Source of the DNA: Candidatus Gastranaerophilales bacterium | GTDB lineage: Bacteria > Cyanobacteriota > Vampirovibrionia > Gastranaerophilales > Gastranaerophilaceae | Direction of reading: 5' to 3' | DNA length: 64,000 nucleotides | NCBI GenBank assembly: GCA_944323475.1 | Contig: CALUSQ010000004.1 | Coordinates: forward strand, 36,270-100,269 | Shown: positions 1 to 64,000 of the stretch, one piece after another | How positions within the stretch are numbered: the first letter of the stretch is position 1 | Layout: each line of letters starts with the position of its first letter | Translations under genes and position numbers: made by a program | The notes under the pieces: generated by a model | Told to the model about the DNA's origin: nothing | Database searches by the model: none | What the model saw: only the letters and a program-made list of their open reading frames with translations

Positions 1-954
1 ATCAAAACCTTTTTGTTCAACAAGTCTTGATACTACAGCAATAAGCGGTTTATCTTGTTCATAAGACAAGCCAAACTGTTCACTTACTGCTTTTTTGTTT
101 TCTTGTTTATATTGAATATTTTTTATACCATAATTTTTAACTAAATTTTTATCTGTTTCAGGATTGTAAACCGTATAATCAACACCGTTTAAAATACCAA
201 GCAGCTTATGAGCATTATGATTTAATGTCCAGTCTAGACCTTTTCCACCTTCATAAGTTTTTATTTCTTTCGCATAATTTGGAGAAACTACAACAATTTT
301 GTCACTGTAATTTATTGCCCCTTTCATCCAATTAAGCATTCCAAAGTGTTCAAGACCCCAACAGTTCCAAACATCTTTGTGATCAATTTGTGCAAAATAA
401 AGTAAATCATCAAACCATTGACCCTGATATGCAATATTGTGAATTGAAAAGAAATTTTTTGTTTCTTTAAAGAACGGATCATCTTTGTAATTTACTTTCA
501 TATAAATTGGAATCATTGCTGTATGCCAATCATTTGAATGTATAATATCAGGTTTAAAATTCAACAATTTTGCATATTCAATTGCCGCATGAGAAAAAGC
601 AATAAATCTTTCATGCTCATATCTTGTATCTATATTTCTTGGATAGATTTCATGAAACGGAGCAAAATATTTACTGTTATCAAGAAAAAAAACATTTACA
701 TTTTCTGTCCCAGGCAATTTTGCCATTTTTAAATTGAAATAATATTGTCCATAGCTGTAATCAATAGTTAGCTTAGAATTAGGTAGCTCTTCAATACCCC
801 ATTTTTGCTGATTTATACAACCATGCAATGGAGTAAAAATGGCAACCTCATGTCCCATTTTTTCTAAAACTTTTGGTAAGCTACCAACAACATCTGCAAG
901 TCCGCCTACTTTAGAAAAAGGTGCAACTTCCGCAGAAACAAACATTATTTTCAT
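1..954 (-). CDS. glgA: glycogen (starch) synthase, N-terminal ~318 codons; 3' end lies beyond the window edge
   Basis: Absent from the ORF track because it runs off the window. Reverse complement from ATG at 954 reads MKIMFVSAEVAPFSKVGGLADVVGSLPKVLEKMGHEVAIFTPLHG... It carries the KVGGLADV motif, then HSNDWHTA and GILNGVD motifs typical of GT5 glycogen synthases. Confidence 0.85.
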   Translation of the reverse strand, partial: MKIMFVSAEVAPFSKVGGLADVVGSLPKVLEKMGHEVAIFTPLHGCINQQKWGIEELPNSKLTIDYSYGQYYFNLKMAKLPGTENVNVFFLDNSKYFAPFHEIYPRNIDTRYEHERFIAFSHAAIEYAKLLNFKPDIIHSNDWHTAMIPIYMKVNYKDDPFFKETKNFFSIHNIAYQGQWFDDLLYFAQIDHKDVWNCWGLEHFGMLNWMKGAINYSDKIVVVSPNYAKEIKTYEGGKGLDWTLNHNAHKLLGILNGVDYTVYNPETDKNLVKNYGIKNIQYKQENKKAVSEQFGLSYEQDKPLIAVVSRLVEQKGFD

Positions 955-1045
955 TGTAAACCCTCTGCTTATACTTTTTGTATAATAATTATAACATCGA
1001 TAAAGGCTAAAAAAAATTATTTTATTGCAGAATTAAAAAATAAAA

Positions 1046-1085
1046 ACAAAAAGACCTTCTTTTAAATCAGAAGGTCTTTTTTATT
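1046..1085 (-). terminator. rho-independent terminator after the permease gene (hairpin readable on both strands)
   Basis: Inverted repeat agaccttct (1052-1060) / agaaggtct (1069-1077), flanked by an A-run and a T-run. Confidence 0.6.
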
Positions 1086-1096
1086 TACATATTTTT

Positions 1097-2725
1097 TTAT
1101 TTTGATTGAATAGCAGCTTGTTCCCTTGCTTCTTTATTGTGTTGTCTTTTTTCTTCTATTTTTTCAATACGTCTGTTTCTTTTATAACCGTATCCTGCAT
1201 AAATACTAATGCCGATTAACAACCACAATGGGAACAATAAAGCTGTTTTACCCATACTTATAATAGCAACTACCATTAATCCACCACATAAAAGTATTCC
1301 TAAAGATGGGAACAATGGTGAAAATGGAACTTTAAACGGTCTGTGTCTTTCAGGATCAGTTTTTCTTAATATCAAAACACCAACACAAACAATAATGAAA
1401 GAAGTAAACACACTAAATATACAAAGTTGAGCAGCTAAGTTCAAATCTAAGAACAAACAACCAATCATCATTGCAATACCAACAACCCAAGTAATAACGT
1501 GAGGTGTTTTGTATGTTGGGTGAACTTTTTTCAATATTGTTGGGAAGAAATTGTCTCTAGCCATAGAGAACAAAATTCTTGTTGCTGCCAATTGCATAAC
1601 AAGCAAAACAGAAGTCAAACCTGTTAAAGCACCAACAGAAATCAATCCTGCAACCCAGCTTTGTCCTGTCATTTGCATAGCATGTGCAATCGGAGCATGG
1701 ATATTAATCATATCCCATCTGACAACACCTGTTAAAACAAGTGCAACAAAAATATAAACTATAGTACACAAAACCAATGTACCAATAATACCTATAGGAA
1801 TATCTTTTTGCGGATTTTTTGTTTCTTCTGCTGCTGTTGAAATAGCATCAAAACCTGTATATGCAAAGAAAATTGTAAATGCACTGACAAGAACACTACC
1901 TATTCCGTTTGGCATAAAAGGAGTCCAATTGTCAGGTTTTACATAAAAAGCACCTACGCCAATAAACAAACCTATAACAAGCAGTTTTATAATAACCATA
2001 ATACCCGCCATGTTTTTAGATTCAGAAATACCTTTAACAAGAATTGCAGTAACAAGCAATATCATCAATATTGCAGGTATATTCACACAAAACGGAATAA
2101 ATCCAAAAATATGAGGAATATGGTCAACAGGGTTCATACCCATTTTTAAATATGCAGCTTTTGCTGAACCATAATCACTGACAAGCCACAATGGCGGATA
2201 CATAATATGATGCATAACTGGCTGCAATACAGCAGGCAAAGCCTTAACATAAGGTTCAAAACCTCTTAAAAATTGTAACAAATAACCTGTCCAACTACAA
2301 GCTACAGCAATGTTTCCGATTGTATATTGAAGCATCAATACCCAACCTACCATCCAAGCAGCTAACTCACCCATTGTTGCAAATGTGTAAGTATAAACAC
2401 CGCCTGATACAGGAATCATTGAAGCAAACTCTGCATAACACAACGCAGAAAAGATACAAGCTATTGCTGCAATTATCATAGATATGATAAGAGCAGGACC
2501 TGCGCCATGTCCATCTGTACCTACGACCGCAGAACCTACCATAGAAAAAATACCGGCTCCAATTACTGCACCAATACCTAATATTATCAAATCTACCCAA
2601 TTAAGTGATTTTTTTAACCCTGTTTCGGCAGATTGTGCAAGCATATCATCGGGATTTTTTGTCTTTAAAAGTTTAGACACAAAATTTTCTACCAGTCCTA
2701 CTTCTGTTACATCTTGTTGGCTCAT
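1097..2725 (-). CDS. amino acid permease (APC superfamily, cationic amino acid transporter-like)
   Basis: 542-aa very hydrophobic ORF. LIILGIGAVIGAGIFS near the N-terminus and FAYTGFDAISTAAEETKNPQKDIP are typical APC-family signatures. Confidence 0.85.
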   Translation of the reverse strand: MSQQDVTEVGLVENFVSKLLKTKNPDDMLAQSAETGLKKSLNWVDLIILGIGAVIGAGIFSMVGSAVVGTDGHGAGPALIISMIIAAIACIFSALCYAEFASMIPVSGGVYTYTFATMGELAAWMVGWVLMLQYTIGNIAVACSWTGYLLQFLRGFEPYVKALPAVLQPVMHHIMYPPLWLVSDYGSAKAAYLKMGMNPVDHIPHIFGFIPFCVNIPAILMILLVTAILVKGISESKNMAGIMVIIKLLVIGLFIGVGAFYVKPDNWTPFMPNGIGSVLVSAFTIFFAYTGFDAISTAAEETKNPQKDIPIGIIGTLVLCTIVYIFVALVLTGVVRWDMINIHAPIAHAMQMTGQSWVAGLISVGALTGLTSVLLVMQLAATRILFSMARDNFFPTILKKVHPTYKTPHVITWVVGIAMMIGCLFLDLNLAAQLCIFSVFTSFIIVCVGVLILRKTDPERHRPFKVPFSPLFPSLGILLCGGLMVVAIISMGKTALLFPLWLLIGISIYAGYGYKRNRRIEKIEEKRQHNKEAREQAAIQSK

Positions 2726-2740
2726 GTAAATATCCTTATA

Positions 2741-3631
2741 TTATTTTACTATTGTTGATTTTTTAAGTAAGGGAAACCCTAACTCTTCTCTTTGTTCAAC
2801 ATACAATTTTGCTACCATCGCAGCCATTCGTCTGACTCTGTTAATAAAATTAATTCTTTCGTCTTTTGAAATTACACCTCGAGCATCCAAAAGATTGAAT
2901 GTATGAGAGCATTTCAAAACATAGTCATAAGCAGGTAATACTAATTTATTTTCTACACAGCTTTCAACTTCTTCTTGAAAGATATCAAACATTTTGAATA
3001 ATCTGTCTGCACTTGAAACTTCAAAATTATATTTTGATTGTTCTATTTCATTTTGAAGATAAATTTCGCCATATTTTAATTCTTTGTTCCACATAACGTC
3101 ATATACAGAATTGACGTTTTGAAGATACATAGCAATTCTTTCTAAACCATATGTCAACTCAAGAGCAACCGGTTTAATCTCCAAACCGCCTACTTGTTGA
3201 AAATATGTAAATTGAGTAATTTCCATACCGTCAAGCCAAACTTCCCAACCTACACCTGCAGCTCCTAATGTCGGAGATTCCCAATTGTCTTCAACAAATC
3301 TGACATCATGTTGAGAAAGATCAATACCCATTGCTTCCAAACTTTTTAAATAAAGCTCTTGAGCATTGTCCGGTGAAGGTTTAAGTATAACTTGATATTG
3401 AAAATAATGACCCAATCTGTTTGGATTTTCACCATATCTGGCATCTGTAGGTCTTCTGCAAGGTTCTACCATAGCTGTATTCCATGGTTCAGGACCCAAT
3501 GAACGCAAAAATGTTGCAGGATTCATTGTAGAAGCACCTTTTTCAATATCATATGGCTGTTGAATTATACAACCGTAGTCTGACCAAAATTTTGATAAAT
3601 TTAAAATTAATTCTTGAAAAGTTAAAGCCAT
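2741..3631 (-). CDS. glyQ: glycine--tRNA ligase alpha subunit
   Basis: The ORF is open to 3706, but recognisable GlyQ sequence starts at [43 protein letters not shown]...[15 protein letters not shown]. An ATG at 3631 gives the usual ~296 aa. Confidence 0.9.
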
Positions 3632-3781
3632 TCTCTCTTGATTTCCAGTCACTTTTAATCTAGTGTCATAACCTACGAAAAACTCAAGTTCCCGTCTTAT
3701 ATTCACTTTTCATAGCACTAAAATTTCGTTAAATTGTTCTGTTTATCATCACGAAACTACCACGTGCTTCTAAGCTTTAAC

Positions 3782-3810
3782 ATTATAATATAATAAAATT
3801 TATTTTACAA
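3782..3810 (-). promoter_or_regulatory. sigma70-like promoter for glyQ
   Basis: On the minus strand: TTGTAA (3810-3805), 17 nt spacer, TATAAT (3787-3782). This implies a ~150-nt leader before the glyQ ATG. Confidence 0.45.
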
Positions 3811-3868
3811 ACTATTGTAATGATTACACTTAAAATTGTTACATGCGTAAAACTTTTAAAATAAATTT

Positions 3869-4774
3869 TTATTTCAAATAAAAAGCAATTATTGTTAAAA
3901 ATGCAAAAATAACAACAAATTTTTGTACATCATTCATAACATACAAAAATTCTTTTTGATCTTTTATTTCACTATCAATAAAATGCTGAAGATTTCCGAT
4001 TGTTTTTAGTGCAGAAAAAACAGATAAAAATATAATTAAATATTTGGCAGAAAAAACATGCGCATGAATACCTAAAAACAAATTTGCATAAATCAAAAAT
4101 ATTAAAAATATGTACAAATAATACGCATTATTTTTGCTGCCGCTCAATATCGGCAAAGTTCTTTTTCCGTCTTTTTTATCTGAACTATAATCCAAAAAAA
4201 AGTCAGTATACAAAAGAGAAATAGCAACAAAAGCAAAAGAAATAGACATCCATTCAAGTTTTTGAGAAAAACTTCCTGTCATAACATAATAAACACCTGT
4301 AAAAAGTAACGGTGAAAAGATTATGCCTATAACAACTTCGCTCAAACCCAAATAACCTAACCTTGGATAAAAAAGACACAAAACACCTGTGATTATCATC
4401 AATATTAAAACAGGAATTTTATATAAATAAATAAAATACAACCCTATTAAACATGCAAAAACAAAAAATAATGCACATACAATCAATGCTTTTGATAAGG
4501 AAAGACTTCCGTCAAGAAAATATTTGCATTTTCCTTTTTTTAAATTTATTTCATCATTTTCTTTTTTATTTTTTAAAAAACTTTTGTAATCAATAACATC
4601 ATCAAAAAGATTACCGCCAAGATGAACAAAAATAATTCCTAAAAGAGCAATCAAACCATAAACAATTTTTCCACCGTTAAAATATCCCAATGAAAACGGA
4701 ATTGCCCAAGCCATAATTGACATTGGTAATGAGTAAGCTCTAGTGCATTCTAACCAAAAAATAATTTTTTTCAT
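3869..4774 (-). CDS. UbiA-family aromatic prenyltransferase (MenA-like), polytopic membrane protein
   Basis: 301-aa hydrophobic ORF with an NLFDDVID first Asp-rich motif and a DYSSDKKDGKRTL second motif. Confidence 0.75.
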   Translation of the reverse strand: MKKIIFWLECTRAYSLPMSIMAWAIPFSLGYFNGGKIVYGLIALLGIIFVHLGGNLFDDVIDYKSFLKNKKENDEINLKKGKCKYFLDGSLSLSKALIVCALFFVFACLIGLYFIYLYKIPVLILMIITGVLCLFYPRLGYLGLSEVVIGIIFSPLLFTGVYYVMTGSFSQKLEWMSISFAFVAISLLYTDFFLDYSSDKKDGKRTLPILSGSKNNAYYLYIFLIFLIYANLFLGIHAHVFSAKYLIIFLSVFSALKTIGNLQHFIDSEIKDQKEFLYVMNDVQKFVVIFAFLTIIAFYLK

Positions 4775-4908
4775 AAAAAATATTCTATCATAAAATTTGA
4801 CTTAATATTTGTTCACAATACAAAACCAAACTAGCAAAAAATTTTTTGCAAGGATTTCATGCTCATGTAAACTCCTCTATAAACTCCGTAATACTAATTC
4901 TATCCATC

Positions 4909-4945
4909 TCGGCTGAATTCAATAGAAAGAAGCCGATTTTTTTTG
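4909..4945 (+). terminator. weak terminator-like hairpin plus T8 inside the leader of the SpoIID-like gene
   Basis: tcggct (4909-4914) pairs with agccga (4931-4936), followed by tttttttt. No ORF ends upstream on this strand. Confidence 0.3.
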
Positions 4946-5027
4946 TTTATTTACAATTAAAATTACTTTAAATTAACAAACTGACTCGAATTATTTTTTT
5001 ATTATAAAATTTAACTGAGAGAGAACT

Positions 5028-6737
5028 ATGTTAAAAAAGCTTTTTACAACATTATTTTTAATAACATTATTTTCAATATCTTCAACTGTTGCAAACGCCG
5101 TTTGCGCCAATGATGGAAAAATAGTTAAAGTTGGTATTAGCAATACAAATTTTAAAGATTACTATTACAACAATATAACCATCAGTGCGACTAGCAATTT
5201 TCGTTTAACCGACAAAAAAACAGGAAATGTTATTTCAGACTTTGGTGCAGATGAAAATATTAAAGTAGTTATTCAGGATAATTTATTTAATGTGTTTCAA
5301 GAAAACACAAAAATAGCGTCTGCAATTGAAGGACCTATAGAAGTTTCTTCAGAAAACGGCTATGTAACTGTTACAAACCTCAAAAGAGCAGGAAAACCTG
5401 CATATTACAGAGGCACATTTGAAATAACTAAAGTACCTAATAAAAATAATCAATTTAACCTTATAAACGTTTTGGATTTGCAATCATATTTAAAAGGTGT
5501 TGTTCCAAACGAAATGCCTGTAAGATTTGGTGAAGAAGCATTAAAAGCACAGGCTATTCTTGCAAGGAATTATGTTTTAAAACCAAGAGAAAAAAATTAT
5601 CACAATTTTGATGTTTGTGATTCTGTAGCTTGTCAAGTATATTATGGAGCAAATACCGAAAAACCGGAATCCGACAGAGCTGTAGAAGAAACAGAAAACC
5701 TTGTTGCTCTTTATGACGGAGAAATGATTTTGGCACTATACAGCTCAACGGCGGGAGGATATACAGAAAGTTATGAAAATGCATTTTCAACCAATTTTAA
5801 TAACGGAACAAAAATGTTTCCCGGAATGCCAAAACCATATCTAAAAGGTGTACCAGATAATCCAAAAACCAAAGCACTAAATACAGAAAATGATGTAAAA
5901 ACTTTTTATACAACAAAACCTGAAACTTTTGACAATGATTCACCATATTTTCGCTGGACAAAAGAATGGTCAATTGATGAACTTGAAAACGTTTTAAGAA
6001 AAACTCTAAAATCACAATCATCAACAGGCTTTGTAAGCCCAAAATTGACAAAACCTGAAGACTTTGGGCATTTAAAAGAAATTAAAGTTGTTAAAAGAGG
6101 TGTCTCAGGAAAAGCAATGTCTGTAGACATAATCACAGACAAAGGGACTTTTAACGTACAAAAAGAACTTCAAATCAGAAGAGTCTTCCAAAAAAACAAT
6201 ATAGGCCTACCATCTGCAAATGTAATTTTTGAAATACAAACAACAGATACAAATACAAAAAACAAAAAAGATAAAAATGATAACACCACTTGTACAAAAA
6301 AAGTTGTTGCCTACGGTGGAGGTTTTGGTCATGGTGTGGGCATGAGCCAATGGGGTGCAGGCTCAATGGGCAAAAAAGGATATTCTTATGGAGAAATAAT
6401 ACAGCACTATTACAAAAACACCTCAATTGCTACATATCCAATTACATTATCAAACAACAGCGGTCAAGATACAGCAATACAAAGATTTTTTGCAAACTAC
6501 AAAAAAGCAATTCTTGTTGTCGATAACAAGCTTCAATTTACAAAATTGACTGTTGTCATTAACGGACAAGAGTTATTGATAGAAATTCCGCCAACTGTAT
6601 TCAAACCGGAAAGAATTGATTTGACACAGTACATACAAAAGGGAGAAAATAAAATCACTTACATTCTTCCTTACACAAATATGCACAAAAAACCTATAAG
6701 ACTATATCTGGAATTGAAAGAATCGAAAAATGAGTAA
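5028..6737 (+). CDS. SpoIID/LytB domain protein (secreted peptidoglycan-remodelling factor)
   Basis: 569 aa with an N-terminal signal-like segment. Contains EMPVRFGEEALKAQAILARNYVL, DVCDSVACQVYYG, SSTAGGYTES and GFGHGVGMSQWGA motifs of the SpoIID/LytB family. Confidence 0.85.
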   Translation: MLKKLFTTLFLITLFSISSTVANAVCANDGKIVKVGISNTNFKDYYYNNITISATSNFRLTDKKTGNVISDFGADENIKVVIQDNLFNVFQENTKIASAIEGPIEVSSENGYVTVTNLKRAGKPAYYRGTFEITKVPNKNNQFNLINVLDLQSYLKGVVPNEMPVRFGEEALKAQAILARNYVLKPREKNYHNFDVCDSVACQVYYGANTEKPESDRAVEETENLVALYDGEMILALYSSTAGGYTESYENAFSTNFNNGTKMFPGMPKPYLKGVPDNPKTKALNTENDVKTFYTTKPETFDNDSPYFRWTKEWSIDELENVLRKTLKSQSSTGFVSPKLTKPEDFGHLKEIKVVKRGVSGKAMSVDIITDKGTFNVQKELQIRRVFQKNNIGLPSANVIFEIQTTDTNTKNKKDKNDNTTCTKKVVAYGGGFGHGVGMSQWGAGSMGKKGYSYGEIIQHYYKNTSIATYPITLSNNSGQDTAIQRFFANYKKAILVVDNKLQFTKLTVVINGQELLIEIPPTVFKPERIDLTQYIQKGENKITYILPYTNMHKKPIRLYLELKESKNE

Positions 6738-8349
6738 TGAAATAACAAATTCTCAAGAATGTAATAATACAAAAACTCAAAGTTTACTAAAAGCAGCATG
6801 GATAATTGCTTTTGTTACAATAATAAGCAAACTTATAGGCTTTTTAAGAGATGTTGTTATAGCCAATTTTTACGGCGCAGGCATGGTTTCTGACGCATAT
6901 TTTTATGCATACCAGATTCCTGCAATTTCTATTATCCTTTTAGGAGGAATAGGGGGACCGTTTCATAGTGCGGTTGTTTCGGTTTTTTCAAAACTCATCC
7001 CTGACTTAAATGCAAAAGCATCAGATAAGGTAAACAAACTTTTTAATACATTTTTAACCAGTTCTTTTTTGGTTTTTCTTGTATTAGGCATTTTGGTTTT
7101 TGTATTTTCTGATGTGATAATGAAAATAATTATTGCTAACGGTTCACCTCAACTCATTCATCTTGCATCATTACACTTAAAAATTATGGCACCTGTTTTG
7201 GTTGTAGGCGGGGTTGTTGGAATATATTACGGGATTTTGATTGTATACAAAGAATTTTTAATCCCGAATATTTCTCCAATATTAATGAGTGTTGCAATCA
7301 TAGCAATTATCTCTCTTGTACGACATGACAATTCCGGAGTTGTACTGGCTTTGGCAACAACTGTCGGTGCTTTGTGCCAGTTTGTTTATCAATTGCCAAA
7401 ACTAAAATCACTTGGTTTCAAATTTCGTCCAAATTTGGATATTTTTAACAATCCTCAATACAATAATATTTTAGAACTTTTATTCCCTGCTATTTTGAGT
7501 TCTACAGTAGGACAGGTATATATTTATGTAGACATGTTTTTTGCCTCTCAATTGCAAGAAGGCGCCTGGTCTGCTATAGGTTATGCAAACAGACTTTTCC
7601 AATTTCCTGTAGGAGTACTGGTTACAGCATTTTTGGTACCGTTATTTCCTATTTTTTCAAAACTCGTAGGTGAAAAAGATTATGACAACATAAGATATTA
7701 CTTCAACAAAGGTGTTGGACTGCTCAATTTTGTAGCTTTCCCAATTCTCGTTTTGATAATTCTTCTTTCCACAAATGCAATTCAACTGATTTTTCAAAGA
7801 GGAGCATTTAATGAAGTTGCCACAATGATGGTATCCGAAGCCTTATGTTATTTGTCAATTTCTATAATCTTTTATGTTTTCAGAGATTCTATAACAAGAG
7901 TTTTTTATGCATTCAATGATTCAAGAACACCATTTCTTGTTGCATTATCATCAATTGTAATTAAATTTATTCTTAACTTTTTGTTTGTAAAACAATTAGG
8001 TATCGGCGGTATTACACTTTCAACTTCATTTGTAACTTTAATAAACGGCTTTTGGCTCGGATTACTTATCAAGAAAAAAATGCACATGGATTATGGAATA
8101 TATTTTAAAAATCTTTTAAAAATGGCTGTAATATCAGTTGCAACTTATTATGTTTGTTTGGGCGCATACAATTTGTGGGATAAATATTTTGAACCTACTC
8201 AAATATTTTTAATAATCAAAATAGTTTTAATTACCATTATTTGCGCTATAGTTTACAGTGTATTTGCCGCTATTGTAAAAATACCTTATGTATTTGAACT
8301 TTATGGCAGAGCAAAAGGTAAGTTGATGAAATTTAAAAATAGGATTTAA
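6730..8349 (+). CDS. murJ: lipid II flippase MurJ (MviN)
   Basis: 539-aa polytopic ORF. KLIGFLRDVVIANFYGAGMVSDAYFYAYQIP is the canonical MurJ N-terminus. Overlaps the upstream stop by 8 nt. Confidence 0.9.
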   Translation: MSNEITNSQECNNTKTQSLLKAAWIIAFVTIISKLIGFLRDVVIANFYGAGMVSDAYFYAYQIPAISIILLGGIGGPFHSAVVSVFSKLIPDLNAKASDKVNKLFNTFLTSSFLVFLVLGILVFVFSDVIMKIIIANGSPQLIHLASLHLKIMAPVLVVGGVVGIYYGILIVYKEFLIPNISPILMSVAIIAIISLVRHDNSGVVLALATTVGALCQFVYQLPKLKSLGFKFRPNLDIFNNPQYNNILELLFPAILSSTVGQVYIYVDMFFASQLQEGAWSAIGYANRLFQFPVGVLVTAFLVPLFPIFSKLVGEKDYDNIRYYFNKGVGLLNFVAFPILVLIILLSTNAIQLIFQRGAFNEVATMMVSEALCYLSISIIFYVFRDSITRVFYAFNDSRTPFLVALSSIVIKFILNFLFVKQLGIGGITLSTSFVTLINGFWLGLLIKKKMHMDYGIYFKNLLKMAVISVATYYVCLGAYNLWDKYFEPTQIFLIIKIVLITIICAIVYSVFAAIVKIPYVFELYGRAKGKLMKFKNRI

Positions 8350-8352
8350 AAT

Positions 8353-8943
8353 TTGATTTTTGATGATAAAAATTTTGTAGAAAAACTAAACACAACACTC
8401 AAAAATGGCGGCGTTGTTTCTTTTGTTACAGACACGGTTTGGGGTGTTGGGTGTTTGCCAAACTCTGAACAAGGTGTTGAAAAAATTTATGAACTCAAAA
8501 ACCGTGATCGTTCAAAACCTTTGATTTTAATGTCTGACAAAGTAGAACATCTTTTGCCATATGTAAAAAATGTTTCCCCTAAAGCAAAAGATTTGATGAA
8601 AAAACACTTTCCGGGAGCTTTGACATTAATATTTGAAAAAACAGATTTGACGCCTAGTTATATGACTTCATTTAAAAATACTGTAGGCATAAGAGTCCCT
8701 AATAACGAAATATTCAAAAAGCTCTGTGAAGTAGTAGAGGGACATGTCCTTGCGACAACAAGTGCAAACCTTTCTAATCAACCCGCTGCAACTTCTTACC
8801 AAGAAGCTGTCGAAAATGTTGGGAAAAATGTTGACTTTGTTTTTGAAGATTACAATCAAAACTGTCAAGGATTGGCTTCTACTGTTGCATTGGCTATAGA
8901 TGAAAACATAAAAATTCTAAGACAAGGTGAAGTAAAAATTTAA
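8353..8943 (+). CDS. tsaC: L-threonylcarbamoyladenylate synthase (Sua5/YrdC/YwlC family)
   Basis: 196 aa with a TTG start. VSFVTDTVWGVGCLP...KIYELKNRDRSKPLILM and TSANLSNQP are YrdC-domain motifs. Confidence 0.8.
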   Translation: MIFDDKNFVEKLNTTLKNGGVVSFVTDTVWGVGCLPNSEQGVEKIYELKNRDRSKPLILMSDKVEHLLPYVKNVSPKAKDLMKKHFPGALTLIFEKTDLTPSYMTSFKNTVGIRVPNNEIFKKLCEVVEGHVLATTSANLSNQPAATSYQEAVENVGKNVDFVFEDYNQNCQGLASTVALAIDENIKILRQGEVKI

Positions 8944-9914
8944 AGTAAAAATACTACCATTAATGCACCCATCACAAGAGCAGGTCCATATGGCAAAACC
9001 AATGGTTTTTCTCCTTCTTTTATTGATTGCAAAAGCAGTCTGCAACAATGCAGTCCAATACAAGCAACCAATAGATATGCAAACCAATGGAATAAATTTG
9101 AAGTAAAAATATTAAAATATTCGCCTACTGCAAACAAAAATGCTGCAAGGATAAACAAAATTATTGATCCAAACATTTTATAATTTTTATCTTTAAACCA
9201 CTTATACAAAAATACCGGTATAGAAAGCCCACCCCAAATAAATATACTCAAAATCAAAATTACTATGGCATTTGCTATTCCAAAAAATGAACCTAAAGCA
9301 CCTAAAATATAGGCATCTCCTTCACCAAAACATTTCTTTTTTGTGATTAATTTTGCAATAAGAGAAATCAATCCCATCACCGCAAAACCACCAATCAAAC
9401 CCAAAACAGAATGAATGAATGCCTGAAATATAGTTATTTTTAAACCTAAAAACCAAAAAGTAATTTTTGTACTGTCTTCTCCGGCAAAATTAAAAAAATT
9501 GTAAACCAAACCTAATATAATAAGAAAATATGCATGACCATCTAAAATAACTCTTTCTTTAATATCAGTAACAGACATAACAATACACAAAGATAATGCT
9601 GCCATAATAAAAATTGTATTAACAGTCAATCCGTATTTGTAAAAAACACCAGCAAAAACTAAACCTGTAAAAAGTTCTACCAAAGGATACTGTATGCTTA
9701 TTTTTTCATTACAATAACGGCATTTCCCTTTTAAAAATAAATATGAAAGTAACGGTATATTATCGTACCAAGCAAGTTTGTGAGAACACTTTGTACAGTG
9801 AGAAGAAGGCAATACAATAGACTCTCCGGATAAACCTCTTAAAATCACAACATTCAAAAAACTGCCGATACACAAACCTATAATAAAAGCATAAACTATC
9901 CAAAACGTTGTCAT
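8940..9914 (-). CDS. pilD: type IV prepilin leader peptidase / N-methyltransferase (A24 family)
   Basis: 324-aa polytopic ORF. Zinc-ribbon-like CTKCSHKLAWYDNIPLLSYLFLKGKCRYCNEKISIQYPLVELFTG, then GEGDAYILG (second catalytic Asp region). Confidence 0.85.
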   Translation of the reverse strand: MTTFWIVYAFIIGLCIGSFLNVVILRGLSGESIVLPSSHCTKCSHKLAWYDNIPLLSYLFLKGKCRYCNEKISIQYPLVELFTGLVFAGVFYKYGLTVNTIFIMAALSLCIVMSVTDIKERVILDGHAYFLIILGLVYNFFNFAGEDSTKITFWFLGLKITIFQAFIHSVLGLIGGFAVMGLISLIAKLITKKKCFGEGDAYILGALGSFFGIANAIVILILSIFIWGGLSIPVFLYKWFKDKNYKMFGSIILFILAAFLFAVGEYFNIFTSNLFHWFAYLLVACIGLHCCRLLLQSIKEGEKPLVLPYGPALVMGALMVVFLL

Positions 9915-9916
9915 AA

Positions 9917-10738
9917 TTAAACTTCCGCTTGTTTTTCTTTAATTATATCGTGTAATAGAGTCAATGCTTTTTTCAATTTTCTTGAAACCTGCATTTGTGA
10001 AATACCCATTTTGCTGGCTATTTCTATTTGACTCATATCTTTAAAATATGTAAGTTCAACAATCTCTTTCAAAGCAGGTTCAATATTTTCTAAAGACTCA
10101 GCTAACATGATTCTGTCTTCTCTAAGACTTTGCATGTTTTCATAATTTACATCAGCAATTTTGTCACCCCAATTGCAATAATCATCATCATCTTGAAAAG
10201 TCAATTGGTCTAGTGATATTGTAGTTTTTCTTCTATCAGCATCAATTGCTTCTTGAACTTTATCAACCGAGATATCCATTTTTGTGGCAATTTCTTTATC
10301 TGTAGGTTTTTCACCCATCTCATCTGTCATTTCAAGAGTAAGTTTATGTACACGATAAGCCAATTCTTGAATTGCTCTCGGTGCTTTAATCATTGATGCT
10401 TTATCTCTCAAATAATGTCTTATTTCACCTGTAATAAGATAAGTCGCATAAGATTTAAAATTTTTACTAATTTTTGGATTGTATAACCTAATCGCTTTCA
10501 CCAACCCTACACTACCTACTTGGATAATATCTTCAACAGGGTCAGTACTTCTTCTGGCAAGTGTTCTTGCAACTTTTTTTACCAATGGCATACAAGTCAT
10601 GGTTATAAGATTTTGAAGATGTTCTTTTGTTTTTTGAGAAGTAATTTTTTGATATTCATCAAGCCAAAGCATTACCTGCTCATAGTCAATGAGTTTAGGC
10701 ATATTTATACTTAAAATTTTTACACCTGATTCAGACAA
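9917..10738 (-). CDS. RNA polymerase sigma factor, group 3 (SigF/SigB type)
   Basis: 273 aa. Region 2 reads DIIQVGSVGLVKAIRLYNP...FKSYATYLITGEIRHYLRDK. Region 4 HTH reads MSQIEIASKMGISQMQVSRKLKKAL. The stop lies 2 nt before the pilD ATG. Confidence 0.85.
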   Translation of the reverse strand: MSESGVKILSINMPKLIDYEQVMLWLDEYQKITSQKTKEHLQNLITMTCMPLVKKVARTLARRSTDPVEDIIQVGSVGLVKAIRLYNPKISKNFKSYATYLITGEIRHYLRDKASMIKAPRAIQELAYRVHKLTLEMTDEMGEKPTDKEIATKMDISVDKVQEAIDADRRKTTISLDQLTFQDDDDYCNWGDKIADVNYENMQSLREDRIMLAESLENIEPALKEIVELTYFKDMSQIEIASKMGISQMQVSRKLKKALTLLHDIIKEKQAEV

Positions 10739-10806
10739 AAAAACCTCTCTCTTTTTTTCACAATTTATTATATCATTTTAACCAAAAGTTTGGTAATATT
10801 AAAATC

Positions 10807-11442
10807 ATGAAAAAAGATGAAATCAAAAATTTAATAATAAAATACGGTAAAAAACTTTACGAAAAAAATATGTCACCAGCCACTTCCGGTAACATTAGCG
10901 CAAGATATGAAGAAAATGCATTAATAACAGCTTCTGGAACATGTCTTGGTGATCTGGAAAAAGAAGATATTGTCTTAATTGATAAAAATTCAAAAGTTCT
11001 TGAAGGTGAAAAAAAAGCATCTTCTGAAAAAAATCTTCATAATAAAATTTATGAACTCAGACCGGATATAAATGCTATTATCCACTGTCATTCTCCATAT
11101 ACTTCAGCATTTGCAGTTTGTCACATACCTTTGTCAAAACCTATAATTTCTGAAAATGTATTTTATTTTGGAGAAATTCCTGTTGCAGACTATGCTCTTC
11201 CTGGTTCTGAAAAGCTTGTAGATAATACAGCAAAATATTTTCTACAACATAATGCTGTATTGCTTGCAAATCATGGAATAATAATAGGTGCAAAAAATTT
11301 AAAAGAAGCATATTACCTGACAGAAACAGCTGAAACATTTGCTCAAATATATATAAATTCTATGATTCTTGGCGGTGCAAAAGAACTTTCTGAAAAACAA
11401 ATAAAAGAAATTTATGAGCTTAGAAATTCATCGGGTAAGTAA
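10807..11442 (+). CDS. class II aldolase/adducin-family protein (FucA/MtnB-like)
   Basis: 211 aa with PATSGNISAR and IHCHSPYTSAF...LANHGII motifs of class II aldolases. Confidence 0.75.
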   Translation: MKKDEIKNLIIKYGKKLYEKNMSPATSGNISARYEENALITASGTCLGDLEKEDIVLIDKNSKVLEGEKKASSEKNLHNKIYELRPDINAIIHCHSPYTSAFAVCHIPLSKPIISENVFYFGEIPVADYALPGSEKLVDNTAKYFLQHNAVLLANHGIIIGAKNLKEAYYLTETAETFAQIYINSMILGGAKELSEKQIKEIYELRNSSGK

Positions 11443-11445
11443 ATT

Positions 11446-11988
11446 ATGCAAATAACCGGTGGAAAATTAAAATCAAGAAAAATTGTTTCGCCAAAAGGAG
11501 AAAATGTTCGTCCTACACTGTCTCAAGTTAGAGAAAGTATTTTTAGTACTCTTTTTTCATTAACAGATTTTGAAAATAAAAGTTTTTTAGATTTATTCTC
11601 TGGCTCAGGTATAATGGGATTTGAAGCTATATCTAGAGGTTTTTCTCATGTAAGTTTTATTGAAAAAGATAAAAAAACTTTTTTTCTGCTAAAAGATAAT
11701 GCAAAAAAACTTGAAATAACCGCTAAACAAGCTGATTTTTTTTGTGGCGACAGTTTAAAAATAATTAAAAAATTAAACAAAACTTTTGATGTTATATACG
11801 TTGATCCACCATACATGAGCGGTTTGTATGATAATGTACTAATTATTGTAAAAGAATTATCACTGCTCAATGAAAATGGAATAATCATTCTTGAACATCC
11901 AAAAAATTTAGAAATTAATAAAAACGGATATGAGTTAATCAAACAAAAAACTTTTTCTGACAAAATTGTAAGCTTTTTGCATTATTAA
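11446..11988 (+). CDS. rsmD: 16S rRNA (guanine966-N2)-methyltransferase
   Basis: 180 aa with RPTLSQVRESIF, DLFSGSGIMGFEAISRG and VDPPY motifs. Confidence 0.8.
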   Translation: MQITGGKLKSRKIVSPKGENVRPTLSQVRESIFSTLFSLTDFENKSFLDLFSGSGIMGFEAISRGFSHVSFIEKDKKTFFLLKDNAKKLEITAKQADFFCGDSLKIIKKLNKTFDVIYVDPPYMSGLYDNVLIIVKELSLLNENGIIILEHPKNLEINKNGYELIKQKTFSDKIVSFLHY

Positions 11989-12052
11989 ATTTTTAACATC
12001 ACTTTTATAAATTTCATGCTTGCGTTAATATGTTTTTAAAAGGAAATACAAT

Positions 12053-13135
12053 ATGAAAGATATGCTAGATAAAATTCTTCAAATTGAAGAAAAATATACA
12101 GAACTTGGAACAATTCTCTCAGATCCTGATGTAATTTCTGATTATGAAAAATTTAGAGATTTGTCTAAACAAAGAAAAGCAATGGAAGAAACTGTTGAAG
12201 TTTATCATCAATGGAAAACAAATACAGACGCTATTGAAGATGCAAAAGAACTTTTGAAATCAGAATCTGATCCTGAAATGAAACAATTTTTACACGCTGA
12301 AATTGAATCTAATGAAGCAAAAAATCTTGAACTTGAAGAAAGAATGAAAGTTCTTTTGCTGCCTCGTGACCCGATGGATGACAAAGATATTATGCTTGAA
12401 ATCAGAGGTGGTGCAGGCGGAGACGAAGCAAACATCTTTGCCGGAGATTTGATGAGAATGTATCTTCGCTATGCTGACAAACAAGGCTGGCAATCTCAAA
12501 TCTTAAGCAAAACAGATTGCGAAGCAGGCGGTGTTTCTGAAGTTATTATCTCTATCAAAGGAGATAGTATTTATTCAAAACTAAAATATGAATCCGGAGT
12601 ACATCGTGTTCAACGTGTACCTCAAACAGAATCACAAGGCAGAGTACATACCTCTACAGCAACAGTAGCTGTAATGCCGGAAGTAGATGATGTAGAAGTA
12701 GAATTAAATCCTAATGATTTGGAAATTTCAACAGCTCGTTCTGGCGGTGCAGGCGGACAAAACGTAAACAAAGTTGAAACCGCTGTCAGAGTTTTTCACA
12801 AACCTTCAGGAATTATGATTTTCTGTACAGAAGAACGTTCTCAACTCCAAAACAAAGAACGTGCACTTCAAATATTGAAAGCAAAATTATATGACATGGA
12901 AGTACAAAAACAAATGCAGGAAATCACTGATCTTAGACGTTCTCAAGTAGGTACCGGTGATCGTTCCGAACGTATCAGAACTTATAATTTCCCTCAAGGT
13001 AGACTTACCGATCACAGAATTGGTCAAAATTTAAATGTTTGGACTGTTATAGAAGGTGAATTAGACGAACTTATTAACCTTCTTATGGAACATGATCAAA
13101 AACTTAAATTAGAAAAACTGGCAGAAATCAATTAA
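12053..13135 (+). CDS. prfA: peptide chain release factor 1
   Basis: 360 aa. [17 protein letters not shown] (PxT tripeptide region) and [17 protein letters not shown] (GGQ motif). Confidence 0.95.
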
Positions 13136-13149
13136 GAAATAATAAAATT

Positions 13150-13941
13150 ATGGACAATCACTATATTATAGCATTTGTACTAACACTTATTGCAGGTTTG
13201 GCAACAATTGTAGGCGGTTCTTTTTCTTTTTTCGTAAAAAGAAGCAACCTTAGAATGCTTGCTGTAGGTCTTGGTTTTTCAGCAGGTGTTATGATTTATA
13301 TGGCACTTACTGAAATTTTAAAAGATTCTCATGAATACACTCAAATGTACTTTGGAGACAAATCAGGCTTGATTACATTTATCGGTTTTTTTGTCGGCAT
13401 ATCGATAGCAGCATTGATCGACTATTTCTTACCTGCTCACTTTGGTGATGAAATGATAGACAAAGAACCTCACAATATATCCGAAGAAGATGAAAGAATA
13501 AAAAAAGCAGGTCTTTTGACAGCGATTGCAATTTCTCTTCACCGTTTTCCGGAAGGTTTGACAATGTTTCTTGTTGCAAGTACTGATTTAAAACTTGGTA
13601 TTCCGCTTGTTGTTGCTATGGCTATTCACAACCTGCCTGAAGGAATAGCAATAGGTTTGCCTATGTATCATGCAACAGGCAAAAAACGCTATGCAATGTT
13701 ATTTTCAGCAATAGCAGGGGTATCAGGTCCAATTGGAGCACTTATAGGCTTTGGACTTATTAAAATATTTATGCCTCAAATGGCAATAGGTATTTTGTTT
13801 GCAATTGTAGCAGGTATCATGGTTTACATATCTTTAGATACACTACTTCCAACAGCCAGAGAATATGGTGACAACCACGATGTTATGGCAGGAATTCTTG
13901 CAGGCATGTTTTTTATCGGGGTGGGTTTACTTCTTGTTTAA
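13150..13941 (+). CDS. zupT: ZIP-family zinc/metal transporter ZupT
   Basis: 263-aa membrane ORF. LHRFPEGL and AIHNLPEGIAIG are ZIP signature helices. Confidence 0.85.
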   Translation: MDNHYIIAFVLTLIAGLATIVGGSFSFFVKRSNLRMLAVGLGFSAGVMIYMALTEILKDSHEYTQMYFGDKSGLITFIGFFVGISIAALIDYFLPAHFGDEMIDKEPHNISEEDERIKKAGLLTAIAISLHRFPEGLTMFLVASTDLKLGIPLVVAMAIHNLPEGIAIGLPMYHATGKKRYAMLFSAIAGVSGPIGALIGFGLIKIFMPQMAIGILFAIVAGIMVYISLDTLLPTAREYGDNHDVMAGILAGMFFIGVGLLLV

Positions 13942-14031
13942 TTAATAAGTTTGTATTTGACAAAATTTTTTAGTAAAATTTTTACGTATACGGAGCCTTT
14001 TTTCAAATAAAATTTTTAAGTTTGGATTAAT

Positions 14032-15369
14032 ATGAAATTTACTTTTGATGAAATTGTAAAAGCCACGGAAGCGCAAGTTTTAGAGTGTAAAAACCCTTCA
14101 GGGACATTTAATCTTTCTACAGATTCAAGAAAAATAGAAACTTATGACATTTATCTTCCTTTAAAAGGTGAAAAATTTGATGGGCATAATTTTATTCAAA
14201 ATGCTTTGGAAAAAGGCGCCAGAGGCTATTTCACAAGTGATAAAAAACTTGTTTTTTCTGATGCATCATTTGTTTTGTATGTAAAAGATACTCTTGAAGC
14301 ATATTTGAAACTTGCCTTGTATTACAAAAAAATTGTTAACCCTATAACAATTGCTATCACCGGCAGCTCAGGAAAAACAACTACAAAAGAAATGACAGCA
14401 AGTGTTGTTCAACAAAAGTTTAAAATGCACAAGTCAATCTTAAACCACAACAATGAAATCGGACTTTGTCAAACAATGCTTTCTATGCCCAAAGATACAG
14501 AAGTTTTGATTGTAGAAATGGGAATGAGAGGTTTGGGAGAAATAGAACTTTTGTCAAAATACTCCGAACCCGATATAGCAATAATTGCTAATACAGGTAC
14601 AGCACACATAGGACGTCTTGGATCTGTAGAAAATATTGCCAAAGCAAAATGTGAAATAACAAAACATCTTCACAAAGAAGGTCTTTTACTTGCACATGAC
14701 ACTGAATTAATAAGAAAAACTAATGAATATAAAGGTCAAACAATATATCTTGGTCTAAATTCAAAGGATTTAGAAACAATAAAACTTTATACAAATTCGA
14801 GTGAATTTGTATACAAAAAACAAAAATATAAATTGAATACTGAAGGTGAACATAATATTCAAAACGCTTTGTTTGCAATTAATGCAGGCTTAAAACTCGG
14901 AATATCTTCGGAGAAAATAGCAAAAGGTCTTGAAGAATATAAACCTATTGAAAAAAGATGGGAAATACACAAAATTAACGGCTTCAATATAATCGATGAC
15001 AGCTACAACTCTAATCCGGAATCACTAAAGGCTGCTGTTTCTACTTTTCTTTCTACACAAAAACCGCCAAAAGCTCTTGTCCTTGGTGATATGAAAGAAC
15101 TGGGAAAAAACGAAATTTTATACCATGAAGAAATAGGAAAGTTCTTGGAAAAATATACAGATTTTAAGCTTATTACCGTTGGTTCACTGGCAAAAGCCAT
15201 TGTTAATGGATTGAGTTCAGAAAAAAGAAATGATGCAATAAGTTTTGATACAAACAAAGATACAGCAAAATATATTTTGGAAAATTTGCCTGCTGGTACT
15301 ACAATACTATTTAAGGCTTCTCATTCCATGAATTTTGAAGAGATAATTAAGGAGTTGGATAAAAAATGA
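14032..15369 (+). CDS. murF: UDP-N-acetylmuramoyl-tripeptide--D-alanyl-D-alanine ligase
   Basis: 445 aa. ITGSSGKTTTKEM P-loop, DSRKI, and IDDSYNSNPESL Mur-ligase C-domain motif. Sits in dcw gene order. Confidence 0.9.
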   Translation: MKFTFDEIVKATEAQVLECKNPSGTFNLSTDSRKIETYDIYLPLKGEKFDGHNFIQNALEKGARGYFTSDKKLVFSDASFVLYVKDTLEAYLKLALYYKKIVNPITIAITGSSGKTTTKEMTASVVQQKFKMHKSILNHNNEIGLCQTMLSMPKDTEVLIVEMGMRGLGEIELLSKYSEPDIAIIANTGTAHIGRLGSVENIAKAKCEITKHLHKEGLLLAHDTELIRKTNEYKGQTIYLGLNSKDLETIKLYTNSSEFVYKKQKYKLNTEGEHNIQNALFAINAGLKLGISSEKIAKGLEEYKPIEKRWEIHKINGFNIIDDSYNSNPESLKAAVSTFLSTQKPPKALVLGDMKELGKNEILYHEEIGKFLEKYTDFKLITVGSLAKAIVNGLSSEKRNDAISFDTNKDTAKYILENLPAGTTILFKASHSMNFEEIIKELDKK

Positions 15370-16331
15370 TTCTTGCAATCGTTGCAGCATTAATAGCTTT
15401 TGTACTTTCATTGTTGTTTGGAGTACCATACATAGATTTTTTGAAAAAGAAAATGCTAGGACAATATATTAGAGAAGAAGCTCCTGAGTCTCATGCAAAA
15501 AAAGGTGGAACACCAACAACAGGGGGTATTTTTCTTGTTTTTGCAGCTGTACTTGCTGCTGTGATTTCTCTATTTATGGCAGAAAAAACCTCTACCGGTG
15601 CTTTTTTGATACTTATAACTTTTATATTTTATATGTTTGCAGGTTTTCAAGACGACTCTCAAAAATTTGAACATCACGCAAATAAAGGTCTTAGCGCAAG
15701 AGGCAAATTAATTTTGCAAATAGCAATTGCCTGTTTGCCCGTTATGTTTGTAACTATTAGTGGAAGGACATTTTTAACTTTTGGTCATTACACATTAAAT
15801 CTTGGTTATCTTTATCCGATATTTGGTATTTTTCTTGTGACAGGTGTTTCAAATGCTGTTAATTTGACTGACGGATTAGACGGCTTGGCTTCATCAAATA
15901 TGGTTATTTCACTTGCTGCATTAGCTGCAATAAATCTCATTATGGGCAATGTTGATATGGCTATTATTTGTACTTCTATAATGGGTGCTTGTTTAGGATT
16001 TTTGTATTTCAACAGATATCCTGCAAAAGTCTTTATGGGCGACACAGGTTCTCTGGCTCTTGGTGGAGTTTTGGGAACATTAGCCGTTATGGGAAAATTT
16101 GAGCTTTGGCTTATACCTATTGGTATAATTTATCTTATAGAAACTCTTTCCGTAATGCTTCAGGTAACAAGTTTTAAATTAACAGGAAAAAGAATTTTTA
16201 AAATGAGTCCGATACATCACCATTTTGAACTATGCGGATGGAATGAAACAAAAATAGTAAAATTATTTTCTTTAGTTACATTCCTATGTTGTTCGGGGGC
16301 TGTCGTACTGTTTTGGTATTTGAATAAATAA
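15366..16331 (+). CDS. mraY: phospho-N-acetylmuramoyl-pentapeptide transferase
   Basis: 321 aa with NAVNLTDGLDGLA, FMGDTGSLALGG and SPIHHHFEL motifs. ATGA overlap with murF. Confidence 0.95.
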   Translation: MILAIVAALIAFVLSLLFGVPYIDFLKKKMLGQYIREEAPESHAKKGGTPTTGGIFLVFAAVLAAVISLFMAEKTSTGAFLILITFIFYMFAGFQDDSQKFEHHANKGLSARGKLILQIAIACLPVMFVTISGRTFLTFGHYTLNLGYLYPIFGIFLVTGVSNAVNLTDGLDGLASSNMVISLAALAAINLIMGNVDMAIICTSIMGACLGFLYFNRYPAKVFMGDTGSLALGGVLGTLAVMGKFELWLIPIGIIYLIETLSVMLQVTSFKLTGKRIFKMSPIHHHFELCGWNETKIVKLFSLVTFLCCSGAVVLFWYLNK

Positions 16332-16341
16332 GGCAAAAATT

Positions 16342-17718
16342 ATGATTAGAAAATGGTTTGACAAAAAAGTTCTTATATTGGGTTTATCAAAAAGCGGCAT
16401 TGCAGCAGCAAAATATTTGAATGATAAAGGTGCACAGTGCTTTATTACAGAAAAAAAACCTTTTTCGGACAAAGATAAAGATATAGTAGAAGAACTTAAT
16501 AAAGAAGGTATTAAAACAGAATTTGAACATCATTCTGATGAGTTTATGGACAATGCATATATCGCCGTAACCAGCCCCGGAATACCTCCAAACAGTGAGG
16601 TAATGCAAAAACTCAAAGAAAAAAACATAAAAGTTATAAGCGAAATCGAACTTGCTTATCTTGAAACTCAAATACCATTTATTGCAATTACCGGCACAAA
16701 CGGGAAAACAACAACAACAGAGCTGACAAATTTTATTTTAAATAAAGAATTTAAAGCAGAAAAATGTGGCAATATAGGCATACCACCTTGTTCTTTGTTA
16801 AAAGATCCAACTACAGGCTCAGCACCGGAAACAGATTTTTTTGTTTGTGAAGTAAGCTCTTTTCAATTAACTTACAGTCCAAGTTTTCGTCCTCAAATTG
16901 CTGTATGGATGAATTTTACTCCCGATCATATAGATTGGCATGGTGGGTTGGATAAATACTTTGAAGCTAAAGCATCTTTGTTTGCACCGGAAAAAAGGCC
17001 GGGCTTTGCTGTTTTCAATGCAAATGATGAAAAACTTTTGGAATTTGGCAAAAAATATGCAGGAGAAAAATTCTTCTTTGACAAAGAATTTGAAACAAAC
17101 TGCTGTTACATAAAAAACAATGCTGTATATTTCAAACGTGAACCAAAAAATATTGAAGAAAAAATCATTGATTTAAAAGATATTCCTCTTGTTGGAAATC
17201 ATAATTATCAAAATGTAATGGCATCTGTAATCTGTGCAAAACTTGCTGGAGTAAGCACAGAAAAAATAACAGAAGCAATAAAAGAATTCAAAGCTCCTGA
17301 GCACAGATGTGAGTTTGTTGCAAATATCTTAGGAAAAGATGTTTATAATGATTCTAAAGCAACAAACCCTGAAGCTGCAATTTTTGCGATCAAATCTTTT
17401 GAAGGAAAATCTCTTACTTTGATTGCTGGCGGAACAGACAAAATGACTGACTTAACCGAATTTTGCGAAACTGTTAAAAAATATGTTAAAACAGTAGTTC
17501 TTCTTGGTGCAGCAAAAGAAAGATTTGAAACAGAGCTTAGAAAAAACGGATTTGAAAATATCGTAATTGCTGATTCATTTACTGATGGAGTAGACAAAGC
17601 TTTTGAAACAGACAGTGAGGTTGTTCTTTTATCTCCTGCCTGCTCAAGTTACGATATGTTCTCAGGATATGAAGAACGAGGAAGAGTATTCAAAGACTAT
17701 GCCTTATCAAAGAAATAA
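16342..17718 (+). CDS. murD: UDP-N-acetylmuramoylalanine--D-glutamate ligase
   Basis: 458 aa. ITGTNGKTTTTEL P-loop and NDSKATNPEA motif, in dcw context. Confidence 0.9.
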   Translation: MIRKWFDKKVLILGLSKSGIAAAKYLNDKGAQCFITEKKPFSDKDKDIVEELNKEGIKTEFEHHSDEFMDNAYIAVTSPGIPPNSEVMQKLKEKNIKVISEIELAYLETQIPFIAITGTNGKTTTTELTNFILNKEFKAEKCGNIGIPPCSLLKDPTTGSAPETDFFVCEVSSFQLTYSPSFRPQIAVWMNFTPDHIDWHGGLDKYFEAKASLFAPEKRPGFAVFNANDEKLLEFGKKYAGEKFFFDKEFETNCCYIKNNAVYFKREPKNIEEKIIDLKDIPLVGNHNYQNVMASVICAKLAGVSTEKITEAIKEFKAPEHRCEFVANILGKDVYNDSKATNPEAAIFAIKSFEGKSLTLIAGGTDKMTDLTEFCETVKKYVKTVVLLGAAKERFETELRKNGFENIVIADSFTDGVDKAFETDSEVVLLSPACSSYDMFSGYEERGRVFKDYALSKK

Positions 17719-18901
17719 CAGAAGAAGCAGATACGAAAATATAGATACACAAAAACCAGTAAATGATATCGTGTTGTCTCCACCGGACACAACTCTTATG
17801 GTAGTTGTAACTTTTTTGGTTGTTATTGGATTAATGGCAATTTTTAGTGCAGGTGCACCAAAAGCAATGGAAATGGGAGAAAATCCGGCATCTTTTGCTT
17901 TTAAACAATTTATTTATTTAATTTTTGGTGTACTTGGTCTCAAATATTTTATAAATCTTGATTACAAAAAACTCAAAGATTGGGCCGTTCCTTTTGCTTG
18001 GTTTGTAATAATCATGCTTGTTTTGGTTGATTTTACACCTCTGGGTGTAGTGGTTAACGGTGCAAGAAGATGGATTGTGTTTGGTCCGATACAATTTCAG
18101 CCTTCGGAAATGACAAAATTTGCAGTAATTATGTTGTTGTCCAATGCTTTTTATCGTGACGGTAATTTGTTCAGTTCACATAAAATCGTAAGATATTTTT
18201 TCCCGATTTTAGTAATGATTTTTCTTGTATACAAACAGCCTAACCTTTCTATGGTTATATTGCTTTTGCTTACTTCAATGGTAATGTATTTGAGTGTATC
18301 GGGATCTATAAAATATATGATAACATTAGGTCTTGCCGGTATTGGTGTTGCTTTTAGCACATTCTTATTGTTTGGACAAAAGTTCTTGCATGGATATCAA
18401 ATGCAACGTATTCAAATTTGGTTAAACCCAAATTCTGACCCGTACGGTGCAGGTTACAATATTATTCAATCACTTCTTGCTTTTGCAGCAGGTGGTTTTT
18501 GGGGTGTCGGTTACGGAAACTCAAAACAAAAACTCGCCTGGTTGCCGGAAGGACATACTGACTTTATTTTTGCAGTAATTGCAGAAGAGTTAGGATTTTT
18601 AGGATGTTTTTTGATAATAGGTTTGTTCTGGACTTTTATTCACAGAGGAATAATTATTTCCTCCAGAGCAAATGATATGTTTGGAAAACTCATGGCAGTA
18701 GGTATAACGCTATCCATCGGGTTACAAGCATTCATAAACATGAGCGTTTCAAGTTCTCTTATACCTGCAACAGGTGTACCGCTTCCTTTTATAAGCTATG
18801 GCGGAACATCTTTGATTGTCTCTTTGTGCATGGTAGGAGTTTTATTAAATATTTCAAAAAAAAGAATAAAAAGGATAAGAAATTATGACAGAGCATACTA
18901 A
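17699..18901 (+). CDS. ftsW: SEDS-family peptidoglycan glycosyltransferase FtsW/RodA
   Basis: The track ORF starts at 17603 inside murD. I prefer the internal ATG at 17699 (or 17669). Motifs: PSEMTKFA, LPEGHTDFIFAVIAEELGF, PLPFISYGGTS. Confidence 0.85.
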   Translation: MPYQRNNRRSRYENIDTQKPVNDIVLSPPDTTLMVVVTFLVVIGLMAIFSAGAPKAMEMGENPASFAFKQFIYLIFGVLGLKYFINLDYKKLKDWAVPFAWFVIIMLVLVDFTPLGVVVNGARRWIVFGPIQFQPSEMTKFAVIMLLSNAFYRDGNLFSSHKIVRYFFPILVMIFLVYKQPNLSMVILLLLTSMVMYLSVSGSIKYMITLGLAGIGVAFSTFLLFGQKFLHGYQMQRIQIWLNPNSDPYGAGYNIIQSLLAFAAGGFWGVGYGNSKQKLAWLPEGHTDFIFAVIAEELGFLGCFLIIGLFWTFIHRGIIISSRANDMFGKLMAVGITLSIGLQAFINMSVSSSLIPATGVPLPFISYGGTSLIVSLCMVGVLLNISKKRIKRIRNYDRAY

Positions 18902-20015
18902 TAAAAAATATACATATTTTGTTACAGGCGGCGGCACTGGCGGACATATTTATCCTGCAGTAGCAGTTGGTTTTGCACTACAAAAAGAACCTGACACAAA
19001 AAAGGTTTTTTATGTAGGAAACCCAAATAACCTTGAAAAGAAAATTGCAGAAGACAAAGTTTTTGATTTTTTAGGTGTTAATATTAGCGGAATGCCAAGA
19101 ACAATATCTTTTGATTTTGTAAAATGGAGTTTGCAGCTTTTTGCAGCTACATTAAAATCTGTAGGATACATTTTAAAATATAAACCGAGTCTTGTATTTG
19201 GAACAGGCGGTTATGTAAGCTCTCCCATGCTTTTTGCTGCTGTATTAACAGGAACACCTATTGTGATTCATGAATGTGATGCAATCCCCGGAAAAGTTTC
19301 CAAATTGTTGGCTCCATATGCAAAAGCTGTTTCTGTTGCTTTTGAAAGCTCAAAAGACGGTCTAAAATCAGATAAAATACAAATAAACGGAAACCCGATA
19401 AGAGAAGAATTTTTAAGCACTGACAGATATAATGCAAGAAAAAAATGGAATCTCAAAGACCGTTTAACAATAATGGTCATGGGTGGTTCTCAAGGCGCAA
19501 AAAAACTTAATTCTGTAATAGTTCAAAATTTAAAAAGACTTTTCAAAAAATATGATATTCAAATAATTCATCAAACTGGTCTAAAAAATTATGATGATAC
19601 AGTAAAAGAGCTCAAAAAAGTTTATCCAAACTATACAGAAAACTCTCAATACATTATAAGACCATATTTTAAAAAAATGTATTTGCCAATGCTCGCATCA
19701 GACATTGCTGTTTCAAGAGCTGGTTCTTTAAGTATTTCAGAAATTTGTGTTTCAGGTCTTGCTTCTATTTTGGTTCCTTACCCTTATGCAGCAGCTGATC
19801 ATCAAAGAAAAAATGCAAAAGAAATGGAAGAACTAAATGCTGCTTTATATCTTGATGACAAAGATTGTACACCTGATGCATTGATGGAAAAACTCGAAGA
19901 ATTAATCAACGATACTCAAAAAATGATTACTCTTCAAAACAACGCCAAAAAACTCGTCAAAAAAGATGCTACAAAAAATATTGTTCAACAAATAAAACAT
20001 GTTTTGTCTAAATAG
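18885..20015 (+). CDS. murG: undecaprenyldiphospho-muramoylpentapeptide beta-N-acetylglucosaminyltransferase
   Basis: 376 aa with GGGTGGHIYPAVAV and RAGSLSISE motifs. Overlaps the ftsW end by 17 nt. Confidence 0.9.
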   Translation: MTEHTNKKYTYFVTGGGTGGHIYPAVAVGFALQKEPDTKKVFYVGNPNNLEKKIAEDKVFDFLGVNISGMPRTISFDFVKWSLQLFAATLKSVGYILKYKPSLVFGTGGYVSSPMLFAAVLTGTPIVIHECDAIPGKVSKLLAPYAKAVSVAFESSKDGLKSDKIQINGNPIREEFLSTDRYNARKKWNLKDRLTIMVMGGSQGAKKLNSVIVQNLKRLFKKYDIQIIHQTGLKNYDDTVKELKKVYPNYTENSQYIIRPYFKKMYLPMLASDIAVSRAGSLSISEICVSGLASILVPYPYAAADHQRKNAKEMEELNAALYLDDKDCTPDALMEKLEELINDTQKMITLQNNAKKLVKKDATKNIVQQIKHVLSK

Positions 20016-20048
20016 CAAATTACTCCTTGTGAATAGATAAACAGTTTA

Positions 20049-20078
20049 TTGCAGCAAGACAAAGTTTAATAGTATAAT
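20049..20078 (+). promoter_or_regulatory. possible sigma70-like promoter for fixC-like gene
   Basis: TTGCAG (20049-20054), 18 nt spacer, TATAAT (20073-20078). Confidence 0.35.
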
Positions 20079-20108
20079 TGGTTAAGCAAAAATTAACCAT
20101 GGAGTTGT

Positions 20109-21425
20109 ATGTCTGAAAATACTGAAAATCAAAACAAAACAGACATTATTGTTGTAGGAGCAGGACCTGCAGGAGTAAGTGCAGCAATTACCGCAGCAAG
20201 AGGCGGAAAAAAAGTTGTACTTGTTGAAAGAGGTTCTTTTGCAGGTGCAAAAAATATGTACGGCGGAGTAATATACTCTCATGCGGCAAAAGAAATTTTT
20301 CCAAATTTTTTAGAAGAAGCACCTATCGAACGATTTGTTAAAAACCACAGTTTTGTACTGCTTTCTGATGACAATTCTTCTACAACTATAAACTATCAAA
20401 ATCCCTCAAATCAAAAAGATTCTTTTGTTGCAATAAGAGCAAAATGGGATAAATGGTGTGTTGAACAAGCCGAAAAAGAAGGCGTTTATTTTGCACCAAA
20501 TACACTTGTAAAAGAATTAATAGTCGATAACGGCAAAGTTGTAGGAATAAAAACAGATATAGAAGAATACTATGCAGATATTGTTATTATAGCTGATGGA
20601 GTAAACTCTCTTTTGGCTAAACAACTAAAACTTCGCAATGATTTAAAACCCAAAAATGTCGTTCTTGGTGTAAAAGAAGTTATAAAACTCTCACCAGATA
20701 TTATAGAAAAACGTCTTGGCTTGCTTCCAAATCAAGGTTCTGCCATAGAAATTTTAGGTGGTCCTTTTGCAGGAATGTTTGCACTCGGTTTTATTTATAC
20801 AAATAAAGATTCATTGGTAGTAGGTTTTGGTGCTTCTTTAGAAGATTTAAAAAACAAAAAAATAAAACCCTATGATTTGTTAGAAGAAATAAAGAAACAT
20901 CCTTTTGTGGCAAATTTGATAGAAAACGGAGAACTTCTTGAATATTCTGCACACCTTATTCCGGAAGGCGGATATGATTCAATACCTACCTTATACACAA
21001 ATGGTGCTATGGTCATTGGTGATGCAGCGATGCTTGTTAATAATGTTCATTTTGAAGGAACAAATTTTGCAATGATAAGCGGCAAATTAGCTGCAGAAAC
21101 AGCTTTGGATGCTTTTGAAAACAATGATTTTTCTTCAAATCAGCTTTGTCTTTACAAAAAGAAATTATTAAACAGTTTTATTTTAAAAGATTTAAAAACA
21201 TACAAAGATGTTGTAAAAATATTAACTCAGAGATCATCTTCTTTTATGGGATATTATCCTCAAAAAATTAATGAATTTTTCAATATTTTCACAACCGCAG
21301 ACGGTCAACCCAAAAAGACAAAATTTAGAAATTTTGCCAAAAACTTTTTCAAAAAAAGAAGTCTTTCCGAACTTTTTTATGATGCAATTGCAGGTATAAA
21401 ATTGATTTTTGGCATTTTAAAATAA
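20109..21425 (+). CDS. fixC: FAD-dependent oxidoreductase, FixC / ETF-quinone oxidoreductase-like
   Basis: 438 aa. DIIVVGAGPAGVSAAITAARGGKKVVLVERG dinucleotide fold. Followed by a FixX-like ferredoxin of canonical size. Confidence 0.8.
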   Translation: MSENTENQNKTDIIVVGAGPAGVSAAITAARGGKKVVLVERGSFAGAKNMYGGVIYSHAAKEIFPNFLEEAPIERFVKNHSFVLLSDDNSSTTINYQNPSNQKDSFVAIRAKWDKWCVEQAEKEGVYFAPNTLVKELIVDNGKVVGIKTDIEEYYADIVIIADGVNSLLAKQLKLRNDLKPKNVVLGVKEVIKLSPDIIEKRLGLLPNQGSAIEILGGPFAGMFALGFIYTNKDSLVVGFGASLEDLKNKKIKPYDLLEEIKKHPFVANLIENGELLEYSAHLIPEGGYDSIPTLYTNGAMVIGDAAMLVNNVHFEGTNFAMISGKLAAETALDAFENNDFSSNQLCLYKKKLLNSFILKDLKTYKDVVKILTQRSSSFMGYYPQKINEFFNIFTTADGQPKKTKFRNFAKNFFKKRSLSELFYDAIAGIKLIFGILK

Positions 21426-21437
21426 GGGTTTTAAAGT

Positions 21438-21725
21438 ATGGATAAAAAAATACCTGAAAAAATTGAAGACAAATTATTTAAACTAAAATATATCACAGAC
21501 AATCAGTGTCACTTAAACCCTGATTCGTTAAAATGCTTGCAATGTCAAGAAAAAACCTGTACAATTATATGTCCGGCAAATGTTTACAGTTATAATGAAA
21601 CAGAAAAAAAACTTACTGTAAGTTATGAAAAATGTCTAGAATGCGGAGCATGCAGAATCGCTTGTAAACACATTGACTGGGTTTACCCAAAAAGCGGCAA
21701 AGGCGTAATTTTTAAAAGATCATAA
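21438..21725 (+). CDS. fixX: ferredoxin-like protein FixX
   Basis: 95 aa, the canonical FixX length. Contains CPANVY and CLECGACRIAC cluster motifs. Confidence 0.75.
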   Translation: MDKKIPEKIEDKLFKLKYITDNQCHLNPDSLKCLQCQEKTCTIICPANVYSYNETEKKLTVSYEKCLECGACRIACKHIDWVYPKSGKGVIFKRS

Positions 21726-21767
21726 GACAGCAAAAATACTAAAAAATAGCAATAAAAGGAGAGAGGT

Positions 21768-22151
21768 ATGAAAGAAGAATACAGCGAAAACTACCGCAGA
21801 TGGTATGACAAAGATCCTCTTTTGTCAAAAACTATGCATACATTGGAAAATTCTGATGATGAAACACAAATTAAAGTTGCATTAAATCTTATCAAAATCT
21901 TGATTGAACACAATATTCAAGAAAATACATTTACAGGCGTAGAAGATATGTTATCAGCTGTAGAAGACGGTCTTGTAGAAAGAGGAAACAACAGATGGTA
22001 TGATTTGGATAGTACTGTTAGAACAGCTATTAACATGTTAGAAAACAGTCCTCTTCCGGTTCAAAAAGCAGTTGCTAAAGAAATGGCAAAAATGGTTGTA
22101 GATAAAATAAAAGAAGACAAAGACGAAGAAGAAGCCGAAGAAGAACTCTAA
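21768..22151 (+). CDS. hypothetical acidic protein (two RWYD motifs, poly-E/D tail)
   Basis: 127-aa ORF with an AGGAGAGAGG RBS upstream. No family recognised. Confidence 0.6.
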   Translation: MKEEYSENYRRWYDKDPLLSKTMHTLENSDDETQIKVALNLIKILIEHNIQENTFTGVEDMLSAVEDGLVERGNNRWYDLDSTVRTAINMLENSPLPVQKAVAKEMAKMVVDKIKEDKDEEEAEEEL

Positions 22152-22188
22152 AAATCTTTTTCAATAACCGGAAAATCCGGACTAAAAA

Positions 22189-24573
22189 ATGAACAAAATT
22201 TGGAAATTAAAAGAAAATAAAAAACCATCACAAGAAATAATAAACACAGCAGGAAACGAACTTCTTGCAGAATTGTTGCTGCAAAGAGGTCTTGATACCG
22301 TTCAAAAAATTACAAACTTTTTAAATCCGTCAAAAATGAAAATAACCTCTCCGTTTGTTTTTACGGATATGAAAAAAGCTGTATCAAGAATTTTTGATGC
22401 AATTGAAAAACAAGAAAAAATTATTGTTTACGGTGATTTTGATGCCGATGGAGTAACATCTACAGCGCTTCTTTTTAAAACACTTTCTCATCTTGGAGCA
22501 AATGTAGAATATTACATTCCAAACAGAGAAAAAGAAAACCATGGACTTAATACAAAAGCGCTTGTAAAACTAATTTCCAAACACAAAGCAAAACTTATCA
22601 TTACTGTAGATTGTGGTGTAAGTGATGTTGAGCAGGTAAGTTTTTCAAAGCAATTTAAAACAGATGTTATCATAACAGACCACCACGAAGCACCGGAAAA
22701 TCTTCCTAATGCTTTTGCAATAATTAATCCAAAAGCTATAAATGCTCTTGAAAAAGATTTGTCTATCGAAGAAATTGAATCATTGAATGAACTTGCAGGA
22801 GTAGGAGTTGCTTTTAAACTTGCTTGTGCTCTTTTGGAAGAAAAAAAAGATTACGACTTTGCCCAAGATCTTTTGCCTTTCGTTGCACTTGGCACAATTG
22901 CCGATGTTGTTCCGGTTCTTTATGAAAACAGGGCTTTTGTTTACTCCGGATTAAAACTTATAGAAAACGGTAAACATTATGGAATAACAAAACTTTTAGA
23001 ATCATGCGGTTATGAAATAAAAAATGGTATTTCATCAGAAAATATTGCTTTTGGTGTTGCACCAAGAATCAATGCAGCAGGCCGTTTGGATACTGTTGAT
23101 TGTGCGATAAAATTGCTCATATCAGATAACAAATCTGAAATAGATTTTTGTGTACAAGAATTGAATAACTTAAATCGTATTCGCCAAGATTTGTGTGACA
23201 ATATTTTTTCAGAAGCTGTTACTATGGTTCAAAATGAAACACCTCATAACAGTATTATTTTATATAATCCTCAATGGCATATCGGTATTATCGGTATTGT
23301 TGCATCAAAACTGGTTGAAAAGTTTTACAAACCTGTTTTTTTAATGACAAAAGATCCGAATACAAATCTTATAAGATGTTCTTCAAGAAGTATTCCTGAA
23401 ATACATCTTAGAAATGTAATAGCTGAAAATGAAGAACTTTTTGAATATTTTGGCGGTCATTCTCAAGCTGCAGGATTGGTTTTCGATCCAACAAAAACAA
23501 AATTCGAAACAGTAAAAGAAAAACTTAATAATACAATCTCAAATTATCTTGACGGAAAAAAACTCAATCCATCTATTTTAGTTGATTTAGAATTAAAACC
23601 TCAAGATATTAATCTCGAACTTATAGAAAACATTAACAAACTTGAACCTTTTGCAGAAGGTAACAAAGCCCCTGTTTTTATGACAAAAAACTTGATACTA
23701 AAGTCATACAAAACTATGGGAGCAAACAAAAATCATTTAAAAATTTTTTGTGAAAGTGACAAAACAAATAATTCAAAACCTTTTGAATGTGTTTTTTGGA
23801 ATCATGACAGTTTAAATATTCCTGAAGGCAAAGAGTTTGATATTGTTTTTTCTCCAAAATTAAATGTTTTTAATGAAATTTCAACAATTCAACTAGATTT
23901 ACAGGATATCAAATCAGAATATACTAATAACAATAAAAAAGAAGAAATATCTTCCCCAAAATTGTATGATCACAGAAAAAAAACAGATATTTTAAATCAA
24001 ATTAACGACTATCTTATGAACACAAAAGTTTCAACTTCTGTATTTGCTCAAGATAAAAAAATATGTTCATCCCTAAGCACTTATCCTGAAATACAAACAA
24101 AAATAAAAAACAGAAAAAACATCTCAAAATGTTCGCAAATTATGTTTTTTGATTATCCTGCCTGTGAAAATCAGATGAAAGAAATAATTCAAAAAACAGG
24201 AGCAAATATTTTTCATTTTATGAATTACAACAACAAAAAAATTGATGCTCAAGAATTAATAAAAAATGTATCCGGAATGCTAAAATATGTGGATTCAAAC
24301 AAAAACGGAGAAACAAATATTTTTGATATTTCAAATTTCTTGTCTATTTCTGATGATGTAACCGAGTTGTGTTTAGATATTTTGGAATCACTGGGAATGA
24401 TAAATATTTTGGAAAAAAATAATCAAAATATAAAAATAAAATTCAATCATGCTTTAGAGTTTTCAAAAATTAAAGAAAATGAAATATTTGATGAGTTATT
24501 AAATGAGTTAGAAAATATTTATAACTATAGACAAAAACTTTGTACATTACCTGTAGAAGAAATTTGTTTATAA
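22189..24573 (+). CDS. recJ: single-stranded-DNA-specific exonuclease RecJ with long C-terminal extension
   Basis: 794 aa. DHH motifs YGDFDADGVTS, VDCGVSD, ITDHHE, plus the DHHA1 region GGHSQAAG. Confidence 0.9.
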   Translation: MNKIWKLKENKKPSQEIINTAGNELLAELLLQRGLDTVQKITNFLNPSKMKITSPFVFTDMKKAVSRIFDAIEKQEKIIVYGDFDADGVTSTALLFKTLSHLGANVEYYIPNREKENHGLNTKALVKLISKHKAKLIITVDCGVSDVEQVSFSKQFKTDVIITDHHEAPENLPNAFAIINPKAINALEKDLSIEEIESLNELAGVGVAFKLACALLEEKKDYDFAQDLLPFVALGTIADVVPVLYENRAFVYSGLKLIENGKHYGITKLLESCGYEIKNGISSENIAFGVAPRINAAGRLDTVDCAIKLLISDNKSEIDFCVQELNNLNRIRQDLCDNIFSEAVTMVQNETPHNSIILYNPQWHIGIIGIVASKLVEKFYKPVFLMTKDPNTNLIRCSSRSIPEIHLRNVIAENEELFEYFGGHSQAAGLVFDPTKTKFETVKEKLNNTISNYLDGKKLNPSILVDLELKPQDINLELIENINKLEPFAEGNKAPVFMTKNLILKSYKTMGANKNHLKIFCESDKTNNSKPFECVFWNHDSLNIPEGKEFDIVFSPKLNVFNEISTIQLDLQDIKSEYTNNNKKEEISSPKLYDHRKKTDILNQINDYLMNTKVSTSVFAQDKKICSSLSTYPEIQTKIKNRKNISKCSQIMFFDYPACENQMKEIIQKTGANIFHFMNYNNKKIDAQELIKNVSGMLKYVDSNKNGETNIFDISNFLSISDDVTELCLDILESLGMINILEKNNQNIKIKFNHALEFSKIKENEIFDELLNELENIYNYRQKLCTLPVEEICL

Positions 24574-24726
24574 AATTTTTTGAAACTTTTAAAATTTTTA
24601 TTCGTCTACAAAAAAAATTACTACCGAAAAAGAGAAGATAGGGCTTAGTACTTTTTTCGATATAATTTATTATGCAATTTATGTTATCATATATTTAACC
24701 TGAAAACAGGAAAACGAGGTATAAAA

Positions 24727-25956
24727 TTGAAAAATAATATTAAAAAATACGGATTTATAATACTAACACTGGTTATTGTTTTTATTGCAAATTCTTTGGC
24801 TTTGTCCAGCGGAGTTTTTGCATCTTCTCCACAACAACTCTATGAACAAGTATGGAAACTTATCAACTCAAAATATGTTGACCATACAAACAATCAGCAA
24901 GATTGGAAAAGATGGAGATGCAAATATGATAAAGTCATAAAAACAGATGAAGATGCATATGTAGCAATCCAAACAATGTTAGCCAGTTTGAATGATCCAT
25001 ATACAAAATTTCTTGATCCAAAAGAATTTGCCGAAGAAACAAGTTCTATTAAAGGTTCTTTAAAAGGTATAGGTGTTCAAATAGGTTTAAGGGACGGCAA
25101 ACTTGTTATCATTGCACCAATTGAAGACACCCCCGGAGAAAAAGCCGGTCTTCTTGCAGAAGATGAGATACTTGAAATAGACGGAAAATCAACAAAAGGT
25201 ATAACTATTGATAAAGCAGCAGACCAAATCAGAGGTGAAGAGGGAACTTATGTAACTTTGCTTATTAAAAGAAAAAACCAAGAAAATAAATTATACAAAA
25301 TTCAGCGTGCTGAAATAGAATTGAAATCAGTTTCAACAAAAATTCCTGAAAATGCTGTTTTGGATGATTCTGTAGGATATATAAGACTTAGTTCCTTTAT
25401 TAGTAAAAATGCAACAACAGAATTTGAAAATGCACTTAATCAATACAAAAACAAAAAAGGCTATATAATAGACCTTCGTTCAAATCCTGGAGGTCTTTTG
25501 AGCAATGCTATACTGATATCAGACATGTTCCTTGATGGAGGAATCATTGTAAGCACTGTTGATAGAGACGGTTACAAAGAAACGACAAGAGCAACAAGAA
25601 AATATGTTACTGACAAACCTATTGTTATTTTAATTAACAAAGGTTCTGCTTCAGCTAGTGAAATTTTCTCTGGTGCAATGAAAGACAACAAAAGAGCTCT
25701 TCTTGTCGGAGAAAACAGTTTTGGTAAAGGCCTTGTACAAGAAGTAAACAAATTGCTTGGCGGTTCTGGAGCAAATATTACTATTCAAAAATATCTTACA
25801 CCAAACGGCACTGATATAAACAAAAAAGGCATAGCTCCTGATGTAACCGTTGAACTGACAGAAGAAAATATAAAAAATAAAGATGATGTTCAATTGAAAA
25901 AAGCAAATGAATTGCTTGTACAAATGATAAAAAATCAATCTGTTGCTACAAAATAA
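24727..25956 (+). CDS. ctpA: carboxyl-terminal processing protease (S41 family, PDZ domain)
   Basis: 409 aa, TTG start after GAGG, with a signal/TM segment. DLRSNPGGLL and GSASASEIFSGA (Ser/Lys dyad region). Confidence 0.85.
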   Translation: MKNNIKKYGFIILTLVIVFIANSLALSSGVFASSPQQLYEQVWKLINSKYVDHTNNQQDWKRWRCKYDKVIKTDEDAYVAIQTMLASLNDPYTKFLDPKEFAEETSSIKGSLKGIGVQIGLRDGKLVIIAPIEDTPGEKAGLLAEDEILEIDGKSTKGITIDKAADQIRGEEGTYVTLLIKRKNQENKLYKIQRAEIELKSVSTKIPENAVLDDSVGYIRLSSFISKNATTEFENALNQYKNKKGYIIDLRSNPGGLLSNAILISDMFLDGGIIVSTVDRDGYKETTRATRKYVTDKPIVILINKGSASASEIFSGAMKDNKRALLVGENSFGKGLVQEVNKLLGGSGANITIQKYLTPNGTDINKKGIAPDVTVELTEENIKNKDDVQLKKANELLVQMIKNQSVATK

Positions 25957-25974
25957 AAATATTTACATATAAAA

Positions 25975-26010
25975 ACCTGTGATTTGTTAAAACAATCACA
26001 GGTTTTTTTT
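25975..26010 (+). terminator. rho-independent terminator after ctpA
   Basis: acctgtgatt (25975-25984) pairs with aatcacaggt (25994-26003), followed by T8. Confidence 0.75.
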
Positions 26011-26045
26011 AACTTAAATATGCTAAAATAAAACTTGAGGCAATT

Positions 26046-26495
26046 ATGGACAAAAAAGTAATAGCAAATAACAAAAAAGCTTTTCACGACTATACAATAG
26101 TCGAAAAATATGACGCCGGTCTTGTTCTTACAGGTACTGAAATAAAATCTATCAGACAAGGTGCAATAAACCTCAAGGATGGTTTTGCAAAAATAGAAGA
26201 TGGTGAAGCCTGGTTATACAATGTTCATATTAGTCCATATGAACAAGGTAACAGATACAATCCTGATCCTGACAGAAAAAGAAAACTTCTTTTAAATAAA
26301 AATGAAATTTTAAAAATGTTAGGAAAGGTTAAAAAAGAAAAATATACAATCGTTCCTTTAAATATCTTTTTGGAAAATGGTTGGGCAAAGTGTGAAATAG
26401 CTCTTGCAAAAGGTAAACTTCTCCATGACAAGAGGGAAGACATTGCAAAAAAAGCTATGGATAGAGATATAGCAAGAAATTTTAAAATTAGATAA
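26046..26495 (+). CDS. smpB: SsrA-binding protein
   Basis: 149 aa. [29 protein letters not shown] and HISPYEQGN...RKRKLLL are canonical SmpB. Confidence 0.95.
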
Positions 26496-26536
26496 AATAT
26501 AGTTTTAGTTAAAAAAGAAAATCACTGGAGAAAAAA

Positions 26537-27766
26537 TTGCAAAACAATATAGTTTTAATAACGGACAATAAAGAAATAGCAGAAAATATTCAAAAAAAAA
26601 TTGTTTTGCTTCGTGATTCAGACAAATTTGAAACAATTCCTTTAAAAAACTGCTTTGAAGAAGTAAAAAAACAAAAAGCAAATCTTATCATATATCATTT
26701 AACAGAAAATGAAGAAGAAGCAGAAAATTTCTTGAGTTTCTTACAAAAACTAAAACAAACAAAAGAACTTTTTTGTTCATCTGTTCTTCTTCTTTATGAT
26801 GAACTTGATGAAAATGTTTTGTGTGCAGCTTTTGAAAAAGGGCTCACAGACTTTGTTTCAACAAAATCAAGTGATTCGGAATTAACAATAAGAACAATTT
26901 GGTGTTTACAAAAAAGAGAAAAATTATACGAAACAGAAAGCAAAAAAGATATTCTTTCTCAATTAAAAATCATAGACAAAAACAACCATGTTTATACAGA
27001 AAATTATACCTATACCGTATTAAAAGAAGAAAGCAAAAAAAATTGGGGGACTTTTGTTGTTGTTGCTCCTGATATAAATATAAGAAGTAAAATTTCTCCT
27101 ATTGATTTAATGAATATAATCAAAAAAAATGTTCGTACATGCGACATCTTGGGATATGCTTCTGATTTCAAAATATATTTATGGTTTAGAGAAACAAAAA
27201 AAGAAGATGTCTCAAAAATTCTTGAAAAAATAAAATTATCTCTTACTGTAGATTTTACAATCTGTGCAGGATACATAGAAACAAAAAATATTGCCTTCGA
27301 TAAAGCCGAAGAATATGCAAATAATGCTTTATCAAAAGCTCTATTAAAAGGCGATACTTTTATTTATGCAAAAGAACCAAAAACAAATGAAATAAATCTT
27401 GAAGATAATATACAAAATTTTAAACTTCACAAAGAAAACTTTATTAAAAAATTGGGAAATATTTTGTCACCTCTTTTTTATCAAACACAAAAAAGAATAG
27501 AAGAAAAACTTTTTGAAACAACAATAAATCAAAATGTAACAGAAGAAAAAAGTCTTTTTTCTTTAGAAAATGAGCTAGGAAAAAGTCTTTTTACTGTAAC
27601 ATATCCAGGTTTTGCAAAAATTAATATTGAAATTATTCATGATGTAAAAGAAATGGAACTCAAGGCTGAAAAATTATATATAGATACAAAAGAATTGAGC
27701 GAAGAAAAAATAGAATATCTGCTTGATTGTTTTATAAAAGATTTCCAAAACTATACAAATTGCTAA
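26537..27766 (+). CDS. hypothetical protein, receiver-like N-terminus plus degenerate GGDEF-like middle domain
   Basis: 409 aa, TTG start after GGAG. The middle region has GGDEF-domain spacing, but ILGYASDFKIYLWF replaces the RxGGDEF site. The function call is tentative. Confidence 0.5.
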   Translation: MQNNIVLITDNKEIAENIQKKIVLLRDSDKFETIPLKNCFEEVKKQKANLIIYHLTENEEEAENFLSFLQKLKQTKELFCSSVLLLYDELDENVLCAAFEKGLTDFVSTKSSDSELTIRTIWCLQKREKLYETESKKDILSQLKIIDKNNHVYTENYTYTVLKEESKKNWGTFVVVAPDINIRSKISPIDLMNIIKKNVRTCDILGYASDFKIYLWFRETKKEDVSKILEKIKLSLTVDFTICAGYIETKNIAFDKAEEYANNALSKALLKGDTFIYAKEPKTNEINLEDNIQNFKLHKENFIKKLGNILSPLFYQTQKRIEEKLFETTINQNVTEEKSLFSLENELGKSLFTVTYPGFAKINIEIIHDVKEMELKAEKLYIDTKELSEEKIEYLLDCFIKDFQNYTNC

Positions 27767-27779
27767 TAAAGGAGAAATT

Positions 27780-28319
27780 ATGATTAACATAGAAACAACA
27801 AACTCTGTTTTTTTGTTTATTGATATACAAGAAAAATTGGTTAATATGCTTTTAAAAAACAAATGTGCAAAAAAAGCAGAGATTTTGGCCAGATTAGCTA
27901 AAATATTAGGAATAAAATCAATAGTTACAGAACAATATCCTCAAGGTTTGGGTTCTACAATTGCACAAGTAAAATATAGTTTGCCTGATAGTGCAAAGTT
28001 TTTCGAAAAAACAGGTTTCAATGCTCTTTCAACAAGTGGTATTTTAGAATCAATTGGTGAAACAAAAAATGTTTTTATCTTTGGTATAGAAACACACATT
28101 TGTGTTTTTCAAACATCTTTATCTTTGCTGGAAAAAGGATACAATGTTTTTGTTGTAAAAGATGCTTGTGCTTCAAGAGAAACTGATGAATTTAAGGCAG
28201 GAATAAATTTAATGGAAAAAGAAGGTGCAAAAATCTTAACAACAGAAATGGTTGTTTTTGAAATGCTAAAAAGTTCTAAACATCCAAACTTTAAAGAAAT
28301 TCAAGCTCTAATAAAATAA
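27780..28319 (+). CDS. isochorismatase-family cysteine hydrolase
   Basis: 179 aa. FGIETHICVFQTSLSLL and VVKDACASR (catalytic Cys region). Confidence 0.8.
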   Translation: MINIETTNSVFLFIDIQEKLVNMLLKNKCAKKAEILARLAKILGIKSIVTEQYPQGLGSTIAQVKYSLPDSAKFFEKTGFNALSTSGILESIGETKNVFIFGIETHICVFQTSLSLLEKGYNVFVVKDACASRETDEFKAGINLMEKEGAKILTTEMVVFEMLKSSKHPNFKEIQALIK

Positions 28320-28322
28320 AAA

Positions 28323-28637
28323 ATGATATTACAAGAATTTTCAGATTTTTTAAAAGAAAATAAAGAAAAACCAAGTGTTTCATTGCTTTATGCATGGCTA
28401 AAAATAAAAATAGAAAGCCCTGCAAAAACAAATGTAGATAGAATTGTCCAAAAAGAAATTTATATAGCAAAAAACAAACTGGGGACAACTCTTTTTATAG
28501 GAAAATCTCCCAGCGGCAGAAATCTGATAGAAAGTCTTTACAACTTTGCTTTGAGTTTTGAACAACAAAAAATGGCAAGATGGATACATGAAACAAAAGC
28601 AAATGATTTTAAAAATTGTAAAGATAATAATAAATAA
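28323..28637 (+). CDS. hypothetical protein
   Basis: 104-aa ORF tightly following the upstream gene. No family recognised. Confidence 0.5.
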   Translation: MILQEFSDFLKENKEKPSVSLLYAWLKIKIESPAKTNVDRIVQKEIYIAKNKLGTTLFIGKSPSGRNLIESLYNFALSFEQQKMARWIHETKANDFKNCKDNNK

Positions 28638-28643
28638 GCTTTT

Positions 28644-28668
28644 GGGCATGGTTCCATGCTCTTTTTTT
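28644..28668 (+). terminator. rho-independent terminator
   Basis: Palindrome gggcatg-gttc-catgctc followed by T7. Confidence 0.5.
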
Positions 28669-28689
28669 GTATTAACATGTAAAATTTCT

Positions 28690-28975
28690 CTGTTCAAAAC
28701 TTGTTCAAAACTCTATTTTGATTGTTCAAATCTTTGATAGTTTTAAACAGTTTTCTACAAAAAAATATAAAAATAAAAAGTTATTAAAAAGTTTTGAAAA
28801 ATTATGAACAACTTTTCTACAATTTATTTACAATGTTTTGAACAAGTTGAAACCTTTTGTTTGTTTAGTTTATAATAGTTTTAAACAGATTTTTCAATCT
28901 TTATTACTATTATTATTTATATAATATATTTATATATATTAATTTATAAATAAAAAAACAAAAAAACTTTTAAAA
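28690..28975. other. candidate chromosomal replication origin (oriC) upstream of dnaN
   Basis: 355-bp non-coding gap. Contains 2x TTTTCTACA (28751-28759, 28813-28821) and 5 copies of TGTTCA(A/T)A in both orientations (28691, 28702, 28723, 28836-28846 rev, 28803-28812 rev). Also a 14-nt direct repeat ATAGTTTTAAACAG (28737-28750, 28875-28888) and a ~75-bp almost pure A/T tract (28901-28975). Confidence 0.45.
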
Positions 28976-28992
28976 CTGTCGGGAGATAAAAA

Positions 28993-30132
28993 ATGTCAAA
29001 CATGGAATTCACTATAGAAAAGGAAACACTTCTTACAAATTTAAAAATAGTAGAAAAAACTACAGTTGTGAGAGGGATTCAACCTGTTTTATCTAATATT
29101 TTAATAAATGCATCTTCTGACAATTTTATAACTTTTTCTGCAACAGACCTTGATATAAACATAATGTCAAAAGCAATAGCCTCTGTTCAAACTCCAGGTA
29201 AAATTACATTACCGGCAAAAAAACTTTCAGAAATTGCATCAAAACTTAGTAACAAACCTGTTGTTTTTTCTTTAAATGAAGACACAAATGTCGTTACTAT
29301 TTCCTGCGGAAATTCTAAATTTGAATTGATTGGAATATCCGCTGATGAATTCCCTTCAACAATAAATGAAGAAGAATTGAAAGAAAAAGAGTGTGTAGAA
29401 ATTGACTTGAATCCTTTTATAAAATCAGTGAAATATACAGCTTTTTCTGCTGCCAATTATGAAAACAGAAATATAATAAGCGGTGTATTTTGTTCAATTT
29501 CAAAAGAAAGTTTGGAAATGGCAGCAACAGACGGTAACCGTTTGACAAGAAATGTTGAAAAAATTACAAATGAAAAAGATACAAATATCAGCTGCGTAAT
29601 TCCTTCAAAAACTCTTCAAGAATTTTTAAGAATAGCTTCCTTTCTAAAAGATTTGAATGAAGAAAAATTGTGTTTAATTATTGAAAAAACAAGAATTATT
29701 TTTAAAACATCATCAATGATTATGTCTTCAAGACTTTTGGAAGGTGAATATCCTCCATACAAACAACTCATTCCTCAACAGTGCGAAAAAAATGCAGTTG
29801 TAAAAAGAGATGAAATGATATCTGCTCTTGAAAGAGTAGCTGTTATGGTAAATGAAAGAACAAATATAGTTCGCTTTATTTTTGGAGAAAATACTCTTTT
29901 CTTAAAATCTGATACTCCTGATGCCGGTCTTGGAGAAGACTCTATAGGTATTGAATATACAGATGAAGAATTAACGATAGCTTTCAATTACCGTTATGTT
30001 TTAGAAACTCTTAAAATAATGGAATCAGAAAAAATTCATATCGGTTTAGGCGGTAGTTTATCAGCAACATTATTCAATCCAGTAAGTGATGATGATTATC
30101 TTTGTTTGATAATGCCTATTCAAATAAGATAA
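28993..30132 (+). CDS. dnaN: DNA polymerase III beta sliding clamp
   Basis: 379 aa with GGGAG RBS. Three-domain clamp pattern: ILSNILI, ATDGNRL, SRLLEGEYPPYKQLIP, and a ...PIQIR C-terminus. Confidence 0.9.
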   Translation: MSNMEFTIEKETLLTNLKIVEKTTVVRGIQPVLSNILINASSDNFITFSATDLDINIMSKAIASVQTPGKITLPAKKLSEIASKLSNKPVVFSLNEDTNVVTISCGNSKFELIGISADEFPSTINEEELKEKECVEIDLNPFIKSVKYTAFSAANYENRNIISGVFCSISKESLEMAATDGNRLTRNVEKITNEKDTNISCVIPSKTLQEFLRIASFLKDLNEEKLCLIIEKTRIIFKTSSMIMSSRLLEGEYPPYKQLIPQQCEKNAVVKRDEMISALERVAVMVNERTNIVRFIFGENTLFLKSDTPDAGLGEDSIGIEYTDEELTIAFNYRYVLETLKIMESEKIHIGLGGSLSATLFNPVSDDDYLCLIMPIQIR

Positions 30133-30190
30133 TTTAAAAATTTTACCAATATGTTATAATTCTTTTTGTTAAGAAAACAGGGATTTTATT

Positions 30191-31045
30191 ATGACACAGG
30201 TAAAATTTACAAAAATGCACGGTGCCGGTAATGATTTTATTTTGATGGATTACGGCGAATATAAAAAAATAGAAAATAAATTTCCTCAAATTGCAGTGAA
30301 ATTGTGTGATAGACATTTTGGTATTGGTGCAGACGGTATTTTTGTTCCTGTAGAAGATCCTAAAACATATTCTGACTTGGAATGGCTGTTTTACCAACCC
30401 GATGGTTCTACTGCTCAAATGTGCGGTAATGGAATGAGATGTTTTGCTCGTTTTTGTTTTGATAAAAAAATAGTAAACAAAAGAAAATTTACTGTTCATA
30501 CAGGCGCAGGAAAAATTGTTCCTGAAGTTCTTGAAGATATGAGAGTTAAAGTGAATATGGGTAAACCTATTTTAGAATCAGAAAAAATACCGTTCAAAGG
30601 AGATAAAAATTTGAATTATCCTTTATGGGACGGTATGAAAAAATTTGTTGTAAATGCAGTGAGTATGGGAAATCCTCATTGTGTTATTTTTGCAAAAGAT
30701 GATGAAGATATTAATGAATTAGCTAAAAAATATGGTGAAAAAATAGAAAAAGACAATCTTTTTCCAGAAAAAACAAATGTAGAATTTGTAAAAGTTCTTT
30801 CTCGTAATGAAATAAATGTTGCAGTTTGGGAAAGAGGTTGTGGTATAACACTTGCTTGTGGAACAGGAGCATGTGCGAGTGTAGTTGCTGCTATTTTGAA
30901 CGGTTTGTGTGACAACAAAGTCAAAGTAAATCTTCCCGGTGGTGTATTAACTATTGAATGGGCAGGCAATTCACAAAATACTGATTTTGATGTATTTATG
31001 ACAGGTGAAGCAGAATATGTTTATACAGGTGTTATAGATATTTAA
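30191..31045 (+). CDS. dapF: diaminopimelate epimerase
   Basis: 284 aa with KMHGAGNDFIL, MCGNGMRCFA and ACGTGACA (both catalytic Cys motifs). Confidence 0.9.
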   Translation: MTQVKFTKMHGAGNDFILMDYGEYKKIENKFPQIAVKLCDRHFGIGADGIFVPVEDPKTYSDLEWLFYQPDGSTAQMCGNGMRCFARFCFDKKIVNKRKFTVHTGAGKIVPEVLEDMRVKVNMGKPILESEKIPFKGDKNLNYPLWDGMKKFVVNAVSMGNPHCVIFAKDDEDINELAKKYGEKIEKDNLFPEKTNVEFVKVLSRNEINVAVWERGCGITLACGTGACASVVAAILNGLCDNKVKVNLPGGVLTIEWAGNSQNTDFDVFMTGEAEYVYTGVIDI

Positions 31046-32001
31046 TGTCAAAAATATTAGAAGTAAAAAATTTAAATATAGGTTTTGATTTAATAGATGG
31101 TTTTAAACAGGCTATTTATAATGTGAGTTTTTCTTTAGAAAAAGGAAAAACACTTGCTATTGTTGGTGAATCTGGTTGTGGAAAAACAATCTCAACAATG
31201 TCTGTTTTGCAGCTTTTACCGGAAACTGCAAAAATAAAAAGTGGTGAAATTTTTTATAACGGCGAAAATATTCTCTCTTTTTCACAAAAACAAATGCAAA
31301 AAATTAGAGGAAAAAAAATTGCGCTTATTCCTCAAGATCCTATGACTTCATTAAATCCTTTGTATACAGTAGGTAATCAACTTTTAGAAGTCATAGAGTT
31401 GCATCAAGGATTGAAAGGCAAAGAAGCATATGATGTTGCTGTAAATTCTTTAGAACGAGTAAAAATTCCTGATGCAAAAGAAAAAATGAAATCTTATCCT
31501 CATGAATTTTCCGGAGGAATGAAACAAAGAGTTATTATAGCAATGGCACTTGCATGTAATGCAGAAATTATTATTGCAGATGAACCGACTACTGCTTTAG
31601 ATGTTACAGTACAAGCACAAATTATGGATATATTACATGAGGTAAAAGAAAAATATGGTTTGTCAGTTATTTTAATTACTCATGATCTTGGTATTGTTGC
31701 TCAAAATGCAGATAAAGTTGCTGTGATGTATTCGGGAAGAATTGTAGAATATGCTGATGTTGAAGAACTTTTTAAAAATCCAAAACATCCCTATACAAAA
31801 GCTCTTTTGAATGTAATTCTTGATGTAAATTCTACAAAAGTTGAAACTATAGAAGGACAACCTCCATCAATAACAGATGAGATAAAAGGATGTCCTTTCC
31901 ATCTAAGATGCAAAGATTGTATGGATATTTGTAAAAAAGAAGAACCTGTTTTAAAACAAATCAACGAAGAATCTCAAACAGCGTGTCATTTATATGATTA
32001 G
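31045..32001 (+). CDS. ABC transporter ATP-binding protein, oligopeptide/dipeptide (OppD/DppD) type
   Basis: 318 aa. Walker A GESGCGKT, signature FSGGMKQR, Walker B IIIADEPTTALD, and a Cys-rich OppD-type C-terminus. The ATG shares one nt with the dapF TAA. Confidence 0.85.
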   Translation: MSKILEVKNLNIGFDLIDGFKQAIYNVSFSLEKGKTLAIVGESGCGKTISTMSVLQLLPETAKIKSGEIFYNGENILSFSQKQMQKIRGKKIALIPQDPMTSLNPLYTVGNQLLEVIELHQGLKGKEAYDVAVNSLERVKIPDAKEKMKSYPHEFSGGMKQRVIIAMALACNAEIIIADEPTTALDVTVQAQIMDILHEVKEKYGLSVILITHDLGIVAQNADKVAVMYSGRIVEYADVEELFKNPKHPYTKALLNVILDVNSTKVETIEGQPPSITDEIKGCPFHLRCKDCMDICKKEEPVLKQINEESQTACHLYD

Positions 32002-32141
32002 TTTTTTAATTTTATAGAAAAAACATCCTTATAAACTATTTGTAAAAAGACCATTTTTATGGTAGTGTTTCATTGAGAAATTGATGGTTTCGACGTATTA
32101 CAAAACACGATATACTCAGTTTATTAAAAGGAGAAAAAACA

Positions 32142-34808
32142 ATGACAGAAAAACGAGTATGGCTATTCGAAGAAGGTAATGCAAACATGCGTAATCTTCT
32201 CGGTGGTAAAGGTGCAAACCTTGCTGAAATGACAAATTTGGGACTTCCTGTTCCTCCGGGATTAACAATCACTACAGAAACTTGTATGGATTATATTAAC
32301 CACGGCAACAAAATGCCAGCCGGAGTTATGGACGAAGTTAAAGCAGCTTTGAAAAAAGTTGAAGAAAAAGCAGGTAAAAAGTTTGGTGATCCAGAAAACC
32401 CATTGCTAGTTTCTGTTCGTTCAGGTGCTAGACTTTCAATGCCTGGTATGATGGAAACAATTTTGAACTTGGGTATGAATGACCAAACAGTTGAAGGTAT
32501 GATTAAACTTACTAACAACCCAAGATTCTGCTATGACTCTTACAGAAGATTTTTGACAATGTTCGGCTCTGTTGCTTGGGACATTGAAAGAATGAAATTT
32601 GAAGAATATATCGATAAAATTAAAACAGAAAAAGGCTACAAACTTGACGTAGAACTTACTGCAGAAGATTGGAAATCTTTAATTGAACCTTACAAAGCTC
32701 TTATTAAAGCAGAAACAGGTAAAGAATTCCCACAAGATCCATTTGTACAATTAGAAGAAGCTATCGAAGCTGTATTCCGTTCATGGAACATTCCTCGTGC
32801 TGTTGCTTATAGAAACCACTACAAAATTGATCACAACTATGGTACAGCTGTAAATGTTCAAACAATGGTATTCGGTAACATGGGTGATGATTGTGCAACA
32901 GGTGTATCTTTCACAAGAAACCCATCTACAGGTGAAAACAAATTCTATGGCGAATATTTAACAAATGCTCAAGGTGAAGACGTTGTTGCTGGTATCAGAA
33001 CACCTCATCCTATCGCAGATTTGGAAAAAGAAATGCCAGAACAATACAAACAGTACGTTGAAATTGCTAAAAAACTTGAAGAAGGCTACAGAGACGTACA
33101 AGATATGGAATTTACTATTGAAAGAGGTAAACTCTATATTCTTCAAACAAGAAACGGTAAAAGAACAGCTAAAGCTGGTGTAAGAATTGCTGTAGAAATG
33201 GCTGAAGAAGGTATTATTTCAAAAGAAAGAGCAATCGAACTTGTTGATGCAAACCAATTGTATCAAGTATTGCTTCCTGACTTTGACCCTGCAGCTAAAA
33301 AAGAAGCTCACAAAATCGCTCAAGGTTTAGCAGCTTCTCCAGGTGCAGCTGTTGGTAAAGTTGTATTTGATACAGAAGAAGCAGCAGAAAGAGGAAAAGC
33401 AGGCGAAAAAGTTATTCTTGTTCGTCTAGAAACTTGTCCTGATGATATCCACGGTATGATTGCTTCTCAAGGTGTTTTAACACTAAGAGGCGGTATGACA
33501 TCTCACGCAGCCGTTGTTGCTAAAGGTATGGGTAAACCATGTGTAGCTGGTTGTGAAGACTTGAAAATCGATCTTAAAAACGAAACTTTAACAGATGCTA
33601 GCGGTCAAGTTTACCACAAGGATGATATCATTTCTCTTGATGGTGGTACAGGTGAAGTTATGGCTGGTTCTGTACATCTTGTTCCACCAAAAATGGATGA
33701 AAACTTCCAAAAACTCTTTACTTGGGTTAACGAAGTTAAACAACTTGGTGTTCGTGCAAACGCAGATACTCCTGCTGACGTTGCAAAAGCTCTTGAATTT
33801 GGTGCAGAAGGTGTTGGTCTTTGCAGAACAGAACACATGTTCATGGCTCCTGAAAGATTGCCTTGGGTACAAAAAATGATTATTGCTGAAAATCTTGAAC
33901 AAAGAAAAGAAGCTTTGAGCCACTTGCTTCCAATGCAATATCAAGATTTCTATGATATGTTCAAAGCAATGGGTGAAAAACCAATGACTATCAGACTTCT
34001 TGATCCACCACTTCATGAATTCTTGCCTTCTAAGGAAGAATTAATAGCAACTGTTGCAAGAAAGAAAGCTCTCAATGAAGACTGCAAAAAAGATGAAGAA
34101 ATGCTTCACCTTGTTGAATCTATGTCAGAATTGAACCCAATGATGGGTCTTCGTGGATGCCGTCTTGGTTTAACATGGCCAGAAATCAACGAAATGCAAG
34201 CTAAAGCTATCTTCTCTGCAGCTTGTGACTTGAAAAAAGAAGGTCTTAACGTAAAACCTGAAGTTATGATTCCTCTTGTTGGTCATGTTAATGAGCTTAA
34301 AGAAGCTAGAGCTGTTGTAGAAAAAGTAGCTAAAGAAGTTATGGAAGAAAAAGGCGTAACTGTTGAATACAAAATCGGTACAATGATTGAAATTCCTCGT
34401 GCCGCTTTAACAGCAGACAAAATTGCTGAATATGCAGAATTCTTCTCATTTGGTACAAACGATTTGACTCAAATGACATTTGGCTACTCAAGAGACGATG
34501 CTGAAGGTAAGTTCCTCAACAGATATGTTGATAACAAAATCCTTCCTGCTAACCCATTTGCAACACTTGATCAAGAAGGTGTTGGTCAATTGATGCAAAT
34601 CGCTTTAGAAAAAGCTTTGCCGGTTAGACCTGATCTAAAACGCGGTATCTGTGGTGAACACGGTGGTGATCCTGCTTCTGTTAAATTCTGCCACAGAATT
34701 GGTTTGAACTATGTTTCTTGCTCACCATTTAGAGTTCCACAAGCCAGACTTGCTGCAGCTCAAGCGGTGATTGAAGAAAAACAAGCTAAAGAAGCTTGCA
34801 AAGCATAG
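32142..34808 (+). CDS. ppdK: pyruvate, phosphate dikinase
   Basis: 888 aa. LLGGKGANLAEM, GGMTSHAAVVA (phosphohistidine), FSFGTNDLTQMT and CGEHGGDP. Confidence 0.95.
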   Translation: MTEKRVWLFEEGNANMRNLLGGKGANLAEMTNLGLPVPPGLTITTETCMDYINHGNKMPAGVMDEVKAALKKVEEKAGKKFGDPENPLLVSVRSGARLSMPGMMETILNLGMNDQTVEGMIKLTNNPRFCYDSYRRFLTMFGSVAWDIERMKFEEYIDKIKTEKGYKLDVELTAEDWKSLIEPYKALIKAETGKEFPQDPFVQLEEAIEAVFRSWNIPRAVAYRNHYKIDHNYGTAVNVQTMVFGNMGDDCATGVSFTRNPSTGENKFYGEYLTNAQGEDVVAGIRTPHPIADLEKEMPEQYKQYVEIAKKLEEGYRDVQDMEFTIERGKLYILQTRNGKRTAKAGVRIAVEMAEEGIISKERAIELVDANQLYQVLLPDFDPAAKKEAHKIAQGLAASPGAAVGKVVFDTEEAAERGKAGEKVILVRLETCPDDIHGMIASQGVLTLRGGMTSHAAVVAKGMGKPCVAGCEDLKIDLKNETLTDASGQVYHKDDIISLDGGTGEVMAGSVHLVPPKMDENFQKLFTWVNEVKQLGVRANADTPADVAKALEFGAEGVGLCRTEHMFMAPERLPWVQKMIIAENLEQRKEALSHLLPMQYQDFYDMFKAMGEKPMTIRLLDPPLHEFLPSKEELIATVARKKALNEDCKKDEEMLHLVESMSELNPMMGLRGCRLGLTWPEINEMQAKAIFSAACDLKKEGLNVKPEVMIPLVGHVNELKEARAVVEKVAKEVMEEKGVTVEYKIGTMIEIPRAALTADKIAEYAEFFSFGTNDLTQMTFGYSRDDAEGKFLNRYVDNKILPANPFATLDQEGVGQLMQIALEKALPVRPDLKRGICGEHGGDPASVKFCHRIGLNYVSCSPFRVPQARLAAAQAVIEEKQAKEACKA

Positions 34809-34830
34809 TTTATAAACAATAAACTTAAAA

Positions 34831-34861
34831 GACCTCGTAAGAAATTACGGGGTCTTTTTTT
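34831..34861 (+). terminator. rho-independent terminator after ppdK
   Basis: gacctcgtaa-gaaa-ttacggggtc hairpin followed by T7. Confidence 0.8.
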
Positions 34862-35106
34862 GCATGCTTAATAAAAAAAATAATTAAAAAATTATACTTT
34901 AGTATTGGAAACTTCTAACTTTTTAAGTATGTAGAATAAGCCTGAAAAGCCGTAGTATGTATGTGTAAGAGGAATGCCATCCCCTCTAAACTCATAAAAC
35001 ATAAGCTTTTTGAGCTTCTGGTTTGCGTGTAATGCAATAGTGAAGCTTAATAGGCCTTGTTAGAGTACACGGAAGTAAAAAACTCTCTCAGAAAGGAGCT
35101 ATCACT

Positions 35107-36015
35107 ATGGCTATTATTGTAAACACTAACATCACTGCGTTAAAAACACAAAAGAACTTAACAAACGCAACAAACGGTTTGAATCAGGCATTAGAAAGAA
35201 TGTCTACAGGTTACAAAATTAACAAAGCTGCAGACGATGCTGCCGGTTTGTATGTAGCAACAGGTTTAGATACACAAATTAGGGGTTCAAAAGTAGCACA
35301 ATCAAACGCTACAACCGGCAGCAACGTATTGCAAACTATGGAAGGTGACTTAGATAACATCTTAACAAACTTGCAACGTATCAGAGACTTGGCTACTCAA
35401 GCAGCAAACAGTATCTATGATGAAAAAGCTATGACAGCAATGAGTGAAGAAGTTAATTTACGTATTGCTGAAATTGAAAGAATTTCTTTAGCCTCAAACT
35501 TTAATGGTTTGACATTATTAGATGGTCAATCAGATCTTACAAAAAATGGTTTGAGATTACAAGTTGGTGCAAACGCTGATGCAGCAGCAAACTCAATAAA
35601 GATTGATAAATCTTTATTTGAAAAAACAGATGCAACTACATTAGGTGCAGGTGCTGATACAAACGCAGGTTCAACTGTTACAGGTACTGATACAGTAGCA
35701 ACCGGTGCTGAAAAAGCTTTCCTTGCAGCAACCGCAGCAGCTAGTTACATTGCAGTTCTTGATACAGCAATTGATACAATTTCTACTCGTAAGTCAACAA
35801 TTGGTGCTGTTATGAACAGACTTGAATCAGCAGAAACATCTCTTGTTACAACAATTGAAAACGCAACAGCTGCAAAATCAACAATCATGGATGCTGATAT
35901 TGCTGAAGAATCTGCTGAATATACAAAACAACAAATTCTACAACAAACTTCATCAGCTTTGTTGGTACAAGCAAATGCTCTTCCACAAATCGCTATTCAG
36001 CTTGTACAAGGTTAA
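35107..36015 (+). CDS. fliC: flagellin
   Basis: 302 aa with AAAGGAG RBS. N-domain reads MAIIVNTNITALKTQKNL...ERMSTGYKINKAADDAAGL. C-domain reads DADIAEESAEYTKQQILQQTSSALLVQANALPQIAIQLVQG. Confidence 0.9.
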   Translation: MAIIVNTNITALKTQKNLTNATNGLNQALERMSTGYKINKAADDAAGLYVATGLDTQIRGSKVAQSNATTGSNVLQTMEGDLDNILTNLQRIRDLATQAANSIYDEKAMTAMSEEVNLRIAEIERISLASNFNGLTLLDGQSDLTKNGLRLQVGANADAAANSIKIDKSLFEKTDATTLGAGADTNAGSTVTGTDTVATGAEKAFLAATAAASYIAVLDTAIDTISTRKSTIGAVMNRLESAETSLVTTIENATAAKSTIMDADIAEESAEYTKQQILQQTSSALLVQANALPQIAIQLVQG

Positions 36016-36049
36016 TAATAAACCATACATTTTACAAATACTTCTTTCT

Positions 36050-36080
36050 GAGCCCTCGCAAGAGGGCTCTAAATTTTTTT
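36050..36080 (+). terminator. rho-independent terminator after flagellin
   Basis: gagccctc-gcaa-gagggctc hairpin followed by taaattttttt. Confidence 0.7.
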
Positions 36081-36105
36081 AAAAAAACCTTAAAACCCTT
36101 TAAAC

Positions 36106-36134
36106 TTGTCAGTTTGGTATGTTGAAGATATAAT
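36106..36134 (+). promoter_or_regulatory. sigma70-like promoter for the FtsB/DivIC-like gene
   Basis: TTGTCA (36106-36111), 17 nt spacer, TATAAT (36129-36134). Confidence 0.55.
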
Positions 36135-36193
36135 ATCATTAATATTGCATCTAGCAATTTTGGTTGAGCAAGGAAATAGGGACAGGGTTTTTT

Positions 36194-36592
36194 ATGAATA
36201 GACCTGACTTAATTGAAAAAACACAAAAAAGAAACAAAAAACGTAAAAATAATATTCGTTTTTATTATTCTTTTTTAACAATTTTGCTTTTAATTTGTCT
36301 TGTTCACATAGGTATAAGTGCTTTTCAAAATATAACAAAAAGTATTAGCTATCATGGCAAAATAAAAAAAATGAAAATGCTTAATCAACAAGCTTATTTA
36401 GAAAACCAAAGACTTAAAGAAGAGCTTGAAGATTTTAGTTCAATGAAAAGTTTGGAAGCTATTGCAAGGAATAATCTTAAAATGGCAGGAAAAGATGAGG
36501 TTCTTGTTATAATAAATAAACCTCAACCGGCAACTCAACAAAATACTCAATCTAAAAAAACATTAAAAAAAACTAAAACTAAAAAAGATTAA
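36194..36592 (+). CDS. septum formation initiator family protein (FtsB/DivIC-like)
   Basis: The track ORF begins at TTG 36164; I prefer the ATG at 36194. Basic N-terminus, a single TM (FYYSFLTILLLICLVHIGI), then a coiled coil ENQRLKEELEDF...LEAIARNNLKM typical of DivIC/FtsB. Confidence 0.65.
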   Translation: MNRPDLIEKTQKRNKKRKNNIRFYYSFLTILLLICLVHIGISAFQNITKSISYHGKIKKMKMLNQQAYLENQRLKEELEDFSSMKSLEAIARNNLKMAGKDEVLVIINKPQPATQQNTQSKKTLKKTKTKKD

Positions 36593-36599
36593 AAGGTAA

Positions 36600-36632
36600 A
36601 CCCCCAGATTTTTGTCTGGGGGTCATTTGTTA
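36600..36632 (+). terminator. terminator-like hairpin
   Basis: acccccaga-tttttg-tctgggggt 9-bp stem followed by a weak T tract. Confidence 0.5.
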
Positions 36633-36691
36633 AAATGTTTCGATACTAAAAGGTAAAAACCTTACGCCGTTTTTTGCGCTCTTGCGCGATT

Positions 36692-36847
36692 TTATTTAAT
36701 TGCAACCAGTTTTGCACTGATGCCCATGTCAGAATTGATCATTTTAGCACTTGCTATTGCCATTGATCTTCTTTTTTTAGCTCCTCTTAAAAGAAAAGCG
36801 ACTCCGTCGTTTATGTTGCTTGTTGATTTTTCTAATTTCTTTATCAT
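36692..36847 (-). CDS. small hypothetical basic protein (51 aa), below the ORF-track cutoff
   Basis: Minus-strand ATG at 36847 preceded by AAGGGGTG. Translates to MIKKLEKSTSNINDGVAFLLRGAKKRRSMAIASAKMINSDMGISAKLVAIK. Followed by gcgcaagagcgc and aaggt-tttt-acctt hairpins. Confidence 0.4.
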   Translation of the reverse strand: MIKKLEKSTSNINDGVAFLLRGAKKRRSMAIASAKMINSDMGISAKLVAIK

Positions 36848-37065
36848 CTAAATTGCACCCCTTAATCTTAAATATAAGACTTGCTGTATATAGTACTTAT
36901 CGGGATGATTTTTTATTTTCTTTAGTATTTTAATTTATATATTTACAATTATTTACATATTTTTTTAATAACCTTTTTTACTATTCGTAAACTTTTTGAC
37001 TATACTGCATATTTATAAGAAAATTAAAGGTATATGCATATTAGACTTGGGATTATAGTAGCTTA

Positions 37066-40000
37066 ATGTACATTAAAGAAGTAGAAATAGATAACTTCAA
37101 ATCTTTTGCAAACAAAATCACTATACCGTTTTTAAAAGGTTTTACTACTATCTCGGGACCAAACGGTTCAGGAAAAAGTAATATTATTGATAGTGTTTTG
37201 TTTGCGCTTGGCTTGTCTACATCAAGAACGCTTAGAGCTGAAAAAATTTCTCAACTCATTTCTACTCATACAAGACGTAATGAAGCCATAGTAAAAGTTA
37301 CCTTTGCCCCTGAAGAAGCAGAAGAAAAAGAGTTTTCTGTTGCCAGAAAAATCAAAAAATCTTCTCAAGGCTACAACTCGATATACTATTTGAATGACAA
37401 AATAGTTACACTTACAGATGTTCATTCTGTTTTGGAAAAATACAACATAACTCCAAACAGTTATAACGTTATTATGCAAAATGACGTTATGTCTATTACA
37501 AATTGTTCCGATGTTGAAAGAAGAAAAATTATAGATGAGATAGCAGGTGTTGCTGATTTTGATCGTCGTATTGAGCAAGCTCAAAATGAACTTGGTACGG
37601 TTGAAGCTCGTGTGCAAAATTCTCTTTTGATTTTATCTGAAGTTGAAACAAGATTAGAACAACTAAAAGAAGAAAGAGAAATTGCTCTAAAATATCAAAA
37701 GCTCAGAGATGAAAAAACGGAACTTGAAAGCAAAATTACTGCCGTAAAATATTTTGAAATCAAAAAAGGTTTGGAACATGCTCATGAAAGTATTCTTGAT
37801 TCCAATAAAAAGAAAAAAGAAGAAGAAGTAAAACTCAAAAAACTTGATGCAGAAATGCTTACGGTAAAAACAAAACTTGATGAGCTTTCTGATTTGGTTA
37901 AAGAAAAAGGCGAAGCTGAACAAATCGAAGTTAAAAAACAAGTTGAAGAAATAAAAGGTCAGGTTGACAGAAAACAAGCTGCAATAAACTTTGCTGAAAA
38001 AAATATTCAAGACAACTTAAAAACAGTTGAAAATGCCAAAAACGGTATAGAAAATTTAAATGCTAAAAACGAAAAGAATAAATTTCAAATTGAAGAAAAA
38101 GAAAAAGAAATAAAAACACTTGAAGAACAGCGAGATGCGGAAAAAGCAAAATTGTTGGAAATGCTTCAAGAAGTTGCAGGATTGAGCGAATCAGCAGATA
38201 AATATGTTGCCAAAAGAAACGAACTAAGAAAAGAATTTGAACAAGCAAAAGATGAAGAAACAAAATTAATCCAAGCAAAAGCACCGATGGAATCTGAACT
38301 GAGCAGTTTGTTAAAATCTATTGAGGATGCTAAACAAAAAATAGCTGAACTTGAAGATTTTAAACAAAACTTTGCAGGGAACAAAGATCGTGTTGAAGTT
38401 CAAGTTGAGGAGCTTGGCAAAGAGCTTGAAGATTTTAAAATCATTCAACAAAATACAATGTATGAATTGGACAAAACAAAAAATGAATTAAACGATGTTC
38501 AATATAATGTCCAAACAGCATATAGAAAAATCTCTCAAATGGAAGCTCAAAAACAAGCATTTGATGAGATGAATTTTGGTCGTGCTGTTGATACTGTTTT
38601 GAATGCAAAAATCAGAGGAGTCCATGCTACTCTTGCGCAATTGGGACAGGTTGACAAGGAATATTCTACTGCTTTAGAGGTGGCAATGGGTGGCAGAATG
38701 GCAAACATTGTTGTTGATGATGATGAAACAGCAAAAATTGCTATTGAAGTTTTGAAAAGTGCAAATGCCGGACGTGCTACATTTTTGCCATTGAACAAAA
38801 TAAATAAAGCTCCAAAATCACTCAAACTTCCAAAAGACAAAGGTGTTATTGATTTTGCTATAAATTTAATTGATTTTGATGATGAATATATCAATGTTTT
38901 CTTCCATGCGTTGGGAGAAACACTTGTTGTCGATGATTATAACAGCGCAAGAAAGCTTATCGGTCAATACAGAATGGTTACTCTAACCGGTGAATTGTTT
39001 GAAAAATCCGGCTCTATTTCCGGTGGATCTCAAAAGAAATCAGGGCTTAAATTTAGTCAAACACAAGATGATGAGTTAGCTAAATTCAAAGAAAGACTTA
39101 AAGGTTTTGAAAAACAATATGCAGAGTTGGAGCGTAAAAAAGCCGAACTTGAAGAAAAACTTGATAAAGTAAGAATTTCTTATTCAAATTCTATGACTGC
39201 TTATAATCAAGCAAAATTAGAATTATCAAATCTTCTCAAAAATTCTGAGGAAAATGAAAATAACATCAAAGAAAAAACAACTTTTATTGAAGAAACCGAA
39301 CCAAAGATTAAAAAACTTGAGCAAGAACTCGATAAAATGGAAAGTCAACACATCGAGCTTGGTGAAAAAACTCTCAAACTTGAAGAAGAGATTAAAGAAA
39401 TCGAAGAAAAAATGACTCCCGAAGAGTTAACAAACCTCAAAAAACTTACAGAAAGTACTGAAAATCAAATCAAACAATTTGAATCAAAAATCGCTTCTTG
39501 TCTTAATGATATTGATGGTTTTAACCGTGCAATTGCTTTTCAAAATGATGTAATTGAAACACACAACAAAGAAATTGACCGTCTGTACAAGGATAATGAA
39601 ACTCTTGCACAAGACAAAGAAAAATATAAAGTTGAGATTGTTGATTTGAATTCAAAAATAGAAGTTCTTGAAGTAAAAATTAAAGAACTTGGAGAAAAAT
39701 TAATTGAAATTCAAACAGAAAGAGATGCAGTAAACGAACAGTATCTTGAATTAGATAAACAAAAAAATCTTATTAATTTAAATATTGAAAAAATTGCCGA
39801 ACAAATAGAAGCTTTCAAAGCTCGTCGTCGCGAATTGGAGCCGCAGCTTGAAAATGTTAAAGAAGAACTTAAAGAAAACGGTATAGATTACACAAAACTC
39901 GAAGAAATTGAAATCTCTGTTGAAGAAATTACTGGTAAAATCCAAAGACTCCAAAAACGTATGGATGATTTGGGTGATGTTAACATGAGAGCTATAAAAT

Positions 40001-40563
40001 CTTATGACGAAGTTTCTGAAAGACAAAATGAATTAAAAACAAAAATTGATACACTGTCTAATGAAAAAAATCAGATTATGGACAGAATGCAGGGTTATGA
40101 AAACCTCAAAAAAGATACGTTTATGAATACATACAACAATATAAACGATAATTTTAAAGAGATATTTCATAAACTTTCGGAAGGTGAAGGAACTCTTATT
40201 TTGGATAATCCTGAATCTCCATTTACAGGCGGTATGTCAATAGAAGCTCAACCAAGAGACAAAGAAAAAACACGTTTGAATCTCATGTCCGGTGGAGAAA
40301 AATCGTTGACAGCATTGGCTTTTGTTTTTGCTATTCAAAGATATTTGCCAGCACCATTCTATGCGTTTGATGAGGTCGATGCAAACCTTGATGGTATAAA
40401 TGTTGAAAAACTTGCAGATATGGTAAAAACTCAAGCAGAAAATACGCAATTTGTAGTAGTTAGTCACCGTAAACCTATGATAGAATCAGCAAATAGGACT
40501 ATCGGTGTTACTCAAAAAGAAAAAGGAATTACCCGTGTAACGGGCGTCAAACTAAGGGACTAG
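37066..40563 (+). CDS. smc: chromosome segregation protein SMC
   Basis: 1165 aa. Walker A GPNGSGKSN, long coiled coils, a hinge (GVHATLAQLGQVDKEYSTALEVAMGG), signature LSGGEKSLTALAF and Walker B FYAFDEVDANLD. Confidence 0.95.
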   Translation: MYIKEVEIDNFKSFANKITIPFLKGFTTISGPNGSGKSNIIDSVLFALGLSTSRTLRAEKISQLISTHTRRNEAIVKVTFAPEEAEEKEFSVARKIKKSSQGYNSIYYLNDKIVTLTDVHSVLEKYNITPNSYNVIMQNDVMSITNCSDVERRKIIDEIAGVADFDRRIEQAQNELGTVEARVQNSLLILSEVETRLEQLKEEREIALKYQKLRDEKTELESKITAVKYFEIKKGLEHAHESILDSNKKKKEEEVKLKKLDAEMLTVKTKLDELSDLVKEKGEAEQIEVKKQVEEIKGQVDRKQAAINFAEKNIQDNLKTVENAKNGIENLNAKNEKNKFQIEEKEKEIKTLEEQRDAEKAKLLEMLQEVAGLSESADKYVAKRNELRKEFEQAKDEETKLIQAKAPMESELSSLLKSIEDAKQKIAELEDFKQNFAGNKDRVEVQVEELGKELEDFKIIQQNTMYELDKTKNELNDVQYNVQTAYRKISQMEAQKQAFDEMNFGRAVDTVLNAKIRGVHATLAQLGQVDKEYSTALEVAMGGRMANIVVDDDETAKIAIEVLKSANAGRATFLPLNKINKAPKSLKLPKDKGVIDFAINLIDFDDEYINVFFHALGETLVVDDYNSARKLIGQYRMVTLTGELFEKSGSISGGSQKKSGLKFSQTQDDELAKFKERLKGFEKQYAELERKKAELEEKLDKVRISYSNSMTAYNQAKLELSNLLKNSEENENNIKEKTTFIEETEPKIKKLEQELDKMESQHIELGEKTLKLEEEIKEIEEKMTPEELTNLKKLTESTENQIKQFESKIASCLNDIDGFNRAIAFQNDVIETHNKEIDRLYKDNETLAQDKEKYKVEIVDLNSKIEVLEVKIKELGEKLIEIQTERDAVNEQYLELDKQKNLINLNIEKIAEQIEAFKARRRELEPQLENVKEELKENGIDYTKLEEIEISVEEITGKIQRLQKRMDDLGDVNMRAIKSYDEVSERQNELKTKIDTLSNEKNQIMDRMQGYENLKKDTFMNTYNNINDNFKEIFHKLSEGEGTLILDNPESPFTGGMSIEAQPRDKEKTRLNLMSGGEKSLTALAFVFAIQRYLPAPFYAFDEVDANLDGINVEKLADMVKTQAENTQFVVVSHRKPMIESANRTIGVTQKEKGITRVTGVKLRD

Positions 40564-40568
40564 GATAA

Positions 40569-41444
40569 ATGACAGAGGCCGAAGCAAATCTACATCACGA
40601 ATTTTATGTACCAGAAGCATCAGCTTCATCTGTAGACAATATCGATGATTTGTCTATGATTTCTGCTGTTCAAAATGACCCGTCAGGGCAGGTTGATGGT
40701 ATAGAAATTCTTGTAAGTATGGCAAAATCAGGCAAAATTGACCCTTGGAATGTAGATATTGTTGATGTTACTGACAAATATCTTGCTCATCTTTTTCAAA
40801 TGAAAGCCCAAAATTTAAGACTTACAGGCAGAACTCTTCTTTTTGCCGCTATTTTGTTAAGATTGAAATCCAATGTTCTTGAAGGTATAGATATTAATCA
40901 AATAGAAGGCGTTGAAGAAGAAAATTACGATGAATTTGAGCTGGAAGATGATGGCTGGAATGATGATGAAATAAATACAAGTAATGTTATTTCTCTTGAT
41001 GAAGTTCTTCAAAGGAGAACCAGTGTAAGGCTAAATAGAAGCCGTATGGTTAATTTGAAAGACTTGATTAAACAATTACAATTTTATGAAGAACTTGATA
41101 GAAAACAGTCTCTCAAAAATGCTCATGAACGTGCAAAAAGACGTGTCCGTTCTTATGCAAGACTTACACCGGATGATATTGTAAATCTTGCTCACGATGA
41201 ATATATTGAAAAAAGTGTAGAAGTTTTGCATGAAAACTTAAAAAAGATTTTTGAAACACAAGACAAAGTTGAATTAAGCACTCTTACATTGTTGGGGTTG
41301 GATAAAATTTCTGCTTATATAGCTCTTTTATTTTTAACAGCAGAACCTGAAGCTGATATTGACCTTTATCAAGAAGAGTTTTATGGTGAACTTTATGCTG
41401 TTCCTTATAAAAAATCTGAAGATTTTGAAAAAGAAACAGCTTAA
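40569..41444 (+). CDS. scpA: segregation and condensation protein A (kleisin)
   Basis: 291 aa directly after smc. GKIDPWNVDIVDVTDKYLAHL and RLTGRTLLFAAILLRLKS are typical ScpA. Unusually long acidic N-terminus and linker. Confidence 0.8.
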   Translation: MTEAEANLHHEFYVPEASASSVDNIDDLSMISAVQNDPSGQVDGIEILVSMAKSGKIDPWNVDIVDVTDKYLAHLFQMKAQNLRLTGRTLLFAAILLRLKSNVLEGIDINQIEGVEEENYDEFELEDDGWNDDEINTSNVISLDEVLQRRTSVRLNRSRMVNLKDLIKQLQFYEELDRKQSLKNAHERAKRRVRSYARLTPDDIVNLAHDEYIEKSVEVLHENLKKIFETQDKVELSTLTLLGLDKISAYIALLFLTAEPEADIDLYQEEFYGELYAVPYKKSEDFEKETA

Positions 41445-41452
41445 AATTTAAT

Positions 41453-42259
41453 TTATTTTTTATCTTTTTTCATTATTATGTTTTTCTTGAGATATTCTTC
41501 TACATTGCTGGATATTTTTATATTTTGGATCCCAAGATTATATTTTTTAAGTTGTGCAAGTGTATCTTGTTCAGTCAAAAGATCTTTTTGGGGAATTTTG
41601 ATTGAATTTTTTATATCTTCAAATCCATGAGATGCTTTTGCTCCAGAGGCTATTTTTAATATGATATCATCAATATTTTCAGAATTTATGCCGTATTTTT
41701 GCCCGAGCTCTTTAACACTGATACCGTATGGTAATTTATAAAGCCATTGCAAAGAAGTTGCATCTCTTTGTGATAATTTTACAACACCATATTTATGAGG
41801 AGTGTACATTATATCTGAATCATAAGGGCTGTGGCCTAGACCCAGAGAATGTCCTATTTCATGGAGTATTGTGTGATAAACTTCATTTTCATCTTGATAC
41901 TGATGATGCAATATGCCGTCAGAAAGACCTATTTGTACTTCTGCACTGTACAGACGACTGTTATTGTCAAAGTGAAAATAACAATGACCCAAAGCTTTTC
42001 TATCTACTCTTTTCCAGTCAAGATTGACTTGTGATTCATTGAGGGTGTTTACTACTTTAAATTTAACTTTTCCGCCACTGACTTTTTCCCACTCTTGCAA
42101 AGCACGTTTTACCATAGCTTGATAAATATAGCTGTCATTGCCGCTTTTGGCATACCATCTGAATGGCGCTATATAAAATTTCAGAGGAAAACAGCTTTCC
42201 GGCCATCTTACTATGCGATTTTCTTTTAAATTGTCTTGTAAATAGGTAATGTGCTGCAT
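41453..42259 (-). CDS. matrixin-like (M10, metzincin) zinc metalloprotease, no obvious signal peptide
   Basis: 268 aa. HEIGHSLGLGHS extended zinc motif (HExxHxxGxxH) with a downstream DIMY Met-turn candidate. Confidence 0.8.
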   Translation of the reverse strand: MQHITYLQDNLKENRIVRWPESCFPLKFYIAPFRWYAKSGNDSYIYQAMVKRALQEWEKVSGGKVKFKVVNTLNESQVNLDWKRVDRKALGHCYFHFDNNSRLYSAEVQIGLSDGILHHQYQDENEVYHTILHEIGHSLGLGHSPYDSDIMYTPHKYGVVKLSQRDATSLQWLYKLPYGISVKELGQKYGINSENIDDIILKIASGAKASHGFEDIKNSIKIPQKDLLTEQDTLAQLKKYNLGIQNIKISSNVEEYLKKNIIMKKDKK

Positions 42260-42296
42260 TTTATTTGTTTACTTTTAATATCTTATTGTATTAATT

Positions 42297-43679
42297 TTAT
42301 ATTTTGTTTGTCATAAGTGCAAAAATATCATTAAAAACAATTAACAACATCAAAATAATCAAAAGCAAGAAAAAGAAGTTGCTAACCTGTGCAATGACTT
42401 TTTCGTCTAAAGGTTTGCCTTTAATTTTTTCTATTAATAAGAACAAAAGATGTCCGCCATCCAATGCAGGGATTGGCAACAGGTTCATAACAGCAAGGTT
42501 AATACTTATTATGGCAGTTAAAAGTAATCCGTTGAACAAACCTGACTCTTGAATCATATCTCCACCAACTTTTGTTATTGCAACAATGCCATGAAGTTCT
42601 TTCATTGGGATTTGTCCTGTGAATAGTTTGCCTAAACCAAGCAATGTCAAATCAGTAACTCTGTAGGTATATGCGATAGAAGATTCTAAAATTTCTTTTG
42701 GTGTATTTGCACTTAAAAGAATTTCTTCAAGATTTTGTTGTATTCCTATAACACCTTTTTCATCAGAATAAATCGGTTTTAGATTTACTTCTTTTTCTGC
42801 ACCGTTTATTTTTCTGATTACAGTAAAATGCATCGGTTTTTTTGTATCAGAAAGAGCCAACGCAATATCTTCAAGAGAATATTTTCCATCAGAGTTATAA
42901 ATATTTTTGCCTTGAATATTATCTCTCAATGTTAGCTGGTTGTTATCAAGTTTTAAGTCATCTTTTTTAACTTTTTCAATACCCATTGAAGCAGCTTTTG
43001 TCAGTTTTATTTCTTTTTCATCTTCAATAGGAATGAGATTGATTTTTGTATCTTTTTCTATAAGGCTTTTTGTATCTGTTATTTTCGGATTTTTTTCTTT
43101 TAATTTGTTTAGGACTTTTTTATAAGTTTCACCGGCAACATACCCGTCATGATATTTGCTTTCTGTAGCATATTTGTTTATTTGAAACGGTTGAAAAATT
43201 TCAGAACCGTTGATTTTATAAATCCTATCCCCCTTTTTTAATCCTGAATAATGAACAGAAGCAGTTTTTGGTGCGGTAATTTGTGCTACTGTGATGTTGT
43301 ATTTTCCGGCAGGCAGTTTATGCCAAACGGAGGCAGCAAAAATAACAAGAAAAATTGCACACAAAACATTTGCAATTACGCCTGCTGAGACTACTATAGT
43401 TCTTTTCCAAATCGGTTTGTTTTTAAACAAATCTTCCGGTTTTGTTTCATCTTTTGTATCAGGATCATCATCGGGAAATGCTACATAACCGCCTAATAAA
43501 AGAGCATGTACCAAAATCTCTGTATCACCTATTTTCCCTTTAAAAAGGGTTGGTCCAAAAGGAAGCCCAAAACCAAATTTGTCTACTTTTATTCCCAAAA
43601 CTCTTGCTGACATAAAATGTCCGAGTTCGTGTACAAGTATCAAAAAGCTTATTAAAAGCAGCATTATAACTATGTTCAT
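42297..43679 (-). CDS. rseP: RIP site-2 metalloprotease RseP (M50 family, PDZ-containing)
   Basis: 460 aa. HELGHFMSAR near the N-terminus, a central PDZ-like region, and C-terminal NLLPIPALDGGHL. Confidence 0.85.
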   Translation of the reverse strand: MNIVIMLLLISFLILVHELGHFMSARVLGIKVDKFGFGLPFGPTLFKGKIGDTEILVHALLLGGYVAFPDDDPDTKDETKPEDLFKNKPIWKRTIVVSAGVIANVLCAIFLVIFAASVWHKLPAGKYNITVAQITAPKTASVHYSGLKKGDRIYKINGSEIFQPFQINKYATESKYHDGYVAGETYKKVLNKLKEKNPKITDTKSLIEKDTKINLIPIEDEKEIKLTKAASMGIEKVKKDDLKLDNNQLTLRDNIQGKNIYNSDGKYSLEDIALALSDTKKPMHFTVIRKINGAEKEVNLKPIYSDEKGVIGIQQNLEEILLSANTPKEILESSIAYTYRVTDLTLLGLGKLFTGQIPMKELHGIVAITKVGGDMIQESGLFNGLLLTAIISINLAVMNLLPIPALDGGHLLFLLIEKIKGKPLDEKVIAQVSNFFFLLLIILMLLIVFNDIFALMTNKI

Positions 43680-43734
43680 AAATTTCTCTCTTCAAAATAT
43701 GTATAGCTTTATTTTAACATATTATAATTATTAT

Positions 43735-44394
43735 ATGATTAAAATTTTGTCACAATTACTCGATTTGATATATAAAAAGCGTTGTTATTTTTGCGGATGT
43801 TCTAAAGAAAACACAAAAATGTGTTCAAAGTGTTTTCAAAAAATAAAAATTTTACCGTCTAAGATTATTAAAAATATAGATAAAATACCTGTTTATAGTG
43901 CAACAGTGTATGAAAAAGAAGTTCAAAAACTTATAAGAGGCATAAAATATCACAGACAAAAAGAACTTGCTTTTTTTCAAGCCAAAATTATGTATGATTT
44001 TTGGAAAAAATTGTCTATTAGTGAAAACAAGTACACAATTGTCCCTGTCCCTCTTTTTGTTGAAAGAGAAAAAAAGAGAAAATACAATCAAATGGTTCTT
44101 GTTGCACAAGAGTTTTCTAATTTGACAGGTTATGATGTTAATACAAAATTGATAAAACGTGTAAAAAATACAAAACCTCAGTACAAACTTTCTAAAAATG
44201 AGCGTGAAAAAAATCTTAAAGATGCTTTTTTGTGTAATTTAGAAAATTATAACAATGAAAAAATTTTGATAATTGATGATATTCTGACAACAGGCAGTAC
44301 AGCTAAAGAAATAATAAAAACCCTAAAAACAGCCGATTTGAAAGACATAACGGTTTTTGTCACAAGTTGTACAGAATACAATTTGAATTTTTAA
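43735..44394 (+). CDS. comF: ComF-family phosphoribosyltransferase-domain protein
   Basis: The track ORF (43579) overlaps the rseP start; I prefer the ATG at 43735. Zinc-finger-like CYFCG...CSKC and PRTase motif ILIIDDILTTGST. Confidence 0.8.
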   Translation: MIKILSQLLDLIYKKRCYFCGCSKENTKMCSKCFQKIKILPSKIIKNIDKIPVYSATVYEKEVQKLIRGIKYHRQKELAFFQAKIMYDFWKKLSISENKYTIVPVPLFVEREKKRKYNQMVLVAQEFSNLTGYDVNTKLIKRVKNTKPQYKLSKNEREKNLKDAFLCNLENYNNEKILIIDDILTTGSTAKEIIKTLKTADLKDITVFVTSCTEYNLNF

Positions 44395-44395
44395 A

Positions 44396-45823
44396 TTATT
44401 TAAAAAATTCTTTTAATTTTTCAATTTTTTCTTTTGAATCTGACTCAAAGTAAATTCTTAAAAGAGGTTCTGTTCCGCTCGGACGGATGAGAATCCAAGT
44501 TTTTTCATCGTTGAGATAATATTTTACACCATCTTTTGTATCTTTTTCTTTAATACGAAATTCATCTATTTTGTCCAATGATGAATATTTTTGCATTAAT
44601 TCTTTTAATTGAGAATTGTTTTCAAGTTTTACATCGATACGTTCATTAATAAAAGTGCAACCTGCCTTTTGGTGAAGTTCTTCTTGTAATTCCCATAGAG
44701 GTTTATCTTCGTATGCAATCATTTCTAATACAAGCAAATCAGCTAAGATACCGTCTTTTTCCGGGATATGACCTTTAATGCTTAAACCCCCTGATTCTTC
44801 TCCGCCAATGATAGTATCATATTCTCTCATAGCTGCACCTACCCATTTGAAACCTACTGGTGTTTCTATCACATCAATATTGTAGTTTTTAGCTATGATA
44901 TCAAGCATTTGACTTGCACCGACTGTTTTGACAAGTTTTCCGCTATAACCTTTATTTTTAATCAGGTGTCCCAAAAGTAGTGCTATAATTTCATTTGGTG
45001 TTACGTATTCTGCTTTTTCATTTATCACACCAAAACGATCACCATCTCCATCATTGCTTAATCCGATAGCATTAGTTCTTCTTGCAATGGTTAGGATAAG
45101 TTCTTGAAGGTATTTTGCTTTTGGTTCAGGCATGCCTCCGCCAAAATTTGGATCATGTTCCATGTGAAGAGTTTCACAGCTTATGCCGTTTCTTTTTAAA
45201 AGTTCGTCAAAATAACCTATACTTGCGCTGTATAAACCATCATAAATAATTTCACCGTCGTCATCTTCACGTGTAAAATATTCTTTGATTTTTTCAAAAT
45301 CAATAATATTTTCAATATGTTCAAAATAAGGTTCTTTAAAAGATTTTCTTTCTATTTCAAATATTTCTTGAGCATCAAAAGAAATCTCTTTTACATTTTT
45401 TATGTTTTCTACAATAGCATTTGTTATTTCTGTAGTTGCAGGCCCTGCATAGTCTGGAATAAATTTAATTCCCAAATATTCCGGAGGGTTGTGTGATGCA
45501 GTAAACATCATTGCGTTGGCTTTTAAATGTTTTGCATTGTATGCAAGAACAGGAGTTGGAACAACACTTTCGGAAAGTGTGACTTTAAAACCTGCTTTTT
45601 GAAGTATTTGTGCACTTTGCATCGCAAATTCATCAGCTTTGTTTCTTGGGTCATAACCTATTATTATCGGTTTTTTTATTCCATCATTTTTTAGAATATA
45701 TTTTGCAATGGCTTTTGTAACAATTTCAACATTTTCTTTATTAAAATCTTTGCCTACAATAGCTCTCCAGCCGTCCGTACCGAATTTTATCTGTGCAGTG
45801 TCTCCGTCTGATGAATTTGTCAT
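44396..45823 (-). CDS. alpha-D-phosphohexomutase (phosphoglucomutase/phosphomannomutase family)
   Basis: 475 aa. FGTDGWRA, active-site TASHNPPEYLGIK, metal loop SNDGDGDRFG, and GGEESGG. Confidence 0.85.
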   Translation of the reverse strand: MTNSSDGDTAQIKFGTDGWRAIVGKDFNKENVEIVTKAIAKYILKNDGIKKPIIIGYDPRNKADEFAMQSAQILQKAGFKVTLSESVVPTPVLAYNAKHLKANAMMFTASHNPPEYLGIKFIPDYAGPATTEITNAIVENIKNVKEISFDAQEIFEIERKSFKEPYFEHIENIIDFEKIKEYFTREDDDGEIIYDGLYSASIGYFDELLKRNGISCETLHMEHDPNFGGGMPEPKAKYLQELILTIARRTNAIGLSNDGDGDRFGVINEKAEYVTPNEIIALLLGHLIKNKGYSGKLVKTVGASQMLDIIAKNYNIDVIETPVGFKWVGAAMREYDTIIGGEESGGLSIKGHIPEKDGILADLLVLEMIAYEDKPLWELQEELHQKAGCTFINERIDVKLENNSQLKELMQKYSSLDKIDEFRIKEKDTKDGVKYYLNDEKTWILIRPSGTEPLLRIYFESDSKEKIEKLKEFFK

Positions 45824-45900
45824 TTTTTAAACCTTTTTGTACAATAATTTAATTAACAACTATATTATTTTATTCTACCAAAGAAATTGCTGACAGCCAA

Positions 45901-46755
45901 ATGATTGAAATAAATAAACAAATTGATGAAATACTTTTTTTAGGTCCGCAAGGTACATATTGTGAAATGGCAAAAAATCAATTTTGTCTTTATTTAGGTG
46001 AAAAAAATATTGTTCACAAACCGTTTTCTACTGTAAAAAGCATAATAGAATACATTGATGAACACGAAAATGCAGCGGCTGTTATACCGATTGAAAATTC
46101 TGTTGAAGGTATAGTGAGAGAAAGTATAGATAATCTTTTTTCGGTTAAAGATAACAATCTTCAAATTACAGCTGAAACAGTTATTCCTGTAAACCATTGT
46201 TTGATATCAAAAGCAAAAGATATTAATAAAATAAAAAAGATACTTTCACATCCGCAAGCTCTTGCACAGTGTAGAAAATTTTTGTCAAAAACTTTTGATA
46301 ATGTTGAACAAATAGAAAAAGCATCAACAAGCAAAGCAGCAAAAGAACTTTTGGAGCTTGATGAAACTTATGCCGCTATAGCCAATAAAAGATGTGCAGA
46401 GATTTTTGGTTTGAATGTTTTGGCAAAAAATATTAATGACGAAACGGATAACAAAACAAGGTTTATCTTTGTATCTCGTGCAAAAACTACGCCGACTGAT
46501 TCTGACAAAACAAGTATAGCCTTTGTTACTAAAAACACATCAGGTGCGTTGGTAAAGGTTTTGAATGTTTTTGACAGTCTTGATATAAATTTGCTTTATA
46601 TAGATTCAAGACCATCTAAAAAACATCTTGGAGAATATGTATTTTTTACTGATTTTGAGGGACATATCAGCGAAGAACGCTCTCAAAAAGTTTTGGATTT
46701 GATAAAATTGAATACAAATTATATTAAAATTCTTGGTTCTTATAGAAGATTTTAA
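45901..46755 (+). CDS. pheA: prephenate dehydratase (with ACT domain)
   Basis: 284 aa. LGPQGTYCE, NKTRFIFV, and ACT-domain IDSRPSKKHLGEYVFFTDFEGH. Confidence 0.85.
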   Translation: MIEINKQIDEILFLGPQGTYCEMAKNQFCLYLGEKNIVHKPFSTVKSIIEYIDEHENAAAVIPIENSVEGIVRESIDNLFSVKDNNLQITAETVIPVNHCLISKAKDINKIKKILSHPQALAQCRKFLSKTFDNVEQIEKASTSKAAKELLELDETYAAIANKRCAEIFGLNVLAKNINDETDNKTRFIFVSRAKTTPTDSDKTSIAFVTKNTSGALVKVLNVFDSLDINLLYIDSRPSKKHLGEYVFFTDFEGHISEERSQKVLDLIKLNTNYIKILGSYRRF

Positions 46756-46814
46756 AATCCACGTATCAAAATGCTTGTAAATTCCTCCTTTTACATCATT
46801 TCAAAATTTAATGT

Positions 46815-46843
46815 TTGTATAAAAATGATTAAAATTGTATAAT
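46815..46843 (+). promoter_or_regulatory. sigma70-like promoter for atpD-atpC
   Basis: TTGTAT (46815-46820), 17 nt spacer, TATAAT (46838-46843). Confidence 0.5.
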
Positions 46844-46871
46844 TACTATAAGAATTTAAACATAAAGGTAG

Positions 46872-48290
<1,419 letters not shown>

Positions 48291-48320
48291 AAAACGCATA
48301 AGAATCTGTGAAGGTTAAAT

Positions 48321-48725
48321 ATGACAAAAAAAATAAATCTTAAAATAATCACTCATGAAAAAGAAGTCTACAATGATAGAGTTGATGCTATCTACTCTAA
48401 AAGTGTAGAAGGTGAATTTGGTATTTTGCCTGATCACCAACCATTCATGGCAGCGTTAGACATTGGCGTCACTAGAGCTGAAATAGACGGAAAGCAAGAA
48501 GCTTTTACTACCATGGGCGGTATTTTTCAATTTAAAAACAATGAAGCATTGATTTTGACTGATCTTGCAGAAAAAGGTTCTGACATTGATGTAACCAGAG
48601 CAAAATCTGCAAAAGAAAGAGCTGAGGCAAGACTTGGCTCTCATGAAGTTGAAATTGACAATGCCAGAGCTCAAATGGCGCTTGCAAAAGCTATGGCAAG
48701 GCTTAAAGCTGCAAGTCAAAAATAA
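48321..48725 (+). CDS. atpC: F1 ATP synthase epsilon subunit
   Basis: 134 aa directly after atpD. GEFGILPDHQPFM and a helical C-terminal hairpin. Confidence 0.9.
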   Translation: MTKKINLKIITHEKEVYNDRVDAIYSKSVEGEFGILPDHQPFMAALDIGVTRAEIDGKQEAFTTMGGIFQFKNNEALILTDLAEKGSDIDVTRAKSAKERAEARLGSHEVEIDNARAQMALAKAMARLKAASQK

Positions 48726-48739
48726 TTATTTAAATAATT

Positions 48740-49684
48740 TTAATCAACAATCCTTGCGCCATGAGGTTCTACCTCAAGTGTAAGGATTTTTGATTTTACA
48801 TTCAAATTATCCCAAACTTTTGATACGGTTTCTCTGATTTTATTTAAATTATTGCCATGAGAAATAACTAAAATAGATGGACCAGCACCGCTTATTACAA
48901 CACCCATGACATTTTCTTCGTGTTTTAAAGCTTCATTGATTTCTTTTAATCCTGGGATTAATTTTTCTCTGTATTGTTGATGAAGTTTGTCATGAAGAGC
49001 AATTTTCATTAATTTTTCATCATGAGTATTTACTGCTTGAATCAGCATTGCTGCATGTTTTAGATTAAAAATGGCATCTTTCATAGGAACTTCTGCAGGA
49101 AGTACAGAGCGGGCAATGCTTGTTGAAAGTTCGTAATCAGGTATACAAACAGTTATGTTCCAATCTTTTGGCCAGTTAATCTTTGAATATACAACACTGC
49201 CATCTTCTTCAAGAGAAGAGATAACAAAACCACCAACTACAGCAGGAGTAATGTTGTCAGGATGATTTTCAATTTCGGTTGCTATTGAAAGAAGAGCTGC
49301 TTCATCAGCTGGTTTTCCCAAAAGTTCATTAGCTGCAATTAATCCCCCAACAATTACTGCAGCAGAGCTTCCTAAACCTCTTGCTATAGGAATTTGTGTT
49401 TTTATTGTAATTTTCAATTCACTTGGTGTTTGACCTATAGAGTTATATAAAAGTTCGATAGCTTTGTATACAATATTGTTTTCATCTGTGGGTATTGAGA
49501 TAATATCTTGTTCTTGAGTTTCATCAATGATATTAATTTCAATGCCTGTTCCTGGCATGATAGTTTCTTCTACTGTTATAATGTTATAAATCGGTAGGGC
49601 TAAACCAAGAGAATCAAATCCCGGACCCAAATTTGCTGTTGTAGCAGGTACTTTTACACTAACTTTCATACTTTCCCTAATCAA
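48740..49684 (-). CDS. thrB: homoserine kinase
   Basis: 314 aa. PATTANLGPGFDSLGLAL and GHMP-kinase motif PIARGLGSSAA. Confidence 0.9.
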   Translation of the reverse strand: MIRESMKVSVKVPATTANLGPGFDSLGLALPIYNIITVEETIMPGTGIEINIIDETQEQDIISIPTDENNIVYKAIELLYNSIGQTPSELKITIKTQIPIARGLGSSAAVIVGGLIAANELLGKPADEAALLSIATEIENHPDNITPAVVGGFVISSLEEDGSVVYSKINWPKDWNITVCIPDYELSTSIARSVLPAEVPMKDAIFNLKHAAMLIQAVNTHDEKLMKIALHDKLHQQYREKLIPGLKEINEALKHEENVMGVVISGAGPSILVISHGNNLNKIRETVSKVWDNLNVKSKILTLEVEPHGARIVD

Positions 49685-49730
49685 TATTTATTTTCAAGGA
49701 AATTATAACATAAGCATAAAATTAATGAAT

Positions 49731-51044
49731 TTATGTATTAAATTCTTTTATCAAATGTTCAATCCAACGGAAAATACTCAAAAGTTCATATGGTTTTGGA
49801 AGATATAAATCTGCTCCTGTATTAAGAATCAATTTTTTGTCATGAATAATTGTAGATAAAATGACTTTTATATCTTTCATTTTTTCTTCATTTTTAATTC
49901 TTTTACAAAAACTTAAACCTTCCAAAGATTCAGCGTCTCCTGCATCAAGAATAATCAATGCCGGTTCAAAAGTTTTTATTAAAGTATAAGAAGATTTGTA
50001 ATCATGAGCAGAAGCAACTTCGTATCCTTGCATTTTTGCAGTAGTTTGCAACAAAAGATTCAAAGCGTCATCAGGTTCTATTATTAAAATTTTATTATTG
50101 TAATTTTTGTTTAAAACAGAATCTTGAGCACTAATTTTTGGTCTTTCAGCAATATAGGCTGATTTTGTTTTCATACTTGCCAATTTACAAGTATTAATCA
50201 ATGCAGACATAGCGTTGCTAACGTTATCATAGTTTTGAGATTCACTGAAAACTATGCCTATAGCTGTTGAAACAAGTTCTATTTTTTTTCCCGCATTATC
50301 ATCACCATAAAGAATAATATATCCTTGTTTTGCATCTTCTTCGTTGTAGAATTTTTCTACAATAGAATCAAAAGCATAAACTAAAAATGAGGCAACATGT
50401 TCTGCTTTTAGCGGATTTGTCAGTATTAAAAATTCACCGTCGGAAAGCTCACCTAAAAAATCGTTTTCATCAAGTGAAGAATTCATTATAGCTGTATATG
50501 TCTGAAGCATTTTGTCAGAAGCCAAATCACCGTATATTTCTCTATATGCTTGAAAATTATTGATTTTTAAAAACATTGCAGCCCATTTTTTGTTTTGAGC
50601 AATTGTTCTTTTAAAGACTCTTAAAGATGATTTAATCTCAGGTAATTGAGTTATTTCATCATTAAGATTTTCAAAATGGCGTCTCAAATGAGCATTTATA
50701 CGTGCTTTAAACTCTTCTGATTCAATAGGTTCGCTCAAAAAATCATCTGCACCTGATTCTAAAACATTCAATTTATCTTGAAGTTCAGAAGATTTTGAAA
50801 GAGCAATTATACAAGGTCTTGATGGATAAGATAACATTCTGAGTTTTTTAATAATATCTGACAAATTAATATCCATACTATCAGATACAATAACCATGTC
50901 AGGTTCATATTCTGTCAGTATTTCCATTGCTGTTTCAAAACTTCCTGTTGAAAGCACACTCGAACCGCTGCTTTCAATGATTTTTTTATATTTTGCAGGT
51001 AATTCTTTTCTTTTATCTAAAATTAATACAAGTTTGGATAACAT
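49731..51044 (-). CDS. response regulator, REC / degenerate GGDEF-like / REC
   Basis: The track ORF extends to 51110. I prefer the ATG at 51044, preceded by GGAGGA and 1 nt after the kinase stop. N-terminal REC-like domain, central domain with GELSDGEFLILT in place of GGDEF, and a C-terminal REC (ILIIEPDD...LIILD...LPKP). Confidence 0.75.
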   Translation of the reverse strand: MLSKLVLILDKRKELPAKYKKIIESSGSSVLSTGSFETAMEILTEYEPDMVIVSDSMDINLSDIIKKLRMLSYPSRPCIIALSKSSELQDKLNVLESGADDFLSEPIESEEFKARINAHLRRHFENLNDEITQLPEIKSSLRVFKRTIAQNKKWAAMFLKINNFQAYREIYGDLASDKMLQTYTAIMNSSLDENDFLGELSDGEFLILTNPLKAEHVASFLVYAFDSIVEKFYNEEDAKQGYIILYGDDNAGKKIELVSTAIGIVFSESQNYDNVSNAMSALINTCKLASMKTKSAYIAERPKISAQDSVLNKNYNNKILIIEPDDALNLLLQTTAKMQGYEVASAHDYKSSYTLIKTFEPALIILDAGDAESLEGLSFCKRIKNEEKMKDIKVILSTIIHDKKLILNTGADLYLPKPYELLSIFRWIEHLIKEFNT

Positions 51045-51045
51045 A

Positions 51046-52050
51046 TTATTTGTCCTCCAATACTTTTTGACTTTGATTTGTATAAGAAGCAGCAGGAAGT
51101 AAAACTTCAAAAACAGAGCCGCTGTTTGGAAGAACTGTAGAGCTTTTTACAAATATTTGTCCACCCATTTTTTCAATAAGGTTTTTAACAATATACAAAC
51201 CAAGTCCGCTGCCTTGAGTTTTTCTGGTTAAATGATTTTCTATTCGTGCAAATTTTTCGAATATTTTTGACAAATTTTCAGGTTCTATACCTACGCCATG
51301 ATCTTCGATTTTTATACTTACAAAATTTTCTTTATGAGTTGAATTTGCAACTAACACTGACACTGTACCTTTTTCGTAAGAATATTTTGCGGCATTGTCT
51401 AAAAGATTTATCATAATTTGTTGGAATTTATTTTCATCAACAAGAATATTCTGAGTATTGTCTTCAACTTTAAGTTCAAAAGGATGGTCAGGGTATTGAT
51501 TTTTGACAAGAGCTATTACTTGTTCAATATGTGTTTTTGGATTGATTGATTTGTATACAAGATTTGATTGTTGAACTTGAATTTTAGAAATAGAAAGCAG
51601 ATTTTCTACGAGTTTAATAAGTCTGTTAGACTGTTCTTTGATTATGGTTAAAAACTTTTGGATTTGGTTTTTATCCAATTTGTCATAAGACATAAGCATT
51701 GTATCTGCAAAACCTCTAATACTTGTTAGAGGTGTTCTTAGTTCATGGCTTACTGTAGATATAAAATCAGAGTATATTTTTTCCATTTGATTATCGATTG
51801 CTGAAAGATAATAATATGAACAAAAATCATCATCATATTTTGAAATTTTGTATGTATAGTTTTTTATATCAACAGTTTCTTTTTTTTCCGGTAAAAAATC
51901 GTAGATATTTTTGTTTTTAAGTGTTTCGCAATTTGTATTGAACAATGAACAGAAAAATGTGTTGGCATAGATTATTTTGTTGTCATAATCTACTGCTATT
52001 ACGGCAGTTTCTAAATTGTCCAAAAGTTTTTTAAAATTTACTTTTTCCAT
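51046..52050 (-). CDS. cytoplasmic PAS-domain sensor histidine kinase
   Basis: 334 aa with no TM segment. H-box FISTVSHELRTPLTSIRGF, N-box NLLDNAAKYS, and G-boxes DHGVGI / GSGLGLYIVK. Confidence 0.85.
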   Translation of the reverse strand: MEKVNFKKLLDNLETAVIAVDYDNKIIYANTFFCSLFNTNCETLKNKNIYDFLPEKKETVDIKNYTYKISKYDDDFCSYYYLSAIDNQMEKIYSDFISTVSHELRTPLTSIRGFADTMLMSYDKLDKNQIQKFLTIIKEQSNRLIKLVENLLSISKIQVQQSNLVYKSINPKTHIEQVIALVKNQYPDHPFELKVEDNTQNILVDENKFQQIMINLLDNAAKYSYEKGTVSVLVANSTHKENFVSIKIEDHGVGIEPENLSKIFEKFARIENHLTRKTQGSGLGLYIVKNLIEKMGGQIFVKSSTVLPNSGSVFEVLLPAASYTNQSQKVLEDK

Positions 52051-52366
52051 ATTTTTATTATAACAATTTTGTTCTGATTTTATACTAACTTAAGCTTTTC
52101 TTAATTTTGTTTTTATACATAAAATATCTTTTTAAAATTACTTTAATGAGGTGATTTATTTGAATTCAAATTTTGTAAAAATAGTAATATATTCCCCACA
52201 AATACAGGTTAAAAAACAGCCTGATTACCCGACTATTATAAAAAGAGAGAAAGTAAAATGAATTTAAACGAAGAATGTTTGCTAAAATACCTTCAAAATC
52301 CGGAAGAGCTCATTGATTTGACCTCTATACTCGTAGATTTTAACATGTTTTTAAATAAAGAAAATT

Positions 52367-54226
52367 ATGAGTGTAATTATGGACAAAATTAAAGAATTTT
52401 TAAAAAATAAAATTTTTTTAAAATATTTTATTTATTCAATATATATACTTGCAACTGTAGGTGTATTGTTTACTTTACTGAGACAACCTGATATAAGAAA
52501 CTTTTTCTCAACAATTGAAAATAAAACTTTTGATGTTCGTCAAAATATATTAGCACCATATAAAAAAGTAAATAAAAATATAGTAATTCTTTCAGTAGAT
52601 GAAGAAAGCTATGAATATCTTTTGGAGAAATACGGTGAATGGCCTATATCAAGAAGCATTTATGCTGATATTATAAAATATTTAGAAAAACAAAAACCCG
52701 CTGTTGTTGCTTTTGATTTAATGTTTGTAAAATCTATAAAAAGTAGTAATGACGCAGATAACAAGTTAGCAAAAAATATAGCTCAATATGATAATGTTTT
52801 TACATCAATTAACTTTGATGACCAATCTTTTGATTTAAGAAAACCGGTCAATTTACCGGATAATATTAAAGCAAAGGTAATAAATGATTCTAATATTAAT
52901 TTTTTAAACGGGAATTTAAAATTTACAAATTGTAGAGCAATTATTAATCAAATTTTATATACAACACCAAATATCGGTCATATAAACTTGATGAGAGGAG
53001 AAGACGGCATAGCCAGAGACATTCCTCCTTTTGTTGTATACAAAAATGATTATTATCCTCATTTGGCTTTGAAAGTTGCTTTAAAATATTTGGAACAAAC
53101 AGAGGGACTTGAACAAAATGAATTTAAAATTGATAAAAATGCTAATCTTACCATAGGGACTAAAACTATTCCTTTAACAGGTAATGGTTCAGTTATTTTG
53201 AACTGGTATGGACCTAGCGGTGTAAATAATTCTTCAGGTTTTGAATATATTCCTATGTGGAAAGTTGAAAAAACAATGTATGAAGGTATGAATTTAATAC
53301 CTCAAAATTATTTTAAAGACAAAATTGTATACATAGGTACAAGTGCAACATCGTTGTTTGATTTGAAAAGTGTACCGACAGATAGAATTTTCCCCGGTGT
53401 TGAAATTCATACTACTTTTGTAAACAACATTATTGATAACAATTTTATAAAAAGAGTTCATCCTTTGACTGATATTGTTATTAGTTTACTTTTAAGTTTA
53501 TTTATTGGACTTATTGTAATAAGAAGTGAATCTACTATATTGTCTTCAATAATTGCTATTTTTACTTCAATAATTTATGCAATTGTTGCAACAATATTGA
53601 TGTATTTCTTTAATATTTGGGTTGGAATTATTCTTCAATTTGTTTCTATATTATTGATATTTATTGCGTGTTATCTTGCAAAATATATTGTTAAATCAAG
53701 AGATTTGGAATATACATATGCTCTTGCTACAACAGATGGTTTGACAGAGCTTTATAATCACAGATATTTTCAAGAACAAATGATTCAAAACATTGAAACA
53801 TCTAAAAGATATAATAAACCATTTTCTCTTATAATGATTGATATAGACTTTTTCAAAAAATTTAATGACAAATATGGCCATCAATCAGGTGATGCTGTTC
53901 TTAGACAAGTTGCAAATATACTAAAAAAGAATGTAAGAAGTTCAGATATTGTTTGCAGATATGGTGGTGAAGAAATGTCTATCATTCTTACACAAACAGG
54001 TCATGAAGAAGCTTTGGTTACAGCTCAAAAAATCTGTAATGCTGTTAGTGAACATCCTCTGAAGCTTGTTAACGGCAATGATGTTAGTGTAACAATAAGC
54101 CTTGGTGTATCAACATTCCCAATGAACGGGGAAACTCCTGCTGATATGATTAAATATGCTGATGATTGTTTGTATAAAGCAAAAGAACACGGTAGAAATC
54201 AAGTTGGAAACCTTGCTAAAGACTAA
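52367..54226 (+). CDS. CHASE2 sensor-domain diguanylate cyclase (GGDEF)
   Basis: 619 aa. N-terminal TM, CHASE2-like VILSVDEESYEYL...GEWPISRSIYADII...VVAFDLMF, three TM helices, then GGDEF with an intact RYGGEEMSII site and DIDFFKKFNDKYGH. Confidence 0.8.
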   Translation: MSVIMDKIKEFLKNKIFLKYFIYSIYILATVGVLFTLLRQPDIRNFFSTIENKTFDVRQNILAPYKKVNKNIVILSVDEESYEYLLEKYGEWPISRSIYADIIKYLEKQKPAVVAFDLMFVKSIKSSNDADNKLAKNIAQYDNVFTSINFDDQSFDLRKPVNLPDNIKAKVINDSNINFLNGNLKFTNCRAIINQILYTTPNIGHINLMRGEDGIARDIPPFVVYKNDYYPHLALKVALKYLEQTEGLEQNEFKIDKNANLTIGTKTIPLTGNGSVILNWYGPSGVNNSSGFEYIPMWKVEKTMYEGMNLIPQNYFKDKIVYIGTSATSLFDLKSVPTDRIFPGVEIHTTFVNNIIDNNFIKRVHPLTDIVISLLLSLFIGLIVIRSESTILSSIIAIFTSIIYAIVATILMYFFNIWVGIILQFVSILLIFIACYLAKYIVKSRDLEYTYALATTDGLTELYNHRYFQEQMIQNIETSKRYNKPFSLIMIDIDFFKKFNDKYGHQSGDAVLRQVANILKKNVRSSDIVCRYGGEEMSIILTQTGHEEALVTAQKICNAVSEHPLKLVNGNDVSVTISLGVSTFPMNGETPADMIKYADDCLYKAKEHGRNQVGNLAKD

Positions 54227-54227
54227 A

Positions 54228-54683
54228 TTAGAAACTTAAAAATCTAAAAAGTTTTTTAATGATTCCTTTTATATTTGATTCATATAGCATAGGATCGTTT
54301 TCATAGTATGGTTTGTATGCATCTATGATATTCTGAGGCAATGGGTTGCCGTCTTTGAAAGTAAAAGCTATTAGCTCCAGCAATTCTATTTGTTGATTGT
54401 TAAATTCTATATTTTTCTTTTTGATATCTTCATCTGCTTCATAATGACAAAGAGCATGCCAAGCAGCATGAATAGATGGATCTTCACAACCTTTTGGAAA
54501 AAGCAAAAGACCGTTTTTTACACTGATTCTTTCTGTCAAAACAGAGATTATTATATTTCCAACATATTTTCTTTGCGCAGCATAATCAACCTCAACAGGT
54601 GTTGAGACTAATTTTTTTTCAATTTTATTTTTAAAAAAAGATTTTATATTTGAAAAAATTATACTAATTCTGCTGTTTTGCAT
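54228..54683 (-). CDS. hypothetical protein co-transcribed with BlaI-like repressor
   Basis: 151-aa ORF overlapping the repressor gene end by 25 nt. Contains HAAWHALCHYE. No family recognised. Confidence 0.5.
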   Translation of the reverse strand: MQNSRISIIFSNIKSFFKNKIEKKLVSTPVEVDYAAQRKYVGNIIISVLTERISVKNGLLLFPKGCEDPSIHAAWHALCHYEADEDIKKKNIEFNNQQIELLELIAFTFKDGNPLPQNIIDAYKPYYENDPMLYESNIKGIIKKLFRFLSF

Positions 54684-55027
54684 TCTCTTTGGATTGCACC
54701 CATGGAAGAAATTGTTTGAACAAGTGAATTCATATCATTGTTGAAATATTGATTTGCTAACTTGCGAATAGCTTGTTGAGCCATTTCATCACGAGATGAA
54801 ACCGTTTTGTAGAAGAATTTTTTTCCTTGTTTGTATCTAACAAGCATGTTTTTTTCTACAAGTCTGTCCATTACGGTTTTTACTGTTGTATATGCTCTTT
54901 TTGTTTTTGACATGTTATTTATAGACTCTTGGACTTCATTTACAGAAACATCATTTTCAGATATTTCTTCAATCATCCAGATAGTTTTCATTATTTCATT
55001 TTCAAGGCTTCCGTGAGAATAATTCAT
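54659..55027 (-). CDS. BlaI/MecI/CopY-family winged-helix transcriptional repressor
   Basis: The track ORF extends to 55105; I prefer the ATG at 55027, preceded by AAGGA. LENEIMKTIW...VNEVQESI...RAYTTVKTVMDRLVEKNMLVRYKQGKKFFY matches the penicillinase-repressor fold pattern. Confidence 0.8.
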   Translation of the reverse strand: MNYSHGSLENEIMKTIWMIEEISENDVSVNEVQESINNMSKTKRAYTTVKTVMDRLVEKNMLVRYKQGKKFFYKTVSSRDEMAQQAIRKLANQYFNNDMNSLVQTISSMGAIQRECKTAELV

Positions 55028-55143
55028 TTTTAATCCTTTATTTATCTTACATACAATTACACTTATAGTAATATAAAACAAAAGAAAATAAAAGATTTTA
55101 GGCATAATTTCCCAAAATTTATTTTATTGTTTTAAAAATACTA

Positions 55144-55416
55144 CTAAATGCTGTCAAAAAGCGGTCCCATTTCTATTTTTTCATATCCGCCGCCTAAATC
55201 AATTACATTGCCCGAACTTTTAGCTGTAGGGGCACTTACTTGTTTGATTTGTGCAGAAGACGCTGCTTTTTCTTTGAAACCGCCGGTAAAATCATTGGCA
55301 TTTATTACTACACCGCTGCTTGTGTTGACAACAGATACATGGTTTTTATTACAGCCCGTAACCATAAAGGTCATTGCGCATATTATACAAACCACACTGT
55401 ATCTAATGATTTTCAT
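55144..55416 (-). CDS. small putative lipoprotein
   Basis: MKIIRYSVVCIICAMTFMVTGCNKN... is a signal peptide with lipobox V-T-G-C. The ORF is open to 55440. Confidence 0.55.
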   Translation of the reverse strand: MKIIRYSVVCIICAMTFMVTGCNKNHVSVVNTSSGVVINANDFTGGFKEKAASSAQIKQVSAPTAKSSGNVIDLGGGYEKIEMGPLFDSI

Positions 55417-55565
55417 TTCAGCTCCTGTATTTTTAAACACACTATATAAAATGGAATATCACTTGCGGTTTTCTACTACTATTATAGCATATGTATTTTA
55501 AAATGCACTATTTTTTTATAAAAAACCATACTTTAAGATGATATATTATTTATATATCTTAACAT

Positions 55566-57359
55566 TTGTTTCTGTTATTGTATAATATTCTAAAATTTAA
55601 TTTGATAAAAGGGAATTTAATATTGGAAAATTTTATACAGGATAATAGTACAGAAAGAATTATAAAAATAGCTAAAGGTGAACAAAAAGCAGATTTGGTA
55701 ATAAAAAATGCTAAATTAGTCAATGTGTTATCGGAAGAAATTTATGAAACAGATATTGCTATCGCTGACAATCTTGTAGTTGGTCTTGCAAAAAATTATG
55801 AAGGCATAAAAGAAATTGACGTAAAAGGAGCATATGTTACACCCGGATTTATAGATGGACATGTTCATATAGAAAGCTCTATGCTTGTTCCTTCTGAGTT
55901 TGCAAAAATGGTAGTCCCTTCAGGAACAACAACGGTTGTTGCTGACCCTCATGAGATTTCAAATGTTATGGGATTGCAGGGTATTAGTTTTATGAGAGAA
56001 GCATCAAAAGATTTGCCTTTGGATGTGTTTATGACATTACCGTCTTGTGTGCCGGCTACATCATTAGAAACTTCAGGTGTTGATTTAAACAGTTATGATT
56101 TGGCACTTTTAATAGGTGCACCTTGGGTTCTTGGTATTGCGGAAATGATGAATTTCCCTGGGGTAGTGAATTATGACAAGGGTGTTTTAAGTAAGATTAA
56201 ATTAGGTTTAGAAAAGAAAAAAAGAATAGACGGGCATGCTCCGAATTTAAGCGGAAAAGATTTAAATGCATATGTGGCAGCAGGTGTGCGTTCTGATCAT
56301 GAATGTACAAATCCCGAGGAAGCTATAGAAAAGCTTCGTTTGGGTATGTATCTTATGGTAAGAGAAGCTACAGGGGCAAGAGATTTGGAGCCATTGATTC
56401 CTGTTTTGAAAAAGATTAATACAAGAAAATGCATGTTTGTAACAGATGACAGACACCCTAAACATTTGAAAAAACATATTTCTCATATGGTGAAAAAAGC
56501 TGTTTCGATGGGTATAGACCCTATAAAAGCTGTCCAGATGGCAAGTTTGAATACAGCAGAATATTTCAATTTACAAAATCTTGGTGCGATTGCTCCGGGG
56601 TATAAAGCAGATATTTTAGTTTTTTCGGATTTAGAAAAATTTGAGCCCGAAATGGTATTCAAAAACGGTAAATTAGTGGCGCAAAATGGAAAAGTAATAG
56701 AAGATTTGAAAGATTTTAAATTACCGGTTTTAAGAGGTTCTGTTAATATTAAATACTTGTATCATGAAGATTTGCAGATAAAAGTTCCTAAAGATAAAAC
56801 AAAAATTAAGACAATAAATGTAATTCCAAAACAACTTATTACTCAAACAATTTATGAAAAAATTACAGAAAAAGATGGGTATGCCGTTTCTAGTATTAAC
56901 AATGATGTTTTAAAAATAGCTGTTATTGAACGTCATAAAGCTACAGGCAATATTGGTTTGGGATTTGTAAAAGGTTTTGGATTAACTTCAGGTGCGATTG
57001 CTTCGACCGTTGCGCATGATTCTCACAACATGATTGTTATTGGTACAAATGATGATGATATGTATTATGCAGCTGTTGAACTAGTAAAATCACAAGGTGG
57101 AAAAATAATTGTTGAAAACGGGAAAACATTGGCTCATCTTAAACTGCCTATAGCAGGTGTAATGTCCGATATGCCTTTTGAAAAAGTTTGTGAAAAAATT
57201 GAAGAACTTAATATTGCAGCAAAACAAATCGGATGCAAAATAGATGATCCGTTTATGAGCATGGCATTTTTATCTTTGTCTGTAATACCTGAATTAAAAA
57301 TTACTGATAAGGGTCTTATTGATGTGAATAGCTTTGAAATAACTGATTTATTTGTATAA
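55566..57359 (+). CDS. ade: adenine deaminase
   Basis: 597 aa. GFIDGHVHIESSM, VADPHEI, and amidohydrolase-fold motifs. Start uncertain: TTG at 55566 or TTG at 55623 after AAGGGA. Confidence 0.85.
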   Translation: MFLLLYNILKFNLIKGNLILENFIQDNSTERIIKIAKGEQKADLVIKNAKLVNVLSEEIYETDIAIADNLVVGLAKNYEGIKEIDVKGAYVTPGFIDGHVHIESSMLVPSEFAKMVVPSGTTTVVADPHEISNVMGLQGISFMREASKDLPLDVFMTLPSCVPATSLETSGVDLNSYDLALLIGAPWVLGIAEMMNFPGVVNYDKGVLSKIKLGLEKKKRIDGHAPNLSGKDLNAYVAAGVRSDHECTNPEEAIEKLRLGMYLMVREATGARDLEPLIPVLKKINTRKCMFVTDDRHPKHLKKHISHMVKKAVSMGIDPIKAVQMASLNTAEYFNLQNLGAIAPGYKADILVFSDLEKFEPEMVFKNGKLVAQNGKVIEDLKDFKLPVLRGSVNIKYLYHEDLQIKVPKDKTKIKTINVIPKQLITQTIYEKITEKDGYAVSSINNDVLKIAVIERHKATGNIGLGFVKGFGLTSGAIASTVAHDSHNMIVIGTNDDDMYYAAVELVKSQGGKIIVENGKTLAHLKLPIAGVMSDMPFEKVCEKIEELNIAAKQIGCKIDDPFMSMAFLSLSVIPELKITDKGLIDVNSFEITDLFV

Positions 57360-57457
57360 AATTTTAAATGTTACAATTGTAAAATTTATTATAAATTTTG
57401 CAAAAAAATTTTTATTCTTGTGTTTATATATATAGTGGAAAGCGAAGGTGTTCTTTA

Positions 57458-57607
57458 ATGTATAGTTTGGAATTTATGAAATTTTTAATCGCTAGAGATG
57501 CAGATAATTATATAAACAAAGAAAGCAAAACTGATAAAAGTAAAGATAATCCTATTTTTAGATATGCAAAACTTGCTACAGTTCCAATTGAAGTAAAAGA
57601 AAAATAA
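57458..57607 (+). CDS. small hypothetical protein (49 aa from internal ATG)
   Basis: ATG at 57458 preceded by GAAGGTG, with a terminator just downstream. No family recognised. Confidence 0.3.
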   Translation: MYSLEFMKFLIARDADNYINKESKTDKSKDNPIFRYAKLATVPIEVKEK

Positions 57608-57626
57608 AAATTTTGATAAAATGAAT

Positions 57627-57660
57627 AAAAAAAACCGACCTTACAAAGGTCGGTTTTTTA
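57627..57660. terminator. bidirectional rho-independent terminator
   Basis: ccgacctt (57635-57642) pairs with aaggtcgg (57646-57653). An A-run lies upstream and a T-run downstream. It sits between convergent genes. Confidence 0.75.
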
Positions 57661-57663
57661 TCT

Positions 57664-57870
57664 TTATCTTTGTTCAATCAATGCATTAATTTCTGCAACC
57701 ATAACCTCAGGATCAACACCGTGAACTTTGGCACCTGCTTCAAGATTTTCAAAATGAGCAGCAGCACATCCTATGCAACCAAGCCCATATTTTGCAAAAA
57801 CTTCTAATGCTTCCGGGTAATTTTGAACTATCTCAATTAGTCCCATGTCTTTTGTAACTTTTCCTGACAT
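57664..57870 (-). CDS. DUF1858-type small redox-disulfide protein (hybrid-cluster-protein-associated family)
   Basis: 68 aa. MSGKVTKDMGLIEIVQNYPEALEVFAKYGLGCIGCAAAHFENLEAGAKVHGVD, with the CxxC in the typical position. Confidence 0.75.
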   Translation of the reverse strand: MSGKVTKDMGLIEIVQNYPEALEVFAKYGLGCIGCAAAHFENLEAGAKVHGVDPEVMVAEINALIEQR

Positions 57871-57976
57871 AATGATTTATCCTTTCATACTTTTATAAAT
57901 TTCAACTAATTTTGACTATCTGTCAATTTTCATTAATAAGATTATAACATCAAAATTATATTTAACGGGGTGTGCC

Positions 57977-58171
57977 ATGTTATTTATTAAAAAATTTTTT
58001 AATAAAGTAAAAAAAATTTTTTGTATACCACAAGCACCTATAGGATTAAAAGCTATGGGTATTAGAGCAAAATATTTAGATAAAGTATATGGTTTTAATT
58101 ACAGTGCAAATAGATTCTATACAAAACTATTGTCACCTGTGAATTCTCCTTATTATTTTAAAGAATTATAA
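57977..58171 (+). CDS. hypothetical small basic protein
   Basis: 64-aa ORF with GGGGTG 6 nt upstream of the ATG. No family recognised. Confidence 0.3.
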   Translation: MLFIKKFFNKVKKIFCIPQAPIGLKAMGIRAKYLDKVYGFNYSANRFYTKLLSPVNSPYYFKEL

Positions 58172-58174
58172 TTA

Positions 58175-58208
58175 CAAAAAAGGGATGAATTATAATTCAT
58201 CCCTTTTA
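58175..58208 (-). terminator. rho-independent terminator after the 664-aa glycine-rich gene
   Basis: gggatgaatt-at-aattcatccc palindrome (58182-58203), followed on the minus strand by TTTTTTG. Confidence 0.7.
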
Positions 58209-58211
58209 ATT

Positions 58212-60206
58212 TTACCATTCAACGATAACTGCGCCATACCCGCCTTTACCGCCTTTGCTGTATACGCCTGGTGAGTTGCCTGCGTTACCGCCGCCGCCAC
58301 CTGCACCATATGATGTACCGTTACCACCATTTTCTTTACAAATTGCTTTTTGCCATGTGCCTTGACCATCTGATTCTACATTTTTAGTTTTAATATTTTC
58401 TTCACCGCAATCTTTTTCAAATGTTATATTTTCATCACGATAACATACATAGTTATTATAGAAAGTAGAGGCATTATCGTATCCGGAAAATTCTGTTTGA
58501 TCATCATCATCTTCGTTTTCGTGATAAAAATTAGTAATATCTTGATACTTATATGAATATGTCCTTACATTATAATAATTGGCTATGTAGTTAGTTAATT
58601 TTAACAAATAAAAATACTTTCTTGTATCACTATCAGAAGCTAAACCACCATAAACATGCAAAGCTTGTAGAGCAACAGGTTCACTATCATCGATTTTTTG
58701 TTTTAATTCGATTTGGTTCATCATATTATTTGTCCATTCAAAACCTTCTGGTTTTACTCCTTGGTTTTTTTCAAGAACAGCAGAATTATTAGCTTTTGTG
58801 ATTTTACAGATTACTGTTTTGCATTCTTTTACATCTACTTGTACTACTGTTGAACCGGAAACAAACTTTTTAGGTGTGCATTCAGGTGCAGCAGTGCCTC
58901 CACCTTTCATTGTAATTTGTGAGTGTTCTCCAGTTTCAGGTGCAGTAAGAGTTTGGTTTGTTTCTCCTCCTTCACCACCATATCCAACCAAACTGCGACC
59001 GTATATATTACCTTTTTTTATTTGCGCAACAGTTCTACCGCCTTTCTCACCTGAATTAGCAGCATCAGAAATTGTTACTTCCAGAATACCTTCCATAGAA
59101 GGTACAAAGTATGATTGAGGAATTGCAGCATGACCACCTTCACCGAATATTTGCCATGTTTTATAAATTACTCCATAACCACCAATACCATTTTGTTGAT
59201 TAGATTTGCGATAACAAGAACTACCTTGAACACCGCCATCACCGCCGTTTCCATATGTTGTAGGATTATCGTTTGTGTCTCTGTAGTTGTTTTTTCCACC
59301 TCTTGATTGAACACAAGTACCACACCCACCAGCTGTACCTGGTTGTCCTACACCTTTTCTTATAGAACTTGCATATTTGGTTTTACCATTGACTGTAACA
59401 GTATTGTTATAATTAGCTGCTATTACAGAACCTCCGGTACCTCTGCCACCGCCTCTGCAGCTCCATCTTGAACGGCCTATAGAGTCACCGCCTTGACCAC
59501 CAGAAACTGCTATATATGTTGTTTTATCAATATTATCATTGCTGCGTGTAAGTGTTGTTGTACCACCGGTAAGGGCTCTGTTATGGGATGTTGAATCACT
59601 CCAACCACCGTGCCATGTGCCGCCTCTGCTTTGACCGCCGCCACCGACACTTATTGTGTAGCTTGTACCTTGATATAGCGGAATAGTACCTTCAAAAATA
59701 CCGCCGCCGCCACCGCCGCCGCCGCCGTTAGATTTGTGAGCGCTTCTTTTGCCGTTACTGTTATTTTGTCCGCCGCCGCCACCGCCACCGCCGGCAATTA
59801 ACATTACATCATATAAATCTGTTTTTGTTGGTGAAAAAGATGTACTAGTTGTTGTTCTAGCATAGATATCTCTTTTTGATTCTCCATCTCCGCCGCCGCC
59901 GCCGCCGCCAACAACAGTTACAGAATATTTAACAGATTTTTGAGGAGTAAATGTACATTTATTTCCATTTGAGACTGTCCAAGTATCAGGATTATTTTTA
60001 TCTCCTACTGGTCTGTGAGAATCCCAATATACATATTGTCCACTGCTATTTCTTGTACAAATCCATGTACCTTTAGTGCCAAGAGAAGGATCTCTTTTCT
60101 TTTTTGTAATAACAGGGACTGTTGCTAATGTTATTACAGAAATAATCAAAAGAGTAATAAGTGCTTCTGCCAGTGAAAATGCAAAGATTTTTTCTTTTGT
60201 TTTCAT
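58212..60206 (-). CDS. large glycine-rich protein with type IV pilin-like leader and N-terminal helix (long paralogue)
   Basis: 664 aa. MKTKEKIFA|FSLAEALITLLIISVITLATVPVITKKKR has a basic leader, small residue at -1, F+1 and E+5. Then a conserved WICT...CTF module, Gly runs of 7-9, and the C-terminus ...GKGGYGAVIVEW. Confidence 0.8.
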   Translation of the reverse strand: MKTKEKIFAFSLAEALITLLIISVITLATVPVITKKKRDPSLGTKGTWICTRNSSGQYVYWDSHRPVGDKNNPDTWTVSNGNKCTFTPQKSVKYSVTVVGGGGGGGDGESKRDIYARTTTSTSFSPTKTDLYDVMLIAGGGGGGGGQNNSNGKRSAHKSNGGGGGGGGGIFEGTIPLYQGTSYTISVGGGGQSRGGTWHGGWSDSTSHNRALTGGTTTLTRSNDNIDKTTYIAVSGGQGGDSIGRSRWSCRGGGRGTGGSVIAANYNNTVTVNGKTKYASSIRKGVGQPGTAGGCGTCVQSRGGKNNYRDTNDNPTTYGNGGDGGVQGSSCYRKSNQQNGIGGYGVIYKTWQIFGEGGHAAIPQSYFVPSMEGILEVTISDAANSGEKGGRTVAQIKKGNIYGRSLVGYGGEGGETNQTLTAPETGEHSQITMKGGGTAAPECTPKKFVSGSTVVQVDVKECKTVICKITKANNSAVLEKNQGVKPEGFEWTNNMMNQIELKQKIDDSEPVALQALHVYGGLASDSDTRKYFYLLKLTNYIANYYNVRTYSYKYQDITNFYHENEDDDDQTEFSGYDNASTFYNNYVCYRDENITFEKDCGEENIKTKNVESDGQGTWQKAICKENGGNGTSYGAGGGGGNAGNSPGVYSKGGKGGYGAVIVEW
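59890..59909 (-). repeat. perfect (GGC)6 trinucleotide tract encoding poly-Gly; shorter tracts at 59770-59795 and 59701-59727
   Basis: Plus strand reads ccgccgccgccgccgccgcc, which is ~100% GC in an AT-rich genome. Confidence 0.9.
60145..60183. repeat. arm 1 of 39-nt inverted repeat (1 mismatch) shared with 62248-62286
   Basis: The reverse complement reads TGCATTTTCACTGGCAGAAGCACTTATTACTCTTTTGAT. It encodes the AFSLAEALITLLI pilin-like N-terminus. Confidence 0.9.
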
Positions 60207-60285
60207 AAAAACTCCATATATATTAACTAATTTAAAACCAAACTATTCTTATTTAATTTATCTACATAAATTAACATTTCCCTAT

Positions 60286-60314
60286 ATTATACTTCTTTAA
60301 ACTTATTTAAACAA
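60286..60314 (-). promoter_or_regulatory. possible sigma70-like promoter of the 664-aa gene
   Basis: Minus strand: TTGTTT (60314-60309), 17 nt spacer, TATAAT (60291-60286). Confidence 0.4.
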
Positions 60315-60345
60315 ATAAATAATTATTTTTAATTAAATTTAATGA

Positions 60346-61593
60346 TTAATTATTTTGTAAAGATATACCGGCAATATATCCTCCTGACCAACAGTTTTGC
60401 AAATTAAAACCACCTGTTAAACCATCTATATCTATTACTTCACCGCAAAAATACAAATTTGAGACTAGTTTGGATTCAAGTGTTTTGGGATTTATTTCTT
60501 TCAAATCTACCCCGCCTGCTGTTACTATTTCTTCTCCTTTATTTATTCCTGTTGCTAATATCATAAAATCAGTAACTTTTTGAGAAATTTTTTGTCTATC
60601 TAGTTTTGTTAGTTGGCCTGCTTTTGTGGTTGGATTGATGTCTAGCACTTCAAAAATCTTTATTGCTAGATTTTTAGGTAAAAATTCAGCAAGAATATTT
60701 ACAGATTCTTTTTGTGGGTAGGTCTTAAGCTCAGATAAAAATTCTGTATCAAATTGTTCAAAATTTTTGTTTACAAAATTGAAAGAAATTTTTAGAGGAT
60801 TATTTTTGTCAAAATTTAAATAAGCGCAGTAAGAAGAAATTTTGTATACAATAGGCCCTGATATACCTTTATGCGTAAACAAAAAATCACCTTTTACAGG
60901 TTTTTTTAAACATTCATATCTTTTGTTTTTTTCTTTTGATTCTATATCTACTTTTGCCGTAATTTTTTTTAGACTCAAACCGGAAAGAGAGCTAAAATTT
61001 TGCTCTTTTGTAATTAATGAGCTCAATGCAGGTTTTAACTCAATTATATTGTGACCAAGGTTTTTAGCCAGTTTTTGCCCTGTCCCTCTTCCCCCTGTAG
61101 AAATAACTATTTTATCAAATTGATAAGAATTTTTATTTGTTTTTAATTCAAAAAGATTATCAATTTTTTTTATTTCTAATACATTTTCAAAAATTTTTTT
61201 AATATTTTTTTGTTTATTTATTTGTTCTAAAAGAGCAATTTTTACATCTTTTGATGAATTAGTAGTCGGAAAAATTCTTCCATCATCTTGAGTATATGTT
61301 TTTACTCCTATTTGTTCAAAAAAATCCAGAGTTTCTTTTGTTGCAAATTTTGAGAATATGCTATACAAAAACTTTTCACCTGCAGGATAGTTCTTGGCAA
61401 GTTCTTTGTAATCAAATATCGCATTTGCAAGATTACATCTGCCACCACCTGTTGGTAAAAGAGTGTTTAAAATTATATTTTTATCAAAAATAAAAACTTT
61501 ATTTTCTGAATTTTTTGCTGCAAAAATTGCACACATTACACCTGCAGGACCACCGCCTATTATAGCAATCTTAGTCATATATTCTTGCTCCAT
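60346..61593 (-). CDS. HI0933/BaiN-family NAD(P)/FAD-dependent oxidoreductase
   Basis: 415 aa. IIGGGPAGVMCAI, GGGRCNL, and C-terminal GGFNLQNCWSGGY, all typical of this family. Confidence 0.8.
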   Translation of the reverse strand: MEQEYMTKIAIIGGGPAGVMCAIFAAKNSENKVFIFDKNIILNTLLPTGGGRCNLANAIFDYKELAKNYPAGEKFLYSIFSKFATKETLDFFEQIGVKTYTQDDGRIFPTTNSSKDVKIALLEQINKQKNIKKIFENVLEIKKIDNLFELKTNKNSYQFDKIVISTGGRGTGQKLAKNLGHNIIELKPALSSLITKEQNFSSLSGLSLKKITAKVDIESKEKNKRYECLKKPVKGDFLFTHKGISGPIVYKISSYCAYLNFDKNNPLKISFNFVNKNFEQFDTEFLSELKTYPQKESVNILAEFLPKNLAIKIFEVLDINPTTKAGQLTKLDRQKISQKVTDFMILATGINKGEEIVTAGGVDLKEINPKTLESKLVSNLYFCGEVIDIDGLTGGFNLQNCWSGGYIAGISLQNN

Positions 61594-62077
61594 AAAGAAA
61601 AACTTCTTCTACATCTTCAAGATCATCATAAAGCTGAGAAATCGTTTTGTTAAAAACAGGATGATTAAAATCAGGAATTATTTCTAATAAAGGAACAAGA
61701 ACAAAAGCACGTTTATGCATATATTTGTGAGGTATAGTTAACAACTCTGAATTCATAACGACAGAATCATAAAAAATTATATCTATATCAATAGGTCTTT
61801 CACCCCAATGACGTTCTTTTTCCCTATTTCTGCCAAGGGCAGATTCAATCTGATTACATTTAACAAGTAAATCTTCCGGAGAAAGATTTGTTTTGATCTC
61901 TGCAACCATATTTAAAAACCAGTTTTGATCTTTTACTCCCCAAGGCTCTGTTTCATATAAAGATGATGAACGGATTATCTTTATACCCTCAGACAAATCA
62001 AGAAAACTCATTGCTTGTTCAATGAGTTTAAAACTATCTTTTGCATTCGAACCTAAACAAAGATAAGCAATTGACAT
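61571..62077 (-). CDS. folK: 2-amino-4-hydroxy-6-hydroxymethyldihydropteridine diphosphokinase
   Basis: 168 aa. AYLCLGSN, SSLYETEPWG, GERPIDIDII, IPHKYMHKRAFVLVPL. Confidence 0.9.
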   Translation of the reverse strand: MSIAYLCLGSNAKDSFKLIEQAMSFLDLSEGIKIIRSSSLYETEPWGVKDQNWFLNMVAEIKTNLSPEDLLVKCNQIESALGRNREKERHWGERPIDIDIIFYDSVVMNSELLTIPHKYMHKRAFVLVPLLEIIPDFNHPVFNKTISQLYDDLEDVEEVFLYGARIYD

Positions 62078-62142
62078 GATAATTATTATTATAATTCTTT
62101 TTTGTTGTTACAACAATTTTTAATTTAAAAAGTTGATTTTTA

Positions 62143-62172
62143 TTGCTTGAAACAGTCTTTATCGGTTATAAT
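62143..62172 (+). promoter_or_regulatory. possible sigma70-like promoter of the 491-aa gene
   Basis: TTGCTT (62143-62148), 18 nt spacer, TATAAT (62167-62172). Confidence 0.4.
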
Positions 62173-62221
62173 TGTGTAGTTATATAAGAATTTTTAATTT
62201 ATTAATTTATATGGGGTTTTT

Positions 62222-63697
62222 ATGAAAAAGACAACAATAAATATTTCTGCATTTTCATTGGCAGAAGCACTTATTACTCTTTTGATAGTTGCTTTGATTT
62301 CTCTTGCAACTATTCCTGTAATAACTAAAAAAGCAAGAAAAGAAGAAAACCATGGCAAATGGATTTGTACACTCAATAGTGCAGGTCAACATATTCAATG
62401 GAATACAGGTGCCTCAGGAGATGCAAATAATCCGACAACATGGGCTGTTTCAGGAAACAGCTGTACATTCCAAGTTCCATCAGGAGCAAGAAACTTTGCT
62501 ATCACGGCAGTTGCTGGCGGTGGCGGCGGTGCAGGTGCACAATACCAAAATAAATCTTGGACTTCAGACTTTGCTGTAACTTACTATGGTAGTTATAGAA
62601 TGGCTGCTATTGGTGGTGGTGGTAGTGGTGGTCTTCAAGATGGTCTTGCCAATTGTAATCCCAGAGGTGGTGGTGCTGGTGGAGTTGGTTATGCAGCTTT
62701 TGATATAGATGAAAGTACTACACAAATAAAAATATCTTCTGGTCGTGGTGGTGATACAAGTAACCATAATGGTAAAAAAGGTGGTGATTCTGTTATTACA
62801 AGAGTTTACACTAATACTACCACTGGTGCGGCAAATCAAACAGAAGATTTAATTGTTGCGCATGGCGGTAATGGTGGTCATAGAACATATACGGTAGTTT
62901 TTAGTTGTCAAAATGGAGAAGGCAATGGAAAAATGGGGACCGTTTCTTTTGCTTCAAGTGCAATAAGTCCAAGAACCGTAAATACATCTTATGGGAACGG
63001 TGGACTTGGTGGAAGAGGCGATATTAGTTTTGGATATATTCCTTATTCTGATATGGAAAATGTAAATAATTTTATGAAGCCATATACTGTTATGACAGAT
63101 ACGCCAAGATACTATAGTTCTAAACAAATGTATACTAATTTAACAGGAAGAGGAGGAAATCCTCAAACTGCTTCTGGTTGGCAAGGAAGAGCCGGAAATG
63201 ATGGTGCAGCGATGGTTTCAACAGAAATATATTGGTCTGGTGGCGGAGGTAAAGCAGGAAATTATAAAATTAGAGATTTTTATCCGTCTTTTGACAAAAA
63301 GAAACTTACAATTACAGTAGGTAAAGGTGGCAAAGGAGGCAATGCAGGTACTTCTTCGGGCGGTTATGCAACAAAAGGTTCTGATGGCGGCGCAACTGTG
63401 ATAGATGACTTGTATGGTTTACCCGGAGGCAAAGGCGGTGAACTGAAATATCAAGAAAAAGCATATTCAGATACATCAGGTGAAGACGGTGAAAAAACAC
63501 CTCTTTATTACAAAAACGAACCGGTATTAGGTTATGGCGGTTTGTCAGGTACAAATTCAAATGTAAACGGAATGACCAGTGCAGGATATGGTGCCGGTGG
63601 TGGAGGTGCTGGTATTAAACATGGTACATATTTAGGTACTGCCAATGCTGGTAAAGGCGGAGATGGTGCTCCTGGTTATGTTCTTATAGAATGGTAA
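62222..63697 (+). CDS. large glycine-rich protein with type IV pilin-like leader and N-terminal helix (short paralogue)
   Basis: 491 aa. MKKTTINISA|FSLAEALITLLIVALISLATIPVITKKARK, a WICT...CTF module, AVAGGGGGAG and many G-rich blocks, and the C-terminus ...GKGGDGAPGYVLIEW. Confidence 0.8.
   Translation: MKKTTINISAFSLAEALITLLIVALISLATIPVITKKARKEENHGKWICTLNSAGQHIQWNTGASGDANNPTTWAVSGNSCTFQVPSGARNFAITAVAGGGGGAGAQYQNKSWTSDFAVTYYGSYRMAAIGGGGSGGLQDGLANCNPRGGGAGGVGYAAFDIDESTTQIKISSGRGGDTSNHNGKKGGDSVITRVYTNTTTGAANQTEDLIVAHGGNGGHRTYTVVFSCQNGEGNGKMGTVSFASSAISPRTVNTSYGNGGLGGRGDISFGYIPYSDMENVNNFMKPYTVMTDTPRYYSSKQMYTNLTGRGGNPQTASGWQGRAGNDGAAMVSTEIYWSGGGGKAGNYKIRDFYPSFDKKKLTITVGKGGKGGNAGTSSGGYATKGSDGGATVIDDLYGLPGGKGGELKYQEKAYSDTSGEDGEKTPLYYKNEPVLGYGGLSGTNSNVNGMTSAGYGAGGGGAGIKHGTYLGTANAGKGGDGAPGYVLIEW
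62248..62286. repeat. arm 2 of 39-nt inverted repeat
   Basis: TGCATTTTCATTGGCAGAAGCACTTATTACTCTTTTGAT. It has a single C/T difference from the reverse complement of 60145-60183. Confidence 0.9.
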
Positions 63698-63716
63698 TTG
63701 AACTTTTAAATTTATG

Positions 63717-63746
63717 AAAAGGGTGATTTTAGTCACCCTTTTTTTG
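63717..63746 (+). terminator. rho-independent terminator after the 491-aa gene
   Basis: gggtga (63721-63726) pairs with tcaccc (63733-63738), followed by T7. Confidence 0.7.
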
Positions 63747-63853
63747 TTATTTTCTTATATTTTCTTAATAATGCTTTAAAAAAGAGGTTTTTTATTTTTG
63801 AACTTTTTATTTTTATGTTAAGATTTTAAACATCAGAAAAAGAGGACAACCTA

Positions 63854-64000
63854 ATGATTTCAGTAAACGATTTAAAAACAGGCTTAACATTAGAACTTGA
63901 TAACGGATTATGGTCTGTTGTGGAATTTTTACATGTTAAACCGGGAAAAGGCGCAGCTTTTGTTAGAACAAAACTCAAAAACGTTGAAACAGGAAACGTT
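63854..64000 (+). CDS. efp: elongation factor P, N-terminal 49 codons (continues past window end)
   Basis: AAGAGGA RBS, then [49 protein letters not shown], including the KPGKG loop. Confidence 0.9.

Follow-up and report, generated by a model that had tools for sequence, protein, structure and literature searches.

The window analyzed here, a 64,000 nt stretch of DNA, comes from an uncultured gut bacterium that is a non-photosynthetic relative of the cyanobacteria. It carries two open reading frames, genes A and B, that are present exactly at the coordinates, strands and lengths of the original prediction (Table 1), where they were described as a divergent pair of giant paralogues around folK and a flavoprotein gene. 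The two proteins are indeed paralogous, with 55% BLASTP identity over their first ~100 residues (E 3e-27); beyond this region their kinship is detectable at the profile level only, where both match PF21722. B is divergent from folK and the flavoprotein gene, whereas A is co-directional with both and lies downstream of them. The label giant overstates their size, as 491-664 aa is large for a pilin only. A third paralogue is located ~6.3 kb downstream of B.

Several shared sequence features were confirmed as first read, including the N-termini MKTKEKIFA (A) and MKKTTINISA (B), the internal YGNGG(D/L)GG motif (YGNGGDGG at A318 and YGNGGLGG at B257) and glycine runs of up to nine residues (A161-169). 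The C-termini share an ending that is not strictly V-x-IEW; AVIVEW in A and YVLIEW in B give V-x-[IV]-E-W. Chance is an unlikely source of these features, as the N-terminal motif, Pro+22 and the C-terminal Trp recur in ~250 homologues. The translation initiation regions of A and B together constitute an inverted repeat (I2) that is 87% complementary.

Table 1. Positions of genes A and B, their segments and associated features within the window.
Feature	Position	Strand	Length	Basis or detail
Gene A	58212..60206	-	664 aa	ORF list
Gene B	62222..63697	+	491 aa	ORF list
HI0933-like flavoprotein gene, between A and B	60346-61593	-		
HPPK/folK, between A and B	61571-62077	-		
pilD, prepilin peptidase / N-methyltransferase	8940..9914	-		PF06750 E 2.4e-36; PF01478 35.1 bits (cut-off 26.5)
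A translation initiation region, conserved, TATATGGAGTTTTTATG	60207..60237	-		alignment; common to B and the third paralogue
B translation initiation region, conserved, TATATGGGGTTTTTATG	62191..62221	+		alignment
Intrinsic-terminator-like hairpin, directly 3' of A stop codon	58178..58207	-		13 pairs, then T-run
Intrinsic-terminator-like hairpin, 3' of B	63716..63743	+		
A residues 1-35	60102..60206	-		leader MKTKEKIFA, Glu14 (+5), hydrophobic helix, Pro31 (+22), then TKKKR
A residues 120-350, top-scoring Gly_rich_2 stretch	59157..59849	-		Pfam profile positions 5-224 of 226
A residues ~445-620, Cys-containing alpha/beta insert	58347..58874	-		model secondary structure
B residues 1-35	62222..62326	+		leader MKKTTINISA, Glu15 (+5), Pro32 (+22), then TKKARK
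B residues ~46-270, first module	62357..63031	+		model strands; conserved residues; phrog_863
B residues ~329-491, second Gly_rich_2 module	63206..63694	+		Pfam best stretch 339-483
B residues ~100-350, hypervariable cassette	62521..63270	+		DNA comparison with syntenic loci

Both proteins begin with a common plan: a basic leader, Ala at -1, Phe+1, Glu+5, a ~21-residue hydrophobic helix and Pro+22. Read from the sequence, the predicted cleavage sites are A9|F10 in A and A10|F11 in B. This plan extends across the family, as the [G/A]-F-x-x-x-E motif is present in 247 of the 262 members examined, with Gly at -1 in 135 and Ala in 112, and Pro+22 occurs in 239 of the 247 motif-bearing members. In searches with the prepilin profiles PF07963 and TIGR02532, A and B themselves fall under the curated cut-offs (PF07963 on B: 10.4 bits, cut-off 21.2), while 27 of 58 relatives match PF07963 at E<=0.01 and one paralogue passes both cut-offs. 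Further, the N-terminus of geopilin aligns in register with the family profile, the N-terminus of A has weak in-register matches to those of ComGC and ComGE, and the same N-terminus is found in this lineage on proteins of 180-240 aa without glycine enrichment. The AF2 models place the N-terminal helix at residues 12-29 of A and 13-35 of B; it stops after ~25 mature residues (~residue 35), where a basic linker modelled with low confidence begins. Overall, the originally proposed class III (prepilin-type) signal peptide is strongly supported as a prediction for each protein.

The glycine-rich part had been regarded as a possible beta-solenoid without an assignable function. It is instead Pfam Gly_rich_2 (PF21722; 46.8 bits on A against a cut-off of 24.3, and an above-threshold 50.6 bits on B), with the LTK/ALK TG fold that is common to receptor-binding domains of phage tail fibres. 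Accordingly, there is strong support for one to three Gly_rich_2, or TNF-like plus glycine-rich (TG), modules following the helix. In B, the signal and alpha1N are followed by two tandem modules and the terminal YVLIEW. The first module includes the conserved C49/C81 strands, the strand leading into the first glycine run (99-105) and further glycine blocks; C81 and G100-103 are invariant and C49 is nearly so. Its residues 51-110 match phrog_863 (tail category, 'tail fiber assembly') with an E of 2e-19, and HHalign aligns module 2 to module 1 with a probability of 91%, indicating an internal duplication. In A, the signal and alpha1N lead into Gly_rich_2 modules, a Cys-rich insert and a terminal glycine-rich strand ending in VIVEW. 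The glycine runs 139-146 and 161-169 fall inside its top-scoring Gly_rich_2 stretch. The insert has no family match, and no PDB fold match found by Foldseek covers it; it is the least conserved part of A, with residues 451-570 only 6-40% identical to homologues.

The AF2 models have high overall confidence (pLDDT 87.2 and pTM 0.77 for A; pLDDT 89.5 and pTM 0.79 for B). The glycine runs are modelled with high confidence as ordered, though neither alpha nor beta, and a pilin head domain is absent from both models. Foldseek matches B to the LTK/ALK TG domains, the Pam3 fibre and the Bxb1 tail tip, and A to the Bxb1 tail tip and the LTK/ALK TG domains. Probabilities reach 1.0 for the LTK/ALK TG domains and the Pam3 fibre; the TM-scores, at only 0.13-0.44, are kept down by the multi-domain build of the proteins and by glycine-rich lattices that vary from one protein to another. 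In addition, the module has 158 viral matches, which include tail fibre, minor tail and glycine-rich domain-containing annotations. A search of PDB sequences with the family profile returned no match to phage fibres or ALK/LTK.

The A/B family comprises 158 clusters at 50% identity (E<=1e-30) and is uncharacterised. The organism labels seen for it are all Candidatus Gastranaerophilales/Limenecus or a probable mislabel, and there are many A/B-type paralogues per genome. At every locus examined, the genes sit amid housekeeping genes and away from pilus genes, and the synteny of these neighbours is kept across strains. Within this stable context, residues 121-340 of B are a newly recognised, strain-specific hypervariable cassette. 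At the DNA level, the cassette is 48-80% identical to two syntenic loci (L078 and L079), compared to 97-100% for most of the flanking DNA; at the protein level, four alleles share 36-54% identity over these residues and 89-100% over the flanks, with 89-95% in the second module. Together with the conserved cysteines, this variability favors an exposed location of the proteins.

In total, a pilin leader and anchoring helix are joined to glycine-rich modules that elsewhere occur in phage tail fibres and in the human ALK receptor. We consider A and B to be modular, minor-pilin-like components of a type IV filament system that display phage-fibre-type binding modules, with a probability of roughly 55%; pilus-borne adhesin is the most likely role, although display on pili is inferred. 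The pilD gene noted earlier in the window is supported by PF06750 plus PF01478, and its product is presumed to process A and B. Some 2.6 kb beyond the window, a conspecific contig encodes a PilT/PilU-family ATPase (TIGR01420, 507.7 bits); no pilB, pilC or secretin gene was seen in the DNA examined. In Ca. Gastranaerophilus termiticola, pilA, pilB, pilC, pilT and pilD have been reported (PMC5877343). The original proposal of a pilus-displayed glycine-rich adhesin is partly supported, by the prepilin-type N-terminus, pilD and the PilT-family ATPase; the suggested beta-solenoid is not supported, and the models lack a pilin head.

Modular type IV pilins, an established concept (Raynaud et al. 2021, PMC8179133), offer a precedent. 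Those of Streptococcus sanguinis, PilB with a vWA module and PilC with a lectin module, combine a class III signal and alpha1N with a short linker and a bulky ligand-binding module, as A and B are predicted to do; the mature sizes are similar (~50 kDa), and in each case the protein is proposed to act as an adhesin exposed at the tip. The TNF-like plus glycine-rich module does not appear among the architectures that the consulted sections of that study list. A and B also differ in having tandem modules, in many paralogous genes scattered amid housekeeping genes, and in models without an alpha1C and beta-sheet head between helix and module, whereas characterised modular pilins retain a small pilin module. 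A further comparison is with the large minor pilins, also discussed in PMC8179133: ETEC CofB, Vibrio cholerae TcpB and GspK of type II secretion are several times the size of the major pilin and presumably located at the filament tip, but they retain a complete pilin domain, and their extra domains are unrelated to the A/B modules.

The modules themselves are closest in fold to those of cyanophage Pam3 gp24 (PDB 7YPX, PMC9608196) and the Bxb1 tail tip (9D93), both with a Foldseek probability of 1.0. As proposed for A and B, an N-terminal helix enters a filamentous carrier and the glycine-rich head is distal; in both cases variability is confined mostly to part of the head. However, in the phage proteins the helix forms a trimerising coiled coil for docking to the baseplate, while in A and B it is a hydrophobic alpha1N of the pilin type, accompanied by a PilD cleavage motif; the A and B genes have a chromosomal housekeeping context without phage genes nearby, and the similarity is at the profile and fold level only, with none found by tblastn. 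The extracellular, ligand-binding TG supradomain of ALK/LTK (PDB 7NX1, 7LS0, 7MZY) likewise matches at the fold level (TM-scores 0.13-0.28, sequence homology undetectable), with A and B differing in their bacterial host, pilin-helix anchor and two tandem modules. A phage-structural match had been named as grounds against the adhesin idea; it was found, yet it is compatible with an adhesin and supplies a mechanism for one. The TG fold binds ligands in ALK/LTK and makes up the tip with which phage tail fibres bind their receptors.

A less likely but plausible alternative is that the class III signal has no role beyond export and PilD processing, and that the hydrophobic helix keeps A and B anchored in the cytoplasmic membrane. 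The glycine-rich modules might then, with the same limited likelihood, be periplasmic or cell-surface binding domains like the archaeal bindosome sugar-binding proteins; in Sulfolobus, binding proteins that are not pilins also bear class III signals. The lack of a pilin head in the models and the distance from pilus genes favor such tethering, and the conserved basic cluster TKK[KA]R behind the helix could equally be a membrane-retention signal. In contrast, strain-level hypervariability like that of B is seen more typically in proteins exposed to the outside, and the conserved Pro+22 and full alpha1N signature matter more for filament packing than for simple anchoring. Moreover, the module's known roles are at outermost phage fibre tips and, with two membranes, an inner-membrane-tethered protein would be out of reach of external ligands.

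It is improbable that A and B are subunits or cargo of a Com-like pilus or type II secretion pseudopilus, with the module binding DNA or a secreted partner. The sole named-family matches of the N-termini are to ComGC, ComGE and ComGD, and the I-P-V-I-T-K-K motif resembles the P-N-[IV]-T-K of ComGC; however, these matches are all under cut-offs and span the generic alpha1N region only, the ATPase adjoining the window is of the type IVa PilT/PilU family, Com and Gsp genes were not seen in the DNA examined, and those relatives of the module that have been characterised recognise cell-surface receptors or peptide ligands rather than DNA. Lastly, although PHROG, BFVD and the PDB yield phage tail, fibre and glycine-rich domain proteins as matches, it is very improbable that A and B derive from phage tail-fibre or tailocin receptor-binding genes, as domesticated copies or remnants with an incidental pilin-like N-terminus, as tblastn against 50,697 phage genomes gave zero matches at E 1e-3, no phage structural genes were found near their syntenic housekeeping neighbours, ~250 homologues keep the N-terminal signature and the homologues with organism names are chromosomal genes of one bacterial lineage.

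As pilus-borne adhesins, A and B would enter the inner membrane with their N-termini inside, and PilD would cut ahead of Phe+1 and methylate it. The type IV pilus machinery would raise them into the filament core through alpha1N, their sole assembly interface. A tip position is the most plausible, because a 45-70 kDa module would not fit along the shaft. The glycine-rich modules would then be shown outside the cell as ligand-binding heads, a presentation that parallels the phage fibre, whose N-terminal helix attaches a head of this kind to the baseplate. Together, the multiplicity of paralogues and the replaceable cassette of B may give the bacterium a range of binding or antigenic specificities within the gut.

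The ORF list confirms genes A and B with the sizes and locations that the original prediction had assigned to them. Its description of the two as a divergent pair around folK and a flavoprotein gene stands in part: gene B diverges from folK, while gene A is co-directional with, and downstream of, the flavoprotein gene and folK. Their paralogy is borne out by a BLASTP comparison of A with B, which aligns the first ~100 residues with 55% identity (E = 3e-27); beyond these residues, the proteins are related at the profile level only. The motifs that had been quoted were all located, including YGNGGDGG at A318 and YGNGGLGG at B257, a longest glycine run of nine residues (A161-169), and the C-termini AVIVEW (A) and YVLIEW (B). 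A terminator-like hairpin lies 3′ of each gene, and the ribosome-binding region TATATGGrGTTTTTATG precedes both. A conserved element upstream of A, B and a third paralogue was also considered; there, the likeness reduces to the ribosome-binding site and an AT-rich spacer. A six-frame scan of the window found no further N-termini of this type besides those of A and B.

Features of the window and of other loci (L-numbers)
Feature	Sequence	Coordinates	Strand	Remark
Gene A	window	58212..60206	-	664 aa
Gene B	window	62222..63697	+	491 aa
HI0933-like flavoprotein gene	window	60346-61593	-	between A and B
HPPK/folK	window	61571-62077	-	between A and B
pilD	window	8940-9914		candidate processing enzyme
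C-terminal motif of A	window	58215-58232
C-terminal motif of B	window	63677-63694
Insert of A	window	58347-58874		~residues 445-620 (175 residues)
Low-identity span in B	window	62521-63270
Low-identity span in B	L078	6300-7050
Low-identity span in B	L079	6300-7020
Third paralogue	L075 (ERZ28614114 scaffold_41)	10001-11794		597 aa
Paralogue array	L005	8323-13064
Paralogue array	L009	6512-11365
Paralogue array	L029	9965-14880		PilZ-domain and TPR genes a few kb upstream
Paralogue array	L054	5378-15500
Short protein sharing the N-terminus	L063	9986-10654		example
Short protein sharing the N-terminus	L051	9983-10522		example
PilT/PilU-family ATPase gene	L081	13257-14327		356 aa
Flagellin gene	window	35107-36015		Flagellin_N plus Flagellin_C
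Signalling-gene cluster	window	49731-54226		GGDEF response regulator, PAS histidine kinase, CHASE2-GGDEF diguanylate cyclase
ORF	window	26537-27766		409 aa, no Pfam family (E limit 1e-5)
ORF	window	21768-22151		127 aa, no Pfam family (E limit 1e-5)
ORF	window	54228-54683		151 aa, no Pfam family (E limit 1e-3); overlaps end of next gene
BlaI/Penicillinase_R-type repressor gene	window	54659-55105

Both proteins begin with a class III (prepilin) signal. In such signals, the small residue at -1 is Gly and sometimes Ala, and the residue at +1 is Phe or Met. As read from sequence, the predicted cleavage motifs are MKTKEKIFA/FSLAE in A and MKKTTINISA/FSLAE in B (the slash marks the cleavage site), combining a basic leader and a small -1 residue with Phe at +1 (F10 in A, F11 in B) and Glu at +5 (E14 and E15). 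The signal leads into an N-terminal hydrophobic pilin helix (α1N) with ~21 hydrophobic residues and a kinking Pro at +22 (P31 and P32), for which the structural models place helices at residues 12-29 of A and 13-35 of B; the spacing of Glu+5 and Pro+22 is that of classical type IV pilins. Across the family, 247 of 262 proteins carry the motif [G/A]-F-[STA]-[LIMV]-x-E, with Gly (135) or Ala (112) at -1 and, in 239 of these motif carriers, Pro at +22. The interchange of Gly and Ala among close relatives suggests that the Ala of A and B is tolerated. PilD-type peptidases accept Ala at -1, according to mutagenesis in Pseudomonas.

The searches with prepilin models, proposed earlier as a check, gave a divided answer. 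On one side, 27 of 58 relatives match PF07963 (N_methyl) at E<=0.01, and a paralogue from the L029 array exceeds the cut-offs of both PF07963 (23.8 bits) and TIGR02532 (IV_pilin_GFxxxE; 16.5 bits); on the other side, B scores 10.4 bits against the PF07963 cut-off of 21.2 bits, A has no match to that model, and neither protein reaches TIGR02532. Further, NCBIfam returns sub-threshold ComGC and ComGE matches, and a profile search of PDB sequences brings the family profile into register with the geopilin N-terminus, the geopilin matches being weak. The same N-terminus, [G/A]FSLAEALITLLIV...P..TKK, is shared by proteins of 180-240 aa without Gly enrichment (L051-L074); their only family matches are weak, ComG-type ones at the N-terminus, and they probably represent the ordinary pilins of the lineage.

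The glycine-rich part of each protein belongs to the Gly_rich_2 family (PF21722), which is matched in several stretches per protein with 46.8 bits for A and 50.6 bits for B (cut-off 24.3), and by 56 of the 58 relatives. AlphaFold2 models calculated with family alignments have a pLDDT of 89.5 and a pTM of 0.79 for B, and of 87.2 and 0.77 for A. For A and B alike, Foldseek against the PDB retrieves the TNF-like plus glycine-rich (TG) domain of LTK and ALK, the cyanophage Pam3 fibre gp24 and Bxb1 tail-tip chains, with probabilities of 0.93-1.0 (7NX1, 7NX0, 7LS0, 7YPX, 9D93) and target-normalised TM-scores of only 0.2-0.44, as expected for multi-domain queries. Among predicted viral structures (BFVD), there are 158 matches at E<=1e-3, including glycine-rich domain, minor tail and tail-fibre proteins of tailed phages as well as giant-virus proteins; in PHROGs, B matches phrog_863 of the tail category (E = 2e-19). 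The profile search of PDB sequences returned nothing for the Gly-rich part. A β-solenoid, which the original prediction had offered as a possibility for a domain it could not assign, is ruled out by the Pfam and fold searches in favor of the Gly_rich_2/TG fold.

Several landmarks fall into place on this domain. The Cys module followed by SVTVVGGGGGGG is its start, where conserved strands (C49/C81 in B) run into the first Gly run, and the C-terminal G-x-V-x-[IV]-x-W falls where the PF21722 profile stops and corresponds to the model's last strand. Nearly every family member stops at this Trp (...G-x-V-x-[IV]-[EQKT]-W-stop). An HHalign comparison of the two halves of B (91% probability) indicates that B contains two tandem modules. 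DSSP assigns most Gly-run positions to neither helix nor strand, and their pLDDT is 84-97, the block with the YGNGG motif being lower (72); as modeled, the runs would be compatible with polyglycine-II helices. The insert of A is a Cys-containing α/β region of good predicted confidence; it has no fold or family match, and among homologues it varies more than any other part of A.

Neither AlphaFold2 model contains a globular pilin head (α1C on an antiparallel β-sheet). In both, the helix ends at about residue 29-35 and is followed by a low-confidence basic linker and then by β-strands toward the first Gly run. Compared with the parts of a modular pilin, the modeled proteins appear to have the functional module and the linker, with the pilin module reduced to the signal peptide and α1N. 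The best-supported reading is that A and B are modular minor pilins presenting phage-fibre-type binding heads: PilD would process both proteins, α1N alone would carry them into a type IV filament, and the heads would be presented from the filament, probably at its tip. According to the main rival explanation, A and B are membrane-tethered, non-polymerised binding proteins.

Pilus genes were sought in the same DNA. Among the window ORFs scanned (all except eight at 40569-48725), pilD is the only pilus gene. Outside the window, ~2.6 kb before its position 1, as seen on a conspecific contig with an identical permease and the same gene order (L081), there is a gene for a PilT/PilU-family type IVa pilus ATPase (TIGR01420, 507.7 bits), isolated and flanked by a glycogen-synthase-like gene and a DAHP synthase gene. 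A related MAG contains a second PilT-like gene; when all loci were scanned for Walker motifs, a single PilT-like gene emerged. PilB, PilC and PilQ were not found in roughly 95 kb of readable DNA, and at no locus examined do pilus genes adjoin genes of the A/B type; the neighborhoods scanned at L029 and L021 contain housekeeping genes. In the related Ca. Gastranaerophilus termiticola, pilA, pilB, pilC, pilT and pilD have been reported (PMC5877343). Overall, the earlier idea of a pilus-displayed adhesin is partly supported: the identity of its domain is sharpened to Gly_rich_2/TG, and display on pili is inferred.

A phage or prophage structural cluster as the home of A and B is contradicted by their housekeeping neighbors (HPPK, flavoprotein, adenine deaminase, EF-P, AccB/AccC and LeuS), whose order is kept in four or more samples. 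A recent phage origin is likewise rejected, since a tblastn search of 50,697 phage genomes was empty and the gene context is housekeeping. The window as a whole has a G+C content of ~31% and carries mur genes, ftsW, dnaN, recJ, smc, glyQ and prfA, together with a flagellin gene and several GGDEF proteins. The flagellin gene implies that the organism is probably flagellated as well as having type IV pilus components. The signalling-gene cluster lies 4-8 kb from gene A; cyclic-di-GMP is a frequent regulator of pili and adhesion.

The family is large and uncharacterised. A word-indexed search yields 128 relatives for B and 76 for A, and an exhaustive profile search of sequences clustered at 50% identity yields 158 clusters at E<=1e-30 and 754 at E<=1e-10; database names of the members are only 'hypothetical protein' or 'Glycine-rich domain-containing protein'. 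Scanned with the lineage's own N-terminal peptide as the pattern, homologues occur almost exclusively in MAGs that bear the label Candidatus Gastranaerophilales or Candidatus Limenecus, names of non-photosynthetic Melainabacteria living in animal guts; the few loci labelled Clostridium sp., Muribaculaceae, Lachnospiraceae or Clostridia are probably binning or labelling errors. Paralogues are many per genome, with at least seven loci in Ca. Limenecus avicola and tandem arrays of three or four Gly-rich prepilin-like paralogues in other Gastranaerophilales MAGs. The third paralogue of A and B, ~6.3 kb beyond window position 63697, has the same type of N-terminus and ribosome-binding region and matches PF21722. 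EF-P, accB, accC and leuS sit between B and this gene, so that the three copies are loosely clustered among housekeeping genes.

Gene B is distinguished by a hypervariable central cassette. In most of the DNA around the cassette, syntenic loci of other samples match the window at 97-100% identity, apart from a few 150-nt blocks at 83-95%, and gene A retains 92-100% identity in these loci; inside B, DNA identity falls to 75-80% over 62521-62670 and to 48-69% over 62671-63270. Correspondingly, four B alleles share 36-54% protein identity in residues 121-340 and 89-100% on either side. Exposed proteins that undergo diversifying selection or allelic replacement typically vary in this way. A silent-cassette (pilS-like) or template-repeat source was considered and rejected, as a repeat search revealed no donor copy, and neither did blastn with three alleles as queries in the window and every locus analysed. 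Such a cassette would point to strong diversifying pressure at this site, whether exerted by phage, host immunity or ligand variation, and strains could be told apart by it.

The concept of modular pilins is well established, 264 architectures having been reported (PMC8179133), and the Gly-rich module is not among the named architectures seen there. No pilin appears in a survey of polyproline-II bundle domains; in the literature, no paper mentions PF21722, and nothing on the A/B family was found under pilin and polyglycine or under Gastranaerophilales and pili. The phage fibre protein Pam3 gp24 is a close parallel in logic. In the most far-reaching reading, receptor-binding heads of the phage-tail-fibre type (ALK-like, polyglycine) would sit directly on a bare pilin helix in Gastranaerophilales and supply a repertoire of interchangeable pilus-tip specificities, with at least one locus (B) strain-diversified by replacement of its central cassette; this reading is given roughly one chance in four.

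If it is true, the system would parallel, on pili, the host-range switching of phages; it would place in bacterial cells a fold otherwise known from phage fibres and ALK/LTK receptors, and it could hint at module exchange between phage receptor-binding proteins and bacterial pilins. If A and B are modular pilins, the catalogue of such pilins would gain a previously unreported module. This module has the rare glycine-rich TG fold, characterised so far at the tips of phage tail fibres and in the ALK/LTK receptors, and a large binding head would be attached to a type IV filament through the α1N helix only. The soluble modules would be tractable bacterial models of polyglycine-II architecture. Moreover, the A/B proteins would provide a testable handle on how these uncultured, widespread gut Melainabacteria might adhere to host or microbial surfaces.
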